Source: a virus | Reading direction: 5' to 3' (one strand) | Length of the DNA: 48,556 nucleotides | Virus record (IMG/VR): IMGVR_UViG_3300021057_000005 | Coordinates: 1 to 48,556 of that record | Part shown: piece after piece, positions 1-48,556 of the stretch | Numbering within the stretch: position 1 is the stretch's first letter | Layout: the number at the start of each line of letters is the position of its first letter | Notes under the pieces: model-generated | Told to the model about the DNA's origin: nothing | What the model saw: the letters and a program-made list of their open reading frames with translations, nothing else | The model's database searches: none | Position numbers and translations under genes: made by a program

Positions 1-127
1 AACTACAACGGATGTTCTTATTTATGCAGGCATGTTGCAAAGATGCAAAGAGACTAGCATCAATGTCCTATCAAAACATACGAAACAAAGCAAAAAGAAG
101 GTTTCTGCGGATTTAGAAAGAGATTAT
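1..127. repeat. 127-bp exact terminal direct repeat, copy 1 (identical to 48430..48556); overlap of a circular contig
   Basis: nt 1-127 (aactacaacggatgttc...gaaagagattat) recur verbatim as the last 127 nt of the window. Confidence 0.95.
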
Positions 128-193
128 TTCATGACATCAGAAGAAGCATTGAAATATGGTTTAATTGATTCAATTATAGGTAAATCAAAATGA
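1..193 (+). CDS. clpP: ClpP protease subunit, 3' end (continues the open ORF 48059..48556 across the circular junction)
   Basis: Frame-2 reading open from the window start and ending TGA 191-193. It encodes ...TTDVLIYAGMLQRCKETSINVLSKHTKQSKKKVSADLERDYFMTSEEALKYGLIDSIIGKSK, the C-terminal Asp region of ClpP. Confidence 0.8.
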   Translation, partial: TTTDVLIYAGMLQRCKETSINVLSKHTKQSKKKVSADLERDYFMTSEEALKYGLIDSIIGKSK

Positions 194-918
194 ATACAAT
201 ACTAAAATTGTTACTGTTATCCGTAGTAGTCGGTTTGTTTATGTTAATTGTTCCGGCCAAACCAGCGCAAGCTGCTAAAATTTCAATACAAAACTCAATT
301 GCAGAATTAATACCACAAGAAATTGAATTAGATACGCCTCTCACCTTCATGAGTGATGAAGTTTATATATGGACTAAGTTAGGAGCATTCATGCGAGACA
401 TGGCAATTAAGAAATGGACTCTTAGGATTTCTGGTTATGGTGGCTTAGCAACAGAAGCGAATAAGTTTATTGAATCGATATTAGATGCAAAGAAACAAGG
501 CAAAGAAATAATAATGGATGTTGTAGGAGAAGCATATTCAGCTCATGCATTAATTACTTGTGCTGCGAGCAAAGTAACTCTCAGGCCGGGCGCTAGTTTA
601 ATGTTTCATGGTGTTTCCTTTACTCGCTCTTATTTATTTGGATTGATTGAATTTCAAGACGATACAGTAGGAATAGAAAGTGCGGCCGTACAACATAAAA
701 TGTTTTCTGTCTGTAAAAAATTAGGAATGTTAGATGACAAGGATATTGCTTACCTTTGGAAAGGCGGGAATGTGATTTATGTAAATATAGACGGAATCGT
801 TACGAAACACCAAGCTCCTGATCCATATCGTACATATAAATTATTAGAAGGCATTGCAGCGTTAATTGGGTTAGGTGCTGGTGTATTAGTGTTAATTGGT
901 TTAGCTAAGAGGATCTAA
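190..918 (+). CDS. membrane-anchored ClpP/S49-like serine protease paralog (putative)
   Basis: 242-aa ORF whose ATG overlaps the clpP stop (ATGA). N-terminal signal/TM (LLLLSVVVGLFMLIVPAKPAQA) and C-terminal TM (IAALIGLGAGVLVLIGLA). The core GEAYSAHALITCAASKVTLRPGASLMFHG parallels [32 protein letters not shown] of the neighbouring ClpP. Confidence 0.45.
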   Translation: MNTILKLLLLSVVVGLFMLIVPAKPAQAAKISIQNSIAELIPQEIELDTPLTFMSDEVYIWTKLGAFMRDMAIKKWTLRISGYGGLATEANKFIESILDAKKQGKEIIMDVVGEAYSAHALITCAASKVTLRPGASLMFHGVSFTRSYLFGLIEFQDDTVGIESAAVQHKMFSVCKKLGMLDDKDIAYLWKGGNVIYVNIDGIVTKHQAPDPYRTYKLLEGIAALIGLGAGVLVLIGLAKRI

Positions 919-919
919 T

Positions 920-1015
920 ATGGAACTCATTAACTTCTTTGCTTTAGTAGGAATCTTAGGAATTACTGTCGTGGTTTCAGTGGGGTTGATCTACATCTTA
1001 TTGAAGGATGATTAG
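920..1015 (+). CDS. 31-aa hydrophobic peptide (hypothetical)
   Basis: ATG 2 nt after the previous stop; MELINFFALVGILGITVVVSVGLIYILLKDD is a single TM; below the ORF-track cutoff. Confidence 0.25.
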   Translation: MELINFFALVGILGITVVVSVGLIYILLKDD

Positions 1016-1152
1016 TATGTCGATAATACTTCGACTTACTAGTAACAAGTGCTCCATTAATCAAGACAAATCCATACCTACGTGGCCCAAAAATGCGAGA
1101 GTTTCTTATTAAAAGATCTGTACGAACCTCTAGCGGAGTAGAAGGAATAAAA

Positions 1153-1284
1153 ATGAAAGATCCAAAGAAAGTTTCATTTGTAATGGCAGAGATACGAACG
1201 ATTGCTGCAGTTGTTGCAATCATAACAAATATAACAATGATTATTATTCAATATAAAATTTTACATCATATGGGGGTGATATGA
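1153..1284 (+). CDS. small membrane protein (hypothetical)
   Basis: Internal ATG of track ORF 1093..1284, preceded by GGAGTAGAAGGAATAAAA; MKDPKKVSFVMAEIRTIAAVVAIITNITMIII contains a TM. Confidence 0.3.
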   Translation: MKDPKKVSFVMAEIRTIAAVVAIITNITMIIIQYKILHHMGVI

Positions 1285-1445
1285 GCAGCAAAAAGAAGCC
1301 GAATAAAACAACAAGCACAAAGAAATTATCTGAAATGAGACCACACGAAGCGTATGTCTTAGGGCATGTAGATGCCATAGAAGAAGTTATTGCTTGGTTA
1401 CAGACACATTTAAAGAGTTTAGATGAGATGTCTAGAGGGAAATAA
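1281..1445 (+). CDS. 54-aa hypothetical protein
   Basis: ATGA overlap with the previous stop, GGGGGTGAT upstream; not in the track (<60 aa). Confidence 0.35.
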   Translation: MSSKKKPNKTTSTKKLSEMRPHEAYVLGHVDAIEEVIAWLQTHLKSLDEMSRGK

Positions 1446-1447
1446 TT

Positions 1448-2197
1448 ATGAGCGGATATAAACAGAAAGACGGGAAATTGCGTTTTGACCTTATTCCTCC
1501 AGAGTTATCTCTTGCATATGCAGAAGTCGCAACGTTTGGAATAGAGAAACTAAAATCGCTAGGAGTAGAGAAGCCGGAGCGTAATTGGGAAAAAGGATTA
1601 AAATTAGTCGAAGATCATTTAGCGGCAGCACAAAGACATATTAATAAATGGGAACGTGGAATTGATTTAGATGAAGAATCTGGTCTTTTACATTTAAAAC
1701 ATGCTATGTGGCATATTGCAGGAATGATTACACAGATAGAAAGAGGCAGGACTGATTTAGATGATCGGCCTATTCAACAGCAATATGATCACGATACAGA
1801 TATTGAGGAAATGCTTGTTCAATCTCACCAGTTGATAAGAAGAGAAGGGGAATCATGTAATGTTTTGCCAAAGCCCGCAGAGGAATTTTTCAATTGCGTA
1901 GGAAACCCTCTGAAAAAATTAGACGATACAGACTATTTATTGCAATCAGAAGCTAATGCAAAAAGACTAGAAGAATCCGGAGCATTTGAGGACGAAGAAT
2001 TTGGAAAACTTACAAAATTCTGCGTTATGGAGATAACCGGTTGTTCCAGTGACAATGATCGATTTGATCCTAAATATGATACTGGCTTTACTCCCAAACC
2101 TTATGGAAAGTTAAATGATGAAAAGTGTATTCCCATGGAAGACCATATAAACAAGATGAAAGTGAGTCCCAATCAACATTTTAAAGGTGAAGAATAA
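1448..2197 (+). CDS. protein with a phage dATP/dGTP diphosphohydrolase-like N-terminal domain (putative)
   Basis: The N-terminus KDGKLRFDLIPPELSLAYAEVATFGIEKL...RNWEKG...AAAQRHINKW...DEESGLLHLKHAMWHIAGM fits my recollection of that domain; the C-terminal half is unassigned. Confidence 0.4.
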   Translation: MSGYKQKDGKLRFDLIPPELSLAYAEVATFGIEKLKSLGVEKPERNWEKGLKLVEDHLAAAQRHINKWERGIDLDEESGLLHLKHAMWHIAGMITQIERGRTDLDDRPIQQQYDHDTDIEEMLVQSHQLIRREGESCNVLPKPAEEFFNCVGNPLKKLDDTDYLLQSEANAKRLEESGAFEDEEFGKLTKFCVMEITGCSSDNDRFDPKYDTGFTPKPYGKLNDEKCIPMEDHINKMKVSPNQHFKGEE

Positions 2198-2198
2198 T

Positions 2199-2227
2199 TT
2201 GACAATTTTGGGAATGTAATGTATAAT
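2199..2227 (+). promoter_or_regulatory. consensus sigma70-type promoter (TTGACA-N17-TATAAT) upstream of xis/int
   Basis: TTGACA 2199-2204, 17-nt spacer, TATAAT 2222-2227 followed by TAA; 20 nt upstream of the RBS/ATG at 2248. Confidence 0.6.
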
Positions 2228-2247
2228 TAATATACAAAGAGGTGAAT

Positions 2248-2595
2248 ATGGTTGCTATAGTCCCTAGAATAATAAGGCTACGAGACGCACCAGGATATCT
2301 AGGGATGTGTAAGGACTACTTCAACCAAGAAGTAAGGCCATGTTTAACAGAGCTACAGATCGGCAGTAAAGGCGTAGGATTTGATCGACTTGAGTTAGAT
2401 TTATGGGTCACGTATACTAAAGCCTCTAGCGGGCGTGCCCCAATAAGGAGAATCTTATGGGAAACAAACGTAGCAACAAGCTCTCAGGTCTTACCTGCCG
2501 TAACGGGATTTGGTGGATCTGGAAGAGCATCGACGGAAGACGACTTCGCGAAAGCTGTAACACACGCGATGTCAAAGAGGCAGAAAGGTACATGA
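2248..2595 (+). CDS. excisionase/AlpA-like DNA-binding protein (putative)
   Basis: RBS AAAGAGGTGAAT then ATG. RLRDAPGYLGMCKDYFNQEVRPCL...GFDRLELDLWV looks like a small prophage HTH. It lies immediately 5' of int and its 3' end overlaps int by 139 nt. Confidence 0.4.
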   Translation: MVAIVPRIIRLRDAPGYLGMCKDYFNQEVRPCLTELQIGSKGVGFDRLELDLWVTYTKASSGRAPIRRILWETNVATSSQVLPAVTGFGGSGRASTEDDFAKAVTHAMSKRQKGT

Positions 2596-3584
2596 TCCAT
2601 CGTCTTGAAGAAATACGAAATGCAGGGGTCTATGGTATTAGGCCCCTTCGTACATTCAGGGATGCTGCGATCAAGTATATGAATGAAAATCGAACTCAGC
2701 GATCTATTGCTGATCGTGCCCAGCAGCTTAAATTTTTAGATCCTTATATAGGAACATTAAGCCTGGAAAAAGTTCATATCGGCAGCTTGCAAAAGTTTAT
2801 ATCAGATAGGAAATCACAAGGAGTTAAAGCCCGTACTATCAACTCTTCATTAGAGATAGTAAGACGAATCTTAAATCTTGCTGCCTCTGAGTGGATGGAT
2901 GAGAACGGGTTAACCTGGATTGCAAACGCTCCTAAGATCAAGCTTCTGTCCTTGGAAGATACTAGGAAACCTTGTCCATTGAGTTGGGAAGAACAAGATA
3001 AATTGTTTGCTTTATTACCTGGGTATTTACGTAAGATGGTATTGTTTAAAGTTAATACCGGGCTGCGTGACCAGGAGGTGTGTAAGTTGAAATGGGAATG
3101 GGAACATCATATTCCTGAATTGAATACGAGCGTGTTTATTATTCCTGCGGCTTACCATAAGAATAAAGAGGATAGATTAGTTGTTCTAAACCATACAGCA
3201 AGGCAAGTGATCGAATCGGTTAGAGGACAAAATAAAGAGTATGTTTTTGTATATAACAGTGTGCCTATCGGCAAGCTAAATAACAGGGCATGGAAGAAAG
3301 CACGAGCTATCGCAAATCTTCCCGTTCGTATACATGATTTAAAACATACTTTTGGAAGAAGACTCAGAGCGGCAGGTGTTAGCTTCGAAGATCGACAAGA
3401 TTTATTAGGACATAAGAGTGGAAGAATCACTACTCATTATAGTTCAGCAGAGATTGGTAATCTAATCGAAGCAGTTAATAAAATTTGTCGTGATAGGGGA
3501 ACAATGGGAACATTGACGCTATTGAGACAGACTGTCACAAATCTGTCACAACCAGTTAGGTTAATAGCAGCCAATGCGAGGTAA
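2457..3584 (+). CDS. int: tyrosine recombinase / phage integrase
   Basis: 375 aa with RBS AAGGAG. Catalytic signature TGLRDQEV (Arg), HDLKHTFGRRL (H-x-x-R), LLGHKSGRITTHY (His...Tyr). Adjacent to a tRNA-derived attP. Confidence 0.9.
   Translation: MGNKRSNKLSGLTCRNGIWWIWKSIDGRRLRESCNTRDVKEAERYMIHRLEEIRNAGVYGIRPLRTFRDAAIKYMNENRTQRSIADRAQQLKFLDPYIGTLSLEKVHIGSLQKFISDRKSQGVKARTINSSLEIVRRILNLAASEWMDENGLTWIANAPKIKLLSLEDTRKPCPLSWEEQDKLFALLPGYLRKMVLFKVNTGLRDQEVCKLKWEWEHHIPELNTSVFIIPAAYHKNKEDRLVVLNHTARQVIESVRGQNKEYVFVYNSVPIGKLNNRAWKKARAIANLPVRIHDLKHTFGRRLRAAGVSFEDRQDLLGHKSGRITTHYSSAEIGNLIEAVNKICRDRGTMGTLTLLRQTVTNLSQPVRLIAANAR
3533..3551 (+). repeat. two direct TGTCACAA repeats left of the attP core (candidate arm-type Int sites)
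   Basis: TGTCACAA at 3533-3540 and 3544-3551. Confidence 0.5.
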
Positions 3585-3598
3585 GCCTTTGATTTTAT

Positions 3599-3643
3599 TG
3601 GCGCGCCCGGAGAGATTCGAACTCCCGACCCCCTAGTTCGTAG
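3599..3643 (-). other. attP core: 45-nt copy of the 3' half of a tRNA-Arg(ACG) (anticodon loop to CCA)
   Basis: The reverse complement reads CTACGAACTAGGGGGTCGGGAGTTCGAATCTCTCCGGGCGCGCCA: anticodon loop CUACGAA, T-arm GGGAG-TTCGAAT-CTCTC, acceptor 3' strand CGGGCGC, discriminator G, CCA. No matching 5' half (D-arm or 5' acceptor) follows, so it is a fragment, not a gene. Confidence 0.75.
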
Positions 3644-3731
3644 TTATAAACCTATTTTTTTAACTAACTGATTTTACTAACAACAACCTGGGTAGCCTGC
3701 TAGAAACTTGACCAGTTGTACCTAGTAAATC

Positions 3732-3759
3732 TGTCACAATTGTCACAAAACTGTCACAA
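3732..3759 (+). repeat. three direct TGTCACAA repeats right of the attP core (candidate arm-type Int sites)
   Basis: TGTCACAA at 3732-3739, 3741-3748 and 3752-3759. Confidence 0.5.
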
Positions 3760-3771
3760 GGAGATTATTAA

Positions 3772-3939
3772 ATGAAGGTCTATTATGGACATGATGATGG
3801 CGGATATTATTACCATCATGACGGAATGGGGCCTTATTGTAGTGGTTATGCAGATACAAATTCTTTTGAAGATTTTAAACAGCTGATACAAAAAACATTT
3901 CCAGATGAAGAATTAGAATTTATTGATTGGTCACAGTAG
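3772..3939 (+). CDS. 55-aa hypothetical protein
   Basis: RBS AAGGAG 8 nt upstream; MKVYYGHDDGGYYYHHDGMGPY...; below the track cutoff. Confidence 0.4.
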   Translation: MKVYYGHDDGGYYYHHDGMGPYCSGYADTNSFEDFKQLIQKTFPDEELEFIDWSQ

Positions 3940-3960
3940 ATTGTTCAAGAGGTATACAAT

Positions 3961-4182
3961 ATGAAGCCTATTCCGCATATTACAAAAGAACGAGCTATTG
4001 AATTACTTGAATTTGGACCATGTTGTCCTTGTCACATTTTAGCATGGGCCGTCCAGATTGACCAATACCTGCGAATAAATCATTCAGAATATTATGAAAC
4101 AATAAGGAAGAAAGAAATCAAAGACAGTTGGCGTGAAGTCTGGGCATATTTATTAAATGAAAAGCCAGGAGAAGAAAAATGA
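3961..4182 (+). CDS. hypothetical protein
   Basis: Track ORF with RBS AGAGG upstream; same-strand gene chain. Confidence 0.5.
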   Translation: MKPIPHITKERAIELLEFGPCCPCHILAWAVQIDQYLRINHSEYYETIRKKEIKDSWREVWAYLLNEKPGEEK

Positions 4183-4373
4183 AATCAAGTATTCCTGTAG
4201 AGATTATAAATTATAGTCCTGTAGAAGAAGATTCTAGAGGAAGAAAAATAGGTGGTAAGGCTTTAAGAGTAGATTTCATTAAGGAAGGAGAAGTTTCCCT
4301 ATATAATATTATTTTTAATATTGATGACCATATTACTTTGTTGCAAGACTTAAAAAAGAAATGGGGATTATAA
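4179..4373 (+). CDS. hypothetical protein
   Basis: ATGA-coupled to the previous ORF. Confidence 0.5.
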   Translation: MKSSIPVEIINYSPVEEDSRGRKIGGKALRVDFIKEGEVSLYNIIFNIDDHITLLQDLKKKWGL

Positions 4374-4374
4374 C

Positions 4375-4650
4375 ATGTCATACTTACGATGGATTAATAG
4401 TCCCTTTTATTGTTATTGGTGCGCCACCGAATCTAAGGTTAAAGAAGAACAGATTTTGCAATTCAACGAATTAACTGGCTGCGTCAATCTTAGATACGCT
4501 GACATTAAAACCAATCCTACAGCATCCTTGAAGAAAGTAGTGGATGCTTATGCAAATGATCCTTATATCACATTGCGTGATTGGAGAGATGCTATAGAGG
4601 CCATAGAGGATTTTGTGAAGGATATTGAAGAGGAGTATCGTAATGAATAA
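4375..4650 (+). CDS. hypothetical protein
   Basis: Starts 2 nt after the previous stop. Confidence 0.5.
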   Translation: MSYLRWINSPFYCYWCATESKVKEEQILQFNELTGCVNLRYADIKTNPTASLKKVVDAYANDPYITLRDWRDAIEAIEDFVKDIEEEYRNE

Positions 4651-4864
4651 AAATACTAACTTGAAATATGAAGCCAGTATAAAGCTGGAAAGACTGGACG
4701 AAAGTAAATTTAAAATAACAGATGTTTATTGGCAGGATGGAACTTGTCACTACGACTTCCCAGGATATGTACTAATCATTCATAGAGAAGGTGATAACTT
4801 TGCATATCAAATGCCTATCTTTTGTGATGACTCTAATGATGGATGGAAGGTAGATAAAACATGA
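4643..4864 (+). CDS. hypothetical protein
   Basis: Internal ATG of track ORF 4625.. preceded by GAGGAG. Confidence 0.45.
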   Translation: MNKNTNLKYEASIKLERLDESKFKITDVYWQDGTCHYDFPGYVLIIHREGDNFAYQMPIFCDDSNDGWKVDKT

Positions 4865-4895
4865 TGGATGCCGCAATTTACAAGTTGGAGGATGT

Positions 4896-5246
4896 ATGAG
4901 AGAAATTAAGTTTATGGTTTGGCGCAAATCAACACAAGAGATGTGTATCCCCTCTGATTTGGAACACTTGTTGGAACATTACAATGATAATGAAGAATAC
5001 ATTGCACGGCAATACACAGGGCTAAAAGATAAGAATGAGAAAGAAATTTATGAAGGGGATATAGCTAGCTTTCTTCATAATTACGGGGAAGGTTCTGAAT
5101 ACATGAATAAGTATATAGACGTAGTCCACTATGATACCGATACGGCAGGCTTTGTGTTTGGTAAAGAGGAGTTTACATTTTTAGAGATTTTAGAGGTAGA
5201 AGTAATAGGTAATATCTATGAGAATCCAGAGCTACGGGAGAAATAA
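4896..5246 (+). CDS. YopX-family protein
   Basis: IKFMVW...QYTGLKDKNEKEIYEGDI...VIGNIYENPEL is the YopX signature. Confidence 0.7.
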   Translation: MREIKFMVWRKSTQEMCIPSDLEHLLEHYNDNEEYIARQYTGLKDKNEKEIYEGDIASFLHNYGEGSEYMNKYIDVVHYDTDTAGFVFGKEEFTFLEILEVEVIGNIYENPELREK

Positions 5247-5247
5247 T

Positions 5248-5649
5248 ATGAAAGAGTTCAAGTTTAGGGTTTGGCACAAAAAATTAAAGAAAATGTTTTA
5301 TGACGATGTCGAAATTCATTTCCATGGATCGAGGTGGAGTTATGAAGTGTTTTACCCAATTTTTGATGGGGGACATGAGTGGCTAGATGACTCGTTGTCG
5401 ATACTATTACAATACACAGGATTAAAAGATATGAACGAAAAGGAAATATATGAGGGAGATATATTACAACACGCAATTTATCTAGATCAATATACTAAGG
5501 AACCATATAAATCTGTTGTTCCATCTATAACAGGACATGATTCTGCGGTACAAGGATACGCAGGCGATTATTGGCATTGTGAAGTTATAGGCAATATCTA
5601 TGAAAATCCAGAGCTAGCGGAGGAATATTATGCTAGACATCCACAATAA
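5248..5649 (+). CDS. YopX-family protein (tandem paralog)
   Basis: FKFRVW...QYTGLKDMNEKEIYEGDI...VIGNIYENPEL; ATG after GGGAGAAATAAT. Confidence 0.7.
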   Translation: MKEFKFRVWHKKLKKMFYDDVEIHFHGSRWSYEVFYPIFDGGHEWLDDSLSILLQYTGLKDMNEKEIYEGDILQHAIYLDQYTKEPYKSVVPSITGHDSAVQGYAGDYWHCEVIGNIYENPELAEEYYARHPQ

Positions 5650-5710
5650 AATAATAGAAAAAGCAGAAGAGCTTCAAAGAAGTGTAGATGCAATTAGAGA
5701 GGGGGGATAA

Positions 5711-6139
5711 TCAATCCCAATGAATCTCTACATGCGCCACATCAGCAAACCAGTTTACTAGAGCTGGTTTTTTTTCATCTAATGCTTTCTTATAAATAGC
5801 TTCTCTCTCTGGATGATCCCATATAATCCCACAGCGTAGTCTGCCATTTTCTATCGGTACCTTCTTAGCAGCTTGGTATAAAGCCCACCAGAATGGATGT
5901 ACGTTTGATATATTCCACATATATCGTACATCACAAATATCTGCCGCATTGCCAGATAAGTGATAAGATTTCATGGTCTTACTCACACCACGTCTTACCT
6001 TTTCTTTCTGTTGTTCAAGAGTACGTCTTCCTTCAATTACCTGCGGTTTCCAGCCCTGAGATTCCAAATCAAGTAGTATTTCTCTAACAATAGGCCTAAA
6101 GTCTTCTTCTAAGCTCAAAAATGCTTTGTTTTCTATCAT
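5711..6139 (-). CDS. endolysin, peptidase M15 (VanY / L-Ala-D-Glu peptidase-like)
   Basis: SYHLSGNAADI (H-x3-G-x-A-x-D zinc motif) and DVAHVEI; 142 aa; last gene of the late arm. Confidence 0.7.
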   Translation of the reverse strand: MIENKAFLSLEEDFRPIVREILLDLESQGWKPQVIEGRRTLEQQKEKVRRGVSKTMKSYHLSGNAADICDVRYMWNISNVHPFWWALYQAAKKVPIENGRLRCGIIWDHPEREAIYKKALDEKKPALVNWFADVAHVEIHWD

Positions 6140-6252
6140 AAAATGGCAAATCCTTAATTGGAGGCTTGTGGTGCGTTTATTTTGATCAGGGGTAGGTAAG
6201 GGTATTGGTCACAAAGAGATCATTGAATGGTGGGGCTGTATTGAGGGCAATT

Positions 6253-7149
6253 TTAGCCCAATAAGCGAGAAAACATGCTGGGTTGGTTCATTGCGAATTG
6301 TCCTTGTAAGTCTACTCCACTTCCTGGCTGTCCTCTTGTACGGAGATCGCTAGGATCGTAGTTAGGACCCATATCATTTGGATCTTTGGGAACATACTGC
6401 TTTTCTGGAAATAAACCACCGGTGCCTCGATTAAATAATTCATCAGGTTGTCCTGAATTATTCATCGCCAAGGGTTTGAACTTGGCCACATGCTTTCTAA
6501 ACCTATCTACATAAACAGGAACGGTAGTCCCATATGCATCTTTAGCATTGCCCGCTTTCTTAAGAGGTCTGCCGCTAAACCAGATAGACGCCGTATCTTC
6601 AGGAGAGTAGCCAGCAGCCAGATGTTTATTAATATGATGAGCGGCTACTTTTTCTTGGATCTCGGGATTAGCAATGAATTGTTCGATTGTGACGGGATAA
6701 CCTAATGCTTCCCTAGACCAAGCAGGGATGTTGTTTCCCATGATCTGGTATTTACCGTAGGCTCGATCACCATTCTTACTTTTGATACTAATAGAGGCAT
6801 AAGGATTCTTAGAGCCTCCTGTTTCTCCTTGCGCAATACCAAACATTGTAGCTTGTAAGGCTTCATTTGGATCCTTAAAGGCCACAGTAGGAGAGGGCAG
6901 TTGTCCTAGATTTCCAGTTAACTGAGAACCATATGTTTCTGGCGTACGAGTATCTGCAAATCCCGTGTTAACGCCACGAGTAACGCTATCTTTGATTCTG
7001 TTTTGTTGTTGGTTTAATTGACCCAATCCAGTAGTCAATCCTGCAAGACCTTGTAATAAATCTCCTATGCCTCCACCAGAGTTAGATGGCGTTTGAATGA
7101 ATTGTTGTTTTGGCGCTATTGGTGCCAATAAATTAAAATCAACGGCCAT
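6253..7149 (-). CDS. virion-associated lytic transglycosylase-like (SLT-like) protein
   Basis: MFGIAQGETGGSKNPYA...YGKYQIMGNNIPAW resembles SLT catalytic Glu and YxxYQ motifs; the N-terminus MAVDFNLLAPIAP is shared with 8992..10419. Confidence 0.55.
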   Translation of the reverse strand: MAVDFNLLAPIAPKQQFIQTPSNSGGGIGDLLQGLAGLTTGLGQLNQQQNRIKDSVTRGVNTGFADTRTPETYGSQLTGNLGQLPSPTVAFKDPNEALQATMFGIAQGETGGSKNPYASISIKSKNGDRAYGKYQIMGNNIPAWSREALGYPVTIEQFIANPEIQEKVAAHHINKHLAAGYSPEDTASIWFSGRPLKKAGNAKDAYGTTVPVYVDRFRKHVAKFKPLAMNNSGQPDELFNRGTGGLFPEKQYVPKDPNDMGPNYDPSDLRTRGQPGSGVDLQGQFAMNQPSMFSRLLG

Positions 7150-9007
7150 CGTTGCGTTCTCCTGTAGTAGACCAGAGTAAGAGGCCTTTAGTTAAATCTG
7201 AAATGAGTTTAGTACTTCCTGCTCCTTTACCAATGGTTTCGAGCAGTTGTTGGGACGAAGGATTTTTGATTAAAGCAGATAAAGCTTGCACGATCTTAGG
7301 ACCGGCAACTATACCACCAGCAACACCCAAGGCGGTTCCCATAGGCCCTCCAGCAGATCCTAATAAACTACCTAGACTGGCACCAGCAATCTGGCCGCCT
7401 GTCCGCATGGCTGAAGCAGAAACACTGATTTCTTTTAATAGAGTTTTGTTATCATTTAATTCCTTTAATACCTTTTGTACGCCTTGTAAGCGAGCAACGG
7501 ATTGATCAGGTAGAGTAGTTTTAAAGGTATTAATATATTTATTAATATTTTTTAATGCTGTTTGAGTATTGAATTTTTCATTGGTAGTTATGTCGCCCAT
7601 TGATTTAGTTAGGATGTGTTGTTCTGCTAAATTGGCTCCATCATTACCTGTGAATTTCAAAAAGGCTTTCATTTCATCTGGAGACTTCAAGGAACGATCT
7701 AACATGGTTCTGCCAGTTTGTCCGATCGCATTGGTATCGCCTTTAGCAATGGCCTCTGCTAGATCTTTGCCACCGAATTCCTCTAGCGGTTGGACCACTT
7801 TAGAATTAAATTCATTGGCCTGGGCAATTGCTCCACCAGCGCCATTAGCTTCTGCATGCGACTGTAAAGCAGATCTAACTTCAGACTGAATCTTTTTATA
7901 TGCTTTATAAACACTGGGAGTGGCTTCATTACCAGAAAAACTTTTAAATTGTTGAGATATATCTTGCTGTACTGATAAAATATCTTCCGTTGTTTTTGCC
8001 GCTTTTAATTGGTTTTTTATGTCTTTTAAGACGTTTAATTGTTGGCTAGACATAACACTGCCAACATCGTCTAGTGTCTTATTAATTGCGGTTACTGCGG
8101 AACCCATTCTAGGTTTTCCTGGAATCTGTTTGATTACATCATAATTAGTATCGTTCGTTGCTTTTACAGATTCCCATAATTTAGCGGTGCTAGTGGCTGC
8201 CTGTGTATTTGTAGGCACACCTTCTTGAATAGGAGCTATTTTACTTTTGAGCGTGTTTAATTGATCATCGATTGTGTTAGTAACTTTGGATCCTTTTGTT
8301 AAAGAATTTGCACCTGATTTTAATGCTCCACCAATAGCTGATACGCCTACAGGAATAGCAGCACCTAATACAGCACTTGAGTCACGTTCTTCTTGTGTGC
8401 CTGGTGTAGCAGCACCGCCTACGATAGCGCCAGAAAGTGCTTGTGGGATCATGTTAGCTAGCCCTGCGCCAATCTTGCCTGCAGTAGTAGTGCCTTTGAC
8501 TACAGGAGCGATAGAGGCTAGAGCACCTTGTCCTGAGCCTAAGGAAGCAATATTACCCAAAGAACGAGTAAGTGCATACGCTCCTTGAGCAACGGGATTT
8601 GCAGTGATGGCTTTGCCAATCTCGCCTTCTGGTTGAGGACGAATTTGATTATTAAAATCTTCGTTCTCTTTATACCAGTGCTCTGCTTTCGTCTTATCAA
8701 TTGCACCGATATGACTTAAGATAAAAGGTACTGCATCTTGCACTGTTTGAGCGGTATCAACTACTGCATTTGCTGCTCCTCCAATGACGGCTTTCCCAAC
8801 ATTTCCTACGTCTTCTAATAATGAAGGTTGAGCAGGTTCCGTATTGGAACTACCTGGTGCAATTGGTGCAATAGCAGAAGTCGTTGGTGCAATTGGTGCA
8901 TTTAGCTGGGCCAATAAAGCTGGATCGGTTACTTCTTTCATTTCAGAAGCACCATTTAATTGTTTTAAAATTGCTGGATCGGTTACTTCTTTCATTGTTG
9001 ATACCAT
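7139..9007 (-). CDS. large internal virion/ejection protein (putative)
   Basis: 622 aa, Ala/Gly-rich hydrophobic stretches, N-terminal duplicated MKEVTDPA(I/L)L.QLN, APIAP motifs; located in the tail/ejection block. Confidence 0.4.
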   Translation of the reverse strand: MVSTMKEVTDPAILKQLNGASEMKEVTDPALLAQLNAPIAPTTSAIAPIAPGSSNTEPAQPSLLEDVGNVGKAVIGGAANAVVDTAQTVQDAVPFILSHIGAIDKTKAEHWYKENEDFNNQIRPQPEGEIGKAITANPVAQGAYALTRSLGNIASLGSGQGALASIAPVVKGTTTAGKIGAGLANMIPQALSGAIVGGAATPGTQEERDSSAVLGAAIPVGVSAIGGALKSGANSLTKGSKVTNTIDDQLNTLKSKIAPIQEGVPTNTQAATSTAKLWESVKATNDTNYDVIKQIPGKPRMGSAVTAINKTLDDVGSVMSSQQLNVLKDIKNQLKAAKTTEDILSVQQDISQQFKSFSGNEATPSVYKAYKKIQSEVRSALQSHAEANGAGGAIAQANEFNSKVVQPLEEFGGKDLAEAIAKGDTNAIGQTGRTMLDRSLKSPDEMKAFLKFTGNDGANLAEQHILTKSMGDITTNEKFNTQTALKNINKYINTFKTTLPDQSVARLQGVQKVLKELNDNKTLLKEISVSASAMRTGGQIAGASLGSLLGSAGGPMGTALGVAGGIVAGPKIVQALSALIKNPSSQQLLETIGKGAGSTKLISDLTKGLLLWSTTGERNDGR

Positions 9008-10419
9008 TTTCCATCTTTTTGAATATAAGTAGTGCCATTTAATGTTTTTGTAATATTTGATTGACCAGGAGATTGCTCAGCGCCAATTAATTTGAATGTT
9101 TTCGGATTGATTTGTAAATTGGTACTTGCATGCTCTTGCCATGCTTTATCCGCACCTTTTAGATTTTTATTTTTCTCTAAGTAATCTCGCATAAAGGAGG
9201 CCATTTCTCGTTTGCGAATTTCTGACGTTTCCAGCATATTTAATATAAGATCGTTACCTGCTTGGCTATTACGCATACCTGCGCTTGCTTTAGCAAAGGC
9301 TTCCATTTCCTTTTCAGATATAGAACCTTTTGTATCGCGGATTCTATCGAATACGAAATCCATTCCTAATTTATTTAATGATTCGCCGTATTTAGTATTT
9401 GCAAGTTTCACACCTGTCAAGGCTTCAACAGATTGTTGGATTTGCAATTTGGTTGCCCCAAACATGCCAGAAGGAAATTGTTTGTTGGCTTCTCTAAACG
9501 CTTTAACTTGTTGTAAAGTGTTGTCGGTATCCATAACGTCTTCAGATAGTTTCTCCACTTTTTTAATATCCAGGTCCAATAATTTATCTTGGACTTTATT
9601 TTCTGGAAGAACGTTGCCTCGTTCGACGGCTGCTTGCTTGTTTTTCAAGCCAGTTAATTCGGTGACTTCTGCATCTGAAATGCGACCTAATTTTTCTTTT
9701 TGTTCTAATGCGCCTATACGTTGTAGATCCTTTTGTGTAGCAGTACGATCATCTTTCCCACTACGAGAAGCAAAGTCCGCCATACCTTCATAACGCAACA
9801 CGGTTGCTGCCATTGCAAAGTTCTGATCGAATTGTTGTGGAACTAATTTCTGCATTTGTGGAGGTAATAAAGAACGAGATTGTGCCCAGATTTGTTGTTG
9901 CTGAGCTGGATCTTTTGCCATTAATGCGCCTTCTGCTGCTTGGCCTATGATATTAGTTGCTTTCGCATGGTTATCTAATTCAGTGCCTTTTCCAGTGGCT
10001 GTTTTTGCAAATGCTTCTGCTAAAGTATTTTGTACTTGTGCTTTCTTTAATAAATAATCTTGTTGAGCAGATGGATTAATTTTACCAATTGCATCTAGAT
10101 ATACTTGTTCGCCTTTAGCCGCTGCTGCGCGAAGTTGATCTGCATCTAACTTTTGCTGCTTGGCTTGATCCAAGTTTAATTGATTGCCTTCAATGGTTTG
10201 TTGTTGTATTTGTTGTTGTCCAGGAAACAATGCAGCTTGTTGGTCCATTGATTGCTTTGTAGCAGCCATGTTTTGTCGCGTCGCTTGTATTTGTTGTCCT
10301 TGCAACAAGCCTTGCATAATGCCTCCTGACAATGAATCAAGAGAAGAAGGACGTTGTGGAGTTTGGATGATTTGTTGTTGGGGCTGGATTGGAGCCAGTA
10401 TGCCGAAGTTTACTGCCAT
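8992..10419 (-). CDS. Gln-rich coiled-coil internal virion protein (putative)
   Basis: 475 aa, poly-Q-rich N-terminal third, N-terminus MAVNFGILAPIQP. Confidence 0.4.
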   Translation of the reverse strand: MAVNFGILAPIQPQQQIIQTPQRPSSLDSLSGGIMQGLLQGQQIQATRQNMAATKQSMDQQAALFPGQQQIQQQTIEGNQLNLDQAKQQKLDADQLRAAAAKGEQVYLDAIGKINPSAQQDYLLKKAQVQNTLAEAFAKTATGKGTELDNHAKATNIIGQAAEGALMAKDPAQQQQIWAQSRSLLPPQMQKLVPQQFDQNFAMAATVLRYEGMADFASRSGKDDRTATQKDLQRIGALEQKEKLGRISDAEVTELTGLKNKQAAVERGNVLPENKVQDKLLDLDIKKVEKLSEDVMDTDNTLQQVKAFREANKQFPSGMFGATKLQIQQSVEALTGVKLANTKYGESLNKLGMDFVFDRIRDTKGSISEKEMEAFAKASAGMRNSQAGNDLILNMLETSEIRKREMASFMRDYLEKNKNLKGADKAWQEHASTNLQINPKTFKLIGAEQSPGQSNITKTLNGTTYIQKDGKWYQQ

Positions 10420-10430
10420 TGTATTATCCT

Positions 10431-11567
10431 CTAAAAGAACATGCCTAGACCAGTAGCGCCGCTTGCTTTACCACCAAGTAGAGTTCCTACGCCACCTAGT
10501 AAACTACCGAATCCGCCCATGCCACCACCACCGCCACCTCCTCCCAGAGATTGGATTCTTTGCCCTTGTAAGATGGCTGAATTTGCTAATGCTTGGCCGG
10601 ACGCCAAATTGCTATTGGCAATCGTATCACCCAAATTGTTATAGAGAGATCCAACACCAGCTCCTAGGTTTTGACTGCCTTGGGCTGTTTGAGCAGCAGC
10701 ATTGGCTCCCATTCCCGCTAAATTAGCTAGTCGTGATAAAGTATTGCCATATTCTTGAGAAGCTAAGCCTTCGCCATAGCGTTGTAATTCTTTCAATAAT
10801 CGTCCAGAACCTAAATACCCGCCTGCTGAACTGGCTTTAGAAATTGCATTGATACCTTGTCCGAGACGGAATTGGAATCCTGGTTGTGCTGCAATATCGG
10901 CTTGTACTTGCTCAGGAGTCATTGGACCTAAAGCAGAATATTTATCAAATAGTCCCTTGTTGATATTATATTCGTGAAGATTTTGATCGTATTGTTTCTG
11001 TAACGATTCGTAATTTGTAAGCTCAGAAGGGAGCTGTTGCTCAGCAAAATAATTTCTAATTTCCGTATCGTAATCACGAGCCACATGGTTATAGTCTGGA
11101 TTTGCGTAATTAGTACCGCCTTCCTTATTACCTGACTTTGCTCCTACGCCACTATACGTCCAAAGATCTGATGCCCATTTTCCCCATTGTGGGCCTAAGC
11201 CAGACCAGCGAGTATTCTCTTTGGCATAATCTAGTACTTGTTGATTACTAACTTTAGCCTTTAAGGAATCTAAAGTTGGTTTTGTTGGAGCTTCCGGCGC
11301 TTTATTACCGGGATTATATGGAGCAAGGCCTAAATATCGATTTAATTGATCAAGTGCTTCTACACCTGTTGATCGATATGGGGATAAATCAGTACGCGAT
11401 TGAGTAAACTGATTTCGCATCTCGCCAATTGCCGTTGCAATATTATCTTTTGCTGCTTGTGCTGCCATACGAGCAGCTTGTACTTGATATTGTCCTGCTA
11501 GAGCCGCTGCTGCAGGATCTGTCATTGTCGTGTAGCTTTCGCCACCACCACCGCCACCGCTATCCAT
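10431..11567 (-). CDS. virion protein with poly-Gly at both termini (hypothetical)
   Basis: MDSGGGGGGES... and ...SLGGGGGGGMGGFGSLLGGVGTLLGG...; 378 aa. Confidence 0.35.
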   Translation of the reverse strand: MDSGGGGGGESYTTMTDPAAAALAGQYQVQAARMAAQAAKDNIATAIGEMRNQFTQSRTDLSPYRSTGVEALDQLNRYLGLAPYNPGNKAPEAPTKPTLDSLKAKVSNQQVLDYAKENTRWSGLGPQWGKWASDLWTYSGVGAKSGNKEGGTNYANPDYNHVARDYDTEIRNYFAEQQLPSELTNYESLQKQYDQNLHEYNINKGLFDKYSALGPMTPEQVQADIAAQPGFQFRLGQGINAISKASSAGGYLGSGRLLKELQRYGEGLASQEYGNTLSRLANLAGMGANAAAQTAQGSQNLGAGVGSLYNNLGDTIANSNLASGQALANSAILQGQRIQSLGGGGGGGGMGGFGSLLGGVGTLLGGKASGATGLGMFF

Positions 11568-12046
11568 TATTTCTTTACCTCATATTCAAAATATACAAGA
11601 GGAACTACTGCATTGTTGTAAATAATTCCTCTTTCTAAACATCCATAGGGTTTAAATCCTAATTTATCTATAAACTTCAGTACGTGAGTGCAATTACCTG
11701 GTACTGTTGTAATAATCTTTCTAAAAGGAGTGTGTTTTTCTACATATAAAATTCCTGCTTTTGCTGCATCCAGCGAGGACTCTGTTCCCCAAAACTTAGG
11801 AAGAATCCGTATATGTCCTTCTAAAACTAAATTTGTAATTTTTCGTATACTAAAAAGACCAACTGGGCCTTCTTCATTTTCAACTAATAAATAATCATAC
11901 GTCTGATCTAATTCGTAATTGCCTACGTTGACCATGCCGTCTTGACCATTTGTTAATTCAAATAATTCTGGAGTACATATGATTTTTAATAAAACAGGAT
12001 TACTTAGATCTTGTACTTTCGAGACTGATATCATCCTACTTTCCAT
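11567..12046 (-). CDS. GNAT-like acetyltransferase (putative)
   Basis: 159 aa. ...LEGHIRILPKFWG...AAKAGILYVEKHTPFRKIITTVPGNCTHVLKFIDKLGFKPYG has a GNAT-like beta4-alpha3 and C-terminal xxLGFxxxG pattern. Confidence 0.35.
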   Translation of the reverse strand: MESRMISVSKVQDLSNPVLLKIICTPELFELTNGQDGMVNVGNYELDQTYDYLLVENEEGPVGLFSIRKITNLVLEGHIRILPKFWGTESSLDAAKAGILYVEKHTPFRKIITTVPGNCTHVLKFIDKLGFKPYGCLERGIIYNNAVVPLVYFEYEVKK

Positions 12047-13422
12047 CCATAAAATTTTGACGAAGTGGCTAGGACATCTACTGTTTTTGTGGAGCCGGCG
12101 ATAAAGAGACGTACTTTGGCGGTATCACTGGAATCCATATCAGCCAGAGTGGAAAAACTGAGCTGCGTGTTGCCGCCTCTTATTATATTTACAGGAGTTA
12201 AATAATACATTTGGTAGTTTCTATTGCTGGTGATAATAACAATTTGCAATTCGTTATGAGTGCCTAATTGATTTATATCTAATTGGCCTCCAAATACATA
12301 TGTGCCAGCACTAGGCGCCGTAAATATTCCGGTTGATGTGTTATAACCGCTTCCTCTATCAAATACTTCTGTATTAAAAATAACATCGTAGGACGTGCCG
12401 TCCCCAGTAACATCTGTTAGGTTTGTTCCGACATAAGCGAGAAAAGAAGGTTGAGTACTTAAGGATAACGCAGCAAAAGTAGGAGAGGATCCTGTTGCAA
12501 TATCTTGTGGAGTAGATAGAATAATAGAGCCAGAACCATTGGTTACCGTAACTTGGTTACTTGTTCCTGTTAAAGTCGCTTTGTTTAATGTATTTCCTGT
12601 TGTGTTGCCAATCAATAGCTGACCATCAGTATAGCTGGTTTGTCCTGTGCCACCTTTATCAACAGCAATGGTTGTAGCACCCCATGTTCCTGTAGCGATA
12701 GTGCCTAATGTTGTAATGGTTGCTTGGCCAACATAACTTGCAGAAATATCTACTGTTGGATCAGTGGATGTGCCTCCTATAGTAATTCTGTTTGCTGTTC
12801 CCGTTAATGTTTGTAATTTTGCGTCTGTATATGTTGTCGAAATACTCGATCCATTCCATGTTCCGGTTGCGATAGTTCCCAGTGTGGTAATGGTGGCTTG
12901 TCCTGCGTAAGAGGTACTAAGATCAACCGTAGGGTCTGTGGCTGTTCCGCCAATTGTTATACGATTGCTTGTTCCAGTGAGTGTTTTTAACTTTGCATCT
13001 GTATAAGTAGTTGCAATGCTGGAAGCTGCCCAAGTCCCTGTAGCAACCGTTCCTAACGTAGTAATGCTGGTTTGGCCAGGATAAGTGGCAGCAATAGTAA
13101 TAGTAGGATCACCACCAGATCCTGTTCCATTAGTTACGGTGACTTTGTCTGCTGTTCCAGTAATAGTTTTGGATGAGAGAACTCCACTGCCGGTTGCTAC
13201 ACTAACCATTCCAGTACTTAATAAGGATAACGCTTGTTCTCCTGATAACTCGGAATTGGCTGTTTGTGTAATATAAGTCGCATCAAAAGGAGCCAATCCT
13301 CCACTTGCTGATCCAACACGGTTATATAATCGAATCATCCAATCTACAAATTCCTTGGTAGGAATTCCTGTTTTGGGATCGACTATAGGATACTTAATTG
13401 GTGGATTTGGGATAGTGGCCAT
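12031..13422 (-). CDS. tail fiber with tandem 58-aa repeats and a C1q-like C-terminal domain
   Basis: TITTLGT.ATGTW..SSI.TTYTDAKL.TLTGT.NRITIGGT.TDPTVD.S.SY.GQA repeated about 2.4 times; the C-terminal GIFTAPSAGTYVFGGQL... resembles a C1q/TNF jelly-roll. Confidence 0.65.
   Translation of the reverse strand: MATIPNPPIKYPIVDPKTGIPTKEFVDWMIRLYNRVGSASGGLAPFDATYITQTANSELSGEQALSLLSTGMVSVATGSGVLSSKTITGTADKVTVTNGTGSGGDPTITIAATYPGQTSITTLGTVATGTWAASSIATTYTDAKLKTLTGTSNRITIGGTATDPTVDLSTSYAGQATITTLGTIATGTWNGSSISTTYTDAKLQTLTGTANRITIGGTSTDPTVDISASYVGQATITTLGTIATGTWGATTIAVDKGGTGQTSYTDGQLLIGNTTGNTLNKATLTGTSNQVTVTNGSGSIILSTPQDIATGSSPTFAALSLSTQPSFLAYVGTNLTDVTGDGTSYDVIFNTEVFDRGSGYNTSTGIFTAPSAGTYVFGGQLDINQLGTHNELQIVIITSNRNYQMYYLTPVNIIRGGNTQLSFSTLADMDSSDTAKVRLFIAGSTKTVDVLATSSKFYGWKVG
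12658..13068 (-). repeat. about 174-bp tandem coding repeats inside the fiber gene
   Basis: Protein residues about 119-255 form 2.4 copies of a 58-aa unit; the DNA units are visibly similar. Confidence 0.6.
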
Positions 13423-14834
13423 TAATTAGCTCCTATCTCACCGGTTGCTTGAAATCCCAATAAAACAAATTTTCCATTGGTAGTAGAAGTAATTCGAAAC
13501 ATCCAACTTCGTTCAGATCCCAATTTCTGAATATTTATTCGACCAGCACCAGAAGTAGGAATTGTATACGTTCCTACGGTGGTCCACGTGCGTCCATTAT
13601 CATGAGATTTTTCTAAATCAAATGTTTTGGAACTTCCAATATTATTTTCTACATCTATGCGAAGACCATCAATAAAAATTCGTTTGCCTTCGCTATAAAG
13701 AATCGGAGAAACAAACCGTCGTTGAATAGCTGTGCCATTTTCAGTATATGTAGTAGAAGATTGCTGATAAATTACGCCACTGTTATAAGCACCTATTAAT
13801 GACTTGTTATAGCAAGATGCGTGACAACTTCCTAAGAACCTACTATATGCACTTCCATTATAACTTTTTCTCTGTAGCCATCCCCCAGTCGTTGTATCAT
13901 ATGTCATGGTGGCTAGATCAGTAGGGAAGGTGAAATCAATAAATTCATGTCCTTCTAAACTGTAAGCATATGCAATACAATCTGATACGGAAGTGAGTTG
14001 GCTAATCTGATAATCAATTGCACGAGTGGATATTTTTTGCGGAGCGTATCCATTGTATTTTACGATTATATTTCCACCATTTGCATTTTTAGCAAGGCAA
14101 TATAAGGTATTCTCTGATACAACTACGGAACGTTTTGCAGCACAGCCGTACTCTATTAACGTACTTGGAATTTGTTCGAATGGAAAATCAGCATTGCCTG
14201 AGTTAAAGAATGGTTGAGTTGTTCTAGTTCCTAATAACCAAAGCTCGGCATTTCTGGAACAAATGGCCGCTAATCTATCTGGAAACCTGATTTTAGATCC
14301 AAAATCTAATGCATCATAAGATAATCCATCTGCTAAATTTGAAATAGCAAACGCGATAGAGGATGCTTTTTTAATAATAATATAATCGTCTTGGTTAGTA
14401 ATATCATCAGCTGTTTGAGGGAAGTCGGCATCTACAATTGGAAACGTGGCAGTTGCTGTTGTAACGTTGTAATGATACCCATTTGTACCATCAATAATGA
14501 CTAATTGATTACTGGTTCCTCCCCCAGAAATAGCAGCAATCTTGGCAAAGCCAGAACTGGTATTAAGAGTTCCTAATTCCGTTTTCGTGCCTGCAGAATT
14601 AATAGAATAAAATTTATTTCCTGCGACGCAGTATAAAACATCTAAAAATTCATATAATGCTCTAACATTTGCTTGTGTTGTATCACAAAAAGATACTAAG
14701 CCAAAAGTAGGATAGGCAACTAACTTATACTTGCCTTTATTTGTGTCTTCTTCTAAATACATATTAATCAATTCAGATTGATTATTATCTATGGACTTAG
14801 AGCGATAATCTTGTGTTAAAAGATCAATTATCAT
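13422..14834 (-). CDS. tail hub / tail-tube-type structural protein (putative)
   Basis: 470 aa, beta-rich. Its size and position after the adaptor-like genes recall podoviral tail hub (P22 gp10-like) proteins; the assignment is weak. Confidence 0.3.
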   Translation of the reverse strand: MIIDLLTQDYRSKSIDNNQSELINMYLEEDTNKGKYKLVAYPTFGLVSFCDTTQANVRALYEFLDVLYCVAGNKFYSINSAGTKTELGTLNTSSGFAKIAAISGGGTSNQLVIIDGTNGYHYNVTTATATFPIVDADFPQTADDITNQDDYIIIKKASSIAFAISNLADGLSYDALDFGSKIRFPDRLAAICSRNAELWLLGTRTTQPFFNSGNADFPFEQIPSTLIEYGCAAKRSVVVSENTLYCLAKNANGGNIIVKYNGYAPQKISTRAIDYQISQLTSVSDCIAYAYSLEGHEFIDFTFPTDLATMTYDTTTGGWLQRKSYNGSAYSRFLGSCHASCYNKSLIGAYNSGVIYQQSSTTYTENGTAIQRRFVSPILYSEGKRIFIDGLRIDVENNIGSSKTFDLEKSHDNGRTWTTVGTYTIPTSGAGRINIQKLGSERSWMFRITSTTNGKFVLLGFQATGEIGAN

Positions 14835-15780
14835 GAGAGTTTGGCACTATTTGGATTGAGGCTTGTTCTGAATCCCACAATTGCATACGTAAAAGAGCGT
14901 CTGCTGCAACAGCAATAATTTCAGGATCGTTTTTAGATAACCTTTTGCCGTAACTTGGAGCAATACGTACAGCCAGGTTATAAGTAAGTGCTTCTAACCA
15001 CTCAGCAGGAAAATCCGGATCATCTGTTGAACTATCAAAATCTTCTATGCTGGCTATATACGAAATTTTCAATCTGTCTGCGACATCATCTGGAGTAGGC
15101 CAAACATATAATTTTCCATTCGATAATTGAGGCGAGTAAAAAATAGAATTGGTTTTGCCTGTTGTTGTTTTATTAGGAATTTGCATGAACTCTGTTCGAC
15201 CCATCAATGTAACGGGGCTATCGGTACCATCCGCATTGCGAAATCGGGCGCCTGTAATATTTAAAGGTCTTCCTACGGCCGTAGTATAAGTAAAAACAGT
15301 ATTGCCCGATGCTGCATCATCAGTCAGAGTAGTAGCTAACGTAATAGTTGTAGTGGAAATACTCGAAATAGTAGTCCATTGTCTAGTGCCATCATCTAGT
15401 TCTATTCCAATATTATCTGAAACAGACATTCCTGTAGAAGACGTAACGGTTATTGTAGATGCTCCTGACGTCGCTGCAGCTGATAATGTTGTTTCAACTG
15501 CATCTATGCCAGCTTTGTCAGTGGAGGAAGAAGACAAGGTATATGTATTAACATCTTCCCTTAAAAATACAGTTCCTTCTCTTTCTTTCCATAAATGAAT
15601 TCCCTGAGCTTGCCATGCCTTCACCATTTTATTTAATATGCCAGAACAAAAAGTTATATCCCCGGCAGTAGGTGTTTCCATCGTTCCATTTGCAATGCCA
15701 ATTACTCCCAATAATGCTAATGCATCAGAGATAATTTCATTACGTGTTTGATTATAATTAGTGGATGAACTAGTGGCCAT
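14824..15780 (-). CDS. structural protein (adaptor or tail, hypothetical)
   Basis: ATG at 15780 overlaps the upstream stop (TAATG), GGAGG upstream; MATSSSTNYNQTRNEII... Confidence 0.35.
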   Translation of the reverse strand: MATSSSTNYNQTRNEIISDALALLGVIGIANGTMETPTAGDITFCSGILNKMVKAWQAQGIHLWKEREGTVFLREDVNTYTLSSSSTDKAGIDAVETTLSAAATSGASTITVTSSTGMSVSDNIGIELDDGTRQWTTISSISTTTITLATTLTDDAASGNTVFTYTTAVGRPLNITGARFRNADGTDSPVTLMGRTEFMQIPNKTTTGKTNSIFYSPQLSNGKLYVWPTPDDVADRLKISYIASIEDFDSSTDDPDFPAEWLEALTYNLAVRIAPSYGKRLSKNDPEIIAVAADALLRMQLWDSEQASIQIVPNSHDN

Positions 15781-16100
15781 TACATATCCTCCCACTTCAC
15801 ATCAGCAGCGCCCCATGCAAGGCGCCCATTTACTGCTTGTGTATGTACTTGGTTGTCCCAAGTAGATAACCCATTAAGTGTTATAAATTGATTTTCTGCT
15901 CTTGGGCGAGCATTAGGCACAGGTAGACCATCTACAATAAGCGGAAGAGGATCAATTGCTGGATGTTTTGGATACCAGCAACGATCAGCGCAAGCTAAAT
16001 AATTATCCCATGTCATTTTGCATTGGGATCGCTTTTTCTTTCTTGCGCAGATATCACAAATAACATTGTGATTTCCTAAATCTAAATAATTATCAGCCAT
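15780..16100 (-). CDS. Cys-rich small structural-module protein (hypothetical)
   Basis: 106 aa; CDIC...C...CADRC pattern. Confidence 0.35.
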   Translation of the reverse strand: MADNYLDLGNHNVICDICARKKKRSQCKMTWDNYLACADRCWYPKHPAIDPLPLIVDGLPVPNARPRAENQFITLNGLSTWDNQVHTQAVNGRLAWGAADVKWEDM

Positions 16101-16599
16101 TTTTTAATATGTCCGGAATAAATTCTTTTAATTGGGCCACATCCTCTGGTAAAGGAAGGTCAGTAACATCTCGTAGCGCCTGTTTTTTTTCTACAATGGC
16201 TTTTTTAAGCTCCTCATTTCCTGCCTCATCCGCTCTCATATAATCAACATCTAGCTTTGCTAAAATAGGTGATCGCAAGGCCCGTAAAGTGTTTTTATGA
16301 AGTTCTTTTGCTTTTTCTATATCGACGTCGACGGTCTCTGTATCAAAATTATCGGTCCATGCATTGCGAAAGCTTTTATCAGAAGGTAATTTATCTATCG
16401 TTGTTATCCGATAGGCAGCTCCTTCAGGTACGTCTTTGTTGATTATAAATTGGAGAACTTCTTCATCGTCTTTAAAATTAATTTGATTTTCTAATAATGC
16501 TTGTCTGGTTCTTGAATTGGGATCAAACATTTCAGGAGCAGGATGTAAAATAGAACATGATCCATTATTATTTTTTATAACAATAATTTTATTATTCAT
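16093..16599 (-). CDS. hypothetical protein
   Basis: 168-aa track ORF in the late gene chain. Confidence 0.45.
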   Translation of the reverse strand: MNNKIIVIKNNNGSCSILHPAPEMFDPNSRTRQALLENQINFKDDEEVLQFIINKDVPEGAAYRITTIDKLPSDKSFRNAWTDNFDTETVDVDIEKAKELHKNTLRALRSPILAKLDVDYMRADEAGNEELKKAIVEKKQALRDVTDLPLPEDVAQLKEFIPDILKNG

Positions 16600-16601
16600 A
16601 A

Positions 16602-17771
16602 TTATTGATCTCCAAAAAATACTACGCCATTACCTTCGCAATCAATGGCGGCACCAGTCGCCTCATTTATTGTTAATACTCGATACGTAGATACACTGGC
16701 TCCATAAGTAGATTTGGTTGTAATAAATGTACGATCAGATGCACTGGACTGACACAATCCTGCCATGGCATAAGATGTGGAACTGAAATTCGTAGTAAAG
16801 GTGATTGTCGTGTCGCCAGTGGCGTTGTCAGTAAGAGAGGTGACGTTATAGCTTGCATTAATAGAAGTTGCTGTAGTAGTCACAAATCGAACCCATGCTT
16901 TGGCAGCACTTGGATGATAATGCTGTCTACCTGGAGTAACTACCGTAGTAGTGGATGTTGCTGTTTCTTGGTCGCTTTGTGCGGCTGCACCAGTTAACCC
17001 ATTAAAGGAAGTTCCTGTTGCAACGCCAATATCAGGAGTTGTTAATGTGGGAGAAGTTGCAAATACTAATGCACCTGATCCTGTTTCCCCGGTAACGGCA
17101 GATGCTAAGTTTGCAGAAGACGGTGTTGCTAAAAACGTCGCAACTCCTGTACCTAGACCAGATACGCCAGTGCTAATAGGCAGCCCTGTACAACTTGTTA
17201 AAGTGCCGGAAGTTGGCGTACCTAAAATAGGCGTAACTAATGTTGGAGTATTTGCAAATACTGCTGCTCCGGTGCCTGTCTCGTCAGTTAATGCAGCAAT
17301 TAAATTGGCACTAGATGGAGTAGCTAAAAACGTAGCCACATTTGTTCCTAGGCCTGATACACCAGTACTTATAGGAAGTCCTGTACAGCTAGTTAAAGTA
17401 CCTGATTGTGGAGTACCTAGAATTGGCGTAGTAAGAGTAGGAGAGGTGAGAGTTTTATTAGTTAAAGTTTCTGATCCTGCTAACGTTGCTAATGTTCCAG
17501 TAGTAGGAAATGTAACAGTTGTGGTGTTGGTTAAAGTCCCAGTAAACGCGAATGCTCCAGACAATGTAAAGGCACCTGCAATACTAATTGCATTGCCGTT
17601 ATATTGTAGCGCTGTAATATTAACTGCTGCAGAAGATAATTGGAGAGGGCAACTTGTCCCTTCTCCATCTGATACATTACGTAGAGTAGTATCGATACCA
17701 GAATTGCTATTAGAAACTTGTAAAAGATCTTTATAACTATCTGTGATGTATTGACCTGTTAATGTGGCCAT
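16602..17771 (-). CDS. second fiber/spike protein with an internal duplication
   Basis: [32 protein letters not shown]...ETG.GA.VFA..PTL..P.LGTP.SG occurs twice; Thr/Gly/Ala-rich. Confidence 0.5.
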
Positions 17772-17783
17772 ATTAATCTCCTA

Positions 17784-18413
17784 TTAACGATTGCCGGAGA
17801 TAATACGCATTTGCAATTCTGCGCCGGAAGAGTAAGAATTTACTTGGATTTTGAGGGCCGTTGCGTGCACCGTGCATTGAGCAGTAGTATCAGCTGTTTT
17901 AGACGCAAGTGCAGAAATACTATTCCAAACAGCAGCACTGGTTCCTTCAGCTAAAACATTTACAAAAGTTTCATAAACAGTAAAGTTAATAGTGCCAGTT
18001 ACATCAACAGCGATTGTTGGCGCCAGGCCTTGATAAAAATCCAATGGGATTGTGTGAGATTCTGCTGATAAAGTAGTAGCAACTGTGCCAACTTCTACAT
18101 CACTTGCAACTGTGGCGCTAGGAGTTACACTAGTTATTGTTTTGAATAGTTTTGTTGATACAACAGTGCTATTATTAGGACCTGTTATACCAGACTCTGT
18201 AATTGAATTTCCATTTGCATCCGTTCCGACTATAGTAAACGTGCCGCCAGAAAAATTTGCGGCCGAATAAATGCCAATGATTCTGGCATAGTCTAACGTA
18301 GTTCCTAACGCTCCGTTCAAAGTTAGTGCTGTACTAGCTGTCGTATTTTGGGCTTGCGCAATTCCATCGCGATCCATTGCATCTAAATCGATGTCAATTA
18401 ATTTGGGTCTCAT
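17784..18413 (-). CDS. structural protein (hypothetical)
   Basis: 209 aa, Thr/Ala-rich and beta-like, between the capsid and fiber genes. Confidence 0.35.
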   Translation of the reverse strand: MRPKLIDIDLDAMDRDGIAQAQNTTASTALTLNGALGTTLDYARIIGIYSAANFSGGTFTIVGTDANGNSITESGITGPNNSTVVSTKLFKTITSVTPSATVASDVEVGTVATTLSAESHTIPLDFYQGLAPTIAVDVTGTINFTVYETFVNVLAEGTSAAVWNSISALASKTADTTAQCTVHATALKIQVNSYSSGAELQMRIISGNR

Positions 18414-18494
18414 AAGAATTCCTGTAATTTAGATTCGCGAATTGCGAATAGATAAGAATGAGTGGGGCGCATTTTATATCCAGCCCCGAAGATA

Positions 18495-18959
18495 TTAAGC
18501 AGCAGTTACGCCGCCTTCTTTTAACACTGCCCATTTAGCTAGGCCAGATATTGAAACCAATACTAGGTAGTCGCCAGCATCATTAAACGTGATGCTTGTG
18601 CTTCCAGAAGATTGTCCTACGATATTGGTACTTGCTAAGGTCCCGTCACCGCCATCTGTTAACATGCGAATGGTTTTAATCATTCCTGGTTTGGTAGGTG
18701 CCGCTAACGTTAATGCATCAGCTGCTGTAGTTACTAAATTGGTATGTGGTACTGTTACAGAAATTGCGCCCGCGCCAGTGACTGTTTCTGTCATTGCAGA
18801 ATCATCACAACGAGCATTAACTTCTGCTGCAGTAGCAGTAAGTAATGTTCCGCCAAGTTTTAAACCTTTTGCAGAAGCATCATGTTCGACGATATCTACA
18901 GTATCATTTGCAAAATCAACTGCTATATTACCGCCATATATTTTACCGATTGTACTCAT
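18495..18959 (-). CDS. structural protein (hypothetical, possibly head-associated)
   Basis: Internal ATG (MSTIGKIYGG...) after GAGAGAAAATAAT; follows the capsid gene. Confidence 0.35.
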   Translation of the reverse strand: MSTIGKIYGGNIAVDFANDTVDIVEHDASAKGLKLGGTLLTATAAEVNARCDDSAMTETVTGAGAISVTVPHTNLVTTAADALTLAAPTKPGMIKTIRMLTDGGDGTLASTNIVGQSSGSTSITFNDAGDYLVLVSISGLAKWAVLKEGGVTAA

Positions 18960-19036
18960 ATTATTTTCTCTCATTTGTTAGCATTTAAATCCATTTAAAC
19001 GGTTTTCCGACTAACGTGAATGAAACTTAGAAGGAA

Positions 19037-19053
19037 GGAGGCTCCCAGCCCCC
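19037..19053 (-). terminator. stem-loop after the capsid gene (candidate attenuating terminator)
   Basis: The minus strand reads GGGGGCT-ggg-AGCCTCC followed by TTCCTTCT. 7-bp stem whose G-U pair exists only on the minus (gene) strand. Confidence 0.4.
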
Positions 19054-19072
19054 TGTCCTAAGTTGTTATTGA

Positions 19073-19981
19073 CTAAACACCTGCGCTTAAGAACACGCCT
19101 CTGAAATCAGACCAACCAGCACTGGTACGCATATCAACAGAGAACTGTGCGTTCTTCGTTAAGAAGTCATTATCAGTGTCGATTTCCATGTCTTGGCGAA
19201 CTTTAAATTTCAAGCCGTCAGGACTATCGGTTATTATTTGGAATTGGTCTACGTCAGTGAGATATGGACTTGCAACGATATCGTTAATGCCTAAGACACC
19301 TTTGATAAAGTTGAGATCGTTATCTGCAGTTGCTACGCGGCCGTTAGAGCCAAGAATACGCTCAGCATCCGGTAAGAGTTCTACTGGAATAACAAGCTTC
19401 TTTGGTAGCAAGTTGATTTTCAATCCACGATTGTCAGTTGCTTTGCGAATGTTAATATACATTTGCTCAAGCGATGCTTCAGATAGATCTGCCGCAGTGA
19501 TAATATTGGATTGGTTGCCAGCCCGACTTGGATGCGCAGCAGATGCTAAAATAACGCCATCGCCGCCATCTTGAGTGTATCCGGAGGTGTATGCATAATT
19601 TAAAATATTATGCCCAAGAATTTCCTTGGTCTGCATTGCGCTACGTTTCAATTGATCCGTAAATCGTTTTGCATTCTTCATCGCTTTACCATCTTGCATC
19701 ATTTCTTTCGTAATAATGAAACCTAATGAGTAGGTTAAATGGGTGTAGCGAGGGGTATATTCTTGTCTAGAAGAATCAAAGGTTAGTGAATTGCCTTCAT
19801 CCTTACGTTGCAAAGTTCCCATTCCAGTGATTACTGCATCTACGTCAAATGCATCAGTAGAAGATTCTACTTGCATGAATTGACTAAATAGTTGGGGGTG
19901 ATCTTTATAGGAATCGCCAAACCATTTTTTTACAATTGGTTTGAGATCCGACTGGAAGGAACTAACATTAATTAAACTCAT
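19073..19981 (-). CDS. major capsid protein (putative)
   Basis: 302 aa, downstream of portal and scaffold, followed by a stem-loop; no motif-level proof. Confidence 0.55.
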   Translation of the reverse strand: MSLINVSSFQSDLKPIVKKWFGDSYKDHPQLFSQFMQVESSTDAFDVDAVITGMGTLQRKDEGNSLTFDSSRQEYTPRYTHLTYSLGFIITKEMMQDGKAMKNAKRFTDQLKRSAMQTKEILGHNILNYAYTSGYTQDGGDGVILASAAHPSRAGNQSNIITAADLSEASLEQMYINIRKATDNRGLKINLLPKKLVIPVELLPDAERILGSNGRVATADNDLNFIKGVLGINDIVASPYLTDVDQFQIITDSPDGLKFKVRQDMEIDTDNDFLTKNAQFSVDMRTSAGWSDFRGVFLSAGV

Positions 19982-19996
19982 GATTTAGTTCCTCGA

Positions 19997-20572
19997 TTAA
20001 GTGATAGAATCAGCAGTTGTTAAGGCGTGTTCGAAAATGATTACTTCTAATACTGCACCAGCAGAGGCTGCGGCAGCATTTGTACCATCTCTTTTAACAC
20101 CAACAATTTTTAGATTCGCTGTAGTGGTTTTAGCATCACTAGAATCAAGCATAGTGCCTGACATACCAGTAACGGTTGAGCCAGAAGCTACGATAATGTC
20201 CGCATTTGCCATTGCACCAACATTTGCTGCAGAAACCACTCCGCCATCAGCATCTTCCTGTATTTGGAAAACTGCATCTGGATCATCACAAACTAAAACA
20301 TACCTATTTGTACTGGCTGCACGAATGTTGCCAGTGTAGAGCAAAGAAGCGTCTGGTAGAAAACCAACGACTGCGCCAAGCAAGGCGTTACCAGCAGTTG
20401 CGCGTTTTACCACAGAAACTTCACTTTTTGGGTCCATTGCATTCACTAGTTCTACCGCATCGCCTATTAAAAGTGCGGTGCTATCAGTAGAAGGAACATA
20501 ATACGTTCTTACACGTACAGCTTGTCCGCCTCTAATGTTTCGAACTGGAATCAGACCAAAGCCTGTTGCCAT
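19997..20572 (-). CDS. head protein (decoration/cement?, hypothetical)
   Basis: 191 aa, Ala/Val/Gly-rich, immediately before the capsid gene. Confidence 0.3.
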   Translation of the reverse strand: MATGFGLIPVRNIRGGQAVRVRTYYVPSTDSTALLIGDAVELVNAMDPKSEVSVVKRATAGNALLGAVVGFLPDASLLYTGNIRAASTNRYVLVCDDPDAVFQIQEDADGGVVSAANVGAMANADIIVASGSTVTGMSGTMLDSSDAKTTTANLKIVGVKRDGTNAAAASAGAVLEVIIFEHALTTADSIT

Positions 20573-20592
20573 AAATTAAAACTCCGAATATA

Positions 20593-21024
20593 TTAATTAT
20601 TTGTCCTTTTGACGTCTCCGGTTTGGAATTCTTTTGGGATGCCTGTATTACCCAACATTGCATCTTGTTCGTCGGCTTTTTCTTTTTTCAACTTGAGGAT
20701 TTCTTCTCTGTCTTCATTAGAAATTCTCATTACTATTCCTTGTCGATGTTTGCGAATTCCTATTTCTACTTCCACAGCAGATCCTACAGAATGCGGGGCA
20801 TCTACTGAATTATTGCCAACTGATAGATCTTGAGTAACAATCTCATATCCCAAATTTTTTAATCTCTCAATTTGTCCTGGTTTGTCTGCATCCACGATCC
20901 GAAGGTGATATCCGTCTTCCTTATATTCATCGGGTATGTGTAACCGACCAGCATTTTCTAAGTCTGCTCTTCGCAGTTTCTTCTTTTTTGGTTGTTCTTT
21001 TTTGGTATCTACTTTCTTGTTCAT
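20593..21024 (-). CDS. hypothetical head-module protein
   Basis: 143 aa with a highly charged N-terminus (KKEQPKKKKLRR). Confidence 0.4.
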   Translation of the reverse strand: MNKKVDTKKEQPKKKKLRRADLENAGRLHIPDEYKEDGYHLRIVDADKPGQIERLKNLGYEIVTQDLSVGNNSVDAPHSVGSAVEVEIGIRKHRQGIVMRISNEDREEILKLKKEKADEQDAMLGNTGIPKEFQTGDVKRTNN

Positions 21025-21929
21025 TTATTTAATTCTCCAATTAGCTCTAATTGTTTTGCGTATTCTTCTATATCAAAAGATGGATCTACTGATTTTGCTT
21101 GTTTGGCAAATTCCTTCTGTCTATCACTCATTTTTGCGGACAACGATGATTTACTTGCTGATCCTGACGTAGTTGATGTCCCTACAGCAGCGGGCCTGCT
21201 TCTGTTTTGGTTTTCAAAACGATGTGGATATAGTCCTTTAACAATCTCTTCAACTTCATGTAAATGCTCTTTGATTGTTAATGTCTTTCCTAGCCGTTGT
21301 GCTCGCTTTGCAACTAATGCATCTGCTGCAACAGTTGCTTCTGCCATTTCCCGGTTTTCTGGAGTAGACGTATTGAACCATTCCTTATGTTTTTCCTTAA
21401 ACTCTAGTAATTCAGGCTCAATTGGTTGGGCTGGAGATGCTTGCTCAGAAGGAACAAAATCTTGTTCGACTTGTTTTATTGCTTCGTGTGTTACATTTAA
21501 TTTTTCTTCAGCTAAATTAAATGCATCAACGTCTCCTAATTCTACTGCCTTACGACGCTCATCTTGAATTTCGCGAAGAGCTTTTTCGTATGCTGCTTTT
21601 TCTGTCTTTTTTAAATGGGAGGATAGCCCCTTTACTACATCCGACAGCTCATCTACTTTCTTTTGAGAATTTTTGAAGCTTTTCAACAAAGATCCATATC
21701 GTAGAAATTCTTTGGCAGATACACGATTTTCGCCTTGGTAGTTTGGGTCCCATCCTGCTTTTTTTGCTTCTTCCTCTTCGACAGATAAAGTTGGTTCAGA
21801 AGATGTTTGATCAACTACATCCTCTACCTCTTGTTCAGCTGTCAAGGAATCCTTGACTACTGCTTCTTCTAATCCTAATTCTTTTCGTGCTTCTTCTATT
21901 TCTCTTTTAAAATCTGCTGGTGTTGTCAT
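21021..21929 (-). CDS. scaffolding protein (putative)
   Basis: 302 aa, acidic, Glu/Lys-rich helical sequence, located between portal and capsid. Confidence 0.5.
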   Translation of the reverse strand: MTTPADFKREIEEARKELGLEEAVVKDSLTAEQEVEDVVDQTSSEPTLSVEEEEAKKAGWDPNYQGENRVSAKEFLRYGSLLKSFKNSQKKVDELSDVVKGLSSHLKKTEKAAYEKALREIQDERRKAVELGDVDAFNLAEEKLNVTHEAIKQVEQDFVPSEQASPAQPIEPELLEFKEKHKEWFNTSTPENREMAEATVAADALVAKRAQRLGKTLTIKEHLHEVEEIVKGLYPHRFENQNRSRPAAVGTSTTSGSASKSSLSAKMSDRQKEFAKQAKSVDPSFDIEEYAKQLELIGELNK

Positions 21930-21930
21930 C

Positions 21931-22236
21931 TTATTCCTCGACTATTTCTGCTAAAATATCTAAATCTTTCATTAAACGGCTTTCTTTCCCTGATGCATTT
22001 CTTTCCAATTCTTTTCCGCCGTATCTTGCAAATACGACTTTGTCGCCTACTTTGATTTGGGATTCTCCATCTCCAAAATCGCCAAATGCTTGTGGCCCTA
22101 TTGCTAATACTGTTCCTTCTGCCTTTGCATTCTTTTCTCTTTCGGAAACATCTAAAATAATTCCTCCGGAGCTCTTTTCTTCAGTTCTATCTACTGAGAC
22201 AATGACCATGGTAGTAAGGGGTCTATATTTCCTCAT
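21931..22236 (-). CDS. groES: GroES-like co-chaperonin
   Basis: MRKYRPLTTMVIVSVDRTEEKSSGGIILDVSEREKNAKAEGTVLAIGPQ...IKVGDKVVFARYGGKEL...LMKDLDILAEIVE aligns by eye with GroES (RPLHDRVIV...SAGGIVL...G.VLAVG...VKVGD.V.F..Y.G...ESDILA). Confidence 0.7.
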   Translation of the reverse strand: MRKYRPLTTMVIVSVDRTEEKSSGGIILDVSEREKNAKAEGTVLAIGPQAFGDFGDGESQIKVGDKVVFARYGGKELERNASGKESRLMKDLDILAEIVEE

Positions 22237-22487
22237 TTTTTTCCCTCGCCTTGTTTATCTTGCAATTCGTTATGAAAAAATGAATCTGTATCTAATAAAA
22301 ACTCTATTGTGTGTATTTGGCCTTTTAGAGCCGCCAACATGTATTTATCTACGTCTTTTGCTGAGTGCGCCGACAAAACAATATCTATAATCCTTTCTTC
22401 ATGTGCTATTTGGTGTTCTTTCAAAAGGCGTATCAGTATCTGGGTTACTGGGTGTTTTTCCCAATCAAGAAGGATTTCCGGTTTCAT
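22233..22487 (-). CDS. hypothetical protein
   Basis: Internal ATG (MKPEILLDWEK...) with a GAGGT RBS; the longer track ORF would overlap the portal by 77 nt. Confidence 0.4.
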   Translation of the reverse strand: MKPEILLDWEKHPVTQILIRLLKEHQIAHEERIIDIVLSAHSAKDVDKYMLAALKGQIHTIEFLLDTDSFFHNELQDKQGEGKK

Positions 22488-24459
22488 TTGGTACCTCTGC
22501 TTGTTGTGCAGACATATCTTTTTCATGCTGCATTTGGTCATAAGCTAAATTTTTATCTTGTTGGGTGTGGATCGCATCTAATTGGGTCTTCAATATGTCC
22601 AATTGGTTCATATAATCTTGCATTTGCGTTCCTGCTTCTGCTGCCTCTGCTTGTGCCAGAGACTTAATCGCATCAGCTTTTATTTTTGCTAACTCGCATT
22701 CCGTGCGATAAGTTTCAAGCGCAAATCTTTTTTCTTCTAGCGCCAATTCTCTTCCTTTGATATTCAATTCTTGTGCTCTTGCTTCAATATCCGCTTGGAC
22801 TTTAATAACTTCAGGATTTGGCTGTTGTTGTTCTTCTTTTGGAATTAGTAATGCTTCTGGATTAGGAATATTTGCAAATTCAAAAATGCGCTTATATATT
22901 TCTTCAACATTGATGCCCGGCTGCCCAATTAATCCCATCAAGAACTGGTTCTTTGCGGCTCGTTGTGCATCAGAGGAAAGATTTGGATCTGCTACTGGCA
23001 TGATATTTATTTTGCTGAAATCAAAATCTTTTCTAGCTACTGCCAGCTGATCATCTAGGACTTCTACATAAGAACTTTCTTCTAAGTACAATGAATTTAA
23101 CATAAATAATTTTCTATATTCATTGGACAAAGATCGGTATACTCGGCGTTGTATGGAGGTAAATACCTTCATTCCTTGCTCAATCAACGCCATTACAGCG
23201 CCTGATTTAGCGTTATCTGTACCAGAGTTTCCGCTCATTACTTCAGTGGACGAGGAAAGATCTTTCGATGCAGCAATCAACAGCCCTAATAATTGATATA
23301 AAACAGAAGAGGGCTCTTTGTAGTTAACCGGAAGCATGCCGTCTTTTAATGCCATATTTAAAGATTTGATCTTCTTCCACTGTCCTGGTTCATGTAAAGA
23401 ATCAGCACTACCTAGCACAGTTAGCCTTGAGTCCATATAGCCGCCTTGCATATTGGCAAGTTTTCCGGCATCGATTAATTGGTTTAGAATAGTATTAACT
23501 GTTTCATTTAAATGGAGCATTAATATTCCAAAACCAACACTTTGGAATTTTCCTTTTGGAGAAACTAAAAAGTGGTAATCTGTAAAATATTGCAGGGGCT
23601 TTATATAAACTAACTTACTTTTCTCGGCTACAATAGATTCTTCAGTAAATCGCGCTACAATTCGTAATACTCTTCCTTGATCTTTGCTGACAGTAACAAT
23701 ATATGGTTCTGAATAACCGTCATTATCTAAATCAAGATACGTATGTTGTTCTACTGCTAATATTTCTCGATCTAGCTCGTCTTTTTCATATAATTTAATA
23801 ATCTCATCAACAGGCTTCGACAAATATAGATCGGCATTCTTATGTTCAATTAAATCATTTAACCTTAAATGTAATACATGAGATATTCTTCGAGCATCTT
23901 CTAAGCTCTTTATTTCTGAATTAACAATTAAGTCTTCATAATCGCAAATAATAGATTTATTTATTTTTCTAATAGGATCAAAATAAGTTTTTTTACAAAG
24001 GAATCCAACCAATGGCAATAAATTTAATGCTCTGTCTAACTCCAATTCCCATTCTTGGTTTTCATATAAAAGCTGATAATTCATAAAGTCAGAGACACGA
24101 TCTGCCTGTTTTGCCTTCTCTCCAGTAGGATCTTTGCCGATAACTCGTCCTTTTACTAATTTGCCATCGCGAATAATCTCTGGATATGTCCTAGAAGAAA
24201 ATTCGTAACATGCTTTAGTGATGAGAGGAAATTTAATATTGGCAGAATCGGGTAGGGGGTAGCTTTTCTTTTCTTTGGTTAGTGCTGCTAACTTCATTAC
24301 TTCATTAACATCATTCATCCAAGATTGCGACGATCCCAAATCCTCTTCATAACCGCGAATTACTCGTTGGCCGATGTCCTGTAAAGTCTGTTCGTCAAGC
24401 TCTGTTGCAATATTTGGGTTATTTACAAATTCTTTTAGCTTGTTTATTGTCATTATCAA
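22465..24459 (-). CDS. portal protein (putative)
   Basis: 664 aa, ATGA-coupled directly downstream of TerL; the acidic/helical C-terminus is typical of portals. Confidence 0.65.
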   Translation of the reverse strand: MIMTINKLKEFVNNPNIATELDEQTLQDIGQRVIRGYEEDLGSSQSWMNDVNEVMKLAALTKEKKSYPLPDSANIKFPLITKACYEFSSRTYPEIIRDGKLVKGRVIGKDPTGEKAKQADRVSDFMNYQLLYENQEWELELDRALNLLPLVGFLCKKTYFDPIRKINKSIICDYEDLIVNSEIKSLEDARRISHVLHLRLNDLIEHKNADLYLSKPVDEIIKLYEKDELDREILAVEQHTYLDLDNDGYSEPYIVTVSKDQGRVLRIVARFTEESIVAEKSKLVYIKPLQYFTDYHFLVSPKGKFQSVGFGILMLHLNETVNTILNQLIDAGKLANMQGGYMDSRLTVLGSADSLHEPGQWKKIKSLNMALKDGMLPVNYKEPSSVLYQLLGLLIAASKDLSSSTEVMSGNSGTDNAKSGAVMALIEQGMKVFTSIQRRVYRSLSNEYRKLFMLNSLYLEESSYVEVLDDQLAVARKDFDFSKINIMPVADPNLSSDAQRAAKNQFLMGLIGQPGINVEEIYKRIFEFANIPNPEALLIPKEEQQQPNPEVIKVQADIEARAQELNIKGRELALEEKRFALETYRTECELAKIKADAIKSLAQAEAAEAGTQMQDYMNQLDILKTQLDAIHTQQDKNLAYDQMQHEKDMSAQQAEVPNETGNPS

Positions 24460-25985
24460 TACCCGGTGATATCAGATTTTCCGTAACCGTCAGAATGATT
24501 ACGAACCGAATGTCGTGAATGCTCTTCTTCAAATTCGCAGTAAGATTGTGCTAACTCATCAAATCTGGAGTCGGCATAACGAAGGGCATCTAGTAAATGG
24601 TCTTCTTGGTTTTTGGCTATTTTGTTTGGATCATTGAGATCATATTTATAAACACGAATCTCATTTAATAATTCTTCACACGTGATAAAAATCTTTAACG
24701 CGCCGGATTCAAATTGTGCCAACAGCTTTGATATTCCTGTTGTTGGATCTCCATTTCCTGGTATTAAATTCAATCCAAGAGAAATAAAATAATCAATCTT
24801 GTCCGTGCCATCATCTCGTTTGTGTTTTGCTCCGTGTGGATCGATTGCTCCTTGCATCCATTCACCACGTCGTTTGATCGCGTCAGCATGAATCAAGTCA
24901 ATTACTTTTCCATGCTTATATTCTGAATATACATACTTAACATTAGTTGCAGGATCTTCTGCTATCCATACTGCTGCTGTTGCATTCCAACCTGGATCTA
25001 ATCCGTAGGATTTTTTCCAATAGCTGGGAATTTTAAAGGGTCTTACAACAACAAATTCTTCATCAATTGGGTATACTCGACCAGAACCCAGTGCAGGAAT
25101 CCCTTTTGATCGCGCATCACGCTCATTAGCAGAATATTCTTGTAATTGAGCGTCTTTCCATTTCTGTGATAAGTGGGGGCAATCGTCCCAAGTCGCAGAT
25201 ACAACCCATTTTTCTGGGTTTGTTGGATGTATTCCGTCTCTTGGCATAACGCCATTAGGCAAAAATCCTAATACAACAGTTGAAAACCCAAGAAGAGGAG
25301 TAAAAGTGCAATAAAGGATTCCTTCTTCGCCTTCATCCCCGGCAGTACGTGTAATACACTCTGAATAAATCTTATAATCGTTTGGTTCTTCATCTAACCA
25401 GATAACATCTCGCTTTGTTCCTTGGAAATTTTGCCAACCTTGCTCGTATGTTTTGAAATCTATTTGAGACCATCCATCAAAAACACCATTTGTATAGTGC
25501 CTCATACGAGCAGTACCTACACAATTCGCTGTTCCCGACATATTCCATGTTTGAATGTCTTTTCTATCGTCTAGCAACACATCTCTTGGAATTATTCCAG
25601 TGCCTTTATCACTAAAATCGCCAAACAACAGCTCTTGAATGCCTTCTCTCAACTGCTTATTTTCAATTGCTGCTGCCCATGCCTTAATGGGTCTGTTAAA
25701 ACGTCTTCCGGTCCACCAATGGGGGTATTTTCCCGTCATATGGCATACTAATTCGTATGCTCCTGCGAATGATTTACCTACCCGGTTGCCTGCAATAAAA
25801 GCTCTTCTTGAGTGTCTGGCTCCTGCCTCAAAGAAAGAAATATGCTTTGGGTACATTTCTCTTCGATATTTACCAGAATCTGGGAAAGCAAAGTCGAATT
25901 TATTATATTTTTTAGAGTCTGTTAGATGTTGTAACGTGGTTACAAGTTCTAACAATTGCTCTTTATTCAGGTTCTCTAGGTTCAT
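24456..25985 (-). CDS. terL: terminase large subunit
   Basis: 509 aa. Walker A AGNRVGKSFAG, Walker B-like VIWLDEEP, C-terminal nuclease-like half (...DEDHLLDALRY). Confidence 0.85.
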   Translation of the reverse strand: MNLENLNKEQLLELVTTLQHLTDSKKYNKFDFAFPDSGKYRREMYPKHISFFEAGARHSRRAFIAGNRVGKSFAGAYELVCHMTGKYPHWWTGRRFNRPIKAWAAAIENKQLREGIQELLFGDFSDKGTGIIPRDVLLDDRKDIQTWNMSGTANCVGTARMRHYTNGVFDGWSQIDFKTYEQGWQNFQGTKRDVIWLDEEPNDYKIYSECITRTAGDEGEEGILYCTFTPLLGFSTVVLGFLPNGVMPRDGIHPTNPEKWVVSATWDDCPHLSQKWKDAQLQEYSANERDARSKGIPALGSGRVYPIDEEFVVVRPFKIPSYWKKSYGLDPGWNATAAVWIAEDPATNVKYVYSEYKHGKVIDLIHADAIKRRGEWMQGAIDPHGAKHKRDDGTDKIDYFISLGLNLIPGNGDPTTGISKLLAQFESGALKIFITCEELLNEIRVYKYDLNDPNKIAKNQEDHLLDALRYADSRFDELAQSYCEFEEEHSRHSVRNHSDGYGKSDITGY

Positions 25986-26460
25986 TCGGGATATCGATGA
26001 TCTCTTGGTTATTATCTAGAAGTTTTAACTGTGCTATTTGCGTCTGTGCTAGTTGTAATAACTCGTTAATGCTTTTTCCTTCCAACAGATTGATATTTCC
26101 ACTAACATTTATTTGTGTATTGTTAGTCACTGCCGGTGTTTTGTCTTCTCGTCCCCATCCAAACTTCGTGCTGACAAGATAAGCACAATATTTATATCCT
26201 CTATCATCTCCTTCTTCGAACTTCTTCCTCATTTGTCTAGTCCACCATGCTTCGCATTTGACTAAACCTATCTTGTATGCTTCTTGTAATTCTGGATATT
26301 TCTTCCGCCATGCAATGAATGTCTCATGGCTTACATCCCATTTTGCGAATATTTCATAATCCAACATTCCTTGTTCCATTAATCCTGACAATTCGTCGAC
26401 ATATTCCTTCTTGTATTTAGGGGGTCTGCCTCCCTTATTCTTTTTAATTTGCTCTGTCAT
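25963..26460 (-). CDS. terS: terminase small subunit (putative)
   Basis: 165 aa. N-terminus KGGRPPKYKKEYVDEL...FAKWDVSHETFIAWRKKYPELQEAYK is an HTH typical of TerS; overlaps the terL start. Confidence 0.6.
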   Translation of the reverse strand: MTEQIKKNKGGRPPKYKKEYVDELSGLMEQGMLDYEIFAKWDVSHETFIAWRKKYPELQEAYKIGLVKCEAWWTRQMRKKFEEGDDRGYKYCAYLVSTKFGWGREDKTPAVTNNTQINVSGNINLLEGKSINELLQLAQTQIAQLKLLDNNQEIIDIPNEPREPE

Positions 26461-26659
26461 GTGGATGTTTCAAAAATAAATTAAAAAGACGATTGATTTG
26501 GCATTTTATTTCGGATATATCTTCTTTAATTGGATCTATTTTATCTCCGACAATTTGTCTTACTGACGATTCTGATACTGATTCTGTAAGTTTGCGGATG
26601 ACATATCCTGCTATTGCTGAGATTATTGCGATCAAAATAGGAATTAGTAGTGGTTGCAT
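26444..26659 (-). CDS. small N-terminally anchored membrane protein (lysis-associated?)
   Basis: MQPLLIPILIAIISAIAGYVI then a charged tail; follows the holin-like gene. Confidence 0.3.
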   Translation of the reverse strand: MQPLLIPILIAIISAIAGYVIRKLTESVSESSVRQIVGDKIDPIKEDISEIKCQINRLFNLFLKHPHDRAN

Positions 26660-27060
26660 TATTTTCTAACTCCTTTAACTTTTTCATACGTTTTCATACC
26701 GCCAATTCCCAACATACCTAACAACAAAAACATCAGTTGTCCCATATCCAGTTCTGGAAGATTTGTTACTGGATGATTGGCTGCTGCCAATATAAATAAT
26801 AAAAATGGTTGTAAAATATAAGACCAAATTACTGCGGAAGCACAGGCGTATCCTGTCAATTCTCTCCATGTTACCCAACGTCGATTTGGGTTCGCGGCTT
26901 CTGCTTCGTTTACAGCGATCTGTGATCTTGCGAGATCTGTTTGATTCAGTTCTTGCTGTAAGGCCAGAATAAATTGTTGTTTTTCTTGCTGCGTTTTATC
27001 TGGCCACAGCCGATTAACTACATTTCCAACAAGAGATAAAACTAATTGTAGAGGTTCCAT
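26659..27060 (-). CDS. holin-like protein (3-TM, GTA-holin-type; putative)
   Basis: The N-terminal helical region ...QQELNQTDLARSQIAVNEAEAANPNRRWVTWR is followed by hydrophobic segments, a pattern I associate with the 'holin of 3 TMs' family. Confidence 0.45.
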   Translation of the reverse strand: MEPLQLVLSLVGNVVNRLWPDKTQQEKQQFILALQQELNQTDLARSQIAVNEAEAANPNRRWVTWRELTGYACASAVIWSYILQPFLLFILAAANHPVTNLPELDMGQLMFLLLGMLGIGGMKTYEKVKGVRK

Positions 27061-27196
27061 ATGTTATACCGTGCTTATCCTAGTCCTGCGCTATTCTCGT
27101 ATAGCTTACGTAGACTGGATCACCGCCTTAGTCGTCGCTGTAGAGACATATTCACTACAGGCCAAGTCCGTTATGGAATGAGAACCTTGCATCCGT

Positions 27197-27670
27197 TCAA
27201 GATTTTGAATTACTTAATAAGTATTGTTTTGCAGATTCTAATATGATTGGAGAATCTTTTAATAAGCCTATGGCCCTGTTGCAGTTATTGCATAATAACC
27301 CACGAATCTGGCCGGTTGTGTGGTCATGATCTACTGCCAATCTTTTTACTGCTCCGCCATTGCTTTGCGATGTTTCTTCATTCAGACAAATGGCACATTT
27401 ATTTTGTTGTTCTTCTGTTAATTTTAAATAATCTTGGTATGAAATATTAAATTTGGATTTTAAATGATAGTGTTTTGTTTTTTCTTTTAATTTTTCTCTA
27501 TTTTTACTCTGCCATAACTTACTTTTTTCAGTGGCGCATACAGAACAGGAGTAATTCGAAACAAGTCTTGGAGCAATATGGCCTCGGCGACATGGTTTGG
27601 TTGATAGATAGTATAAATCCCCTTGTGCTATAGCGGTTTTTCTATTTGTTTTCACTAACGTTCCCATCAA
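27197..27670 (-). CDS. recombination endonuclease VII-type HNH nuclease
   Basis: CAICLNEE...LAVDHDHTTGQIRGLLCNNCNRAIGLLKD is the Endonuclease_7 signature. Confidence 0.7.
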   Translation of the reverse strand: MMGTLVKTNRKTAIAQGDLYYLSTKPCRRGHIAPRLVSNYSCSVCATEKSKLWQSKNREKLKEKTKHYHLKSKFNISYQDYLKLTEEQQNKCAICLNEETSQSNGGAVKRLAVDHDHTTGQIRGLLCNNCNRAIGLLKDSPIILESAKQYLLSNSKS

Positions 27671-28277
27671 AGGAATGAAAGGGAGAAATAACCATCACCC
27701 ATTGACAATGATCCCCTTTGCTAGCATTCCTTCCTATCTTATGGCCAATCCTTATTCGAACACACTTAAGAACACCAAAAAATTTATAAATTTTAATGTA
27801 ATAATATTCAAAATAAGTTTTGCCGTTGCTTGACAACTCTGTATAAAATAATCCAGGAGCATTTCCTGTGCCATCTCCAATATCCGTAGGGATAGTGGAT
27901 AAATCTGCTTCTTTTGCATACCAAGTTGTGGATTTTTGCGAATATGGGAATTCAATTGTGATACCGAGAATCGCGTAACCTAGGTAATTCAATGGGTTCC
28001 TAAATGCCAACCAGCTGTAATGAACCCACAATGTGTCGCCAAATTTACTTAAATAAACCGAGGTATCTCTGCCTACATATAAATCTGCATTATCAAACCA
28101 GCGAAGTAGAACAGGCAGTTTTACACTCCTGGATGAATCACGACTAACTAACACACGATGAATAGGCAAGTATAGTAATAGCAGGACTGCGCCAATGGCT
28201 TGTAATGGAAAAATAACCACTAACAAGATGGCTAAATGTTTTAGAAATCTAAGTATAAATTTGATTATTTCTAACAT
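27642..28277 (-). CDS. membrane protein (hypothetical), first long CDS of the late arm
   Basis: 211 aa, N-terminal TM pair (LAILLVVIFPLQAIGAVLLLLYL), RBS AGGA. Confidence 0.4.
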   Translation of the reverse strand: MLEIIKFILRFLKHLAILLVVIFPLQAIGAVLLLLYLPIHRVLVSRDSSRSVKLPVLLRWFDNADLYVGRDTSVYLSKFGDTLWVHYSWLAFRNPLNYLGYAILGITIEFPYSQKSTTWYAKEADLSTIPTDIGDGTGNAPGLFYTELSSNGKTYFEYYYIKIYKFFGVLKCVRIRIGHKIGRNASKGDHCQWVMVISPFHSFDGNVSENK

Positions 28278-28875
28278 TTGGATTCCTGCGGAATTGGGAA
28301 TAGCTCCTACAGTTACCCACGTAGGCTGGTCACAACTTCAGGAGAATCCTACAGACCTGTTCGATTCTCTTTCTAGCCTGGGGAAGCGTTGTCTGTTTTA
28401 ACAGTGGGCTTTTCCACTAGCTTCCAATACAGGGCAGGTATGTGACACCATTTTCTTCGGGAGAAGAAATTCTTGCTGTCTCTCCAGCTGTCCTTACTTA
28501 GCTTTTGGTTTAGGGAAACTTCGTATCAGAAACCCTGCTAGTTTTTTATAACGACTCACTAGCACATCGACGTTCTATTTACCCAGCAGGGCTTTCACCT
28601 GCGCCTCTATCGTTAGCCTACGGTGCACGAACATGCACTCTGAATCGCGAAGGACTGCGTAGACACCGCATTACTGCACTATGATAGGCTCTTCAATCAG
28701 ACCGGCTCCTCCAGTAAACTGGTGCCTAATTTCGGACTGGTTACCGATGTTGTCCGTCTTTACGAGCTCTGGGTAAAACTAATTTGGGGCAGGACTTAAT
28801 CAAGATAGACGGAGCGATGCGCGCTATCTCTTGCCTAATACCAGCACCGTTGCGGTTACCCCAAAACCTTTATAA
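28278..28875. ncRNA. candidate structured RNA A (GC-enriched, ORF-free, about 600 nt); strand unresolved
   Basis: No credible ORF. G+C is 30/60, 28/60 and 35/60 in the lines starting at 28281, 28341 and 28581, against 24/60 and 18/60 in coding lines 40801 and 44101. Many helices (see findings). Confidence 0.35.
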
Positions 28876-28953
28876 CTATTCGTCTGAAGAAAGTCTGTGT
28901 AATACAATTACTACAACAACAAATGTTGCAACAGCACAAATTACCGTTATCAT
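28876..28953 (-). CDS. 25-aa hydrophobic peptide (hypothetical)
   Basis: MITVICAVATFVVVVIVLHRLSSDE; ATG 2 nt after the stop of the preceding mini-ORF. Confidence 0.25.
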   Translation of the reverse strand: MITVICAVATFVVVVIVLHRLSSDE

Positions 28954-28955
28954 AA

Positions 28956-29066
28956 CTATTTCAATCCGACTTTTTCTAAAACTTTATCTACAACGGGATC
29001 AACTAATTTACTGACTTGTTTTGCTACCACGACTGCGGCTGCGATTACTAAGACTGTTTCTAACAT
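28956..29066 (-). CDS. 36-aa hydrophobic/amphipathic peptide (hypothetical)
   Basis: MLETVLVIAAAVVVAKQVSKLVDPVVDKVLEKVGLK; RBS GAGGT 4 nt upstream of the ATG. Confidence 0.35.
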   Translation of the reverse strand: MLETVLVIAAAVVVAKQVSKLVDPVVDKVLEKVGLK

Positions 29067-29573
29067 AACTACCTCGTTGGTTTATTAATTTTTACGGAGA
29101 ACAATGCTTTTAATCTCCGCATTTTTATAATGGTGGTATGAGGAAGCGTTTTTCCATCAGAACTACGAGGCTCCGCGACATACACGTAAGTGATACTTAC
29201 CTATGTCTTTTATACGCTACCTTTCTATCTCGTGATTCAACCATAAACTGAAGGACTACTTTTATTACGACTGGTGTAGTCCGACCTGCACGACTGCGTA
29301 ATTCAGGAGCGGGGGAAGGGGATTGAGCCCTTCGCTTAAGATAATGGAGGCTATTTTCCCTGGAGAGCTTTGCATACAGCCCGATGACCTATCTCAGCTT
29401 TCGCTTTGACTCGGATGCTCACAACACATCGTCAAGTATCGTTGCCTTATATCCCAGATTACCAAAGTACCCGCATTAAATAATGTACCGATATCGCACC
29501 TCGGCACAGGAGTCGTTGATACTTGGCTGGAGTTATTTTTGTGCCAAGTTAAAGGGGGTGCAACGAAAACTGT
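29067..29573. ncRNA. candidate structured RNA B (GC-enriched, ORF-free, about 500 nt); strand unresolved
   Basis: G+C is 36/60 in the line starting at 29281. Helices include 29177-29207, 29253-29282 and 29309-29335, plus mutually exclusive pairings at 29500-29549. Confidence 0.35.
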
Positions 29574-29759
29574 TTAATTCTTCTTTCTGCGCTCTTTTTG
29601 ATATTTTACTTCGCATTTCTTGCATCTGGAGAAGACGCCAGTAAATTGGTAGTACCTGATAGCTTTGGTGTAAAACTCAGCGGGGCTCGTTTCAGGACAG
29701 GATCGGCACTTAAGGAAGTCTAATGTATTAACTTCGTCGCCTCTCATGTTGTGCCCCAT
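29574..29759 (-). CDS. 61-aa CxxC...CxxC zinc-ribbon protein (hypothetical regulator)
   Basis: C18-x2-C21 ... C46-x2-C49, basic C-terminus KYQKERRKKN; RBS GGGGAGAA; directly downstream of a consensus promoter. Confidence 0.5.
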   Translation of the reverse strand: MGHNMRGDEVNTLDFLKCRSCPETSPAEFYTKAIRYYQFTGVFSRCKKCEVKYQKERRKKN

Positions 29760-29781
29760 AAAAATTCTCCCCTATATTATA

Positions 29782-29810
29782 ATTATATACCACGTTTACT
29801 GATTTGTCAA
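29782..29810 (-). promoter_or_regulatory. consensus sigma70-type promoter with an AT-rich upstream tract
   Basis: On the minus strand: TTGACA (29810-29805), 17-nt spacer, TATAAT (29787-29782). Upstream lies gaaaaatgaaaatattttatataattaatacattttaaa (UP-like). Confidence 0.6.
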
Positions 29811-29829
29811 GTATTCTACGTTTAAAATG

Positions 29830-30331
29830 TATTAATTATATAAAATATTTTCATTTTTCATATCTACGTACACCAAAGTGGCTATTAGCTCATCCAAAAT
29901 GAGGTTGAATCGGGTCAGCACAGCTCCCAGCATTCTGCGGTCTTCTAATAGCAGGTACATATCTGTGTAAATGGGGTTATCTGAGGACGGCATCTAGAAA
30001 TTCTCCAGCATAGAGAATGGGGACATAAAAGTAATAGGGTCCCATATTCAAAAATACCCCCGGGCACCCCCATCGACTGACTCGTAAATACTTATTTCTA
30101 TTGGGCTTATGATATTTAATCATCTGTTCACACCAATACAATCAATTACTTAGTTATGTACTGTGACAGAATTGTGCCAATTGGATGAAAATTAAACGTT
30201 TGTGGTTAATTAATGTGCTAGTCTGTAGGGTAACTTGGGGTAGTTGGTGATCGTTTAACCACGAGCTTCCAATTGCGTTTAAATGGTATAAAAGTGCTTG
30301 GGTATATCTTTATTGCTATGGAATGGTTCAG
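29830..30331. ncRNA. candidate structured RNA C (GC-enriched, ORF-free, about 500 nt); strand unresolved
   Basis: G+C is 31/60 in the line starting at 29881. 8-bp helix 29881-88/29945-52 enclosing stacked hairpins; 12-bp helix 30198-30209/30255-30266. Confidence 0.3.
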
Positions 30332-30553
30332 CTAACTTTTACCACGCTGTATTTTCAATCGCTTGCGAACACTGTTGAATGCGGCCTTATTGCTAATTCC
30401 GCCCTTAACCAATCCAACCGTAGCGGAAACAATACGATTGTGTATCAGATTCTCACAATTAGTGCAGGGTTCTACGATCGTATGCGTATCCATATCCTCT
30501 AAACTCTCATGAACATGATTACATTCTTCACATTGGTATTCGTATATTGGCAT
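30332..30553 (-). CDS. FmdB-family zinc-ribbon protein
   Basis: MPIYEYQCEECNHVHE...CTNCEN matches the MPxYEYxCxxC...CxxC FmdB/CxxC_CxxC_SSSS pattern. Confidence 0.65.
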   Translation of the reverse strand: MPIYEYQCEECNHVHESLEDMDTHTIVEPCTNCENLIHNRIVSATVGLVKGGISNKAAFNSVRKRLKIQRGKS

Positions 30554-30655
30554 TGTTATGGCCTCATTGAGTCTACTACGGTAGGATTATATTAAAAATC
30601 ATTGCTTTGGGTGTGATAAATACTATTCTAATAGGATTATTGCTTCTATTTGCTG

Positions 30656-30668
30656 TGGTCTATGACCA
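30656..30668. promoter_or_regulatory. palindromic operator candidate TGGTC-TAT-GACCA (copy 1)
   Basis: Perfect 5-3-5 palindrome; an identical copy lies at 30743-30755. Confidence 0.5.
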
Positions 30669-30675
30669 TTCAATT

Positions 30676-30729
30676 ATGACTACAAACATGTATTCATTAT
30701 TTTACAAAATGATTACAAATATGTATTCA
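30676..30729 (+). repeat. two 21-nt direct repeats ATGA(C/T)TACAAA(C/T)ATGTATTCA
   Basis: 30676-30696 and 30709-30729 are identical at 19 of 21 positions and are bracketed by the two palindromes. Confidence 0.5.
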
Positions 30730-30742
30730 GAACTATAATGAA

Positions 30743-30755
30743 TGGTCTATGACCA
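30743..30755. promoter_or_regulatory. palindromic operator candidate TGGTC-TAT-GACCA (copy 2; extends to ATGGTCTATGACCAT 30742-30756)
   Basis: Perfect palindrome immediately downstream of a TATAAT (30734-30739). Confidence 0.5.
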
Positions 30756-31158
30756 TATGAATAACTATATAATTAATATAATATTTATTTAATAAAGTTA
30801 AACTAGAGCTTATTGGGTGATATATATTATCTATTCTATATATCCAACAATACGATCCAGTACAATTGCATGTGTCCTAGCTACGCTTTATTCCTGTTAC
30901 AGTCTTGAAGTCCATGACTAGTTGCGTAAAACATACTTGAAGGGATATTAATCGATTATCAGGTCAGGTGGCATGGTACCTGGTATTTGTTTATACCTGT
31001 CACTTTATGACAGTATCACCCCATGCTTTATTACCTATTTATCTTATCCTTGCTATCCTCTAGTGTCACATTCCTTAAGAATGCCGGTATCGTAGTAGTG
31101 TTCCTACGTCCAAATAGGATTAATATCCAAGATACAAAAACTGTATCCCTATATATTA

Positions 31159-31195
31159 TATATATCACATATTTAAAATATTTCCACTTTTCTAC
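31159..31195 (-). promoter_or_regulatory. 37-nt conserved promoter-like element, copy Y (minus orientation)
   Basis: The minus strand reads GTAGAAAAGTGGAAATATTTTAAATATGTGATATATA. The first 24 nt are identical to 33962-33985 and 33 of 37 nt match overall. Confidence 0.45.
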
Positions 31196-31427
31196 TTTTA
31201 AATATCTAATATCTTATTGATTAACATAAAAATAAATATTTTCACTAGTATTGCACTTTTTTACACACCCACTACCTATACAATACCTATAACACATAAA
31301 TTGCACTATGAGGCTGTATTGCGGTTTAAATGGCATCTATTTAGCCTAGCTTAACTAGAATATTCCATATCTGCTTAAACTGTAGCATTATATTTCATTA
31401 TGTATATCCACTTGCATATACACTGTC

Positions 31428-31455
31428 TTGACAAATATCTATCCTTGTGTATAAT
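31428..31455 (+). promoter_or_regulatory. consensus sigma70-type early promoter (TTGACA-N16-TATAAT)
   Basis: TTGACA 31428-31433, TATAAT 31450-31455 followed by TAA; 30 nt upstream of the first early ORF. Confidence 0.6.
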
Positions 31456-31485
31456 TAAATCAAGAACAATAACAGAGAGGAGAAT

Positions 31486-31590
31486 ATGAACGATATCGAT
31501 ATACATACCGTGTTACTAGGACTAACAGATGATGAGTTAATAAATTTAATAAACCAATGTGTTGATTTGATATGTGACCGATTACTTTAA
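31486..31590 (+). CDS. 34-aa hypothetical protein (first early ORF)
   Basis: RBS GAGAGGAGAAT then ATG; MNDIDIHTVLLGLTDDELINLINQCVDLICDRLL. Confidence 0.4.
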   Translation: MNDIDIHTVLLGLTDDELINLINQCVDLICDRLL

Positions 31591-31605
31591 CGAGGAGTAA
31601 ATGTC

Positions 31606-31854
31606 ATGGGTAATACAAGAGATATTATAGATCGAATAAGTGTACAGCAAGAACTACTTCAGAAAGATGTCATAGAACTTGGGAAGCAATATATCCAAGG
31701 AATGCCTGAAGATGTTTTTAATGAAAAATCCAAAAAATTAAGCGAACGATTCCACATGATTCGGGAAGTTGTAACTGATTTGAAAAGAATAGCGGAAAGA
31801 AATACATCTACGTCTCATGATGAAGAACCAACAACGCCAAGAGTGAGGAGATAA
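31606..31854 (+). CDS. hypothetical protein
   Basis: Track ORF with RBS GAGGAG. Confidence 0.55.
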   Translation: MGNTRDIIDRISVQQELLQKDVIELGKQYIQGMPEDVFNEKSKKLSERFHMIREVVTDLKRIAERNTSTSHDEEPTTPRVRR

Positions 31855-31859
31855 CTACT

Positions 31860-32210
31860 ATGATAAAACAAATTAAACAGTTCTTTAAAGGGTTATACAA
31901 AATGATTGCTAGTTGTTTTGTTACTAAAGAGGAGAGAGAAATAAAAGCAATAGCAAATATAAGTAAAGCGAACAACATGTATATGATGATGCATGAGGCA
32001 GATAGAAAAGAAAAAGAGGCAAGAGAGAACATTGAGCAAAATTCATGCAGTTTTGTGAAAGAGCTTACGCGCAAGGAGAGCAGTAATGAATTCCGTCGTG
32101 GTCATAACTGCAAGATGTATTCGCATTCGGCTAATCGCGGTAAATTCGGTTGGGACGAAATTGAAAATATTGCATCAGGTGAAATATTTAGACCAAAACG
32201 AGGAGGCTAA
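31860..32210 (+). CDS. hypothetical protein (N-terminus paralogous to 32213..32731)
   Basis: RBS GAGGAG; MIKQIKQFFKGLYKMIASCF... compared with MIEAIKQFGSWLWDGVKRFLNFFCCC... Confidence 0.55.
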   Translation: MIKQIKQFFKGLYKMIASCFVTKEEREIKAIANISKANNMYMMMHEADRKEKEARENIEQNSCSFVKELTRKESSNEFRRGHNCKMYSHSANRGKFGWDEIENIASGEIFRPKRGG

Positions 32211-32212
32211 TA

Positions 32213-32731
32213 ATGATAGAAGCAATTAAACAATTTGGTAGCTGGTTGTGGGACGGAGTAAAGCGATTCTTAAATTTCTTTTGCTGTTGTAACTTTATGA
32301 CAAAGCAAAAAGAAACGAAAGAATATGCTATAGACACTTTTGCTGAATTAAATAATCAGGAGATGATGCGAGAAGAAGCCCGTGTCAAAACAGACTCACT
32401 AGTGTCAAGACATTGTCTAAGGAACGACATTGATTTAGCGTTGCATGATGCAGCAGTTATGGCATATAAAAGCGGTATAGGAGGCTACAGCCATATTTTT
32501 AGGGCTCGGTATAATGAGTATTATAAGAGGAAAGAAATTGACCAATTTGAACGAGAAATTATAGGAGGTTTCCCATATGTTATTCAGAGAAAGTCTCGTC
32601 GTGAAGATATATTGGCAGCATTAGTGCTACAGCCAGTTCGTAAATCACCTAAACCAAAGAAGGAGGAAGTAGCATCACCAAGAGTAACGAAAGGGTCACT
32701 ATCTCAATTAAGAATGGGGAGGCAGTTATGA
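32213..32731 (+). CDS. hypothetical protein (paralog of the preceding ORF)
   Basis: RBS GAGGAGG; shares the N-terminal amphipathic/Cys segment followed by a KE-rich helix. Confidence 0.55.
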   Translation: MIEAIKQFGSWLWDGVKRFLNFFCCCNFMTKQKETKEYAIDTFAELNNQEMMREEARVKTDSLVSRHCLRNDIDLALHDAAVMAYKSGIGGYSHIFRARYNEYYKRKEIDQFEREIIGGFPYVIQRKSRREDILAALVLQPVRKSPKPKKEEVASPRVTKGSLSQLRMGRQL

Positions 32732-32919
32732 ATAAGCTATTAGTTATCATGGTATCACTATTGTTAACAATGCCTGTACAAGCAGCCACTACGTATTGTA
32801 CCGAATCTGGCAATATGCAACTTTGTCAAACCTATGAAGATGATGGATCTTCAACGCAACATGTTGTAACGGACTATGGCAATACGAGCATAATCAATGA
32901 ATACAAATATAAATTTTAG
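32728..32919 (+). CDS. small secreted protein (hypothetical)
   Basis: Signal-peptide-like MNKLLVIMVSLLLTMPVQA; ATGA coupling. Confidence 0.5.
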   Translation: MNKLLVIMVSLLLTMPVQAATTYCTESGNMQLCQTYEDDGSSTQHVVTDYGNTSIINEYKYKF

Positions 32920-33262
32920 TTCTACAGAGTGGCAGGTGATAATAGCTGCCTATGCATATGAAGTATTAGATGATCCTATCATGAGTGACAGTACATATGA
33001 TTTTTTATGTACCTTCATTGTGGATACAGCTACGATAAAAGACTTTAATCCTTCTACAGGGATGTGGATTAAGGATCTAATCAAAGATAATAGTGAGTTA
33101 GTGTTGCTATTAGATAATGCTGTCTATAACAGTAAGCGATTAGGAGAAGGTGCAAGAGCAGAGCTATTAATCCCTATGCAATTTATTACTGATTCTAGTT
33201 TATCTTATCTAGAAGATAATCAGTTAAACAGTTGGATAGAGAAACATAAACTAAAGCTTTAA
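32897..33262 (+). CDS. hypothetical protein
   Basis: 121-aa track ORF. Confidence 0.45.
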   Translation: MNTNINFSSTEWQVIIAAYAYEVLDDPIMSDSTYDFLCTFIVDTATIKDFNPSTGMWIKDLIKDNSELVLLLDNAVYNSKRLGEGARAELLIPMQFITDSSLSYLEDNQLNSWIEKHKLKL

Positions 33263-33278
33263 GTGTCCTGTTAAGCGA

Positions 33279-33503
33279 TTACTTACAAAGAACAGATAAT
33301 TTCCTCAACACTTCCTGGACGTCTCCATGATCGGCGTCTTGGATTAGCCCTTCTAGTATTTCAATCATGGGAACTGGGCGTCGAGAATGCGCATTTACTT
33401 TCTCATGCAAATTATGTAATGCCTCGTACACTTCTACGCGCATTCTGAATGCAACTGATTTTCTACGTCGCTTGAGCATTATTCGATCTCTTTGTATAGC
33501 CAT
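33279..33503 (-). CDS. ribbon-helix-helix (Arc/CopG-like) DNA-binding protein; candidate repressor
   Basis: KSVAFRMRVEVYEALHNLHEKV gives a beta-strand then helix pattern. It is the only minus-strand gene inside the early arm. No SD; TATAAT lies 10 nt upstream of the ATG (near-leaderless). Confidence 0.45.
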   Translation of the reverse strand: MAIQRDRIMLKRRRKSVAFRMRVEVYEALHNLHEKVNAHSRRPVPMIEILEGLIQDADHGDVQEVLRKLSVLCK

Positions 33504-33509
33504 CGTCGA

Positions 33510-33559
33510 TACAATTATATAGGCATTGTATTGACTATTTTATGTACAAGGTCTATACT
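33510..33559 (+). promoter_or_regulatory. inverted repeat TACAAT-N9-ATTGTA abutting a TTGACT-N17-TATACT promoter
   Basis: IR 33510-33530; -35 at 33531-33536; -10 at 33554-33559; sits in the divergent region between the RHH gene and 33598.. Confidence 0.45.
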
Positions 33560-33597
33560 GAAGGTATAACAATAAGAAGTCAAGAGGGGTGCGTATC

Positions 33598-33879
33598 ATG
33601 ACGTATGATGAAGTTTGCCTCCAGTATAGACATGCCGTATTACACACCGGCATTGCCTTTGTATTAGTCGATACAAGTCATGGGGAAGTCTTTGTACCTC
33701 AAGACTGGATTGCTCCAAATAACACCATCACGCTCGATATCAGTCCTGACACAGTCAAAGACCTTCATATATCAGAACACACCATTGTGTTTCGTGCTGA
33801 TGTGGATGGTAAAGATATGGTAATGCGATTTCCTATTTCTAATGTAATTGATTTAATTACAGGAGATGGAAAAAGCTAA
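33598..33879 (+). CDS. hypothetical protein
   Basis: ATG after GAGGGG; the track ORF starts at an upstream GTG (33589). Confidence 0.5.
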   Translation: MTYDEVCLQYRHAVLHTGIAFVLVDTSHGEVFVPQDWIAPNNTITLDISPDTVKDLHISEHTIVFRADVDGKDMVMRFPISNVIDLITGDGKS

Positions 33880-33961
33880 TGCAATCAATGTGTATTCATT
33901 CATGTGAATAATTATTCAACAAATAATTAAAGAAAAGTGGAAATAAATTAAAATATTTAAC

Positions 33962-33998
33962 GTAGAAAAGTGGAAATATTTTAAACATGTTATATAAT
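33962..33998 (+). promoter_or_regulatory. 37-nt conserved promoter-like element, copy X (ends in TATAAT 33993-33998)
   Basis: GTAGAAAAGTGGAAATATTTTAAACATGTTATATAAT; a partial third copy AGAAAAGTGGAAATA lies at 33931-33945. Confidence 0.45.
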
Positions 33999-34004
33999 TA
34001 GTAT

Positions 34005-34247
34005 ATGACAAGGTTGAATGAGGCAAGTGTCATGTCAACATTATATGACGATATCATAGAGTTCGAGAAAGAAACAGGAAGAGATTGGGTAGGGATTCAA
34101 TATGAAAATGGCAACATATCTATATTAGATCATACAAGCATTGCAATAGTAGTTATGTCGAACAAACAAAAGTACATACAAATAAGAATAGGATATCAAG
34201 ATGGCAACAAGCAGTACCCATTCTTTATCAATATACCGATTAAATAG
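34005..34247 (+). CDS. hypothetical protein (start uncertain: 34005 would be leaderless; an alternative ATG follows a GAGG)
   Basis: The track ORF's ATG lies 7 nt after the TATAAT of element X. An internal Met (MSTLYDD) has GAGG 8 nt upstream. Confidence 0.45.
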   Translation: MTRLNEASVMSTLYDDIIEFEKETGRDWVGIQYENGNISILDHTSIAIVVMSNKQKYIQIRIGYQDGNKQYPFFINIPIK

Positions 34248-34256
34248 GAGAGTGTC

Positions 34257-34385
34257 ATGAGTGAATATACGATTTATTACCATCAGTATCACCAATGGGC
34301 AGTTAGCAATAAATTAGGTGTTGTAGCAAGCTTTAATACTCAAGAAGAAGCTGAAGAATATGTAAGGAACAAAGAAAGTAAGTAA
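34257..34385 (+). CDS. 42-aa hypothetical protein
   Basis: RBS GGAG; MSEYTIYYHQYHQWAVSNKLGVVASFNTQEEAEEYVRNKESK. Confidence 0.4.
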   Translation: MSEYTIYYHQYHQWAVSNKLGVVASFNTQEEAEEYVRNKESK

Positions 34386-34586
34386 TAAGCGGACATGGAA
34401 GCGGACATAAGTATGAAGAATATTGTTATAAATCAAATAATTATTATAAATATATAAGGACATAATAAGCGCCGTGATAAGTAGATGTATCAGCATCTAC
34501 CTACCACTAACTAACAGATAAACTCGGTATCTGCCAGCTAAAATAACACTAGCATGACAGACGCCTAAAACACAAGGGGTTGTGTC

Positions 34587-34883
34587 ATGACTATAGAGAC
34601 AATGCATGCTTTATGGCAGTTTGCAGCAACGGGATCAGTCATATTTTTATTTGGAGGATATTTTTTATTTAGCGCAATGAAGGCAGCTTGTGAAGGCATG
34701 GGAGATGGCGGCAAGTCAGTAAAAGAAGAGGAGGATGAATCTCGTCAGGCATCTGGTGGTTCAGCACCACAACGAGCAAGCTTAGCAGAGAGAGATTGTG
34801 TGCGATTTGGATATACGGTCAGCAACCACCATCGCTACGGAACAGAAGAAAGCGACAGGAATGGGGGCTGCCATCATGAGTAA
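34587..34883 (+). CDS. small membrane protein (hypothetical)
   Basis: N-terminal TM (GSVIFLFGGYFLFSAM); the SD AAGGGG lies in the loop of the ACACAA/TTGTGT hairpin. Confidence 0.45.
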   Translation: MTIETMHALWQFAATGSVIFLFGGYFLFSAMKAACEGMGDGGKSVKEEEDESRQASGGSAPQRASLAERDCVRFGYTVSNHHRYGTEESDRNGGCHHE

Positions 34884-35193
34884 TATAGAACAAGAAGTTA
34901 CAGAATATAAATATTTAGTAATAGATCAGTTTGATACGACTTGGTTTACTTATGCAATACCAAGAGGAGCAGCAAAACCAACAGTAGTAGCGATGAATGA
35001 TAGCTGGGAGGATGCGGTATTTGATCTAGGAGAGAGGCTTAATTACTTACGACAACAAGGGTGGGAGATATCCGGGGTTAATCGTAATGAGCAGATTTTT
35101 GATTATTTAGTGAGGTTAAAGAAGCCGGATTATGTATCAATAGATGTTATGAAAGTAGATATTCATGGAGACCGCTGCCATGAAGAATTATAA
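34876..35193 (+). CDS. hypothetical protein
   Basis: Internal ATG (MSNIEQEV...) of track ORF 34798.., overlapping the previous stop. Confidence 0.45.
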   Translation: MSNIEQEVTEYKYLVIDQFDTTWFTYAIPRGAAKPTVVAMNDSWEDAVFDLGERLNYLRQQGWEISGVNRNEQIFDYLVRLKKPDYVSIDVMKVDIHGDRCHEEL

Positions 35194-35368
35194 CAAGGCT
35201 CCAGATCTTAGTAGCGTGATAATTAAAAGTTCTCGGGAAAGAAATACAACGAAGAAATTAACGGATGCAGAATTAATAAATATGACAGATAGATTCTTTG
35301 GAGTCTGTGACGAAGTAGAAGAAAAGGTTAAAGAGAAAGTGAAAGAATATGTGAGGAGAGTGCCATGA
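35180..35368 (+). CDS. hypothetical protein
   Basis: ATG after GGAGA (MKNYNKAPDL...). Confidence 0.45.
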   Translation: MKNYNKAPDLSSVIIKSSRERNTTKKLTDAELINMTDRFFGVCDEVEEKVKEKVKEYVRRVP

Positions 35369-35520
35369 CAGAATTCCTAACGCAAACACATGTAAATAAA
35401 TTTTATCAGCACATGCAAGATAGAAGAGCAAACTACGACATGCGCATTGAACGTGAGAAGCATAATATGGTGTTGCATGATTTGATTGAAGAGTATTCTG
35501 AACAGGTTGATCTTGAGTAG
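35365..35520 (+). CDS. 51-aa hypothetical protein
   Basis: ATGA coupling; MTEFLTQTHVNKFYQHMQDRRANYDMRIEREKHNM... Confidence 0.35.
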   Translation: MTEFLTQTHVNKFYQHMQDRRANYDMRIEREKHNMVLHDLIEEYSEQVDLE

Positions 35521-35530
35521 TGGGGTAAAT

Positions 35531-35728
35531 ATGTCATACGTAATAGTATTTTCATTAGTAGCGTGGGTGTTTTGGTCACTGTATGAAGCAGCAAAAAACA
35601 TTGTTGCTACAACGGATAGACGACATTTAATTCAGCATCATAAAGTAATTAACGAATTATTACATAAAAAGAGAGAAGCGATGGAGCAGCAAGCTAAGGC
35701 GGACATCAACCATGAGGAGACCAAATAA
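35531..35728 (+). CDS. small membrane protein (hypothetical)
   Basis: MSYVIVFSLVAWVFWSLYEAA; ATG after GGGG. Confidence 0.4.
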   Translation: MSYVIVFSLVAWVFWSLYEAAKNIVATTDRRHLIQHHKVINELLHKKREAMEQQAKADINHEETK

Positions 35729-35743
35729 CTGAGGTAGTGTGCC

Positions 35744-35935
35744 ATGTTTACCAAGCTAGAAATTAGAATAGAAGATACCAATAATAATAAATTAGAAAAA
35801 CTATCCTGGGCAGGCGGCGAAAATTTCAAAGTTAGTCATCACAGCAACACATTCTTTAAGCGAATCAAAAAAACCCAATCAGAAATTGCAGAAATCAAAG
35901 CAGAAATAGAACAGTTAGTTCGGCGGCTACTGTAA
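35744..35935 (+). CDS. hypothetical protein
   Basis: Track ORF with RBS GAGGTAG. Confidence 0.45.
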   Translation: MFTKLEIRIEDTNNNKLEKLSWAGGENFKVSHHSNTFFKRIKKTQSEIAEIKAEIEQLVRRLL

Positions 35936-35983
35936 TAGTTTCATGACACAGTCCAAGGATGGATCTTTTTTAAGGAAAATTTT

Positions 35984-36559
35984 ATGATTTACATTCTAGG
36001 AACACCACAAGAAACTGCGCAAGCGCTGGATGATAAGTCATTAGATAGGATGATTAAGGATATTGCGCAGGTGTTGTGTAACGTTCATTGGTTGGATCAT
36101 GCTATTCGGTATAGTCCCAATCTTGAAAGATTTGAAAAATTAGAAAATTCTGTTCCTTTAAAAGAGAAAAGTTTAAATACATGTTCTTGGTCACAATGGG
36201 CTAAGGACTGTGAGGCGAATTATTTGTATTTGGTTGAGTTGGGACTAGAATTAATGGTTGAGCATGTATATCCTAGATGTTTAGGTCCCACAAATAAGTA
36301 TATGGAAGCTATTTTATGGGCGAAAGGTAACGTGCCTGTTTTGACTGGGGACGAGTACATGACTTGCCCCCTCTATTTTCCGCTAGTGATGCCGAAGAAA
36401 TATTATAGATGCAATTGTGATGAAAAAGGGTATTTTAGGTGTGACTGGGGAAGCGAGCAAATTAATACGATTGAATCATACCGCAACTATTACCGCAGTA
36501 AATTAAAAGGCAGTGAAGTATGGACACGTCGAGAAAAACCAGACTGGCTTAATTTATAG
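35984..36559 (+). CDS. hypothetical protein (weak resemblance to pyrimidine-dimer glycosylase-type N-termini)
   Basis: 191 aa; MIYILGTPQETAQALDDKSLDRMIKDIAQVL...; the assignment is not secure. Confidence 0.45.
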   Translation: MIYILGTPQETAQALDDKSLDRMIKDIAQVLCNVHWLDHAIRYSPNLERFEKLENSVPLKEKSLNTCSWSQWAKDCEANYLYLVELGLELMVEHVYPRCLGPTNKYMEAILWAKGNVPVLTGDEYMTCPLYFPLVMPKKYYRCNCDEKGYFRCDWGSEQINTIESYRNYYRSKLKGSEVWTRREKPDWLNL

Positions 36560-36629
36560 GAGAAAGCAACGACATAAATTAATATAAAAACATCACGAGA
36601 TAAGAATAATTATATTAACGAGGTGTGAA

Positions 36630-36857
36630 ATGAAAATCGATCCAGAAATGGTAGGTGGTACTATTCTTAGTATCGTAATCTTTATCGTCTTTATTTTCTT
36701 TGGTAAGTATATCTCAAACGATGCATATGCCGCAACTCAACTCACTGTGAAGTGCACTTACGATGATTTGTATGTTAATACAGATCACGTAAATAGTCAA
36801 GCTTTTAATATCCGAAGTAGTGATTCTCGTGCGCATTGTGTAGCAGAGGAAGAATAA
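36630..36857 (+). CDS. small membrane protein (hypothetical)
   Basis: RBS GAGGTG; TM ILSIVIFIVFIFFG. Confidence 0.5.
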   Translation: MKIDPEMVGGTILSIVIFIVFIFFGKYISNDAYAATQLTVKCTYDDLYVNTDHVNSQAFNIRSSDSRAHCVAEEE

Positions 36858-36858
36858 T

Positions 36859-37056
36859 ATGAAAAAGCTTATAACTACTGAACTGCAAGGAATATTAGAT
36901 TCTCCCGAGGTCAGTGATGAATCAAAATTTCTTATAGAAAGAGCTCTCGAGCAATTAGCAGTAACTATTCAGAATGCAAAAGATAAGAACGGATTGAGAT
37001 TGTCATTGTTAGCAGCATTATTACCAACACCTTTTCCGACACAAGGAGAAGAATAA
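36859..37056 (+). CDS. hypothetical protein
   Basis: Track ORF, tightly packed. Confidence 0.5.
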   Translation: MKKLITTELQGILDSPEVSDESKFLIERALEQLAVTIQNAKDKNGLRLSLLAALLPTPFPTQGEE

Positions 37057-37057
37057 C

Positions 37058-37270
37058 ATGAAAGGCATACTAGAGTTTGATTTAAATGATTTTGAAGACA
37101 GAAAGTCATTTAATCGAGCGAACAAGGCATTGGATATGGCGTTAGCTCTCATTGAGATAAGAGAAAAATTACGAAATCATGAAAAATATGAGGCAGCTCC
37201 GTTAGATAGAGGGGAATTCTTTAACATTCTAGAAGAGTATGGAATTAACTTAGAACAACTTGTTAGTTGA
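37058..37270 (+). CDS. hypothetical protein
   Basis: Track ORF, tightly packed. Confidence 0.5.
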   Translation: MKGILEFDLNDFEDRKSFNRANKALDMALALIEIREKLRNHEKYEAAPLDRGEFFNILEEYGINLEQLVS

Positions 37271-37278
37271 GGATGTAT

Positions 37279-37377
37279 ATGTCTGGCGAAGATATAGACT
37301 CATTAAAATTATTTATAGCGTCTACTGTAATTGTAATTATGACTATTGGGTTTGCGATTTTCTTTCTAACATTTTGA
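37279..37377 (+). CDS. 32-aa membrane peptide (hypothetical)
   Basis: RBS GAGGA; MSGEDIDSLKLFIASTVIVIMTIGFAIFFLTF. Confidence 0.3.
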   Translation: MSGEDIDSLKLFIASTVIVIMTIGFAIFFLTF

Positions 37378-37386
37378 GGACAATTT

Positions 37387-37551
37387 ATGAAATCTCCCGA
37401 ATGGCAGCCTTCTAAAAAATTAAAGTCCTTAATGAATCGCTATATTAGATTAAATGCGGAATATTTAGTAACACGTAATAAAAAACTAGAACAAGAGCTA
37501 TTTATAATAAAAACAGACGTGTTAAATAATCTGTTTGCGGAGGGATTATGA
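37387..37551 (+). CDS. 54-aa hypothetical protein
   Basis: RBS GAGGA; ATGA-coupled to the next ORF. Confidence 0.35.
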   Translation: MKSPEWQPSKKLKSLMNRYIRLNAEYLVTRNKKLEQELFIIKTDVLNNLFAEGL

Positions 37552-37739
37552 TGTTTGACCTGCGAATTGCCTTTGAGGACGAAAATGGAAATGTTATTAA
37601 GTGGAAAGGAGGAACACATTATAAAAATAAAAAAGATAAGACGGAAGATTATGTCGAAATAAATCAAGATGAAGAAGAATTAATTGAGAAAATATCCCGC
37701 CTTAAAAAGATGATAGCGGAGATTTTATATGCAAAATAA
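37548..37739 (+). CDS. hypothetical protein
   Basis: Track ORF. Confidence 0.5.
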   Translation: MMFDLRIAFEDENGNVIKWKGGTHYKNKKDKTEDYVEINQDEEELIEKISRLKKMIAEILYAK

Positions 37740-37914
37740 ATGCCATTTTTGTGGGGCCAGATACTCCACTACAATCATCAAGGATTTAGGATTTTGCTCC
37801 TCTAGTTGCGAGTTCGAATACTCCGGAGCAGATAAAGATGATTATTATCCTACTAGATCAGAAGAACAAGAGATGTTAGATATTTTCAATGTCAGGAACA
37901 ATCCAAATGAATAA
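37729..37914 (+). CDS. small Cys-containing protein (hypothetical)
   Basis: CHFCGARY...CSSSCE. Confidence 0.45.
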   Translation: MQNKCHFCGARYSTTIIKDLGFCSSSCEFEYSGADKDDYYPTRSEEQEMLDIFNVRNNPNE

Positions 37915-38191
37915 GATATTATTGGTTCTTACAATAGCATTTCATTACGTTGTGTTCGTAGCTTTTTTATTAACATGTGTTTTGAGCATTTTTAATATGC
38001 CATGGTATCTCGCTCTTACACTAGATGCTCTGATATTTAGAGTAGTTTTCTCAAGAGCAGAGTGCCCCTTAACAAGCTTGGAAAATTATTATAGAAGAAA
38101 ATTGTTAATAGATGATTCAAAAGGATTTCTAAAAGATTACATCATTAATCCAAAACGAACTATAACATTTTTATATGGAAAATTGGTATGA
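37907..38191 (+). CDS. DUF2784-like membrane protein
   Basis: Two TMs then ...RAECPLTSLENYYRRKL, the CPLT.LE motif I associate with DUF2784. Confidence 0.45.
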   Translation: MNKILLVLTIAFHYVVFVAFLLTCVLSIFNMPWYLALTLDALIFRVVFSRAECPLTSLENYYRRKLLIDDSKGFLKDYIINPKRTITFLYGKLV

Positions 38192-38886
38192 GTCGTGAAC
38201 CCTGTGACCAATGTGGCGCTCGCAGAGGAAGGGCAGAGTACGAGAATGGATCCTTCTGCCATGCATGCAAGCATAAAGAATCTGCTAGAAGTTTGGTAAG
38301 CCAGGCAGCTATCAAAGAGGCATTGATAGTTCCGGAGTATAATGAAGACCCCATGCCGCAGGAAGCACAGAAATATTTAGATAAGTATTACATAACTAAA
38401 AGACATATACGTAGTAAACATATTTTTTGGTCTCCTTTGTATCAACGGATATGTTTTCCTACATGCTCATTACGATTAGAAACATTTTTAGAAGCAGAAT
38501 CCGTTTGGGCAAGATCGCTTGACGTTAATAGAAAAGATAAATGGTTGTTTATAGGTCCCGCTGAACAAAAGAACCGGCTGTTTCGTAGCAGAAACAATGA
38601 AAACAACCGGTTGATAATTGTAGAAGATGTTGTGAGTGCAATTCGTGTAGCAGATTTTTGTGATTGTTTGGCGCTTGGGGGCACCAATGTTAACTCTCCT
38701 CAGCTGGTGCCCATTTTTTTATACTACGATCGTTTAGTTTGTATGTTTGATCCAGACGAAGCAGGGAAAAAAGCCACAGCAGAATTTAAAAAGCGGTACA
38801 GTTTATTGAAACCAATCGATGTGATAAAAGTTAATAAAGATCCAAAATGTTATGATCCAATTTCATTGGAGAGGCTACTAAAATGA
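38188..38886 (+). CDS. DNA primase (zinc finger + TOPRIM)
   Basis: CDQCGARRG...CHACKHK zinc finger; IIVEDVVSAIRVA (TOPRIM Glu); MFDPDEAGKKA (DxD). Confidence 0.7.
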   Translation: MSREPCDQCGARRGRAEYENGSFCHACKHKESARSLVSQAAIKEALIVPEYNEDPMPQEAQKYLDKYYITKRHIRSKHIFWSPLYQRICFPTCSLRLETFLEAESVWARSLDVNRKDKWLFIGPAEQKNRLFRSRNNENNRLIIVEDVVSAIRVADFCDCLALGGTNVNSPQLVPIFLYYDRLVCMFDPDEAGKKATAEFKKRYSLLKPIDVIKVNKDPKCYDPISLERLLK

Positions 38887-40103
38887 TTGAATTACAACTA
38901 TTAAAAGCTTTCTCTATAAAGGCAAATTTAGAGGCGTATAAGCATCTTATTAATCCCAAGACGCTATCAAGTCAGGGTATTGAATTACTAAAAGATTTTG
39001 AAGTATATTTTGCCCAGAATCCAGAAGAAAAAAAGATAGATTTTAATCGCTTTAGTACGTTCTTCTTTATTGAAAGGCATCCATTCTTTGATAATGCCAA
39101 GATAACAGAATATAAAGAAATATTAAAGAATCTTGCCAATGCTTCTGAAGACCATATAAAAAAGCTATTGAATAGTTTTGAGACACAAGAATTCTATAAC
39201 AATATGCATGTTTTACTGGACAAAAATACTGATTTCGCCGTAATAAAAGATCGCATACTAGACTTTGATAATAAGCTTGCCGAGTTATCAAATACAGTAG
39301 ATCTGTCAGTAAATATGGATTTAGATGACGCCCTTATTCAAGCGGACAGATCAGGAGGATTGGCATGGAGACTTCCTGTATTACAAGACCATTTCCAAGG
39401 AGGCTTAATTAAGGGAGATTTCGGTATTGTTGCCGGATACACAGATTCTGGTAAGACATCCTTCTTAGCATCCGAATTGTCCCACATGGCAACACAACTC
39501 ACTGGTGACCAGTATATCCTATGGTTAAACAATGAAGGCGATTGGAGGCGCATTCTGCCTCGCATATACAGCGCTGCCCTAGGATGCACGTTTAAGGAGT
39601 TACTAGATAATAAAGAGAAAGCCAAAGCCAGATACAAAGAGTTAATGAAAGGGAACGAGAATAGAATCAAAATCGTCGATATACAAGGGAAGCATGTTAA
39701 AGACCTAGAAAGATTATTTAAACAGCAGCCACCAGCACTAGTTGTATTTGATATGTTAGACCACGTAAGAGGGTTTGAAAACTATATGGGAGACAATTCT
39801 GGCAACCAGGAGCGTTATAAAAAGCTGTATCAATGGGCGCGGGAAATGTCTTCACAGTATTGTCCCATGATTGCTACATCTCAATTAAATCGAGAAGGGA
39901 ATAATGTTATGTATCCAGAGGTCACTAATCTAGAAGGATCTGGTGTAGCAAAGCAAGGAGCAGCTATTTTTATGCTATTCATAGGCGCACTGACGGGAGA
40001 AGACACGGTTCGTTATTTAAGCACTCCTAAATTTAAGATCACGGGCAATAAGAGCTGGTGCAAAGCAGTTAAATTTGACCCTAGTCGAGCGAGGTTTTTA
40101 TGA
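38883..40103 (+). CDS. DnaB-like replicative helicase
   Basis: Walker A AGYTDSGKTSF, Walker B LVVFDMLD, ...ATSQLNREG; ATGA-coupled to the primase. Confidence 0.75.
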   Translation: MIELQLLKAFSIKANLEAYKHLINPKTLSSQGIELLKDFEVYFAQNPEEKKIDFNRFSTFFFIERHPFFDNAKITEYKEILKNLANASEDHIKKLLNSFETQEFYNNMHVLLDKNTDFAVIKDRILDFDNKLAELSNTVDLSVNMDLDDALIQADRSGGLAWRLPVLQDHFQGGLIKGDFGIVAGYTDSGKTSFLASELSHMATQLTGDQYILWLNNEGDWRRILPRIYSAALGCTFKELLDNKEKAKARYKELMKGNENRIKIVDIQGKHVKDLERLFKQQPPALVVFDMLDHVRGFENYMGDNSGNQERYKKLYQWAREMSSQYCPMIATSQLNREGNNVMYPEVTNLEGSGVAKQGAAIFMLFIGALTGEDTVRYLSTPKFKITGNKSWCKAVKFDPSRARFL

Positions 40104-40270
40104 GACTCTTTAAAGAGTGCAAACCTACCAGGCAAGACAAGGTAATTGAAGAACAAGCAAATAAACTAGAATATTATTATATAGGTAATACATTTTATTT
40201 ATTTTCGCAAGGCATTGAATTTACTGAAGATAAAAAAAGTAAAGTAAAGTTCAATTTGACAAAAAAATAA
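40100..40270 (+). CDS. 56-aa hypothetical protein
   Basis: ATGA coupling to the helicase; its 3' end overlaps the promoter at 40256. Confidence 0.3.
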   Translation: MRLFKECKPTRQDKVIEEQANKLEYYYIGNTFYLFSQGIEFTEDKKSKVKFNLTKK

Positions 40271-40284
40271 TCACCTCCTATAAT
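40256..40284 (+). promoter_or_regulatory. consensus sigma70-type promoter (TTGACA-N17-TATAAT) embedded in a 10-bp inverted repeat
   Basis: TTGACA 40256-40261; TATAAT 40279-40284. CTATAATTAA-N7-TTAATTATAG spans 40278-40304. Confidence 0.55.
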
Positions 40285-40317
40285 TAACATATAATTAATT
40301 ATAGAGGAAAATTAGCC

Positions 40318-40758
40318 ATGTCTGAATATAACTTTCGAGAAGTAAAACCGATAAGAAATAGAGTATTGGGGAAAAAACAAGAGAATCTGAACGAAAAAGT
40401 AAAGGCGGGGTTTATTAGACACTCCGTAAAAGCAAAAAATGGAGAAAAAGTAATTCATATTTTGTCTCTTTTGATAGGAATTGATGTAGCAAAAGAAATA
40501 GGAGTGAAGTTGGGAGACAAAGTGAAAATTTTCGTTGCTGAGGATAGTCCACGCACATTGTTAATAACAGCATGCCGGGACGGGGTCGGCCATACAGCCA
40601 GCAAACTACCTAAATCAAGCACAGCGCCAATGCTCCGGGTTTTAAAAGAATGGCAAGAATTTGTTCCAAAAGAAACTGAATTTGCAACAAAAAATGTCGA
40701 GTTTGAATTTACGCGTGGAGGGATCGTAGTGTTTTTGGGAGGGAGATTACCAACATGA
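40318..40758 (+). CDS. hypothetical protein (possible AbrB/SpoVT-like fold)
   Basis: ...LLIGIDVAKEIGVKLGDKVKIFVAED... resembles a swapped-hairpin motif; the call is weak. Confidence 0.4.
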   Translation: MSEYNFREVKPIRNRVLGKKQENLNEKVKAGFIRHSVKAKNGEKVIHILSLLIGIDVAKEIGVKLGDKVKIFVAEDSPRTLLITACRDGVGHTASKLPKSSTAPMLRVLKEWQEFVPKETEFATKNVEFEFTRGGIVVFLGGRLPT

Positions 40759-40782
40759 TAAGAAGAATAATAATGGGGGCTT

Positions 40783-42825
40783 ATGTATCTAGTCTTCGAT
40801 GCAGAAACGACGATGAGAGGAGGATTTGGAAGGGACTCTAATCCATTTATAGATAAGATTTTGTGTACTGGGTATAAATATCAGAAACCTAAATTACTTG
40901 GATATAACGCTATTGATGCGTTGTTAGGAAATTACCAGCCCACAGATTTATTTTCAACCAAACAGGATTATCCATTACCAGGGTTTCTGAATGATGTAGA
41001 TACTTTAATAGGCCATAATATCAAGTTTGATTTATTGTTTATTTGGAGGAGCCATGAATTACAGAATTATCTTAAGAGGGGAGGAAGAATCTGGGACACC
41101 CAACTTGCAGAGTACTTATTATCTGGACAACGCCACAAATATCCAGCTCTTCGAGATATTGCAGTCAACCGCTACGGCTGTAGGGAAAGAGTTAAACACC
41201 TTGAGGGAAAAAATACGGAAGAAGTCCCAATAGAGTTATTATTAGAAGACGTAAGAAATGATGTTTTAGATACCGAAGCAGTCGCACTCCAGCAAGCCAA
41301 GCTAACCAAAGAAAAACAAATGCATGCCTTATGTAAGACTCAGATGGAAGGGCTCCTTGCCACTACTGAGATGGAATTCAATGGCATGTATATTGACAAA
41401 CAAAAGCTTCTCGAAAATAAAGCCGTTCTACAAAACGAATATGATAATGCACTAAGGGAATTAATGCTTTTAGTTAACAAGCATTGGAATCCTGCCACTC
41501 CTTTTAATTCCGGCTCACCAAAACAAGTAAGCCAGCTATTCTTTGGCGGGATCATCAAATATAAAGCGCGTGAGCCTATCTTGAATGCATTAGGCGTACC
41601 TGAAGTTATTAAGTCAGGAGTTAATCGCGGAACTGTGAAAACCAAATTAATGGACAAAACGATAGACTATAAAGGATTGGGATTAAAACCAAATCTTTCC
41701 TGGGAAAACAACAATGGATATCGTACAGATGAAGAGGTGCTCGACCTTATAGCAAAAAGACCAAATACAGATGCAGGCAAAATCGCAATACAAATGCTTA
41801 AAATTCGAGAATTGTCTAAGCAGCTAAATACTTATTATACCGGCTTTGAAAAGCTTATATATGATTGGGATGGCTGCATACACGGCCACATTAGTCATTG
41901 TGGATACGAAGGAAACGACAAGAAGGGAGGAGGGACAGCCACTGGCAGAACGTCTTCTGTCAATCCCAATCTGCAAAACATTCCTCGAGCCAAAGGCTCC
42001 TTAATCAAAGAACATTTCACTAGCCGGTTTGAAGGCGGTGTCATTATTGAAGCCGATTTTAAACAGCTAGAAGTAGTAGCCTTTGCTTTCCTTACCCAAG
42101 ATCCTGGTCTAATCGCTGATATAGTAAACGGCGTAGATATTCATAAGCGCAATGCGTCTATCATTTACAGCATACCAGAAAGTGAAGTTACTGCTGATCA
42201 ACGCCAATTGGTGAAGATGGCAACATTTGCAATCATTTATGGTGCGGGAGCCAATCGTATAGCAAATGATATGAATATTTCTAAGGAATTTGCTAAGTCT
42301 ATTATTAATACATTCTTTAAACGGTATCCCATTGCCAAACGTTGGCAGGACAATTTGATAAAAAAAGTAGAAAGCACTAAATACATAATAAATGAATATA
42401 CTAAAAAAGGCCATCGTCGACACGAAGGATATTACCAGAATGTAACCGGGCGGTTGCTATATTTTAAAACAAATGACTCTCCAGATTGGAAGGCCGAGCA
42501 AGGAGAGTTGACCGGTTTTAATCCCCCAGATATTAAAGATTATCCAGTACAATCATTTGCTACTGCAGATATTGTATTAATGTTTCTTGGGGCATTATTT
42601 AGACAATTCATAGATTTTAGGAGCGAATTTCTATTAGTAAATACGGTTCATGACAGCATAGTGATAGATTGTAAGCAAGAAAGTGTACAAAAATGTTGCA
42701 ATATTATAAAAAGTGTGGTACAATTAATATATGATGAAGTAGAAAACAATTTTGGAATAAAGTTTAACGTACCAATAGGGATAGACATTAAGGTAGGGAA
42801 AACTTGGCGAGAGTGTGGATTATAA
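40783..42825 (+). CDS. family A DNA polymerase with 3'-5' exonuclease domain
   Basis: Exo I VFDAETT, Exo II GHNIKFDL, motif A IEADFKQLEV, motif B RQLVKMATFAIIYGAG, motif C VNTVHDSIV. Confidence 0.9.
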   Translation: MYLVFDAETTMRGGFGRDSNPFIDKILCTGYKYQKPKLLGYNAIDALLGNYQPTDLFSTKQDYPLPGFLNDVDTLIGHNIKFDLLFIWRSHELQNYLKRGGRIWDTQLAEYLLSGQRHKYPALRDIAVNRYGCRERVKHLEGKNTEEVPIELLLEDVRNDVLDTEAVALQQAKLTKEKQMHALCKTQMEGLLATTEMEFNGMYIDKQKLLENKAVLQNEYDNALRELMLLVNKHWNPATPFNSGSPKQVSQLFFGGIIKYKAREPILNALGVPEVIKSGVNRGTVKTKLMDKTIDYKGLGLKPNLSWENNNGYRTDEEVLDLIAKRPNTDAGKIAIQMLKIRELSKQLNTYYTGFEKLIYDWDGCIHGHISHCGYEGNDKKGGGTATGRTSSVNPNLQNIPRAKGSLIKEHFTSRFEGGVIIEADFKQLEVVAFAFLTQDPGLIADIVNGVDIHKRNASIIYSIPESEVTADQRQLVKMATFAIIYGAGANRIANDMNISKEFAKSIINTFFKRYPIAKRWQDNLIKKVESTKYIINEYTKKGHRRHEGYYQNVTGRLLYFKTNDSPDWKAEQGELTGFNPPDIKDYPVQSFATADIVLMFLGALFRQFIDFRSEFLLVNTVHDSIVIDCKQESVQKCCNIIKSVVQLIYDEVENNFGIKFNVPIGIDIKVGKTWRECGL

Positions 42826-42841
42826 AAACGAGGTAATAACC

Positions 42842-43498
42842 ATGGCTTTAAATCAAACTTATAAAAAATCAGAAGGCGGAGAATTCTTTCTTATACCAGA
42901 GGATTCCTACATAGCCAAACTGTATTCTATCGTAGATCTTGGAGAACAAGACACTGGTTTTAGAAAGTTTAAAGAAGATAAAGTAACTGGCAAAAAAACT
43001 GATATGGGGCCATTGATTCAAAACAAAGTAATGCTTTCCTTTGAATTGGAAGGAGTGGCCGTATCAGACGGCCGACCAGCAGTTATTAGCAATACATATA
43101 CAGCATCGTTAAATGAAAAAGCCACATTAGCGGACGTATTACTTTCATTATTGGGCGGCGGAGCAGAAGCAAAAGAATATTTATTTACCGAAGGTCGCCA
43201 GGTAGGAGAAGTATTAGAAAGTGTTGCAGGAAAGGCCGTTTTATTATCTATTATTCATAATAAAAAAGGTGATAAAACATATGCCAATATTAAATCGGTA
43301 AGCCCTGTTCCTTCTTCTCTGAAGAAATCAGTAACGCCATTGATTAATGAGAAAGTGGTAGTTTTAGACGTGGATAGTATTGATCCTGTCGTGTTAAGCA
43401 AATTATCCGATTTTGTAAAAACAAAGATTAATAACCGCATCAAATCAGTAGACGTCCACAACAAACAAATATTCGACGATACAGAAAATCCTTTCTAA
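42842..43498 (+). CDS. hypothetical protein (possible ssDNA-binding/DUF669-like)
   Basis: ATG after GAGGT; the track ORF begins at an upstream GTG (42815) overlapping the polymerase. Assignment rests on position in the replication module only. Confidence 0.35.
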   Translation: MALNQTYKKSEGGEFFLIPEDSYIAKLYSIVDLGEQDTGFRKFKEDKVTGKKTDMGPLIQNKVMLSFELEGVAVSDGRPAVISNTYTASLNEKATLADVLLSLLGGGAEAKEYLFTEGRQVGEVLESVAGKAVLLSIIHNKKGDKTYANIKSVSPVPSSLKKSVTPLINEKVVVLDVDSIDPVVLSKLSDFVKTKINNRIKSVDVHNKQIFDDTENPF

Positions 43499-43625
43499 CG
43501 GCTCCCTTGAAGATCCTCTAGGCCTGTGGGATCTGCGTGAGTGCAATAAACAGGCCATCCATTTTAATAATACTAGTAGTTACCACTGATTATACCTACT
43601 TGTATTATCAATCGGGAGGTATTCC

Positions 43626-44567
43626 ATGCCTTGGAAGAAAACAAAGTTAAAAAATCGTGATTGCTATACGCTATCGGATACAGAAGTAAAATATCTTGAT
43701 ATCAAATCCGTTACTTTGGATCAGATGAATGATCCTGATAGACTTATATTCCTTAGTGAAAATCCCAATTTTTTAAAAGAACACATAGACGACAGTAATA
43801 TAGAAGAGCTTCCTGCTGGGATTTATAATGTAGTGGCAGAAGGGATATTCTCAGACCCCAAATTAGTTCCCATGGTTCCTGCACATGACGATGTTCTATT
43901 TGAACTATCAGTAATTGATTCGGTATTACAGGATTTTCGAGCATTTACTAAAAATAAAGATCTATATAAAAAATTAGGGCTTTTAAACAAACGAGGAGTG
44001 TTGTTATACGGAGTGCCTGGTACAGGGAAAACTACGGCGATAAATTTAATTGTTAGTAAATTGCGTCCAAAAAATAGTATTGTGCTTTATGTATCTAGGG
44101 AGTTGCCAGTAGATCTTATAGAAGAATTTAAATCTGATCCCCGGCTAAAAATTATTATATTTGAAGAATTAACAGAAACTTTAAAGCAATACGGCACCAA
44201 CGGATTATTACGATTTTTGGATGGTGAAAATTCCCTAGATAATATGTATGTTATTGCTACTACAAATTATCCAGAGGAATTACCAGGCAATATCGTAGAT
44301 CGCCCAGGCAGATTTGATATAATTTATCAAATTAATTTATTAGCTGACAAAGATCGTGAAAAATATTTGAAGCATCTTCTTAAACGCAATATTCTTAAAG
44401 CCGAATTGGTTGCTACGAAATCGATGTCTATAGCACAAATAAAAGAGATAATCTTATTATCTAAATTATATGACGTTTCAATTACATCAGCAGTGGACTT
44501 AATCAAATCCCAGAAAGAAACAGCAAAGAAAAAATTTAAAAATCGTGATAGCGACGCGGGGTTTTAA
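43626..44567 (+). CDS. AAA+ ATPase (classic AAA clade)
   Basis: Walker A GVPGTGKT, Walker B IIIFEE, second region of homology ATTNYPEELPGNIVDRPGRFD. Confidence 0.7.
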   Translation: MPWKKTKLKNRDCYTLSDTEVKYLDIKSVTLDQMNDPDRLIFLSENPNFLKEHIDDSNIEELPAGIYNVVAEGIFSDPKLVPMVPAHDDVLFELSVIDSVLQDFRAFTKNKDLYKKLGLLNKRGVLLYGVPGTGKTTAINLIVSKLRPKNSIVLYVSRELPVDLIEEFKSDPRLKIIIFEELTETLKQYGTNGLLRFLDGENSLDNMYVIATTNYPEELPGNIVDRPGRFDIIYQINLLADKDREKYLKHLLKRNILKAELVATKSMSIAQIKEIILLSKLYDVSITSAVDLIKSQKETAKKKFKNRDSDAGF

Positions 44568-44568
44568 C

Positions 44569-45690
44569 ATGCGAACAATGACCCCGATGGAATTATTAGA
44601 TAGCGTGCCTGACCCAGTTCAGACGGTGGCTGCCCTTGATGAATATATTATTGGGCAGGCAGAAGCAAAACGTACGTTGGCATTAATGATGATGTATAGA
44701 GCTCTTATTCGATTGAAAGATAATAATTTAATAAAATTAGATACTGATATTCCAAAAGCAAATGTTCTTTTACTAGGTCCAACCGGAACAGGAAAAACTG
44801 CATTAATGCGAGCACTGTCCGAAATTATGGATATTCCTATTTCTATTAATGATATTACTTCAGTCACATCAGCAGGATACATAGGCGGCAAAGTAGAAGA
44901 TATTCTAGTTAACCACGTCAATGTCTGTAATGAGTATGTTGCTCAAAATTACGAGCGGCTGTGTTATAAGGTGGATTTGGAAAGAGTTCCTTATGGAATG
45001 GTTCTGATGGACCATATAGAAAATGGAATTATTTATATTGATGAAATTGATAAGATTTGTAAAAAAAGCAATGATCTGGATGTTTCTGGTGATCTTGTTC
45101 AAAACGAGCTTCTGAAAATACTAGAGTCAGGAAAAGTAAATTTAGGCAATAGCAGAATGCCTCTTCCTTCGTGTGGAATAAGAAGCCTCCAAACACAAAA
45201 CATTTCCTTCGTATGTGGCGGCGCATTTAGTGGTTTATCCGATATTATTTACAAAAGAACAAGTAAATCGGCAGGCATTGGATTCGGCGCAGATATGGCA
45301 AGTTGCTCCACAAATGATGAGCGTATGAATTCTATTTTATCTGAAGTAACGACTCAAGATTTAATTGATTATGGATTTAAAGCAGAGTTTTTAGGACGGG
45401 TTCCCTTACGAGCCTGCTTGAAAGGTTTAGATGTTCCAACACTTGAAGAAATTATTATTAAGCCACGAAACTCTATTTTAAATCAGTACCTTGGTCTATT
45501 TAAAGCGTTTGGTGTGAATTTAGTAGTTGAGAAAGAGGCGATGCATGCCATAGCTGAAAAAGCGCTTGCAATGAAAATGGGAGCCAGGTCACTGCAACAC
45601 TTATTTAATAATGTATTCTCTGAATATTTATTTAATATTTTCTCTCACACAAAGAAAAAAATAATAATAAAAAAAGAGCATGTTTTATGA
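44569..45690 (+). CDS. clpX: ClpX-like AAA+ unfoldase lacking the N-terminal zinc-binding domain
   Basis: LDEYIIGQAEAK, LLLGPTGTGKTAL, pore loop SAGYIGG, IIYIDEIDKICKK, DVSGDLVQNELLKILE, IGF loop SAGIGFGA, FLGRVP, MGARSLQ. Confidence 0.8.
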   Translation: MRTMTPMELLDSVPDPVQTVAALDEYIIGQAEAKRTLALMMMYRALIRLKDNNLIKLDTDIPKANVLLLGPTGTGKTALMRALSEIMDIPISINDITSVTSAGYIGGKVEDILVNHVNVCNEYVAQNYERLCYKVDLERVPYGMVLMDHIENGIIYIDEIDKICKKSNDLDVSGDLVQNELLKILESGKVNLGNSRMPLPSCGIRSLQTQNISFVCGGAFSGLSDIIYKRTSKSAGIGFGADMASCSTNDERMNSILSEVTTQDLIDYGFKAEFLGRVPLRACLKGLDVPTLEEIIIKPRNSILNQYLGLFKAFGVNLVVEKEAMHAIAEKALAMKMGARSLQHLFNNVFSEYLFNIFSHTKKKIIIKKEHVL

Positions 45691-46487
45691 CAATTTGTTT
45701 AATAGATGCTGATGTTTTGAAATATAGTTGTGGATATTCTATCGAGAAAAGGGAAGTTGGAGACGAATATAACACTATCATTGTAGAACCCGTAGAACAC
45801 GCATTCTATAACATTAATAGCATAATTAAGAAAGTGCTAGATAGGTGCAAATCCAAAAAATACAAATGTTTTCTTACTAAGATGGGGGATAGAAGTAATT
45901 ATAGATACTCCATAGATCCTGATTATAAGGTCAATCGAGCCAAGGCAGGAAAGCCCATTTATTATGAAAGCTGTCATAATTTTATTTTATCCTCGCACCA
46001 AGCATTTGAAACAGAAGGCCAAGAAGCCGATGATGCGGTAAGTATAGAGCATTGTACATTACATCCATTCGGTTTTGATCCAGCGATTAAAAATTCCATT
46101 ATTTGTAGCATTGATAAAGACTTTAATAATGTGCCCGGATGGCACTATAACTGGCGCAGGGATGAGTTGTATTTTGTCACAGAATTAGATGCATTAAAAA
46201 ATTTCTACCTTCAGATTCTTACTGGCGATACATGTGATGATATACCTAGAATTAAGAAACGATGGCGTAAGAAGCAAGCTGAGGCCTCTTTACAGAAAGC
46301 GACAACAGAACAAGAAATGTTTGAAATAGTGTTTTTAGAAGTATTAAAAACTATGCAAGACGAAGGACATTCAACTTACGCAGTTAATAAAAAAATAACA
46401 GAGCGAGGACAACTTGTATGGCTACGCAGAACCCCAAACGAAATGTGGCAAATCCCTTCCACCAATTCTATAACGAGCAAGATTTAG
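45687..46487 (+). CDS. 5'-3' exonuclease / flap endonuclease-like (PIN-like) nuclease
   Basis: ICLIDADVLKY, GQEADDAVS and SIDKDFNNV acidic clusters typical of FEN/T5-exonuclease-type enzymes. Confidence 0.55.
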   Translation: MTICLIDADVLKYSCGYSIEKREVGDEYNTIIVEPVEHAFYNINSIIKKVLDRCKSKKYKCFLTKMGDRSNYRYSIDPDYKVNRAKAGKPIYYESCHNFILSSHQAFETEGQEADDAVSIEHCTLHPFGFDPAIKNSIICSIDKDFNNVPGWHYNWRRDELYFVTELDALKNFYLQILTGDTCDDIPRIKKRWRKKQAEASLQKATTEQEMFEIVFLEVLKTMQDEGHSTYAVNKKITERGQLVWLRRTPNEMWQIPSTNSITSKI

Positions 46488-46612
46488 AATTTCTAATAGA
46501 CGAATTGACCTTATTTATCCCCATCTTTACTGATGATCAGCTTGCCTATGTAAAAGATTATATTGATACAGAAATAGAGGATAGGGCGCATGAACAAAAA
46601 CAAAGGCATTAA
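46418..46612 (+). CDS. hypothetical protein
   Basis: RBS GAGGA; overlaps the previous gene by 70 nt. Confidence 0.35.
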   Translation: MATQNPKRNVANPFHQFYNEQDLEFLIDELTLFIPIFTDDQLAYVKDYIDTEIEDRAHEQKQRH

Positions 46613-46805
46613 AAAGAACAGCGCCCAATGCTCAAATTGCAAAGACATTCTCATATCTAAACATATACATGATTGGGTAGCGTGTTCTTGCTGGAAGCAC
46701 GGAACAGGTATTTTTGTAGATGGAGGAAATGAATACTTAAGAAGAGGATGGGGAGAGGATGGAACTGGGCCAATTGAATTGAGTGAATACTATGAAGAAG
46801 AATAA
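46590..46805 (+). CDS. small zinc-binding protein (hypothetical)
   Basis: CSNC...H..CSC pattern. Confidence 0.45.
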   Translation: MNKNKGIKKNSAQCSNCKDILISKHIHDWVACSCWKHGTGIFVDGGNEYLRRGWGEDGTGPIELSEYYEEE

Positions 46806-47154
46806 AAAGACATGTAAGAAATTAGCAAGTCCTAAAGATAAAGGCACCGGATTCGAACGAGAAATAGTAAAACAGTTCCAACGGCACCAATTAGAAGCAA
46901 AGCGAGCATGGGGAAGTAATGGCGAAGCGATGGGAGAACATAAGGAAGTAGATGTATTGGTTAAATACGATAAACCGAATCAGCTCGGCATACTTCATCA
47001 ACGTGCTATTCGTTTGCAATGTAAACGTAAGGGAAAACTACCCGCGTATTTAGGACTAACTGAGCATGTGGATGCCGCAGTTTTTAGAGAAGATCATGGA
47101 CAAAGTTATATTTTATTACGATTAGAAGACTTCATTTTGAGGTACTTATCATGA
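46783..47154 (+). CDS. PD-(D/E)xK nuclease, archaeal Hjc-like Holliday junction resolvase (putative)
   Basis: KGTGFEREIVKQF...GSNGE...EVDVLV...LQCKRK fits the G.xxE...D...(E/Q)xK layout. Confidence 0.45.
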   Translation: MNTMKKNKKTCKKLASPKDKGTGFEREIVKQFQRHQLEAKRAWGSNGEAMGEHKEVDVLVKYDKPNQLGILHQRAIRLQCKRKGKLPAYLGLTEHVDAAVFREDHGQSYILLRLEDFILRYLS

Positions 47155-47306
47155 AAGCCAGTGAACATACAATAGAAAAATTCAAATGGATTTCTAAGCA
47201 TTTAAACCTGTCCCCAATGGAAACGTTTGATGTAGTTGTCTATCAAGTATATCAACAATTAAAAGAACTAGATGATTACTATAAAGGTAATAATTCCGAT
47301 GAATAA
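47151..47306 (+). CDS. 51-aa hypothetical protein
   Basis: ATGA coupling; MKASEHTIEKFKWISKHLNLSPMETFDVVVYQ... Confidence 0.35.
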   Translation: MKASEHTIEKFKWISKHLNLSPMETFDVVVYQVYQQLKELDDYYKGNNSDE

Positions 47307-48048
47307 AAAACCAAAAATATTATTATATGATATAGAAACAAGTCTTAGTGTTGTTGCTACTTTCTCTTTGTTTAATCAATATATCGGCCATGAAAATATT
47401 CTACAAGATTGGAATATATTAAGTGCTGCATGGAAATGGCTCGGTGAAAAAAGAGTCCATTCGATTCATGTTTGGGACGATGTAGAGAATGATAAAGAAG
47501 TGGTTAAAGCCCTGGCAGCAGCCATTAGCGAAGCAGATATTATTGTAGGGCACAATAGCGCCAAATTTGATTTAAAGAAATTGAACACGCGCTTGCTATA
47601 TCACCGCCTTCCTCCTCTCGATAAACGAGTATTGCAAATAGATACTTTGAAAGCTGCTCGGAAGCACTTCGCATTTACTAGCAACAGACTAGATTATTTA
47701 GGTGAGTATCTTGGTATTGGAGGCAAGAAGCCTACTCCTAATGGGCTGTGGAGAGATATTTTAAAAGGAAATAAACGCAAGATTATGGAGATGGTTGCGT
47801 ATAACAAACACGATGTTTCTCCTCTGCTTGAGGGAGTATACACAGCAATGCGCCCCTACATAGATCATCCAAACATGGGAGGATTCTTTGATGATGGACG
47901 AGAACATTGTCCTAACTGTGGATCTGACAAAATTCACAAACATGATAAGAGGCCTACCAAAGCAGGTGCCCTAAACCAAAGATACCGTTGTACCGAATGC
48001 GCATCTATATCTTGTAAAAAAATTCATGAAGCTCCAAAACTAAAATAG
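47299..48048 (+). CDS. DEDD-type 3'-5' exonuclease (RNase H-like fold) with a C-terminal zinc ribbon
   Basis: LLYDIETS (Exo I), GHNSAKFDL (Exo II), YNKHDV (Exo III), CPNCGSD...CTECAS. Confidence 0.6.
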   Translation: MNKKPKILLYDIETSLSVVATFSLFNQYIGHENILQDWNILSAAWKWLGEKRVHSIHVWDDVENDKEVVKALAAAISEADIIVGHNSAKFDLKKLNTRLLYHRLPPLDKRVLQIDTLKAARKHFAFTSNRLDYLGEYLGIGGKKPTPNGLWRDILKGNKRKIMEMVAYNKHDVSPLLEGVYTAMRPYIDHPNMGGFFDDGREHCPNCGSDKIHKHDKRPTKAGALNQRYRCTECASISCKKIHEAPKLK

Positions 48049-48058
48049 GAGTTGTATT

Positions 48059-48556
48059 ATGGTATTTATAGAAAATGGCGATAGAACTGAAGATATTTAT
48101 TCTAGTCTGCTTCGAGACAGGATTATTTTCATTGGTGAAGAAATCACTCCGGAATTAGCCAACGAAGTAGTTGGTCAACTGTTGTTATTAGAAATACAAG
48201 ACAAAAATAAAGATATAAAAATATATATTAATTCTCCAGGAGGAGATATTACTTCTGGATTTGCAATATATGACACCATGCAATTCATTAAACCAAAAGT
48301 ACATACCGTTTGCATGGGCATGGCAGCAAGTATGGCAGCGATATTGCTCGCAGCAGGAGAAAAAGGCTGCCGTAAGGCGTTGCCTCATGCAGAAATTATG
48401 ATTCATCAACCTTCTGGCGGTTTTGACGGAACTACAACGGATGTTCTTATTTATGCAGGCATGTTGCAAAGATGCAAAGAGACTAGCATCAATGTCCTAT
48501 CAAAACATACGAAACAAAGCAAAAAGAAGGTTTCTGCGGATTTAGAAAGAGATTAT
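48059..48556 (+). CDS. clpP: ClpP protease subunit, 5' part (open at the window end; completed by nt 128-193 after circularisation, 187 aa total)
   Basis: Not in the ORF track because there is no in-window stop. Translation MVFIENGDRTEDIYSSLLRDRIIFIGEEI...YINSPGGDITSGFAIYDTM...CMGMAASMAAILLAAG...AEIMIHQPSGG carries the ClpP Ser/His motifs. Confidence 0.85.
   Translation, partial: MVFIENGDRTEDIYSSLLRDRIIFIGEEITPELANEVVGQLLLLEIQDKNKDIKIYINSPGGDITSGFAIYDTMQFIKPKVHTVCMGMAASMAAILLAAGEKGCRKALPHAEIMIHQPSGGFDGTTTDVLIYAGMLQRCKETSINVLSKHTKQSKKKVSADLERDY
48430..48556. repeat. 127-bp exact terminal direct repeat, copy 2
   Basis: Identical to nt 1-127. Confidence 0.95.

Follow-up and report, generated by a model that had tools for sequence, protein, structure and literature searches.

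The locus described here lies between the early and late genes of a phage with a closed genome of ~48.4 kb, represented by the window, by which we mean the whole stretch of 48,556 nucleotides that was analysed and whose first and last 127 nt are identical. The late operon is encoded on the minus strand and runs from 28277 down to ~5711, with products including a DUF7338 protein, endonuclease VII, holin, terminase, an SU10-type portal, and capsid; the early operon is on the plus strand and begins near 31486. The gap between the two is ~3.5 kb long and carries only a few small genes. A promoter at 29810–29782 is directed on the minus strand into the leader and the late operon, and no strong terminator is predicted between this promoter and the late operon. 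An earlier note on this DNA had placed all of the flanking genes and the nearest strong promoter on that strand. Downstream of the promoter there follow in order a 61-residue zinc-ribbon ORF, ~500 nt free of ORFs, two mini-ORFs of 36 and 25 aa, a block of 598 nt, and the DUF7338 gene (27642–28277, minus strand). The block is bounded by the ATG of this first long late gene on one side and by the two minus-strand mini-ORFs on the other. We found no paper that mentions the DUF7338 domain. The features are as follows, with L numbers denoting related phage loci and L005 representing the one lineage that has DNA in common with this zone.

28278–28875, no strand assigned: ORF-free GC-rich block, a composite of 28299–28471 and 28472–28875, and an intercistronic leader from the mini-ORFs to the first long late gene
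28299–28471, minus strand: A-core, 173 nt, conserved and non-coding with a predicted multi-helix fold, ending 21 nt short of the DUF7338 start codon
28472–28875, minus strand: GC-rich spacer, 404 nt, 48.0% GC, lineage-specific, with structure signal, homologue, and coding potential all undetected
28876–28953, minus strand: hydrophobic mini-ORF of 25 aa from the ORF list, for which the homologue search was empty
28956–29066, minus strand: membrane-type mini-gene of 36 aa, conserved in another phage lineage (homologue MLDLVVAVAVIVVVAKLVNKLVDKVLGILGL in L008/L009) and with a gene call in L010
29351–29442, minus strand: B-core, 92 nt, a second conserved non-coding module upstream of the A-core, 98.9% identical to L005 7660–7751
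29782–29810, minus strand: promoter TTGACA-17-TATAAT, a perfect sigma-70 consensus

Composition and folding of the block

The G+C content of the block is 47.7%, the maximum of the genome, for which the mean over 598-nt windows is 38.0 ± 3.3%, although coding stretches near 10.1–10.4 kb come close behind at 46.7%. The G+C counts of the earlier note (30, 28, and 35 of 60 in lines of the block against 24 and 18 in coding lines) are exact, and its reading of the block as lacking any credible ORF holds. All six frames contain several stops, and the stops are of mixed type, which makes a recoded gene implausible, and the stop-free segments match no Pfam family. An origin of the block as a pseudogene was considered and rejected, with both Pfam on the stop-free segments and tblastn of the L005 intergenic proteins negative.

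The earlier note had proposed that the block specifies one large structured RNA in the plus sense, citing helices found by hand. Ten of the 11 listed helices pair as given, with 28533–39/28584–90 off register as written, and as a set they are close to chance expectation. When G-U pairs are allowed, the number of stems in the block with 7 bp or more inside a 120-nt distance is 41, compared to 39.7 ± 7.5 in dinucleotide shuffles; Watson-Crick-only stems of at least 7 bp within the same distance number six, compared to 2.3 ± 1.5 (p ~0.025). Relative to dinucleotide shuffles, the MFE z-score of the whole block is −0.28 on the plus strand and −2.11 on the minus strand. The minus-strand folding signal is confined to 28299–28471, where the z-scores are −2.07 (minus) and −1.86 (plus), and the remaining 28472–28875 gives +0.19 (minus) and +0.38 (plus); a sliding 160-nt scan of both strands presents the same picture. 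One large plus-strand structured RNA of ~600 nt is not supported. What survives of that proposal is the one third of the block corresponding to the A-core, which behaves as a conserved structured RNA, and it is from this third that all of the minus-strand shuffle signal derives; the distal 404 nt have no folding signal, homologue, or Rfam match, and the plus strand of the block as a whole folds no better than its shuffles.

Rfam 15 has no match anywhere in the window at gathering thresholds, GOLLD and ROOL included, and relaxing the search of 27900–30000 to E values up to 10 yields three chance-level matches to eukaryotic miRNA, snoRNA, and sRNA families, all outside the A-core. The GOLLD, ROOL, OLE, HEARO, intron, RNase P, and tmRNA models are without a match even at E up to 10, and at the same relaxed limit Rfam finds nothing in L005 4400–8700. 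ARAGORN reports no tRNA or tmRNA genes in the window by default and, at a relaxed threshold of 85%, a single doubtful call (30581–30664) outside the block, and the Rfam tRNA model RF00005 does not match the A-core. The earlier note had been unable to place the block among tRNA, tmRNA, RNase P, group I/II introns, or small ribozymes, and the Rfam 15 and ARAGORN searches bear this out. The A-core fits no known family and, if real, would join the wide range of small structured RNAs and leader RNAs made by phages.

Relatives and shared intergenic modules

The DUF7338 protein adjoining the block has 23 relatives among 5.8 billion proteins, and genomic contexts were fetched for seven of these. DNA in common with the ORF-poor zone is present in one lineage only, represented by L005, L006, and L007 (a 78-kb JGI contig with ENA and Logan copies). 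Searches of 23 fetched loci with nhmmer, blastn, and tblastx give homologues solely in L005, L006, L007, L014, and L015, which form that one lineage. Its DUF7338 protein is 62% identical to that of the window, and a protein search finds an early 116-residue protein in these two lineages and nowhere else. The early block at 31513–33273 is 99.15% identical between the window and L005, whereas the late genes are ~72% identical or have been replaced, with, for example, terminases from different families, and the two genomes are mosaics of each other.

The small genes of the early-late intergenic zone are not common to the two phages, as seen by tblastn of the L005 intergenic proteins. All that they share in this zone is a series of short modules with sharp edges: the early promoter region, an AT-rich, repeat-bearing, operator-like module (30618–30783), a 78-nt weak match, the B-core, and the A-core. 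The two cores are in the same order and orientation in L005, within a 736-nt ORF-free leader of 46% GC that lies after a strong predicted intrinsic terminator (7480–7497), so positioned that the cores are downstream of the terminator. They are upstream of a different first late gene; the L005 A-core is followed 229 nt away by a gene for a 109-residue protein, and that of the window by the DUF7338 gene. The cores are ~100 nt apart in L005 and 879 nt apart in the window, and the extra DNA includes both mini-ORFs along with the distal 404 nt of the block.

The homologue search thus has two outcomes, with the A-core recovered in one lineage and 28472–28875 left without a counterpart in the fetched loci (nhmmer, blastn, and tblastx), IMG/VR, JGI metagenomes, GTDB genomes, or GenBank phages. 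Relative to the sister lineage, the distal segment is part of an ~800-nt insertion that also carries both mini-ORFs, and no feature marks it as a functional RNA. No homologue was found by blastn among GenBank phages, by exact or gapped pattern scans of IMG/VR, or by pattern scans of GTDB genomes; a loop-anchored pattern retrieved only the L005 contig from JGI metagenomes, and a covariance model of the A-core found no further member among 15 loci. The intergenic zones of related phages are equally ORF-poor, but their sequences are unrelated. A common 15-mer had hinted at another copy resembling the A-core around 30260, an idea discarded when alignment gave no real similarity.

The B-core has no structural support (MFE z-scores of 0.23 and −0.39). 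A helix formed by its non-homologous flanks, which would close the B-core and is striking in MFE folds, was also rejected, as the duplex energies are unexceptional relative to shuffled flanks (p 0.30 and 0.55).

Conservation, fold, and strand of the A-core

The A-core is 88.5% identical to L005 7850–8020 within the ORF-free leader, and the edges of homology are sharp. Its tblastx identity is 82–94% over six frames, as expected for conservation at the nucleotide rather than the protein level, and no conserved protein was found in the block by Pfam, tblastx, or protein search. The two-sequence consensus from RNAalifold contains 46 pairs in seven helices, and the 20 alignment columns that differ leave every pair intact, although broken pairs are avoided by construction, the consensus having been derived from the same two sequences that were tested. 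The predicted helices are the following, written in the minus-strand sense.

28452–28469, minus strand: H1, hairpin UUUCUUC/GAAGAAA capped by a UCCC loop, which reads GGGA on the plus strand; unchanged between the two phages
28328–28448, minus strand: H2, long-range 9-bp helix pairing 28438–28448 with 28328–28336 and closing the junction of H3–H6, from the consensus fold with coordinates from the alignment
28433–35/28376–78, minus strand: H3, in the H2 junction, from the consensus fold
28420–25/28382–87, minus strand: H4, GGAAGC/GCUUCC in the H2 junction, from the consensus fold, enclosing H5
28414–17/28404–07, minus strand: H5, inner GUGG/CCAC hairpin, carrying a U-A to C-G compensatory change
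28363–69/28342–48, minus strand: H6, in the H2 junction, from the consensus fold
28306–28325, minus strand: H7, the 3'-terminal hairpin of the element, CCUAC(GU)/(AC)GUAGG, unchanged between the two phages

Two of the hand-found helices, 28342–48/28363–69 and 28452–58/28463–69, recur here as H6 and H1 and are conserved in L005. The most prominent helix of the earlier note is not; the 13-bp helix containing 28379–87/28408–16 loses four of nine pairs in L005, along with its CTGT/ACAG cap, and it is in this helix that the plus-only G-U pairs of 28382–83 with 28412–13 are situated. The conserved alternative to it is GGAAGC/GCTTCC with the inner GTGG/CCAC hairpin (H4 and H5), and this is the one with the compensatory change.

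With two sequences the covariation evidence amounts to one compensatory pair (U-A to C-G), one G-C to G-U change, and 0/46 broken pairs, for which a pair-shuffle control (229/500) is uninformative. Substitutions are not clearly depleted from the paired positions of single-sequence MFE folds (p 0.34 and 0.017). Because the consensus fold avoids broken pairs by construction, and because two sequences are too few for statistical covariation, we set the structure conservation index (SCI) of the natural pair against the values for artificial pairs having an equal number of changes, either placed as random substitutions or following the observed spacing pattern in shifted positions. The minus-strand SCI is 0.895, compared to 0.695 ± 0.074 for random substitutions (0/300 controls as high) and 0.732 ± 0.060 for the shifted patterns, which preserve the clustering (0/167 as high). 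On the plus strand the SCI is 0.832, which is matched by 5% of the random and 9% of the shifted controls. There is no signal in a DUF7338 coding segment (49% and 31% of controls as high) or in a piece of early-block sequence (34% and 77%). A mild, strand-symmetric signal does come from the AT-rich operator-like module (2.4% and 7.3% of controls), and this indicates that the test is not specific to RNA and also picks up palindromes conserved as DNA. The signal of the A-core is the stronger of the two and differs between strands, and we regard it as the best evidence for the predicted fold of a late-sense RNA. The MFE z-scores of the A-core are modest and similar on both strands, and the L005 version scores −1.76 compared to −2.07 for the window.

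The plus-strand sense of the earlier note is not sustained, as both a G-C to G-U change and the SCI favor the minus strand. The pair concerned is 28369/28342, which after the change is still paired as G-U on the minus strand and becomes an A-C mismatch in the plus sense. One point does stand in favor of the plus strand, in that the GGGA loop is a GNRA loop on that strand only; the earlier note was correct in this, and the loop is invariant in both phages. Comparison of the two sequences establishes for the A-core a sharp-edged conservation, substitutions that preserve the predicted structure, a preference for the minus strand, and the lack of coding.

Discussion

The reading of this locus that we favor, albeit tentatively, is that the block is a composite leader in which a lineage-specific GC-rich spacer adjoins a 173-nt conserved structured RNA module, the A-core, which would be present in, or processed from, the late transcript on the minus strand. 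We infer its transcription and, from just two sequences, its function. It would be transcribed within the leader of the late operon from the upstream promoters, and the consensus fold would give it a hairpin at either end (H1 at the 5' end and H7 at the 3' end), with the 9-bp long-range helix H2 between them enclosing a junction of several helices.

The most serious competitor is an explanation in which there is no RNA function, and the cores are either patches of recombination or DNA regulatory sites, such as binding sites for an early regulator or a late-promoter region, that travel with the early module while the rest of the block is inert foreign GC-rich filler. DNA has been exchanged between these phages, and the near identity of the early block is similar to that of the B-core; recent recombination between the window and L005 phages could produce high identity with no selection at all. 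The sharp homology edges, the lack of structural signal in the B-core and distal spacer, and the similar conservation of the AT-rich operator-like module are all consistent with such an explanation, as is the finding that the intergenic zones of related phages are as poor in ORFs and yet unrelated in sequence. We nonetheless consider it the less likely explanation for the A-core, which at 88.5% identity has had time to gather 20 differences without any disruption of the common fold, an outcome unlikely for neutral DNA as judged from the artificial pairs, and where the signal differs between strands, which is not expected of a double-stranded DNA site. Moreover, a sigma-70-like promoter is absent within the cores.

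A second alternative retains a structured RNA and places it on the opposite strand, with the A-core as a separate plus-strand RNA gene of ~175–235 nt that regulates the late genes by an antisense mechanism and ends at the UUUCUUC-GGGA-GAAGAAA hairpin or at the next one. The GNRA loop and the plus-strand MFE z-score of −1.86 are compatible with this, the plus-strand SCI is matched by relatively few controls (5–9%), and in L005 the A-core is bracketed by an antisense promoter-like site (8085–8056, with a TG-extended −10) and, immediately adjoining it on the same antisense strand, a terminator-like hairpin of 9 bp that carries a T-run (7846–7823). The window too has a weak plus-strand promoter-like site at 28148–28176. 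However, these promoter-like sites match at 9/12 positions, are no commoner than in shuffles, and lie outside the conserved segment such that they are not themselves conserved, and the window has no plus-strand terminator after the A-core. The structure is also less well conserved on the plus strand, including the one substitution that breaks a plus-strand pair (G-C to A-C) while leaving it paired on the minus strand. We therefore view an antisense RNA gene as improbable.

The original proposal, that the whole of 28278–28875 is a single large non-coding RNA on the plus strand and antisense to the late operon, is very improbable and largely refuted. The lack of ORFs, the G+C maximum, the mild enrichment of Watson-Crick stems, and the GNRA loop are all real, but the plus-strand MFE z-scores of the block and of its distal 404 nt do not depart from the shuffles, two thirds of the block are missing from the sole relative, the main helix is not conserved, Rfam has no match, the G-U and SCI evidence is on the minus side, and no convincing plus-strand promoter or terminator was found in the window. 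Hardly credible is a small plus-strand protein with the common peptide IAPTVTHVGWSQLQ(E/K)NPTDLFDSLSS, since although a frame is open in both phages across the most conserved 80 nt (28195–28401 and 68 aa in the window, 8046–7900 and 48 aa in L005), the N-termini of the two ORFs are unrelated, that of the window would overlap the DUF7338 start in antisense, the common part has one synonymous and ~5 non-synonymous changes with the variable part entirely non-synonymous, the stop position is shifted and conservation extends 50–70 nt beyond both stops, and none of 5.8 billion proteins has even three 5-residue words of the 68-residue ORF.

Returning to a late-sense A-core, we propose two options for its role. 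In the first, it would be a cis element acting on the operon as a whole, either as a point of processing or stability or, in a variant, as the site at which an elongation or antitermination factor encoded by the phage would act. In the second, it would be excised as a small stable RNA, in the manner of the tRNA genes that occupy the same slot in relatives. That different genes follow the A-core in the two phages argues against a translational switch specific to one gene, and favors either a cis element that serves the operon or an RNA that functions on its own. The retention of the cores together with the nearly identical early cassette suggests that a factor encoded in that cassette could target them, although no antiterminator or RNA-binding protein is recognisable in the annotation of the early proteins. 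Taken further, the A-core, possibly with the B-core, might be a portable RNA module, not described before, from a rare group of phages, serving as the target of an early-cassette regulator that switches on the late operon or as a new small stable RNA in the tRNA slot, but this we regard as doubtful.

The tRNA genes offer one close comparison. In Rfam searches of seven related loci at gathering thresholds the only matches are tRNAs, and these are in L013 and L016. In L016 a tRNA-Met ends 14 nt before the DUF7338 ATG, and in L013 a tRNA-Met and a tRNA-Tyr are situated just after the DUF7338 gene; all are on the sense strand, and they sit in locally GC-enriched, ORF-free DNA. Together with the position of the A-core 21 nt before the start of the same gene, this suggests that the slot houses structured RNAs of compact form, transcribed along with the late genes. 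Like these tRNA genes, the A-core is beside the DUF7338 gene, where the late operon starts, and on the same strand, and as predicted it is similarly GC-enriched, compact, structured, sharp-edged, and variably present among related phages. It differs in that it is not a tRNA by ARAGORN or Rfam and is ~173 nt long with another layout of helices. Small stable RNAs that are co-transcribed within operon leaders have precedent in the stable RNAs C and D of phage T4.

A second comparison is with the antitermination RNAs, HK022 putL and putR and the boxB of lambda nut, the former consisting of two stem-loops of ~70 nt in total and the latter of a 15-nt hairpin. They share with the A-core, whose structure is predicted, a location in leader RNA, with a strong promoter before it and a long late operon after it, and as with antitermination RNAs the A-core is independent of the identity of the first gene and is co-inherited with an early regulatory module. 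In contrast, there is no match to put or nut in sequence or structure, the cores of L005 are downstream rather than upstream of the 7480–7497 terminator, and no antiterminator was found among the early proteins.

Should the A-core prove to be a functional RNA of the sense strand, it would represent a structured motif outside the present classification that controls or rides on the late operon of poorly sampled environmental phages, a group in which the key proteins (DUF7338 and those of the early cassette) have only some two dozen relatives among the 5.8 billion database proteins. It would also indicate that non-coding RNA modules can be a unit that is kept during mosaic recombination between phages.

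The analogy drawn in the earlier note was to GOLLD and ROOL, which are roughly 600–800 nt long and which, like the block, are found as GC-rich ORF-free islands of AT-rich phage genomes near small RNA genes. The block departs from them in having no covariance-model match and a conserved part of only 173 nt, with the other 404 nt neither conserved nor structured. GOLLD and ROOL are large ornate phage-associated RNAs (Rfam; PMC12286853), and the block illustrates that a GC-rich ORF-free island rich in helices found by hand need not be one of these, as it was the comparison with a relative alone that pointed to the relevant third and strand.

A probable early-block exchange and the control region

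The early-gene block at window 31513-33273 is 99.15% identical at the nucleotide level to positions 2771-4533 of L005, a related phage lineage, whereas the late genes of the two are only about 72% identical or have been replaced. This disparity suggests that the two phages exchanged the early module recently. Part of the early region is flanked by the copies of a 65-nt inverted repeat (31151-31215 and 33942-34006, 80% complementary), about 2.7 kb apart. L005 also shares a module of the early/late control region:

30618-30783, AT-rich module, 87% identical to L005 4728-4894

Inside the module are a tandem repeat of 33 nt (30676-30741) and a 14-nt palindrome, TGGTCTATGACCAT, which occurs twice, at 30656 and 30743. 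The module resembles operator sites within the early/late control region.

Modules and small reading frames of the late leader

Features of the late leader include:

28956-29066, minus strand, hydrophobic mini-ORF of 36 aa with a homologue in L008/L009
29351-29442, minus strand, B-core, a non-coding module of 92 nt, 98.9% identical to L005 7660-7751
29574-29759, minus strand, ORF of 61 aa behind the perfect sigma-70 consensus promoter

The homology between the window and L005 has sharp edges at B-core, and in both genomes the module is positioned upstream of A-core, the conserved 173-nt element. Neither thermodynamic folding tests nor flank-helix tests supported a structure for B-core. Just upstream of it, inspection by eye showed a hairpin that resembles a terminator, GUGCCGA-9 nt-UCGGUAC with AUUAUUUAAU after it (29475-29507, minus strand). 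The terminator scanner passed over this hairpin because the loop is longer than 8 nt. In L005 the analogous place holds a far stronger terminator (7480-7497).

The 36-aa mini-ORF is a genuine, conserved gene. In L008/L009, from another phage lineage, a 31-aa homologue of it follows the DUF7338 gene; there too GC-rich non-coding DNA comes next, about 200 nt of it. The 61-aa ORF bears a weak resemblance to endonuclease VII/HNH proteins in their N-terminal zinc-ribbon part, and a full-length endonuclease VII gene is present at 27197-27670.

The slot filled by A-core in the window is a tRNA slot in L016 and L013, related phages in which tRNA-Met (CAT) and tRNA-Tyr genes directly adjoin the DUF7338 gene:

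L016 9914-9987, sense strand, tRNA gene
L013 6030-6104 and 6111-6194, sense strand, tRNA genes

The strongest local folding signal of the neighbourhood (z -3.4 in a 160-nt window; 28120-28279, minus strand) covers the 5'-terminal part of the DUF7338 coding sequence, outside the ORF-free GC-rich block.

Genome ends and internal repeats

The window is a complete genome. Its first and last 127 nt (1-127 and 48430-48556) are identical; they are a terminal repeat or else the overlap of a circular assembly. Within gene 16602-17771, which is related to a 470-aa protein of L005, lies a 195-nt tandem duplication of 73% identity (17034-17423). Repeats of 54-57 nt with 83-84% identity (5010-5255 and 5410-5637) connect two neighbouring, apparently paralogous ORFs (4896-5246 and 5218-5649).

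Follow-up and report, generated by a model that had tools for sequence, protein, structure and literature searches.

The promoter and genes at the late-operon head

The region described here spans positions 28278-29810 of the IMG/VR record IMGVR_UViG_3300021057_000005, which was analysed over its whole length of 48,556 nt (the window). It lies directly upstream of the late genes of a metagenome-assembled temperate phage (an integrase gene is present). With a T7-type DNA polymerase and primase-helicase and an SU10-type portal, the phage is not lambdoid. Its closest TerL among INPHARED phages is at most 45% identical, and neither the whole region nor any of its conserved pieces has a blastn match in these isolated phages. 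An ORF scan of the phage recognises neither an RNA polymerase nor a sigma factor of its own. Table 1 lists the features of the region from right to left.

Table 1. Features of the late-operon head, with positions in the window
Feature	Positions	Strand	Basis or remark
Sigma-70 promoter, TTGACA-N17-TATAAT	29782-29810	-	12/12 consensus match
61-aa orphan Zn-ribbon ORF, CxxC-x24-CxxC, GGGGAG Shine-Dalgarno	29574-29759	-	predicted ORF
Hairpin GUGCCGA/UCGGUAC, then AUUAUUUAAU; weak terminator-like candidate	29475-29507	-	by eye only
B unit	29345-29447	-	covariance model R3, 74.2 bits, E 8e-23
Candidate second unit, GGU...ACC-A-CCA then UUAU, preceded by UUUAU	29131-29242	-	sequence inspection
Hairpin GCGGAGA...UCUCCGU, A-rich and U-rich flanks	29094-29120	-	sequence, fold
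36-aa small membrane protein gene, GAGG Shine-Dalgarno	28956-29066	-	called in public assembly
25-aa hydrophobic mini-ORF, 2 nt after the 36-aa ORF	28876-28953	-	ORF list
C domain, hairpin closed by UUUGGGG/CCCCAAA	28783-28866	-	shared only with L015
A domain, multi-helix candidate RNA of about 183 nt	28296-28478	-	shared only with L003, 88% identity
DUF7338 membrane protein gene, first of the late operon	27642-28277	-	profile matches

An earlier note on this DNA had described a textbook promoter with an AT-rich upstream tract, the 61-aa ORF with its paired cysteines, two mini-ORFs, a GC-rich leader and a late operon of about 22.5 kb, and all of these are found. The tract upstream of the promoter has a G+C content of 0.27. 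By chance, 0.06 perfect promoter sites would be expected in the window; there are four, of which this one alone is on the minus strand, the strand of the late genes. These run contiguously from 28277 down to 5711, DUF7338 being followed by EndoVII and then by holin, TerS, TerL and portal. The two gene-free blocks of the leader (block B before the mini-ORFs, block A after them) contain no ORFs and have G+C contents of 0.44 and 0.48, compared with 0.38 for the genome.

What do the small ORFs encode? The 61-aa Zn-ribbon ORF, which is absent from the gene calls of the public assembly, matches no Pfam family at E-values up to 0.01, Ogr_Delta (PF04606) included. Its PHROG matches are weak and fall on the N-terminal Zn finger of HNH/EndoVII nucleases (E about 3e-3), and among 1.84 billion representative proteins it finds five weak matches, all of them Cys-rich repeat proteins. 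The ORF is an orphan, and the late activator resembling Ogr or Delta at which the earlier note had hinted gains no support from it. The 36-aa protein has a 31-aa homologue in L007/L008, just downstream of DUF7338; for the 25-aa mini-ORF, tblastx against all related loci gives no homologue. Upstream of the promoter lie ORFs of 73 aa (Zn_ribbon_8/FmdB-like) and 53 aa, neither of which gives an antiterminator family.

The noncoding part of the leader has no counterpart in Rfam. The window has no tRNA or tmRNA gene by ARAGORN or the Rfam tRNA model, and at gathering scores it matches none of the Rfam 15 covariance models, ROOL, GOLLD, OLE and HEARO among them; with the E-value relaxed to 10, positions 27500-30500 yield only four chance-level matches. 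A search for decayed genes (tblastx against all related loci) returned only the RNA pieces and a mini-ORF. The blocks had also been called structured. This does not hold for the blocks as wholes (fold z-scores of -2.1 for A and -0.97 for B), and sliding 150-nt windows mostly give z between -2 and +1. Thermodynamic stability is, however, uninformative as evidence here, z being -0.5 even for the well-supported B unit. Comparison does support structure in three sub-domains, strongly in the B unit, also in the C domain and modestly in the A domain. Together these make up about 370 of the roughly 1100 noncoding nucleotides; the remainder has neither a homologue in anything searched nor a thermodynamic signal.

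The B unit and its RNA family

The B unit is one member of an RNA family that is widespread in phages and has no entry in Rfam 15. We find about 25 copies across more than 20 unrelated phage contigs; they share a loop-E-like hairpin, GAUACUU...AGGGAAAAUAG. In the window the unit consists of a closing stem P1 (AGGC/GCCU), a symmetric 7x7 internal loop, a second stem P2 (CUUG/CAGG) and a branched apex, followed by U-CCA and UUAUC; the minimum-energy fold of this copy alone yields P1, the loop and P2. Its loop reads AACGAUA/GAAAAUA, with AAC where the family typically has GAC (GACGAUA/GAAAAUA).

In 21 aligned copies the loop columns do not vary from 5'-(G/A)A(C/A)GAUA and 5'-GAAAAUA, while the stems change in ways that preserve pairing. 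P1 is 98.8% paired, with CG, GC and AU swaps (pair 10-48 is CG in 12 copies, GC in seven and AU in two), and P2 is CUU/AGG plus a covarying extension whose first pair is AU in eight copies, GC in four, CG in three and UA in three. The covariation score of the family is 0.395, compared with 0.154 in shuffled alignments (none of 500 reaches 0.395) and at most 0.14 with slid partners. Model R3 scores members at 37-82 bits and chance pattern matches at no more than 23 bits, and it recovers tandem copies in L054 and L080 on which it was not trained. Members were picked by eye before modelling; this may inflate the statistics of P1, not those of P2, and does not explain the untrained matches. Since P2 has an invariant U.G pair, the RNA strand is fixed. 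We also considered whether the motif could be a short peptide gene (MADDT...), and rejected this: apex lengths are not multiples of three, stop codons are scattered randomly, and GAT and ACT have the same third base in every copy.

Each of the 17 viral copies sits in a span without ORFs (178-1876 nt), and most have the same orientation as their neighbours. These neighbours vary: copies are found upstream of replication genes, an HNH gene, an ATPase, portal or TerL, and sometimes in tandem. No protein family is common to more than five of 21 loci, so that no partner protein emerges. The family occurs in arrays of tRNA and tRNA-like units with tRNA-type NCCA ends. tRNAs adjoin the copies in L049, L053 and L045, and in L053 an island directly upstream of TerL contains a tRNA whose trailer runs straight into the next NCCA-ended unit. 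The NCCA end itself is present in only about 12 of the 21 aligned copies, usually followed by an AU-rich spacer, and together with the short stem it is the full extent of the tRNA-like features of the B unit. Rfam gives no match for the family, and the loci searched (L003, L080, L053 and 11 viral loci) returned tRNAs only.

The loop invites comparison with loop E of bacterial 5S rRNA, whose strands are GAUGGUA/GAGAGUA (PDB 1DFU, tabulated in PMC1920249) and which is bound by L25 (PMC4408793). By inspection, the B unit is built like the helix V-loop E-helix IV arm: a closing helix leads to a symmetric 7x7 loop, both strands of which read GA-N3-UA, and this in turn to a distal helix. It differs in the central three loop positions, and no three-way junction or other 5S feature is seen; the Rfam 5S model finds no match in the region even at E-values up to 10.

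T4-type tRNA clusters offer a second comparison, as the tRNA region of T4 includes the small stable species 1 and 2 RNAs. The stem-closed units arrayed by tRNAs, the encoded CCA-type 3' ends and the AU-rich spacers are alike, and such ends and spacers within arrays imply release by tRNA-processing nucleases. In contrast to those clusters, the window is without any tRNA, and the B family has no sequence or Rfam relationship to their RNAs; the signature 7x7 loop is not known among them. A literature search with the words of the motif gave chance matches only. The DNAVirus_X catalogue lists 8495 short (29-151 nt) covarying intergenic motifs from IMG/VR phages, some of them tRNA-like, with neither function nor name (PMC10690425). 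The same collection yielded our 17 viral copies, and the B family may be among the catalogued motifs.

The C and A domains, other hairpins and the relatives

The C domain recurs upstream of DUF7338 in L015, where GGGTAACCGCAACG and TCCTGCCC are common to both phages and the closing stem covaries, being UUGAGGG/CCCUCAA. Between the window and L003, the A domain shows one compensatory pair, and nine of its 24 differences fall in paired positions though 60% of positions are paired. The core of the B unit is 99% identical to that of L003. The two phages are 99% identical in their early genes and 65-77% in their late genes; because they share this early module, the high identity of B and A partly reflects recent exchange and not constraint. 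Beyond the L003 pair, no copy of the A domain is present at the loci that carry B. The two are thus not halves of one large RNA, a possibility that we rejected: 92 nt separate them in L003 and about 870 nt in the window, where real small genes lie between.

Three further elements were noted in the leader. The candidate second unit contains a 10-bp internal helix and a long hairpin, and its punctuation is like that of the B-family arrays; no homologue or comparative support was found for it. The terminator-like hairpin after the Zn-ribbon ORF was missed by our terminator scan because its loop is 9 nt long; L003 has a strong terminator at the analogous position. The hairpin just upstream of the 36-aa gene resembles an intrinsic terminator when read on the plus strand. 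The tails of the B unit and the A domain could also pair (AAUAG/CUAUU); this pairing shows no covariation.

How are these parts distributed among the relatives? In L003 a perfect promoter is followed by small ORFs including a Zn ribbon, a strong terminator, the B and A domains, a second terminator-like site and the late genes. In L015 the order is a Zn-ribbon ORF, a small membrane ORF, a 600-nt gap with the C domain and a compact B motif, and DUF7338. The earlier note had suggested looking for the same module order in relatives, and the order of parts is indeed loosely kept in these two phages; their content is not. The carrier set differs for each RNA domain, and the closest TerL relative, L019, has none of the three. 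In L009 a tRNA-Met lies directly before DUF7338, and in L015 a tRNA-Met and a tRNA-Tyr lie directly after it. Gene-free stretches of 0.6-1.2 kb recur at this junction in several lineages.

Searches for more carriers added little. Scans of the viral collection and of genomes for DNA words taken from the B and A pieces, exact or degenerate, found nothing; a metagenome scan with them found only the L003 contig and one chance match inside a coding gene (L018). Looking up the exact sequence of the 116-aa early protein (31860-32210) led back to the contig of the window alone, and a homologue search with the 172-aa early ORF (32213-32731) to the window's own protein alone.

The leader as a proposed slot for RNA cargo, and other readings

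The earlier note had left two options, a new late-gene control device or a stable RNA cargo transcribed together with the late genes, and the evidence leans toward cargo. The cargo part of that claim agrees with the mosaic of independent RNA domains, the tRNAs in the same slot and the NCCA arrays; transcription together with the late genes is something that we infer. We give an even chance to the reading that the region is a cargo slot at the head of a leftward late transcription unit like that of lambda pR', and not one integrated leader. The sigma-70 promoter would then transcribe, in leftward order, the Zn-ribbon ORF, the small RNAs, the two membrane-peptide genes and the late genes, and the transcript would contain the B unit, the C and A domains and perhaps another NCCA-ended unit. 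RNase P and RNase E, with which the host processes its tRNAs, may cut these RNAs from the long transcript; RNase E cleaves just after an encoded CCA (PMC2190699), and with small hairpin substrates RNase P makes use of the 3' RCCA (PMC12710915). Against such processing, P1 is only 3-6 bp long, which is short for an RNase P substrate. Once released, the RNAs might work in trans; a protein-binding platform or decoy would then be their probable role. Late timing would be set not by the RNAs but by read-through or antitermination of leader terminators, as at lambda pR'-tR'. Two results count against this last step or offer it no actor: a scan finds no canonical terminator in the leader of the window, and no Q-like antiterminator was recognised among the leader and upstream ORFs and the larger plus-strand ORFs scanned.

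In lambdoid phages the late leader is the pR'-tR'/Q system, and in Stx phages the stretch from pR' to the lysis genes holds tRNA genes and stx. The likeness lies in a strong, constitutive-type sigma-70 promoter heading the late operon; in a short transcribed segment with one or more terminators before the late genes, clear in L003, where the window has only a weak candidate hairpin seen by eye (29507-29475); and in a leader in which RNA genes and small cargo genes find a place (tRNAs in L009 and L015, RNAs and micro-ORFs here). Unlike lambda, the window has no recognised Q-family antiterminator and no canonical terminator, and its cargo is a structured RNA other than tRNA. Another comparison fails. 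ROOL, GOLLD and OLE are phage- or prophage-associated noncoding RNAs, often near tRNAs, each a single fold of 500-800 nt, whereas the conserved units here are 85-185 nt long and modular. The nanocage-type RNA (ROOL/GOLLD) proposed in the earlier note is excluded, as neither gathering scores nor E-values up to 10 give an Rfam match.

It is tempting to go further, though here we would speak only of a tentative possibility: the B unit may represent a new class of phage small RNAs released by host tRNA processing, whose loop-E-like platform would capture a specific protein (e.g., a 5S-rRNA-binding protein or a defence nuclease), and the late leader may be a landing pad for mobile B, C and A RNAs that are interchangeable with tRNAs. 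Because phage genomes are annotated almost entirely by their proteins, kilobase-sized "empty" leaders are overlooked; one such leader resolves here into discrete candidate RNA genes, and the invariant 7x7 loop and tRNA-like ends provide experimental handles on the B family. If the RNAs do act in trans late in infection, they would join the so far short list of phage noncoding effectors as a new class, and the late-operon head would be a hot spot for RNA cargo besides protein cargo genes. If they do not, the reading as a new late-control device is still corrected as unsupported.

That reading, which we consider unlikely, takes the leader as a cis-acting control device in which a put-like RNA, alone or with the Zn-ribbon protein, makes RNA polymerase read through terminators. 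In its favour, a perfect sigma-70 promoter before the late genes of a temperate phage with no RNA polymerase or sigma factor of its own implies that a block downstream is needed. In L003 a strong terminator follows the Zn-ribbon ORF, and another terminator-like site precedes the first late gene. The window, L003 and L015 each have a Zn-ribbon ORF shortly before the late cluster. However, these three ORFs have no detectable homology to one another, that of the window being an orphan without Ogr_Delta similarity, and the A and C domains are not common to relatives of the same operon layout. The put RNA of HK022 is a two-stem-loop fold that binds RNA polymerase and its position is fixed, directly after its promoter and before the terminators that it overcomes. 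The first terminator of L003 precedes the RNAs and would thus be out of reach of a put-like RNA, and the B family occurs at many sites that are not promoter-proximal, and in tandem too, which fits poorly with a promoter-proximal cis-acting antiterminator. A put-type element therefore fails on position, and the B unit's varied sites and the orphan Zn ORF leave the device as a whole unsupported.

We regard as no more probable than this the view that the leader is mostly nonfunctional spacer, made of recombination scars and decay at a module junction with a few mobile RNA or hairpin elements. The weak fold z-scores of the whole blocks, the lack of homologues anywhere searched for about two-thirds of the noncoding sequence and the strongly mosaic genome relative to L003 all agree with it. 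Yet G+C is 6-10 points above the genome throughout both blocks, decayed genes leave no trace, changes in the three sub-domains preserve structure, and gene-free stretches of similar size recur at the same junction in several lineages.

Less probable again is a role of the A domain as a cis-regulatory 5' UTR for translation of DUF7338, with an AUUCC/GGAAU hairpin sequestering the AGGA Shine-Dalgarno sequence. The domain ends 20 nt upstream of the ATG, and by sequence and fold the hairpin overlaps the Shine-Dalgarno sequence; in L003, however, the gene 230 nt after the A domain is another one (a 109-aa ORF), DUF7338 being 2 kb away, and other DUF7338 genes lack the domain.

Finally, we think it very improbable that the conserved boxes work as DNA and not as RNA, for instance as a pac site, an origin, the target of a homing endonuclease or the termini of a miniature mobile element. 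In favour of this, many copies are flanked by TTTATGG-like words, the window and L031 have HNH/EndoVII genes and a Zn-ribbon ORF close by, and distribution among phages is patchy. On the opposite strand, however, the invariant U.G and other G.U pairs become C-A mismatches; copies are mostly oriented with flanking genes, flanks of this kind also set off tRNAs and further stem-closed units within arrays, and apex length varies between fixed stems, as is typical of RNA hairpins.

The leader as a mosaic of conserved domains

We find that the two ORF-free blocks of the late leader, B and A, are mosaics of separately conserved domains, one of which shows strong family-level covariation. The leader belongs to a temperate tailed phage on a 48,570-bp metagenome contig (ENA ERZ27252493 k141_832607), nearly all of which is covered by the window. 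Besides an integrase, the phage has replication genes (primase, DnaB-type helicase, family-A DNA polymerase) and minus-strand late genes that encode DUF7338, endonuclease VII, holin, TerS, TerL, an SU10-type portal, Cpn10 and capsid. Among the window genes we recognised neither a phage RNA polymerase nor a sigma factor, and no isolated phage is closely related: TerL has at most 45% identity to any entry in the phage record collection.

The consensus promoter described in the earlier note is present with a 12/12 match. The window holds four perfect TTGACA-N16-18-TATAAT sites (0.06 expected), and P29810 is the sole one on the late-gene strand. The rest of the described layout is likewise found: a 61-aa ORF that shows the CxxC-x24-CxxC pattern and is preceded by a good Shine-Dalgarno sequence, both mini-ORFs, and a contiguous run of minus-strand late genes over about 22.5 kb. 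Blocks B and A contain no ORFs and, by tblastx, no trace of decayed genes, and they are indeed GC-rich (44% and 48% G+C versus 38% in the genome). Their earlier description as structured does not hold for the blocks as wholes: the fold z-scores are -0.97 (block B) and -2.1 (block A), and a sliding-window fold scan of both strands of the leader gave nothing out of the ordinary.

Coordinates of features in the window and in the loci compared with it
Feature	Position	Strand	Remarks
Perfect sigma-70 consensus promoter	2199-2227	plus	just upstream of integrase region
Integrase	2457-3584		
Cpn10 (GroES-like) gene	21931-22236	minus	inside late operon, adjoins portal and capsid genes
DUF7338	27642-28277	minus	first late-operon gene
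Block A	28875-28278		
A domain	28478-28296		
C domain	28866-28783		
Block B	29573-29067		
Hairpin GCGGAGA/UCUCCGU	29094-29120		U-run on plus-strand side
Candidate second unit	29242-29131		
B unit	29447-29345		
Weak hairpin	29507-29475		only candidate terminator in window leader
P29810	29810-29782	minus	late promoter
FmdB-type Zn_ribbon_8 protein, 73 aa	30332-30553	minus	upstream of late promoter; Pfam E 5e-10
Divergent intergenic region	30554-31605		1 kb, 30% G+C
Perfect early promoter	31428-31455	plus	within divergent region
Perfect sigma-70 consensus promoter	40256-40284	plus	before 146-aa ORF and DNA polymerase genes
tRNA-like element, L007	1492-1381	minus	about 112 nt
FmdB-like small ORF, L015	4300-4503		ahead of late cluster
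HNH endonuclease, L031	5550-6038		motif-oriented coordinates; immediately after B motif
Second recurrent unit, L041	about 3735-3880		
Second recurrent unit, L080	about 5025-5170		

The small ORFs differ in standing. The 36-aa ORF probably encodes a genuine small membrane protein, since it is called in the public assembly and has a 31-aa homologue just downstream of DUF7338 in the contigs L007/L008; no support was found for the 25-aa ORF. The 61-aa ORF is uncalled in the public assembly and has no Pfam domain, thus no Ogr_Delta, which gives no support to the suggested likeness to Ogr/Delta activators. It shows weak PHROG similarity to the N-terminal zinc finger of HNH/EndoVII nucleases and, among 1.84 billion representatives, only five weak matches, to Cys-rich repeat proteins. 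It is not detectably related to the Zn-ribbon ORFs that L003 and L015 carry at the corresponding position. An HNH endonuclease in the contig L031 carries at its N-terminus a CxxC...F...CKxC pattern as in the 61-aa ORF (the pairwise similarity is not significant). Separately, the 73-aa FmdB-type protein, similar to a small ORF in L015, could be the real late regulator. The AT-rich divergent intergenic region, with patches 81-96% identical to L003, probably holds an early control region or origin. The hairpin at the end of block B reads, from its sequence, as a putative intrinsic terminator of antisense (plus-strand) transcription entering the leader, where there is no plus-strand gene.

A family of hairpin RNAs

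A covariance model built from the B pieces of the window and L003 brought out a third copy, a weak one, in the L007 early region, and a compact fourth was noticed on reading the L015 sequence. All four carry GATACTT...AGGGAAAATAG, the 11-mer occurring exactly once in each lineage. Scanning IMG/VR for both words with a variable gap gave 78 loci, 19 of which (17 distinct sequences) share the extended consensus ttATG-GSC-GAC-GATACTT...AGGGAAAATAG-GSC-NCCA-rtttATGG. In the unit an outer stem P1 of 3-6 bp leads into a symmetric 7x7 internal loop that is invariant (5'-GAC GAUA / 5'-GAAAAUA); beyond it come a helix P2 (CUU/AGG plus extension) and an apex of 4-78 nt, which in L015 is a bare GCAA tetraloop. 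Folded alone, the window unit gives P1, loop and P2 as its minimum-energy fold.

Across 21 copies, 98.8% of P1 cells are paired; pair 10-48 is CG in 12, GC in 7 and AU in 2, and the first pair of the P2 extension is AU in 8, GC in 4, CG in 3 and UA in 3. The covariation score is 0.395, compared with 0.154 in shuffles (0/500 reach 0.395) and at most 0.14 with slid partners. Because P2 has an invariant U.G pair and P1 has G.U pairs, the fold can be assigned to the strand of the neighbouring genes. The family model R3 scores members at 37-82 bits and the remaining word-matching loci at no more than 23 bits; in the window a single copy scores 74 bits and nothing else exceeds 10 bits. Members were picked by eye prior to modelling, and independent of that choice are the P2 covariation and the untrained R3 matches that lack the exact words (L054, 46.5 bits; two copies in L080, 37.4 and 34.8 bits), which form tandem arrays. 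The family is widespread. No copy matched Rfam 15, even at permissive thresholds, and the family is unnamed as far as checked; it could be one of the 8495 IMG/VR candidates without a name in PMC10690425.

All 17 viral loci have the motif in a span free of ORFs (178-1876 nt), where it often begins 12-20 nt past a stop codon and mostly follows the orientation of the flanking ORFs. Its neighbours vary (replication initiator, HNH nuclease, ATPase, portal twice, TerL) and at most 5/21 loci share any one protein family; the motif is therefore not the leader of one particular gene.

The leader slot in relatives

The mosaic relative L003/L004 (JGI Ga0196963_10000133) is 99% identical to the window in early genes (window 31513-33273, L003 2771-4533) and 65-77% identical in late genes (window 16606-17434 is one example); the two phages have TerL of different types. 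A sharp mosaic boundary falls in the divergent region and leader. In L003 a perfect promoter is followed by small ORFs, one of them an 89-aa Zn-ribbon ORF, and by a strong intrinsic terminator; about 700 nt of non-coding DNA and another terminator-like site then precede the late genes. The L003 terminators are clear. Two pieces only of the window leader occur in that non-coding stretch, the B piece (window 29455-29351, 93% identical, core 99%) and the A piece (window 28478-28299, 88%); the distance between them is 92 nt in L003 and about 870 nt in the window. Such identity alone is a weak sign of constraint, because the two phages have recently exchanged DNA.

The C domain recurs only in L015, there too upstream of DUF7338, with both strands of its closing stem altered (UUUGGGG/CCCCAAA in the window, UUGAGGG/CCCUCAA in L015). 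In a single-sequence fold of the A domain 60% of positions are paired; 9/24 L003 differences fall at paired positions, one true compensatory pair is present, and some pairs at helix ends are broken. Each of these domains is based on two sequences, and the predicted A fold has modest evidence as a conserved structure.

Other relatives fill the junction differently. L009 has tRNA-Met directly before DUF7338; L015 has, in order, a Zn-ribbon ORF, a 46-aa membrane ORF, a 600-nt gap with the C domain and the compact B motif, and DUF7338, directly followed by tRNA-Met and tRNA-Tyr; at this junction L007, L009 and L019 show gaps of 0.8-1.2 kb, free of genes and of B, C and A domains. From these layouts, the synteny that the earlier note named as a check holds loosely for the order of the parts and not for their content, which is interchangeable. 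The RNA domains hold a position equivalent to the tRNAs of relatives. The arrangement resembles lambdoid late leaders, in which the stretch from pR'/tR' to the lysis genes hosts tRNA and cargo genes. Late-operon leaders and tRNA islands are known to serve as cargo slots, and the present layout is a variation on that theme.

Where the sequence carries no comparative signal, as in two-thirds of it, mostly junk spacer is a possible reading, which leaves the raised G+C and three conserved domains unexplained. We disfavour a put-like or activator-based control device: the B family occurs at locations that count against it, the terminator precedes the RNAs in L003, and the 61-aa Zn ORF is an orphan. 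A role of the A domain as a DUF7338 5' UTR element is contradicted by its position in L003, and reading the conserved boxes as DNA sites by the G.U pairs and strand bias.

Processing and a possible protein platform

As cargo, the RNA domains would be co-transcribed from P29810 and any upstream read-through, released by tRNA-processing nucleases and active in trans, with late timing presumably set at the leader terminators. tRNAs adjoin the motif in L049, L053 and L045. The L053 motif shares its island, immediately upstream of TerL, with three tRNAs. There the tRNA-Met trailer passes without a gap into AUUAUGG, the opening of a stem-closed unit that has ACC-A-CCA-AUUUAAC at its end. Other array units have 6-9-bp terminal stems, then N-CCA and an AU-rich spacer. 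The NCCA end is found in about 12/21 B-type copies, including that of the window (GCC-U-CCA-UUAUC). The candidate second unit of the window has the same punctuation (UUUAU|GGU...ACC-A-CCA|UUAU) and no homologue was found for it. In tRNA operons RNase E uses the encoded CCA followed by an AU-rich spacer (PMC2190699), and RNase P uses a 3' RCCA on small hairpin substrates (PMC12710915); from these features we infer tRNA-like processing.

The 7x7 loop shares its format with loop E of bacterial 5S rRNA, where bL25 binds: GA-N3-UA on both strands between two helices (loop E strands GAUGGUA/GAGAGUA; PDB 1DFU, listed in PMC1920249; L25 binding, PMC4408793). The Rfam 5S model does not match the B-unit region, and the likeness, seen by inspection only, suggests a rigid non-canonical helix as a predicted protein platform.

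Two further elements accompany the motif elsewhere. Directly upstream of a hairpin and the L007 B copy lies a tRNA-like element for which ARAGORN makes no tRNA call; it has a T arm (ATGGGTTCAAATCCCAT) and an acceptor-type stem of 8 bp (ATCGACAG/CTGTCGAT). The other element, GGCAATCG(C/T)(G/C)G...GGCCGATTGCC(A), is a stem-closed unit of about 120-150 nt that recurs in the viral loci L041, L080 (no Rfam match), L050, L094 and L045, adjoining the B motif in several arrays; the window lacks it. Within the late operon itself, the Cpn10 gene is kept in several relatives.

Follow-up and report, generated by a model that had tools for sequence, protein, structure and literature searches.

What does a phage keep in 507 nt of DNA that show no evident gene? 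The question arises at positions 29067-29573 (block B) of the window, a 48,556-nt stretch analysed over its full length that corresponds to ENA ERZ27252493 k141_832607 and is essentially one complete 48.5-kb contig of an uncultured phage. A first-pass annotation of the sequence had proposed block B as a structured RNA with mutually exclusive helices. A structured-RNA candidate indeed exists here, but it covers only ~100 of the 507 nt (29348-29447, minus strand; hereafter B-core). With a little less than even confidence, we favour reading this segment as an RNA module that acts in cis within a modular, structured leader of the late operon.

Genomic setting of block B

Early and replication genes occupy the plus strand from 31486 onward, and the late genes, encoding a DUF7338 protein, endonuclease VII, a 3-TM holin, small and large terminase, an SU10-type portal, Cpn10 and a capsid protein, lie on the minus strand; the gap between the two groups (~3.2 kb) contains tiny ORFs only. 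The best terminase match among isolates was below 45%, and a scan for tRNA and tmRNA genes found none. A promoter scan located a consensus sigma-70 promoter (TTGACA, 17 nt, TATAAT) at 29782-29810 on the minus strand, which is the sole 12/12 match on that strand upstream of the roughly 23-kb late block. Reading away from this promoter, the minus strand carries a 61-aa zinc-ribbon ORF (29574-29759) as the first ORF, followed by block B, a 36-aa gene (28956-29066), a second ORF-poor stretch (block A) and the gene for the DUF7338 protein (27642-28277), the first long gene of the late operon. The ~1.3 kb of leader after the 61-aa ORF hold only the 36-aa gene, and ~22 kb of late genes come next. As the promoter faces both the leader and DUF7338, block B is expected on the minus-strand transcript of a long late-operon leader. 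Since no phage RNA polymerase gene was found in the window, we assume that the late operon is transcribed by the host polymerase.

Of the two small reading frames that border block B, the 36-aa gene encodes a membrane peptide, has a GAGGU ribosome-binding site and is considered real because a homologue exists in two related loci, L009 and L010, where the 31-aa version (MLDLVVAVAVIVVVAKLVNKLVDKVLGILGL) adjoins the DUF7338 gene. When this hydrophobic and conserved ORF was checked for a type I toxin-antitoxin arrangement, the plus strand offered only a 9/12 promoter match at 28926-28953 and, near the ORF, a hairpin with CATTTTTA at 29095-29127 that the terminator scan did not call.

The 61-aa ORF is missing from the calls of a public gene caller and gave no match in a Pfam search. 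It is weakly similar to the N-terminal zinc-ribbon region of HNH and EndoVII endonucleases (PHROG, E = 0.003-0.005), has no homologue in related loci, and shows no detectable homology to the zinc-ribbon ORF of the close relative L006 introduced below. Its similarity to endonucleases would fit a scenario in which a homing-endonuclease gene has decayed, with block B as its former 3′ part and the 61-aa ORF as its surviving N-terminal zinc ribbon. We consider this very unlikely: a six-frame search of 28278-29762 against PHROGs matched residues 17-68 only, i.e. the 61-aa ORF itself, all three stop-codon types occur in every frame, and gene decay leaves the conserved core unexplained. The interruption of every frame by three stop-codon types likewise led us to reject an alternative genetic code or a recoded ORF. 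The description of block B as free of ORFs holds apart from frames of at most 38 aa, and, the adjacent zinc-ribbon ORF excepted, none of the frames gave a match to a phage protein family.

Helices of block B and the proposed switch

All helices that the first-pass annotation had listed are present, at 29177-29207, 29253-29259/29276-29282, 29309-29335, 29405-29410/29431-29436 and 29095-29100/29114-29119, the last followed by CATTTTTA, and the G+C count of 36/60 in the line starting at 29281 is correct. As a whole, the block is not remarkable for its stability. The minimum free energy of the 507 nt corresponds to z = -0.97 for the minus and +0.69 for the plus strand; in 120-nt sliding windows, z fell to ~-2.5 only at 29060-29209, on both strands, as two simple hairpins sit there (29095-29207), and it was near 0 elsewhere, including the conserved core. 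The short motifs said to recur in block A exist, with two positions corrected by one base (GGAAGCGTT at 28382 and 29142; GACTGCGTA at 28653 and 29292), but the 7- to 9-mers shared between blocks A and B lie within shuffle expectation (P = 0.06-0.23). The observation is thus partly confirmed: it is real but mostly ordinary, with listed helices and motifs that do not rise above chance.

Known RNA families gave no lead either. The Rfam comparison that had been suggested for the block (Rfam 15, including riboswitches, ribozymes, group I/II introns, GOLLD/ROOL/HEARO, EAR and sRNAs) returned 0 matches over the full window when gathering thresholds were applied, and relaxing the cutoff to E ≤ 10 brought up nothing within either block. 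A group I intron split by an ORF was discarded, as there was no Intron_gpI match at E ≤ 10 and the flanks are non-homologous and non-coding in both the window phage and L006, with no interrupted gene.

At the end of block B next to the zinc-ribbon ORF, the two alternative pairings that had been read as an attenuator or switch (29500-29508/29540-29548 and 29521-29526/29544-29549) do exist and overlap, and the minus strand permits the G-U pair. They fall within a non-conserved spacer (29448-29573, minus strand) that extends from the zinc-ribbon ORF to B-core, contains no U-tract and is without counterpart in L006, except that a short stretch immediately 5′ of the first helix of the core (CUGGGAUAUAAGGC) is loosely similar. 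The terminator scan found no minus-strand terminator-like site anywhere in the window's leader; within 9900-29850 it reported two weak ones (5-6 bp stems), both inside late genes. With no U-tract behind either helix and no terminator-like site in the leader, the attenuator reading is unsupported. That all 507 nt form one structured RNA in which these helices act as a switch is largely refuted, because the pairings are conserved neither in L006 nor in the more distant relative L013, and with a z-score of about -1 for the region and no Rfam match we give this reading next to no weight.

B-core in a close and a distant relative

Context look-ups for eight related proteins yielded the loci L006-L013, L022-L026 and L081-L083, among which nhmmer, BLAST, k-mers and covariance models detected the element in L006 and L013 only. 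L006, L007 and L008 (JGI 3300020215 and others), recovered by protein-anchored look-ups, represent one phage type. L006 is a mosaic relative of the window phage: its early-region DNA is 98.4% identical, its DUF7338 protein only 62%, and its terminase is of another type. In the leader, L006 matches window positions 29351-29442 at 91 of 92 bases, with flanks on both sides that cannot be aligned; the island as a whole (29351-29455) is 93% identical. A second island, A-left (28299-28478), is 88% identical. The distance between the two islands is ~93 nt in L006 and ~870 nt in the window, where the interval carries the 36-aa gene. An Rfam search with the L006 homologue (4640-5030) found nothing at E ≤ 10.

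Read on the minus strand, B-core is predicted to be closed by a helix P1 (AGGC, 29447-29444, with GCCU, 29351-29348), which leads into an internal loop with the 5′ side AACGAUA (29443-29437) and the 3′ side GAAAAUA (29358-29352). Beyond the loop, a short helix P2 (CUUG, 29436-29433, with CAGG, 29362-29359) would support a variable arm (29432-29363) that contains a GNRA hairpin (GCGAAAGC). The flanks of the island, unrelated as they are between the two phages, pair in the same register, as AGGC/GCCU in the window and AAAGAAC/GUUCUUU in L006, with three compensatory pairs. Among the helices listed for block B, only TTTGAC/GTCAAG (29405-29410/29431-29436) falls inside the element. The hairpins at 29309-29335, 29253-29282, 29177-29207 and 29095-29119, all located in the non-conserved stretch between B-core and the 36-aa gene (29067-29347, minus strand), are without counterpart in L006, as are the pairings at 29500-29549. 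The absence of significant z-scores and of conservation over most of the block thus speaks against block B as a unit, and the core stands out as the part that is conserved.

Strand evidence, previously described as mixed, favours the minus strand as the sense strand: the U-G pair in P2, the GNRA loops (GCAA, GAAA) and the fold energy (-26.3 kcal/mol, as compared to -16.6 on the plus strand) fit this strand only. The core has a G+C content of 49.5% (genome, 38%) and an unremarkable folding stability (z = -0.12 in the window, -1.79 in L006). It has no coding frame and no protein-family match, and its indels do not come in threes. As a promoter it was rejected, since GATACTTGACG resembles a -35 region but no usable -10 element accompanies it. 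When considered as a riboswitch aptamer, the element showed a variable P1 and a conserved core; the genes downstream are structural and lysis genes, and the arm is dispensable, as L013 illustrates.

L013 (Logan SRR12983687) has the same late-gene order and a DUF7338 protein of 45% amino-acid identity, and nhmmer detected no similarity between it and the window. Despite this, 13 ten-mers of its 594-nt leader also occur, in sense orientation, in the window's leader, a number that none of 300 shuffles reached (mean 1.2), as opposed to two in antisense. About 115 nt upstream of its DUF7338 gene, L013 contains a miniature copy of the element, CUAAUAGC-GAAGAUA-CUU[GCAA]AGG-GAAAAUA-GCUUUAG. This copy keeps P1, the 7x7 internal loop (RAMGAUA/GAAAAUA) and three P2 pairs including the U-G pair, and a GCAA tetraloop replaces the 70-nt arm. 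A covariance model built from window and L006 ranked this site first in ~30 kb (E = 0.026, filters off). In the alignment of the three sequences, 83% of cells are paired, and in P1 three pairs have both partners changed. The covariation score of 0.333 exceeds the 0.189 of shuffles, although 34 of 500 reach it, and the 0.07-0.20 of slid registers; these statistics are weak because the set comprises three sequence types only, two of which hardly differ in the core. Covariation in P1 and P2 is accordingly suggestive rather than proven.

Further copies were sought widely. GenBank phage DNA contained nothing similar to the region. Exact-word scans gave 0 matches in IMG/VR, the L006 contig plus six random coding matches in JGI metagenomes, and 0 and then 21 random matches in GTDB genomes. 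The 28 hits of gapped-motif scans of IMG/VR were all coding, tRNA-att-like or random. When IMG/VR was scanned with DUF7338 and terminase instead, one truncated L006-like contig was found, along with relatives at 39% identity that lack the element. The early protein p172 had no homologues beyond the window phage and L006.

The small size of this family, to which scans of IMG/VR, JGI metagenomes and GTDB added no other copy, feeds a serious rival explanation, namely that the conserved islands are functionless leftovers of recent mosaic recombination and that what remains of the two blocks consists of decayed genes or of spacer that evolves fast. We rate this as unlikely overall, yet it deserves weight. 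The window and L006 have late genes that are unrelated or no more than 62% identical, next to an early region at 98.4%, and the 99% identity of the core equals this early-region background. Module order is scrambled relative to L013, and the z-scores are not significant. Recombination leaves unexplained why flanks that are unrelated between L006 and the window pair in register, why ten-mers are enriched in a strand-specific way, and why L013, lacking other nucleotide similarity, retains P1, the loop strands and P2 and yet exchanges the arm for a GNRA tetraloop. As an observation bearing on the module itself, the shared early region means that the near-identity of the core may reflect recent ancestry or mosaic exchange, not selection.

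The same comparison bears on whether the conserved sequences work as DNA, for example as a site for an early regulator or replication protein in a late-promoter control region or an origin. The islands do sit in the divergent early/late control region, and the phages with a near-identical core also share the early module including replication genes. However, the core contains no dyad symmetry, iterons or AT-rich unwinding element, L013 keeps the motif although it is unlike that early module outside the leader, and a stem that varies while its pairing is kept, together with the swap of an arm for a tetraloop, is the signature of a folded single strand. We therefore hold a DNA site to be improbable.

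We likewise attach little probability to a trans-acting or processed small RNA that would be cut from the leader, for instance to serve as an anti-defence decoy or to regulate host genes. Such an RNA would be in keeping with a discrete module that has its own closing stem and is portable between genomic contexts, and the L006 copy, which has an intrinsic terminator upstream of it, may depend on a start of its own or on processing. Against this, no promoter-like or terminator-like site brackets the element in the window or in L006, and exact-word scans found no match in a host genome. The element starts ~330 nt past the promoter in the window and ~760 nt past it in L006. The L006 terminator, the sole clear one in that phage, lies upstream of the element and not downstream.

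Leader modules, known systems and a possible role

B-core is accompanied by two further candidate modules in block A. Domain C (28783-28865, minus strand), ~83 nt in length, shares with L013 its 14-nt 5′ end (GGGUAACCGCAACG) and its 7-nt 3′ end (UCCUGCC), and is closed by a 9-bp helix in which two pairs are compensatory; a pattern scan for this domain returned one random match, in a contig of 69% G+C. A-left, annotated as a 180-nt element (28299-28479, minus strand), aligns with L006 4844-5020. Its indels are not multiples of three, and it displays one compensatory pair (GUGG/CCAC to GCGG/CCGC) and one G-C to G-U change; the agreement of its substitution pattern with single-sequence folds is weak (P = 0.03-0.12). 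The element finishes with a hairpin and then AGCUAUU, and the start codon of DUF7338 comes 22 nt later. On the minus strand at 28296-28307, GGAGCUAUUCCC is a candidate long-range partner for the 3′ side of B-core (GGGAAAAUAGCCUCC, 29360-29346). The duplex ranks top in all three phages with an energy no better than that in shuffled leaders (P = 0.15-0.74), so that a long-range helix between 29360-29346 and 28307-28296 is for now only an idea.

The window phage, L006 and L013 have a common layout, in which a sigma-70 promoter of consensus or near-consensus sequence precedes a small gene for a zinc ribbon, a long leader free of ORFs and the late genes. Module order differs between phages (window versus L013). 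By eye, the leaders of L022 and L026 follow the same layout at similar size. The L022 leader is strongly structured (z = -4.5) and ends as A-left does, in a hairpin and then GGAGCUAUU. These two phages are closer terminase relatives, and no B-core copy was detectable in either.

Such a layout, with a small first gene, an intergenic RNA and a long operon, is also that of conAn (the ConAn1 protein and the conAn2 RNA) on Gram-positive conjugative plasmids. There, a main promoter precedes a small first gene, a 260-600-nt intergenic RNA and a very long operon, and conAn2 RNAs are 30-40% identical between relatives and act strictly in cis (PMC8191782). Poor sequence conservation between relatives is common to conAn2 and the leader studied here, and the conAn-type layout was found in the window, L006 and L013. 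The two systems differ in that they show no sequence or structure similarity, serve a conjugation operon in one case and a phage late operon in the other, and act, for conAn, on defined terminators; no terminator to be read through emerged from the leader here, and the late genes hold only the two weak sites.

The put RNA of phage HK022 is about 70 nt long, forms two stem-loops and lies directly downstream of early promoters, whereas B-core is 330 nt (window) to 760 nt (L006) away from its promoter, has a P1/7x7 loop/P2 architecture and belongs to a late operon. Based on these differences in promoter distance and architecture, a put-type RNA was rejected. The likeness lies elsewhere: HK022 relies on the host sigma-70 RNA polymerase, as we infer for the window phage, and put is a phage-encoded, cis-acting nascent RNA with stems and conserved loops that binds elongating host RNA polymerase (PMC9378689).

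EAR in Bacillus eps operons and lambda nut/N are, like the present leader, examples of leader-embedded RNA signals that modify the transcription of long operons; EAR is represented in Rfam and did not match here. The nut boxB, a hairpin of 15 nt, depends on the N protein, and neither an N-like protein nor boxA/boxB was identified in this phage. As RNA elements that control long operons in cis, only put, EAR and conAn2 are listed (PMC8191782), and these three would be the closest functional analogues of the leader described here. GOLLD and ROOL RNAs (PMC12286853) resemble it in being long, G+C-enriched, multi-domain non-coding phage regions with GNRA hairpins and modular domains. They differ from it in that their Rfam models gave no match, and in that the modules here are interspersed with small genes, are not fixed in order and form part of an mRNA leader.

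Taken together, we favour the reading in which block B is not one RNA gene but part of a ~1.5-kb gene-poor minus-strand leader that would start at the promoter 29810-29782, span the 61-aa ORF and the 36-aa gene and continue into the late operon with its genes for DUF7338, endonuclease VII, holin, terminase, portal and others. This modular structured leader would be made up of B-core together with domain C and A-left. B-core itself is a candidate for a compact, previously undescribed RNA motif, with a predicted sequence-variable P1, a strictly conserved 7x7 loop (RAMGAUA opposite GAAAAUA), a short P2 (CUU(G)/(C)AGG with the U-G pair) and a dispensable arm that spans 70 nt in the window phage and L006 and is reduced to the GCAA tetraloop in L013.

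Judged from its position and architecture, the module probably helps to control the late genes. It may act in cis on the nascent late transcript, with the conserved internal loop as a docking site for RNA polymerase or for a phage or host protein, and the effect might concern the timing or processivity of late-operon expression (antitermination, anti-Rho) or the processing of the transcript. Protection of the long untranslated leader from Rho and transcript processing appear equally possible. A target for antitermination is not evident, as the leader contains no terminator-like site and the only candidates are the weak pair within late genes. With respect to simple antitermination, the position of the L006 terminator upstream of the element is a further observation to the contrary.

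A bolder version, which we put forward as speculation and think rather unlikely to hold in full, is that the late operons of an uncultured podovirus-like lineage begin with a large, modular leader RNA that is new as a class and consists of B-core, domain C and A-left. The 7x7 loop would then dock RNA polymerase or the zinc-ribbon protein and make transcription of the 22-kb operon processive or timed, as a phage counterpart of conAn and put with an unrelated fold, and compact versions may be closed by a long-range AAUAGC/GCUAUU helix.

For annotators, the practical consequence is that only ~100 nt of the 500-nt gap are worth following up. Because the early module is the same and the late modules differ between phages that have kept the RNA islands, the comparison also suggests the leader to be an interface between early regulators and exchangeable late-gene cassettes. 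If real, B-core would add a new RNA fold to the very few cis elements that control long operons, and would show how phages that use the host polymerase and a consensus late promoter delay or secure late transcription.

Conserved candidate RNA domains in the late-operon leader

The gene-poor stretch of the minus-strand late-operon leader that precedes the DUF7338 gene (block A) contains A-left, a conserved, non-coding element of 180 nt (28299-28479, minus strand) with 88% identity to its counterpart in the mosaic close relative L006 (4844-5020). A-left adopts a multi-hairpin fold whose terminal hairpin, followed by AGCUAUU, lies close 5′ of the DUF7338 start codon. At the 3′ end of the leader of another related phage, L022 (a 65% relative in the terminase), a hairpin unlike that of A-left is followed by the same GGAGCUAUU. 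This leader shares no sequence similarity with the window; it is very strongly structured (z = -4.5 over 777 nt), and a series of GC-rich tetraloop hairpins (GAAA, UCCC, GCAA) occupies positions 8650-8911, close 5′ of the first late gene.

Block A also holds domain C (28783-28865, minus strand; ~83 nt), the counterpart of which in the distant relative L013 spans positions 4856-4972. Between the window and L013, both ends of the domain are conserved (GGGUAACCGCAACG at the 5′ end and UCCUGCC at the 3′ end), and the closing helix of 9 bp carries two compensatory pairs.

A 36-aa peptide gene and a putative antisense RNA

A gene for a hydrophobic peptide of 36 aa (28956-29066, minus strand) is conserved in two other related phages (L009, 7717-7812; L010, 3172-3267) and adjoins the DUF7338 gene across unrelated genomic arrangements. 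At its 3′ end, the DUF7338 gene overlaps the endonuclease VII gene (27197-27670) by 29 nt (27642-27670). On the plus strand near the peptide gene, we found a weak promoter match (28926-28953) and a hairpin with CATTTTTA (29095-29127), which together could give rise to an antisense RNA over the peptide gene. The layout of this putative pair resembles that of a type I toxin-antitoxin locus.

Integrase-adjoining sequences

Three contigs from IMG/VR sample 3300045988 (L053, L062 and L066) end exactly at a match of the gapped motif, the search pattern for the candidate RNA element B-core (29348-29447, minus strand). This match is due to chance and falls inside an apparent tRNA or tmRNA 3′ end adjoining an integrase; the contig ends reflect an att-site assembly break and bear no relation to the B-core finding. 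In the window itself, positions 1448-2197 and 2457-3584 encode a MazZ/DatZ-like dATP/dGTP diphosphohydrolase N-terminal domain adjoining a tyrosine integrase. Diphosphohydrolases of this type are linked to 2-aminoadenine genomes.

Mosaicism and the early/late control region

Comparison of window positions 27600-33262 with L006 1-7700 revealed a sharp mosaic pattern. The early-gene DNA is 98.4% identical, as are 90% of residues in the early 34-aa protein and 98-100% in those of 82, 116 and 172 aa, whereas identity in DUF7338 is only 62%. The terminase types differ, and the tail-fibre gene (82% aa identity) occupies a different genomic position. Non-coding islands are conserved at 30107-30214 (72% identity) and 31397-31493 (86%), and the L006 counterparts of 31397-31493 and of 30581-30783 (81% conserved) stand in reversed order. 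The early/late control region contains a 33-nt tandem repeat (30676-30741) bordered on either side by the 14-nt palindrome TGGTCTATGACCAT, the two copies of which (30656-30669 and 30743-30756) are identical and lie at a distance of 87 nt. This combination of palindrome pair and tandem repeat looks like an operator.

Follow-up and report, generated by a model that had tools for sequence, protein, structure and literature searches.

A zinc-domain-less ClpX, a ClpP, an SspB-like protein, and a Bcs1/YjoB-like ATPase in a 48-kb SU10-like phage suggest a phage-controlled Clp module

In the genome of an SU10-like phage, Clp genes share a + strand gene run with the genes for replication. The window we analyzed, all 48,556 nucleotides of IMG/VR record IMGVR_UViG_3300021057_000005, is a complete phage genome of 48 kb, assembled as a circle whose ends overlap by 127 bp; by gene content, its virion is SU10-like and podovirus-like, with an SU10-like tail. 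An earlier note had proposed a self-contained ClpXP, joined by an extra AAA+ ATPase, whose unfoldase could not use host adaptors. The three ORFs it named (43626..44567, 44569..45690, and 48059 onward) are all present where it had placed them, and the phage apparently supplies protein-degradation machinery of its own, consisting of ClpX, ClpP, an SspB-like protein, and a second ring ATPase.

The 373-aa product of 44569..45690 (+ strand) contains Walker A (GPTGTGKT; aa 70-77, 44776-44799), the pore-1 loop (GYIG; aa 103-106, 44875-44886), Walker B (IIYIDEIDK; aa 154-162, 45028-45054), the IGF loop (SAGIGFGA; aa 234-241, 45268-45291), sensor-II (GARSL; aa 338-342, 45580-45594), and an arginine finger (EFLGRVP). 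It scores 298.5 bits on the NCBIfam ClpX model (PRK05342), under the ClpX equivalog cut-off of 359, versus 148 on HslU, and all 50 of the best 50 Foldseek matches to its AlphaFold model (pLDDT 88) are ClpX. These results bear out its earlier identification as a true ClpX with an intact IGF loop rather than a member of another family such as HslU. As the note had also said, the protein starts where the cellular C4 zinc domain ends: its PDB alignment begins at E. coli ClpX residue ∼57 to 65, just past that domain. The same alignment reveals no RKH loop, and there is a clade-specific insertion of ∼28 aa (aa 121-149, 44929-45015). The C4 zinc domain is absent from the window and from all ∼30 members of the clade, which are borne on 44 to 49 kb phage contigs.

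Every relative with a visible PolA gene has ClpX downstream of it, either adjacent or one to two genes off, and this order in the replication module holds with or without an encoded ClpP. Cellular ClpX disassembles the Mu transpososome and activates TrfA, and by these parallels the phage ClpX could work largely without ClpP, as a chaperone that remodels the replication machinery of the phage, leaving ClpP as an unrelated accessory gene; consistent with this, ClpP is accessory among relatives, being present in 5 of the 11 with enough sequence. We consider this explanation unlikely. Across the 30-member clade the G and F of the IGF tripeptide are invariant and the I nearly so, amid variable flanking residues, and the tripeptide is also kept in clade phages without ClpP within ±10 kb. 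We know of no role for this tripeptide other than ClpP docking, so its invariance argues for selection on docking, including in phages that lack a ClpP of their own, and in those relatives ClpX likely docks on host ClpP. The conserved unit of this phage family is ClpX, not ClpXP.

The ClpP ORF crosses the end of the linearised contig. Its first 166 codons occupy 48059..48556 (+ strand) and, because bases 1..127 are identical to 48430..48556, it resumes at 128..193 (+ strand) with the last 21 codons and the stop. The 187-aa product contains SPGG, GMAASMAA (Ser), MIHQP (His), and ERD (Asp), matches Pfam CLP_protease at 5e-77, and clears the cut-off of NCBIfam PRK00277 (265.6 against 249), confirming that it is a cellular-type ClpP. 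Compared with the ClpPs of relatives, its N-terminal gating hairpin is shorter by 3 residues, and the gating region begins four residues into the mature sequence of the E. coli protein; docking and gating may therefore differ from the usual. The clpP stop overlaps the start of the next gene (ATGA at 190-193), an arrangement of reading frames which suggests translational coupling. This gene (190..918, + strand) encodes a second, divergent ClpP-fold protein of 242 aa with hydrophobic segments at both its N and C termini. Its Ser and His positions appear to be retained in a by-eye alignment (GEAYSAH, MFHG); PHROG gives weak matches to ClpP-type proteases, and orthologues in relatives match CLP_protease, NfeD1b_N, or SDH_protease weakly.

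PHROG calls most ClpP-like phage proteins head maturation protease, and we were concerned that ClpP and/or its membrane-anchored ClpP-like neighbor could be the prohead maturation protease, with ClpX and the ATPase unrelated. The head module (TerS, TerL, SU10-type portal, scaffold-like protein, and capsid protein) contains no detectable protease, and its capsid protein resembles the capsid portion of protease-capsid fusion proteins. We nevertheless find this improbable. The cellular-type ClpP fails the model for ClpP-related head-maturation proteins (102, under a cut-off of 120) and is encoded on the opposite strand from the capsid gene, ∼19 kb off across the circular-map junction; no canonical ClpP was seen near the syntenic slot in relatives; and the second ClpP-like protein has membrane-type termini. 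Podovirus heads of the SU10/T7 style, with a separate scaffold, also commonly need no protease. The best reading is that the Clp module is not a head protease, and the earlier view that ClpP, lying outside the head module, is unlikely to be merely a prohead protease still stands.

The phage ClpP is 56 to 61% identical to many bacterial ClpPs, and no bacterial ClpP closer than 61% was found. Five phage ClpPs share 50 to 65% identity with bacterial ClpPs versus 44 to 53% among themselves; because they are closer to bacterial ClpPs than to each other, the comparison allows repeated acquisition by phages rather than an old partnership. Identity of ∼60% to many bacterial ClpPs but only 44 to 53% to those of relatives could even mean that the phage recently captured its Clp genes from a host (morons), without an adapted phage function, or that the contig is chimeric. 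This is very improbable: no bacterial ClpP is closer than 61%, a score gap (256 to 238 bits) separates the zinc-less ClpX clade from its cellular counterparts, with identity of at most 41%, the clade's synteny is conserved on many independent 44 to 49 kb contigs from different samples, and the contig closes on itself.

The third gene, 43626..44567 (+ strand), encodes a 313-aa AAA+ ATPase whose stop codon is 1 nt ahead of the ClpX ATG. It contains an N-terminal beta-rich domain (aa 1-85), Walker A (44010-44033), Walker B (IIIFEE; 44151-44168), the arginine fingers (DRPGRFD; 44298-44318), and a C-terminal tail, KKKFKNRDSDAGF (44526-44564). Its match to PF00004 (3.5e-13) and DRPGRFD, which is the classic-clade second region of homology, agree with the earlier description of a classic-clade ATPase directly upstream of clpX. 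It is not, as that description implied, a generic extra; the protein is Bcs1/YjoB-like and belongs to a family with a ClpP-docking-like C-terminal motif. Bcs1 (its AAA domain) and YjoB are the top PDB folds for the AlphaFold model (pLDDT 88.7), and the family profile scores YjoB at 118 bits. Its sequence motifs do not include an aromatic pore-1 loop, which makes a role as a threading unfoldase unlikely.

A tripeptide of the form [ILVMA]G[FILM] is present within the last 22 residues of 81 of 118 ATPase family members versus 5.6% of background windows, and IGF, VGF, LGF, and MGF dominate. The ClpP-docking consensus, (L/I/V)-G-(F/L) (PMC8745299), is matched by 70 of the 118. The tail in the window ends in AGF at the very C terminus, with its Ala outside the strict consensus. 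Across the family the conserved element is x-G-F, in many tails internal with variable acidic residues after it, and a second subgroup ends in D-L-x3-I-L like HslU but lacks the Phe conserved at -3.

The link of this ATPase to ClpP has a rival explanation. It could be a replisome- or assembly-associated chaperone without any ClpP link, its gene lying inside the replication module between ClpX and a 227-aa protein ending in ...IFDDTENPF. Many of the family's tails are acidic, with F or IL at the end (...PDFWDDF, ...FDIPF, ...DEDLYKDIL), and an acidic tail with a terminal hydrophobic residue is the SSB or T7 gp2.5/gp4 type of tether; the xGF and acidic tail could thus be such a tether, or an element that stabilises the ring within the ATPase's own oligomer. 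The missing aromatic pore loop fits this explanation, as does the wider ATPase family, where most loci with ∼9 kb flanks show no ClpP nearby. Bcs1 and YjoB are themselves chamber-type chaperones, not protease partners (PMC9565160), and a role in virion assembly was proposed for the BCS1-like ATPases of jumbo phages (PMC7824862). We regard it as a serious contender, at somewhat under even chances.

Distribution among relatives points the other way. In a sample of 11 genomes, viewed over ±10 kb only, a canonical ClpP is present in all five genomes with an xGF-tailed ATPase, one of which has no ClpX, versus none of the six with an IL-tailed ATPase or none. In the helicase and ClpX trees, which are poorly resolved neighbor-joining trees, genomes negative for both ClpP and the ATPase interleave with positive ones, giving at least two apparently independent joint absences, and the two genes are kept apart by clpX and 4 to 8 further genes. 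The ATPase, rather than ClpX, tracks ClpP across relatives. The earlier label of a self-contained ClpXP suits this phage but not the wider system, as the zinc-less ClpX also occurs where no ClpP lies within ±10 kb. The conserved tail element is also x-G-F rather than a terminal residue, and in classic-clade AAA proteins the C terminus is on the side that faces the protease, as it is for HbYX tails. Putative docking of the ATPase on ClpP is the novel part of our reading.

The earlier note missed a further gene which bears directly on the adaptor argument. In the early operon, 33598..33879 (+ strand) encodes a 93-aa SspB-like substrate-binding domain. It matches Pfam SspB below the cut-off (E 1e-4; 22.9 bits against 27), but its relatives among 1.84 billion representatives are solely SspB proteins with XB tails, 14 of 15 members of its family alignment match PF04386, and the family profile matches E. 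coli SspB at 1.2e-38. The product stops directly after the domain, with neither a linker nor an XB (L-R-V-V-K type) tail, and so cannot tether to a ClpX zinc domain. No such gene was found in the loci of relatives.

The gene identities, motifs, and folds, the loss of the zinc domain and XB tail, and the patterns of conservation and co-occurrence lead us to favor, as the probable explanation, a phage-controlled Clp proteolysis or remodelling module independent of host zinc-domain adaptors; the complexes, their activity and timing, and every substrate are predictions. ClpX would be a hexameric unfoldase threading substrates by its GYIG pore loops, with its IGF loops docking onto ClpP rings, here the phage's own and in ClpP-less relatives the host's. 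Because the zinc domain is lost, substrate choice cannot run via zinc-tethered host adaptors (SspB-type); it would have to run via phage factors or via degrons recognized directly by pore-proximal loops that are altered here (the RKH loop is absent and the clade-specific helical insertion present). The tail-less SspB-like protein fits this change, as it can neither tether to a zinc domain nor be tethered; it would most simply act on host SspB cargo as a decoy or anti-adaptor, or be an adaptor put to a new use. The ATPase would belong functionally with ClpP through a flexible tail with an (L/I/V)-G-(F/L)-like tripeptide, and its gene would be gained and lost jointly with ClpP. Defence proteins or a repressor as targets, as suggested earlier, are pure conjecture.

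Compared with cellular ClpXP (E. coli; PDB 6wrf, 8e91, 8et3), the phage ClpX shares Walker A and B, a GYVG-type pore-1 loop (GYIG), the pore-2 region, IGF loop, arginine finger, sensor-II, and overall fold (TM 0.75-0.84), and the phage ClpP shares the Ser-His-Asp triad. Unlike the cellular proteins, ClpX has neither the C4 zinc domain, which docks adaptors and substrates, nor the RKH loop, and has its helical insertion ahead of Walker B; the ClpP gating region is shortened; and the two genes are phage-borne and not adjacent. The SspB-like protein is homologous to the substrate-binding domain of SspB (PF04386; PDB 1ox8, 8et3) but is that domain alone; at ∼30% identity it is divergent, and its Pfam score is below threshold. 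One earlier report describes an SspB encoded by a phage, gp18 of the T4-like Pseudomonas phage pf16 (PMC5587285).

Like the mitochondrial, heptameric Bcs1 and the hexameric B. subtilis YjoB, the ATPase has a beta-rich N-terminal domain followed by one classic-clade AAA domain without an aromatic pore-1 loop, and Glu at the first acidic Walker B position (EE, versus ED in Bcs1/YjoB; PMC9565160). It differs in having no transmembrane helix and a much shorter N-domain (∼85 aa), and the conserved x-G-F tail of its family is not described for Bcs1/YjoB in PMC9565160. Family tripeptides IGF, VGF, LGF, and IGL fit the docking consensus of ClpX/ClpA/ClpC loops, and, like the docking elements of AAA+ protease partners, the family tail is flexible and carries a short hydrophobic motif. 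The C-terminal placement of this motif resembles HbYX tails (PAN/Rpt/Cdc48) and the HslU C terminus (EDLSRFIL), whereas Clp ATPases, of a different AAA+ clade, carry theirs on an internal loop.

Phage ClpX and ClpP are already known as annotations in jumbo phages and megaphages, where ClpX, sometimes with ClpP, was noted only bioinformatically (Iyer et al. 2021, PMC7824862; Attai et al. 2018, PMC6102473): Bacillus phage G (gp257/gp258), Sinorhizobium phage Phosso, Salicola phage SCTP-2, Atu_ph07, and Lak phages. Those genomes are 200 to 600 kb, versus 48 kb for this SU10-like phage; their ClpX is at most 39% identical to the one here and, in phage G, Phosso, and SCTP-2, retains the CxxC...CxxC zinc domain, whereas the zinc-less clade is here accompanied by a Bcs1-like ATPase and an SspB-like gene.

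The first 127 bases of the contig are identical to its last 127 (1..127 and 48430..48556), forming an exact terminal direct repeat, and the contig is a circularly closed assembly with a true genome length of 48,429 bp. Because of this repeat, the open reading frame that leaves the contig end at 48059..48556 resumes at 128..193, and the wrap-around ClpP coordinate proposed in an earlier note (48059..193) is correct. All three reading frames described in that note are present, each on the + strand: a 313-aa ATPase (43626..44567), a 373-aa ClpX (44569..45690; translation could also begin at an in-frame GTG at 44545, though this is less likely), and the junction-spanning 187-aa ClpP (48059..48556 + 128..193). 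The + strand gene run that encodes this Clp module also holds replication genes, and the ATPase stop codon ends one base ahead of the clpX ATG.

A DNA similarity search against deposited phages returned no match to the window, and the phage family was not found in INPHARED or, at clade level, in IMG/VR, where no ClpX exceeds 40% identity. Neither tRNAs nor Rfam matches were found in the window. As a clue to the host, ClpP is about equally far from many phyla; the SspB-like gene described below and a GTA-type 3-TM holin gene (PF11351; 26659..27060, −), which adjoins the terminase genes, hint weakly at a proteobacterial host. Between the divergent late (−) and early (+) blocks lies a 3.3-kb gap (28278..31605) with no ORF longer than 76 aa; it holds two exact copies of the near-palindrome TGGTCTATGACCAT (30656 and 30743) flanking two tandem 33-nt repeats (30676-30741), and these elements are probably operators, promoters or an origin. 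A tyrosine recombinase/integrase gene (2457..3584, +) stands in what is otherwise a lytic-looking podovirus with T7-like replication, and also occurs in L003 and L086 (L numbers denote loci of related phages). A gene with a dATP/dGTP diphosphohydrolase N-terminal domain (PF18909; 1448..2197, +) is found family-wide (L003, L085, L086, L087, L159, L162 and L164), and no PurZ-like gene was found among the ORFs scanned. The ∼270-aa SbmA/BacA-like (ABC_membrane_2) membrane protein encoded in L003, L086, L159, L162 and L163 was not found among the window ORFs scanned. The replication arm of the window also encodes a small Cys-rich DUF7695 protein (46590..46805, +). PolA is undivided in the window (40783..42825). 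In seven relatives (L001, L003, L160, L161, L162, L163 and L164) it occurs as two or three ORFs separated by genes that are small or unrelated, which may reflect mobile-element or intein/intron-type insertions.

The protein encoded at 44569..45690 is ClpX by both profile and fold. It scores 298.5 bits with the NCBIfam ClpX profile PRK05342 versus 148 with HslU, and the best 50 PDB matches of an AlphaFold monomer model built from the clade alignment (pLDDT 88) are all ClpX (TM 0.71-0.84), which places it closer to ClpX than to HslU or other AAA+ families. Its scores lie under the NCBIfam equivalog cut-offs (298.5 against 359 for PRK05342; 274.4 against 370.75 for TIGR00382), and the absence of a zinc domain, an insertion, and general divergence would all depress them. 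The hallmarks that the note had read from the sequence were borne out upon alignment with solved structures: GPTGTGKT, GYIG, IDEIDK (within IIYIDEIDK) and the sensor-II GARSL all fall at their expected positions, and SAGIGFGA aligns with the GSGIGFGA of the Escherichia coli IGF loop. The Arg finger EFLGRVP is also at its expected position. As the note had also supposed, the protein starts where the zinc domain of cellular ClpX ends; the N-terminal C4 zinc domain (PF06689) is absent, and the alignment begins at residue ∼57-65 of E. coli ClpX, just past that domain. Aligned with E. coli ClpX structures, the phage protein has a ∼28-residue insertion ahead of Walker B (aa 121-149) and NSRMPLPSCG in place of the RKH loop. 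The IGF-loop segment is the lowest-confidence part of the model, as expected of a flexible loop, and we infer that through it this ClpX would dock on ClpP, be it the phage's, the host's or both.

The loss of the zinc domain is shared. A protein search revealed ∼30 ClpX proteins forming a clade apart from cellular ClpX, whose members are 41-56% identical and 366-397 aa long, lack PF06689 without exception, and in many cases lie on 44-49 kb contigs; matching cellular ClpX proteins are at most 41% identical and have the zinc domain. In the alignment of 30 clade members, every protein begins at the AAA+ module, and within the IGF tripeptide the G and F are invariant and the I nearly so, with variable flanks. 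The neighborhoods of twelve relatives, surveyed as ±10 kb of 12 contigs, have in common a T7-like replication module consisting of Toprim primase, DnaB-like helicase, PolA, ClpX, 5′-3′ exonuclease and endonuclease VII.

A putative further component of the Clp system, one that the earlier note had not described, is encoded in the early operon. The genome scan gave a sub-threshold Pfam SspB match at 33589..33879 (22.9 bits, under the cut-off of 27), corresponding to a 93-aa protein that starts at ATG 33598 (33598..33879, +) and consists of an SspB-like substrate-binding domain. Searched exhaustively with HMMER, 1.84 billion representatives yielded 16 proteins, and the relatives of the window protein were SspB only; PF04386 is matched by 14 of the 15 alignment members, and their joint profile finds E. 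coli SspB at 1.2e-38. Longer homologues are typical SspB proteins ending in an XB motif (LKIVK, LRVVK, LKVIK), and the window protein aligns colinearly with the substrate-binding domain and stops directly after it (...VIDLITGDGKS), with no XB peptide of the L-R-V-V-K type. The XB peptide tethers SspB to the ClpX zinc domain (structure 8et3). With no zinc domain on the phage ClpX and no XB tail on the SspB-like protein, both ends of the tether are lost. Going by these sequences, the simplest reading is that the phage protein would serve as a decoy or anti-adaptor, directed either at host SspB dimers or at the cargo of host SspB; alternatively, it may bind the phage ClpX in a new adaptor mode. 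No SspB-like gene was seen in the relatives' loci, and there is one earlier report of a phage SspB, from Pseudomonas phage pf16.

The earlier note had called the ClpP cellular-type and unlikely to be merely a prohead protease, and both statements stand. The Pfam CLP_protease match (PF00574) reaches 5e-77 and covers positions 2-181 of 182; the SPGG, GMAASMAA (Ser), MIHQP (His) and ERD (Asp) motifs are present; and the protein exceeds the PRK00277 (265.6 > 249) and PRK12553 (238.8 > 228) cut-offs while remaining under the TIGR00493 equivalog cut-off (246.8 < 308.6). It shares 56-61% identity with ClpPs from many bacterial phyla, and no closer relative was found in 5.8 billion clusters. Its N terminus, MVFIENGDRTEDIY, presumably begins four residues into the E. 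coli mature sequence, and compared with the ClpPs of the relatives it lacks three residues in the hairpin. Against the head-maturation model NF045542, it scores 102.4, under the threshold of 120, and clpP lies on the strand opposite to the capsid gene, ∼19 kb away across the circular junction. The head module of the window comprises TerS, TerL, an SU10-type portal, two unknowns, a scaffold-like protein and a capsid protein, with an SU10-type adaptor also present; neither a protease nor a tape-measure-sized gene was found in it. The cellular-type score together with this protease-less head module makes a prohead-protease role for ClpP unlikely. The capsid protein itself (19073..19981, −) matches only the C-terminal capsid part of PHROG protease-capsid fusion families, the protease part being absent.

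Among the relatives' loci, sensitive searches found canonical ClpP only in the window, L085, L086, L159 and L162, and in all five proteins the Ser and His motifs are retained, as is the ERD Asp. In L001, L003 and L087, ClpX is present and ClpP was not found within ±10 kb, a span that takes in the syntenic position, flanked by the dGTP-diphosphohydrolase-like gene on one side and the lysis genes on the other. ClpP is thus an accessory in this phage family. The IGF is kept in these three ClpP-less loci, which makes host ClpP the most likely docking partner of their ClpX.

Directly after clpP in the window, with a start that overlaps the clpP stop (ATGA), lies a gene for a 242-aa protein (190..918, +) with hydrophobic N- and C-terminal segments around a divergent ClpP/NfeD/SppA-like core; both the Ser and the His position of this putative ClpP-like protein appear to be retained. 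Its orthologues are commoner in the phage family than canonical ClpP (L003, L087, L159, two in L161, L164 and, weakly, L001). Further proteostasis genes in the relatives encode a GroEL-type chaperonin (L161, 4939-6555), trypsin-like (Trypsin_2) proteases (L086, L087, L160 and L162), M48-like peptidase fragments (L085 and L162) and an M17 aminopeptidase, the last between the PolA gene fragments of L003/L004. For phages of this size, the number of protease and chaperone genes in the lineage seems unusually high.

The remaining one of the note's three genes, at 43626..44567, had been described as a classic-clade AAA+ ATPase directly upstream of clpX, and its position and second region of homology (DRPGRFD) agree. 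An N-terminal beta-rich domain is followed by a single classic-clade AAA domain with GVPGTGKT, Walker B IIIFEE and ATTNYPE. The AlphaFold monomer model (pLDDT 88.7, low over the last ∼10 residues) finds in Foldseek the Bcs1 AAA domain at 1e-14 and YjoB at 4e-13, with proteasomal Rpt subunits and Cdc48 from ∼2e-10, and the family profile scores 118 bits with YjoB over the AAA domain in the PDB. By profile and predicted fold, we assign the protein to the Bcs1/YjoB-like classic-clade AAA proteins. Bcs1 forms rings of seven subunits and YjoB rings of six. Both act as chaperones of the chamber type, and their Walker B is atypical in reading ED (PMC9565160); the phage ATPase has EE. An aromatic-hydrophobic-Gly pore-1 motif is absent from its ∼40-aa segment between Walker A and Walker B. 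Its viral structural neighbors are the BCS1-like ATPases of crAss-like, jumbo and giant viruses, which were noted earlier with a proposed role in virion assembly (PMC7824862). The family is virtually missing from a set of 185,579 bacterial species genomes, which suggests that prophage forms are rare.

Three other identities were considered for this protein and its relatives, and rejected. Matches to the defense proteins IetA/IteA span the Walker A region only; PHROG clamp-loader matches (1e-10) rank below those to unnamed ATPase families, and the classic-clade second region of homology is present; and the "YjoB" of Xanthomonas phage phiXF1, a candidate cultured relative, has 1338 aa and a different architecture. 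Between PolA and the ATPase, the window encodes a 227-aa protein (42815..43498, +) whose acidic end (...IFDDTENPF) resembles SSB and T7 gp2.5-type C termini. It has no sequence match in the PDB, and its PHROG matches are to families without known function only; we rejected its identification as an SSB, for which the acidic ...DDTENPF end is the sole basis. In relatives, similar-sized genes (166-253 aa, without Pfam match) precede the ATPase or ClpX, and no sequence similarity between them and the 227-aa protein was detected.

The C terminus of the ATPase may connect it to the Clp system. Among the 118 closest family members, 81 have [ILVMA]-G-[FILM] in their last 22 residues, versus 5.6% of background windows; the strict (L/I/V)-G-(F/L) is found in 70, the 5.6% background referring to the looser pattern. 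The commonest tripeptides are IGF (26), VGF (15), LGF (10), MGF (10), IGL (6) and AGF (5), and the motif stands either at the very C terminus or just ahead of an acidic run; the window ATPase ends ...NRDSDAGF-COOH. This is the same composition as the (L/I/V)-G-(F/L) tripeptide that docks Clp ATPases into the pockets of ClpP (PMC8745299). A second subgroup ends in D-[ED]-D-L-x3-I-L, and hybrids occur. This EDL-x3-IL spacing matches the HslU tail EDLSRFIL, in which a conserved aromatic at position −3 is required (PMC4106860), but position −3 of the subgroup is mostly D, N, G or H and no HslV gene was found in the relatives' loci, so we rejected HslU-tail mimicry. For the x-G-F tails, a competing reading is that they tether the ATPase to the replisome; the gene does lie in the replication module, beside the 227-aa protein ending ...DDTENPF, and many ATPase tails are acidic with a hydrophobic end.

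The distribution of tail types bears on docking to ClpP. All five genomes with an xGF-tailed ATPase (the window, L085, L086, L159 and L162) have canonical ClpP, including L162, where ClpX is missing, and none of the six with IL/LL-tailed ATPases (L160, L161 and L164) or without the ATPase (L001, L003 and L087) does; L161 has only its two divergent ClpP-like paralogues. The face-value chance of this split is 1 in 462; the genomes, however, are related and were viewed over ±10 kb only. In neighbor-joining trees of the helicase and of ClpX, L087 and L001, which have neither ClpP nor the ATPase, adjoin the positive L085 and L086, which suggests that the two genes were lost or gained jointly at least twice. 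They are not neighbors, being separated by clpX and 4-8 other genes. The wider ATPase family comes from IMG/VR, scanned with the family-specific pattern TTNYPExLP (generic AAA patterns were unselective), and from JGI metagenomes. In distant relatives the xGF tail persists, and ClpP is missing from most loci with ∼9 kb flanks; the ClpP-like genes that do occur nearby are few, divergent and head-protease-like, and favor neither side. If the tail docks, its target would therefore usually be host ClpP.

We tentatively propose, as a possibility we consider rather unlikely, that this phage Bcs1/YjoB-like family might be an unrecognized class of ClpP partners that docks via C-terminal x-G-F tails into the pockets used by the ClpX IGF loop. 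The ATPase ring would be chamber-type and possibly heptameric like Bcs1, so symmetry-matched to ClpP, and once docked it could hand proteins to ClpP or open and deregulate it in an ADEP-like manner. For a classic-clade AAA ring to dock on ClpP through an IGF-like tail at its C terminus would potentially be a new mechanism, a ClpP-activation architecture with the motif on the AAA tail, and a natural counterpart of ADEP-type deregulation.

Few protein-degradation machines are understood as well as ClpXP, and phages are known both to make use of host AAA+ proteases and to inhibit them. The gene identities, folds, intact motifs, two domain losses, clade structure, synteny and co-occurrence found here are best explained by a phage-run Clp module that selects its substrates independently of host zinc-domain adaptors and would degrade or remodel specific host or phage proteins, perhaps with the Bcs1-like ATPase working alongside ClpP. 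The earlier note's observations and its three gene identities hold; its interpretation, a self-contained ClpXP for targeted proteolysis, is supported only in part, ClpP being accessory among the relatives. Within one compact, complete 48-kb genome, an unfoldase without its adaptor-docking domain, an adaptor without its tether, a private peptidase and a second ring ATPase, from a family that accompanies ClpP and has a ClpP-docking-like tripeptide at its C terminus, point to deliberate rewiring of substrate selection, and each part is small, soluble-looking and open to direct in vitro work. Were the ATPase to dock, then together with the zinc-less ClpX and a tail-less SspB decoy it would mean that small phages rewire the entire Clp network of the cells they infect; if it does not, the zinc-less ClpX clade is a natural minimal ClpX for adaptor-independent recognition.

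Phage clpX and clpP genes were previously catalogued only in giant phages, with no function assigned, and their mention in the literature is descriptive (PMC6102473, PMC7824862). Deposited phage ClpX genes are found in jumbo/megaphages and are at most 39% identical to the window ClpX; the three that we examined (phage G, Phosso and SCTP-2) keep the CxxC...CxxC zinc domain that is absent here, and phage G has a ClpP-like gene adjacent to clpX. Phage ClpX and ClpP are therefore already known, and what is new is the zinc-less clade in ∼48-kb SU10-like phages.
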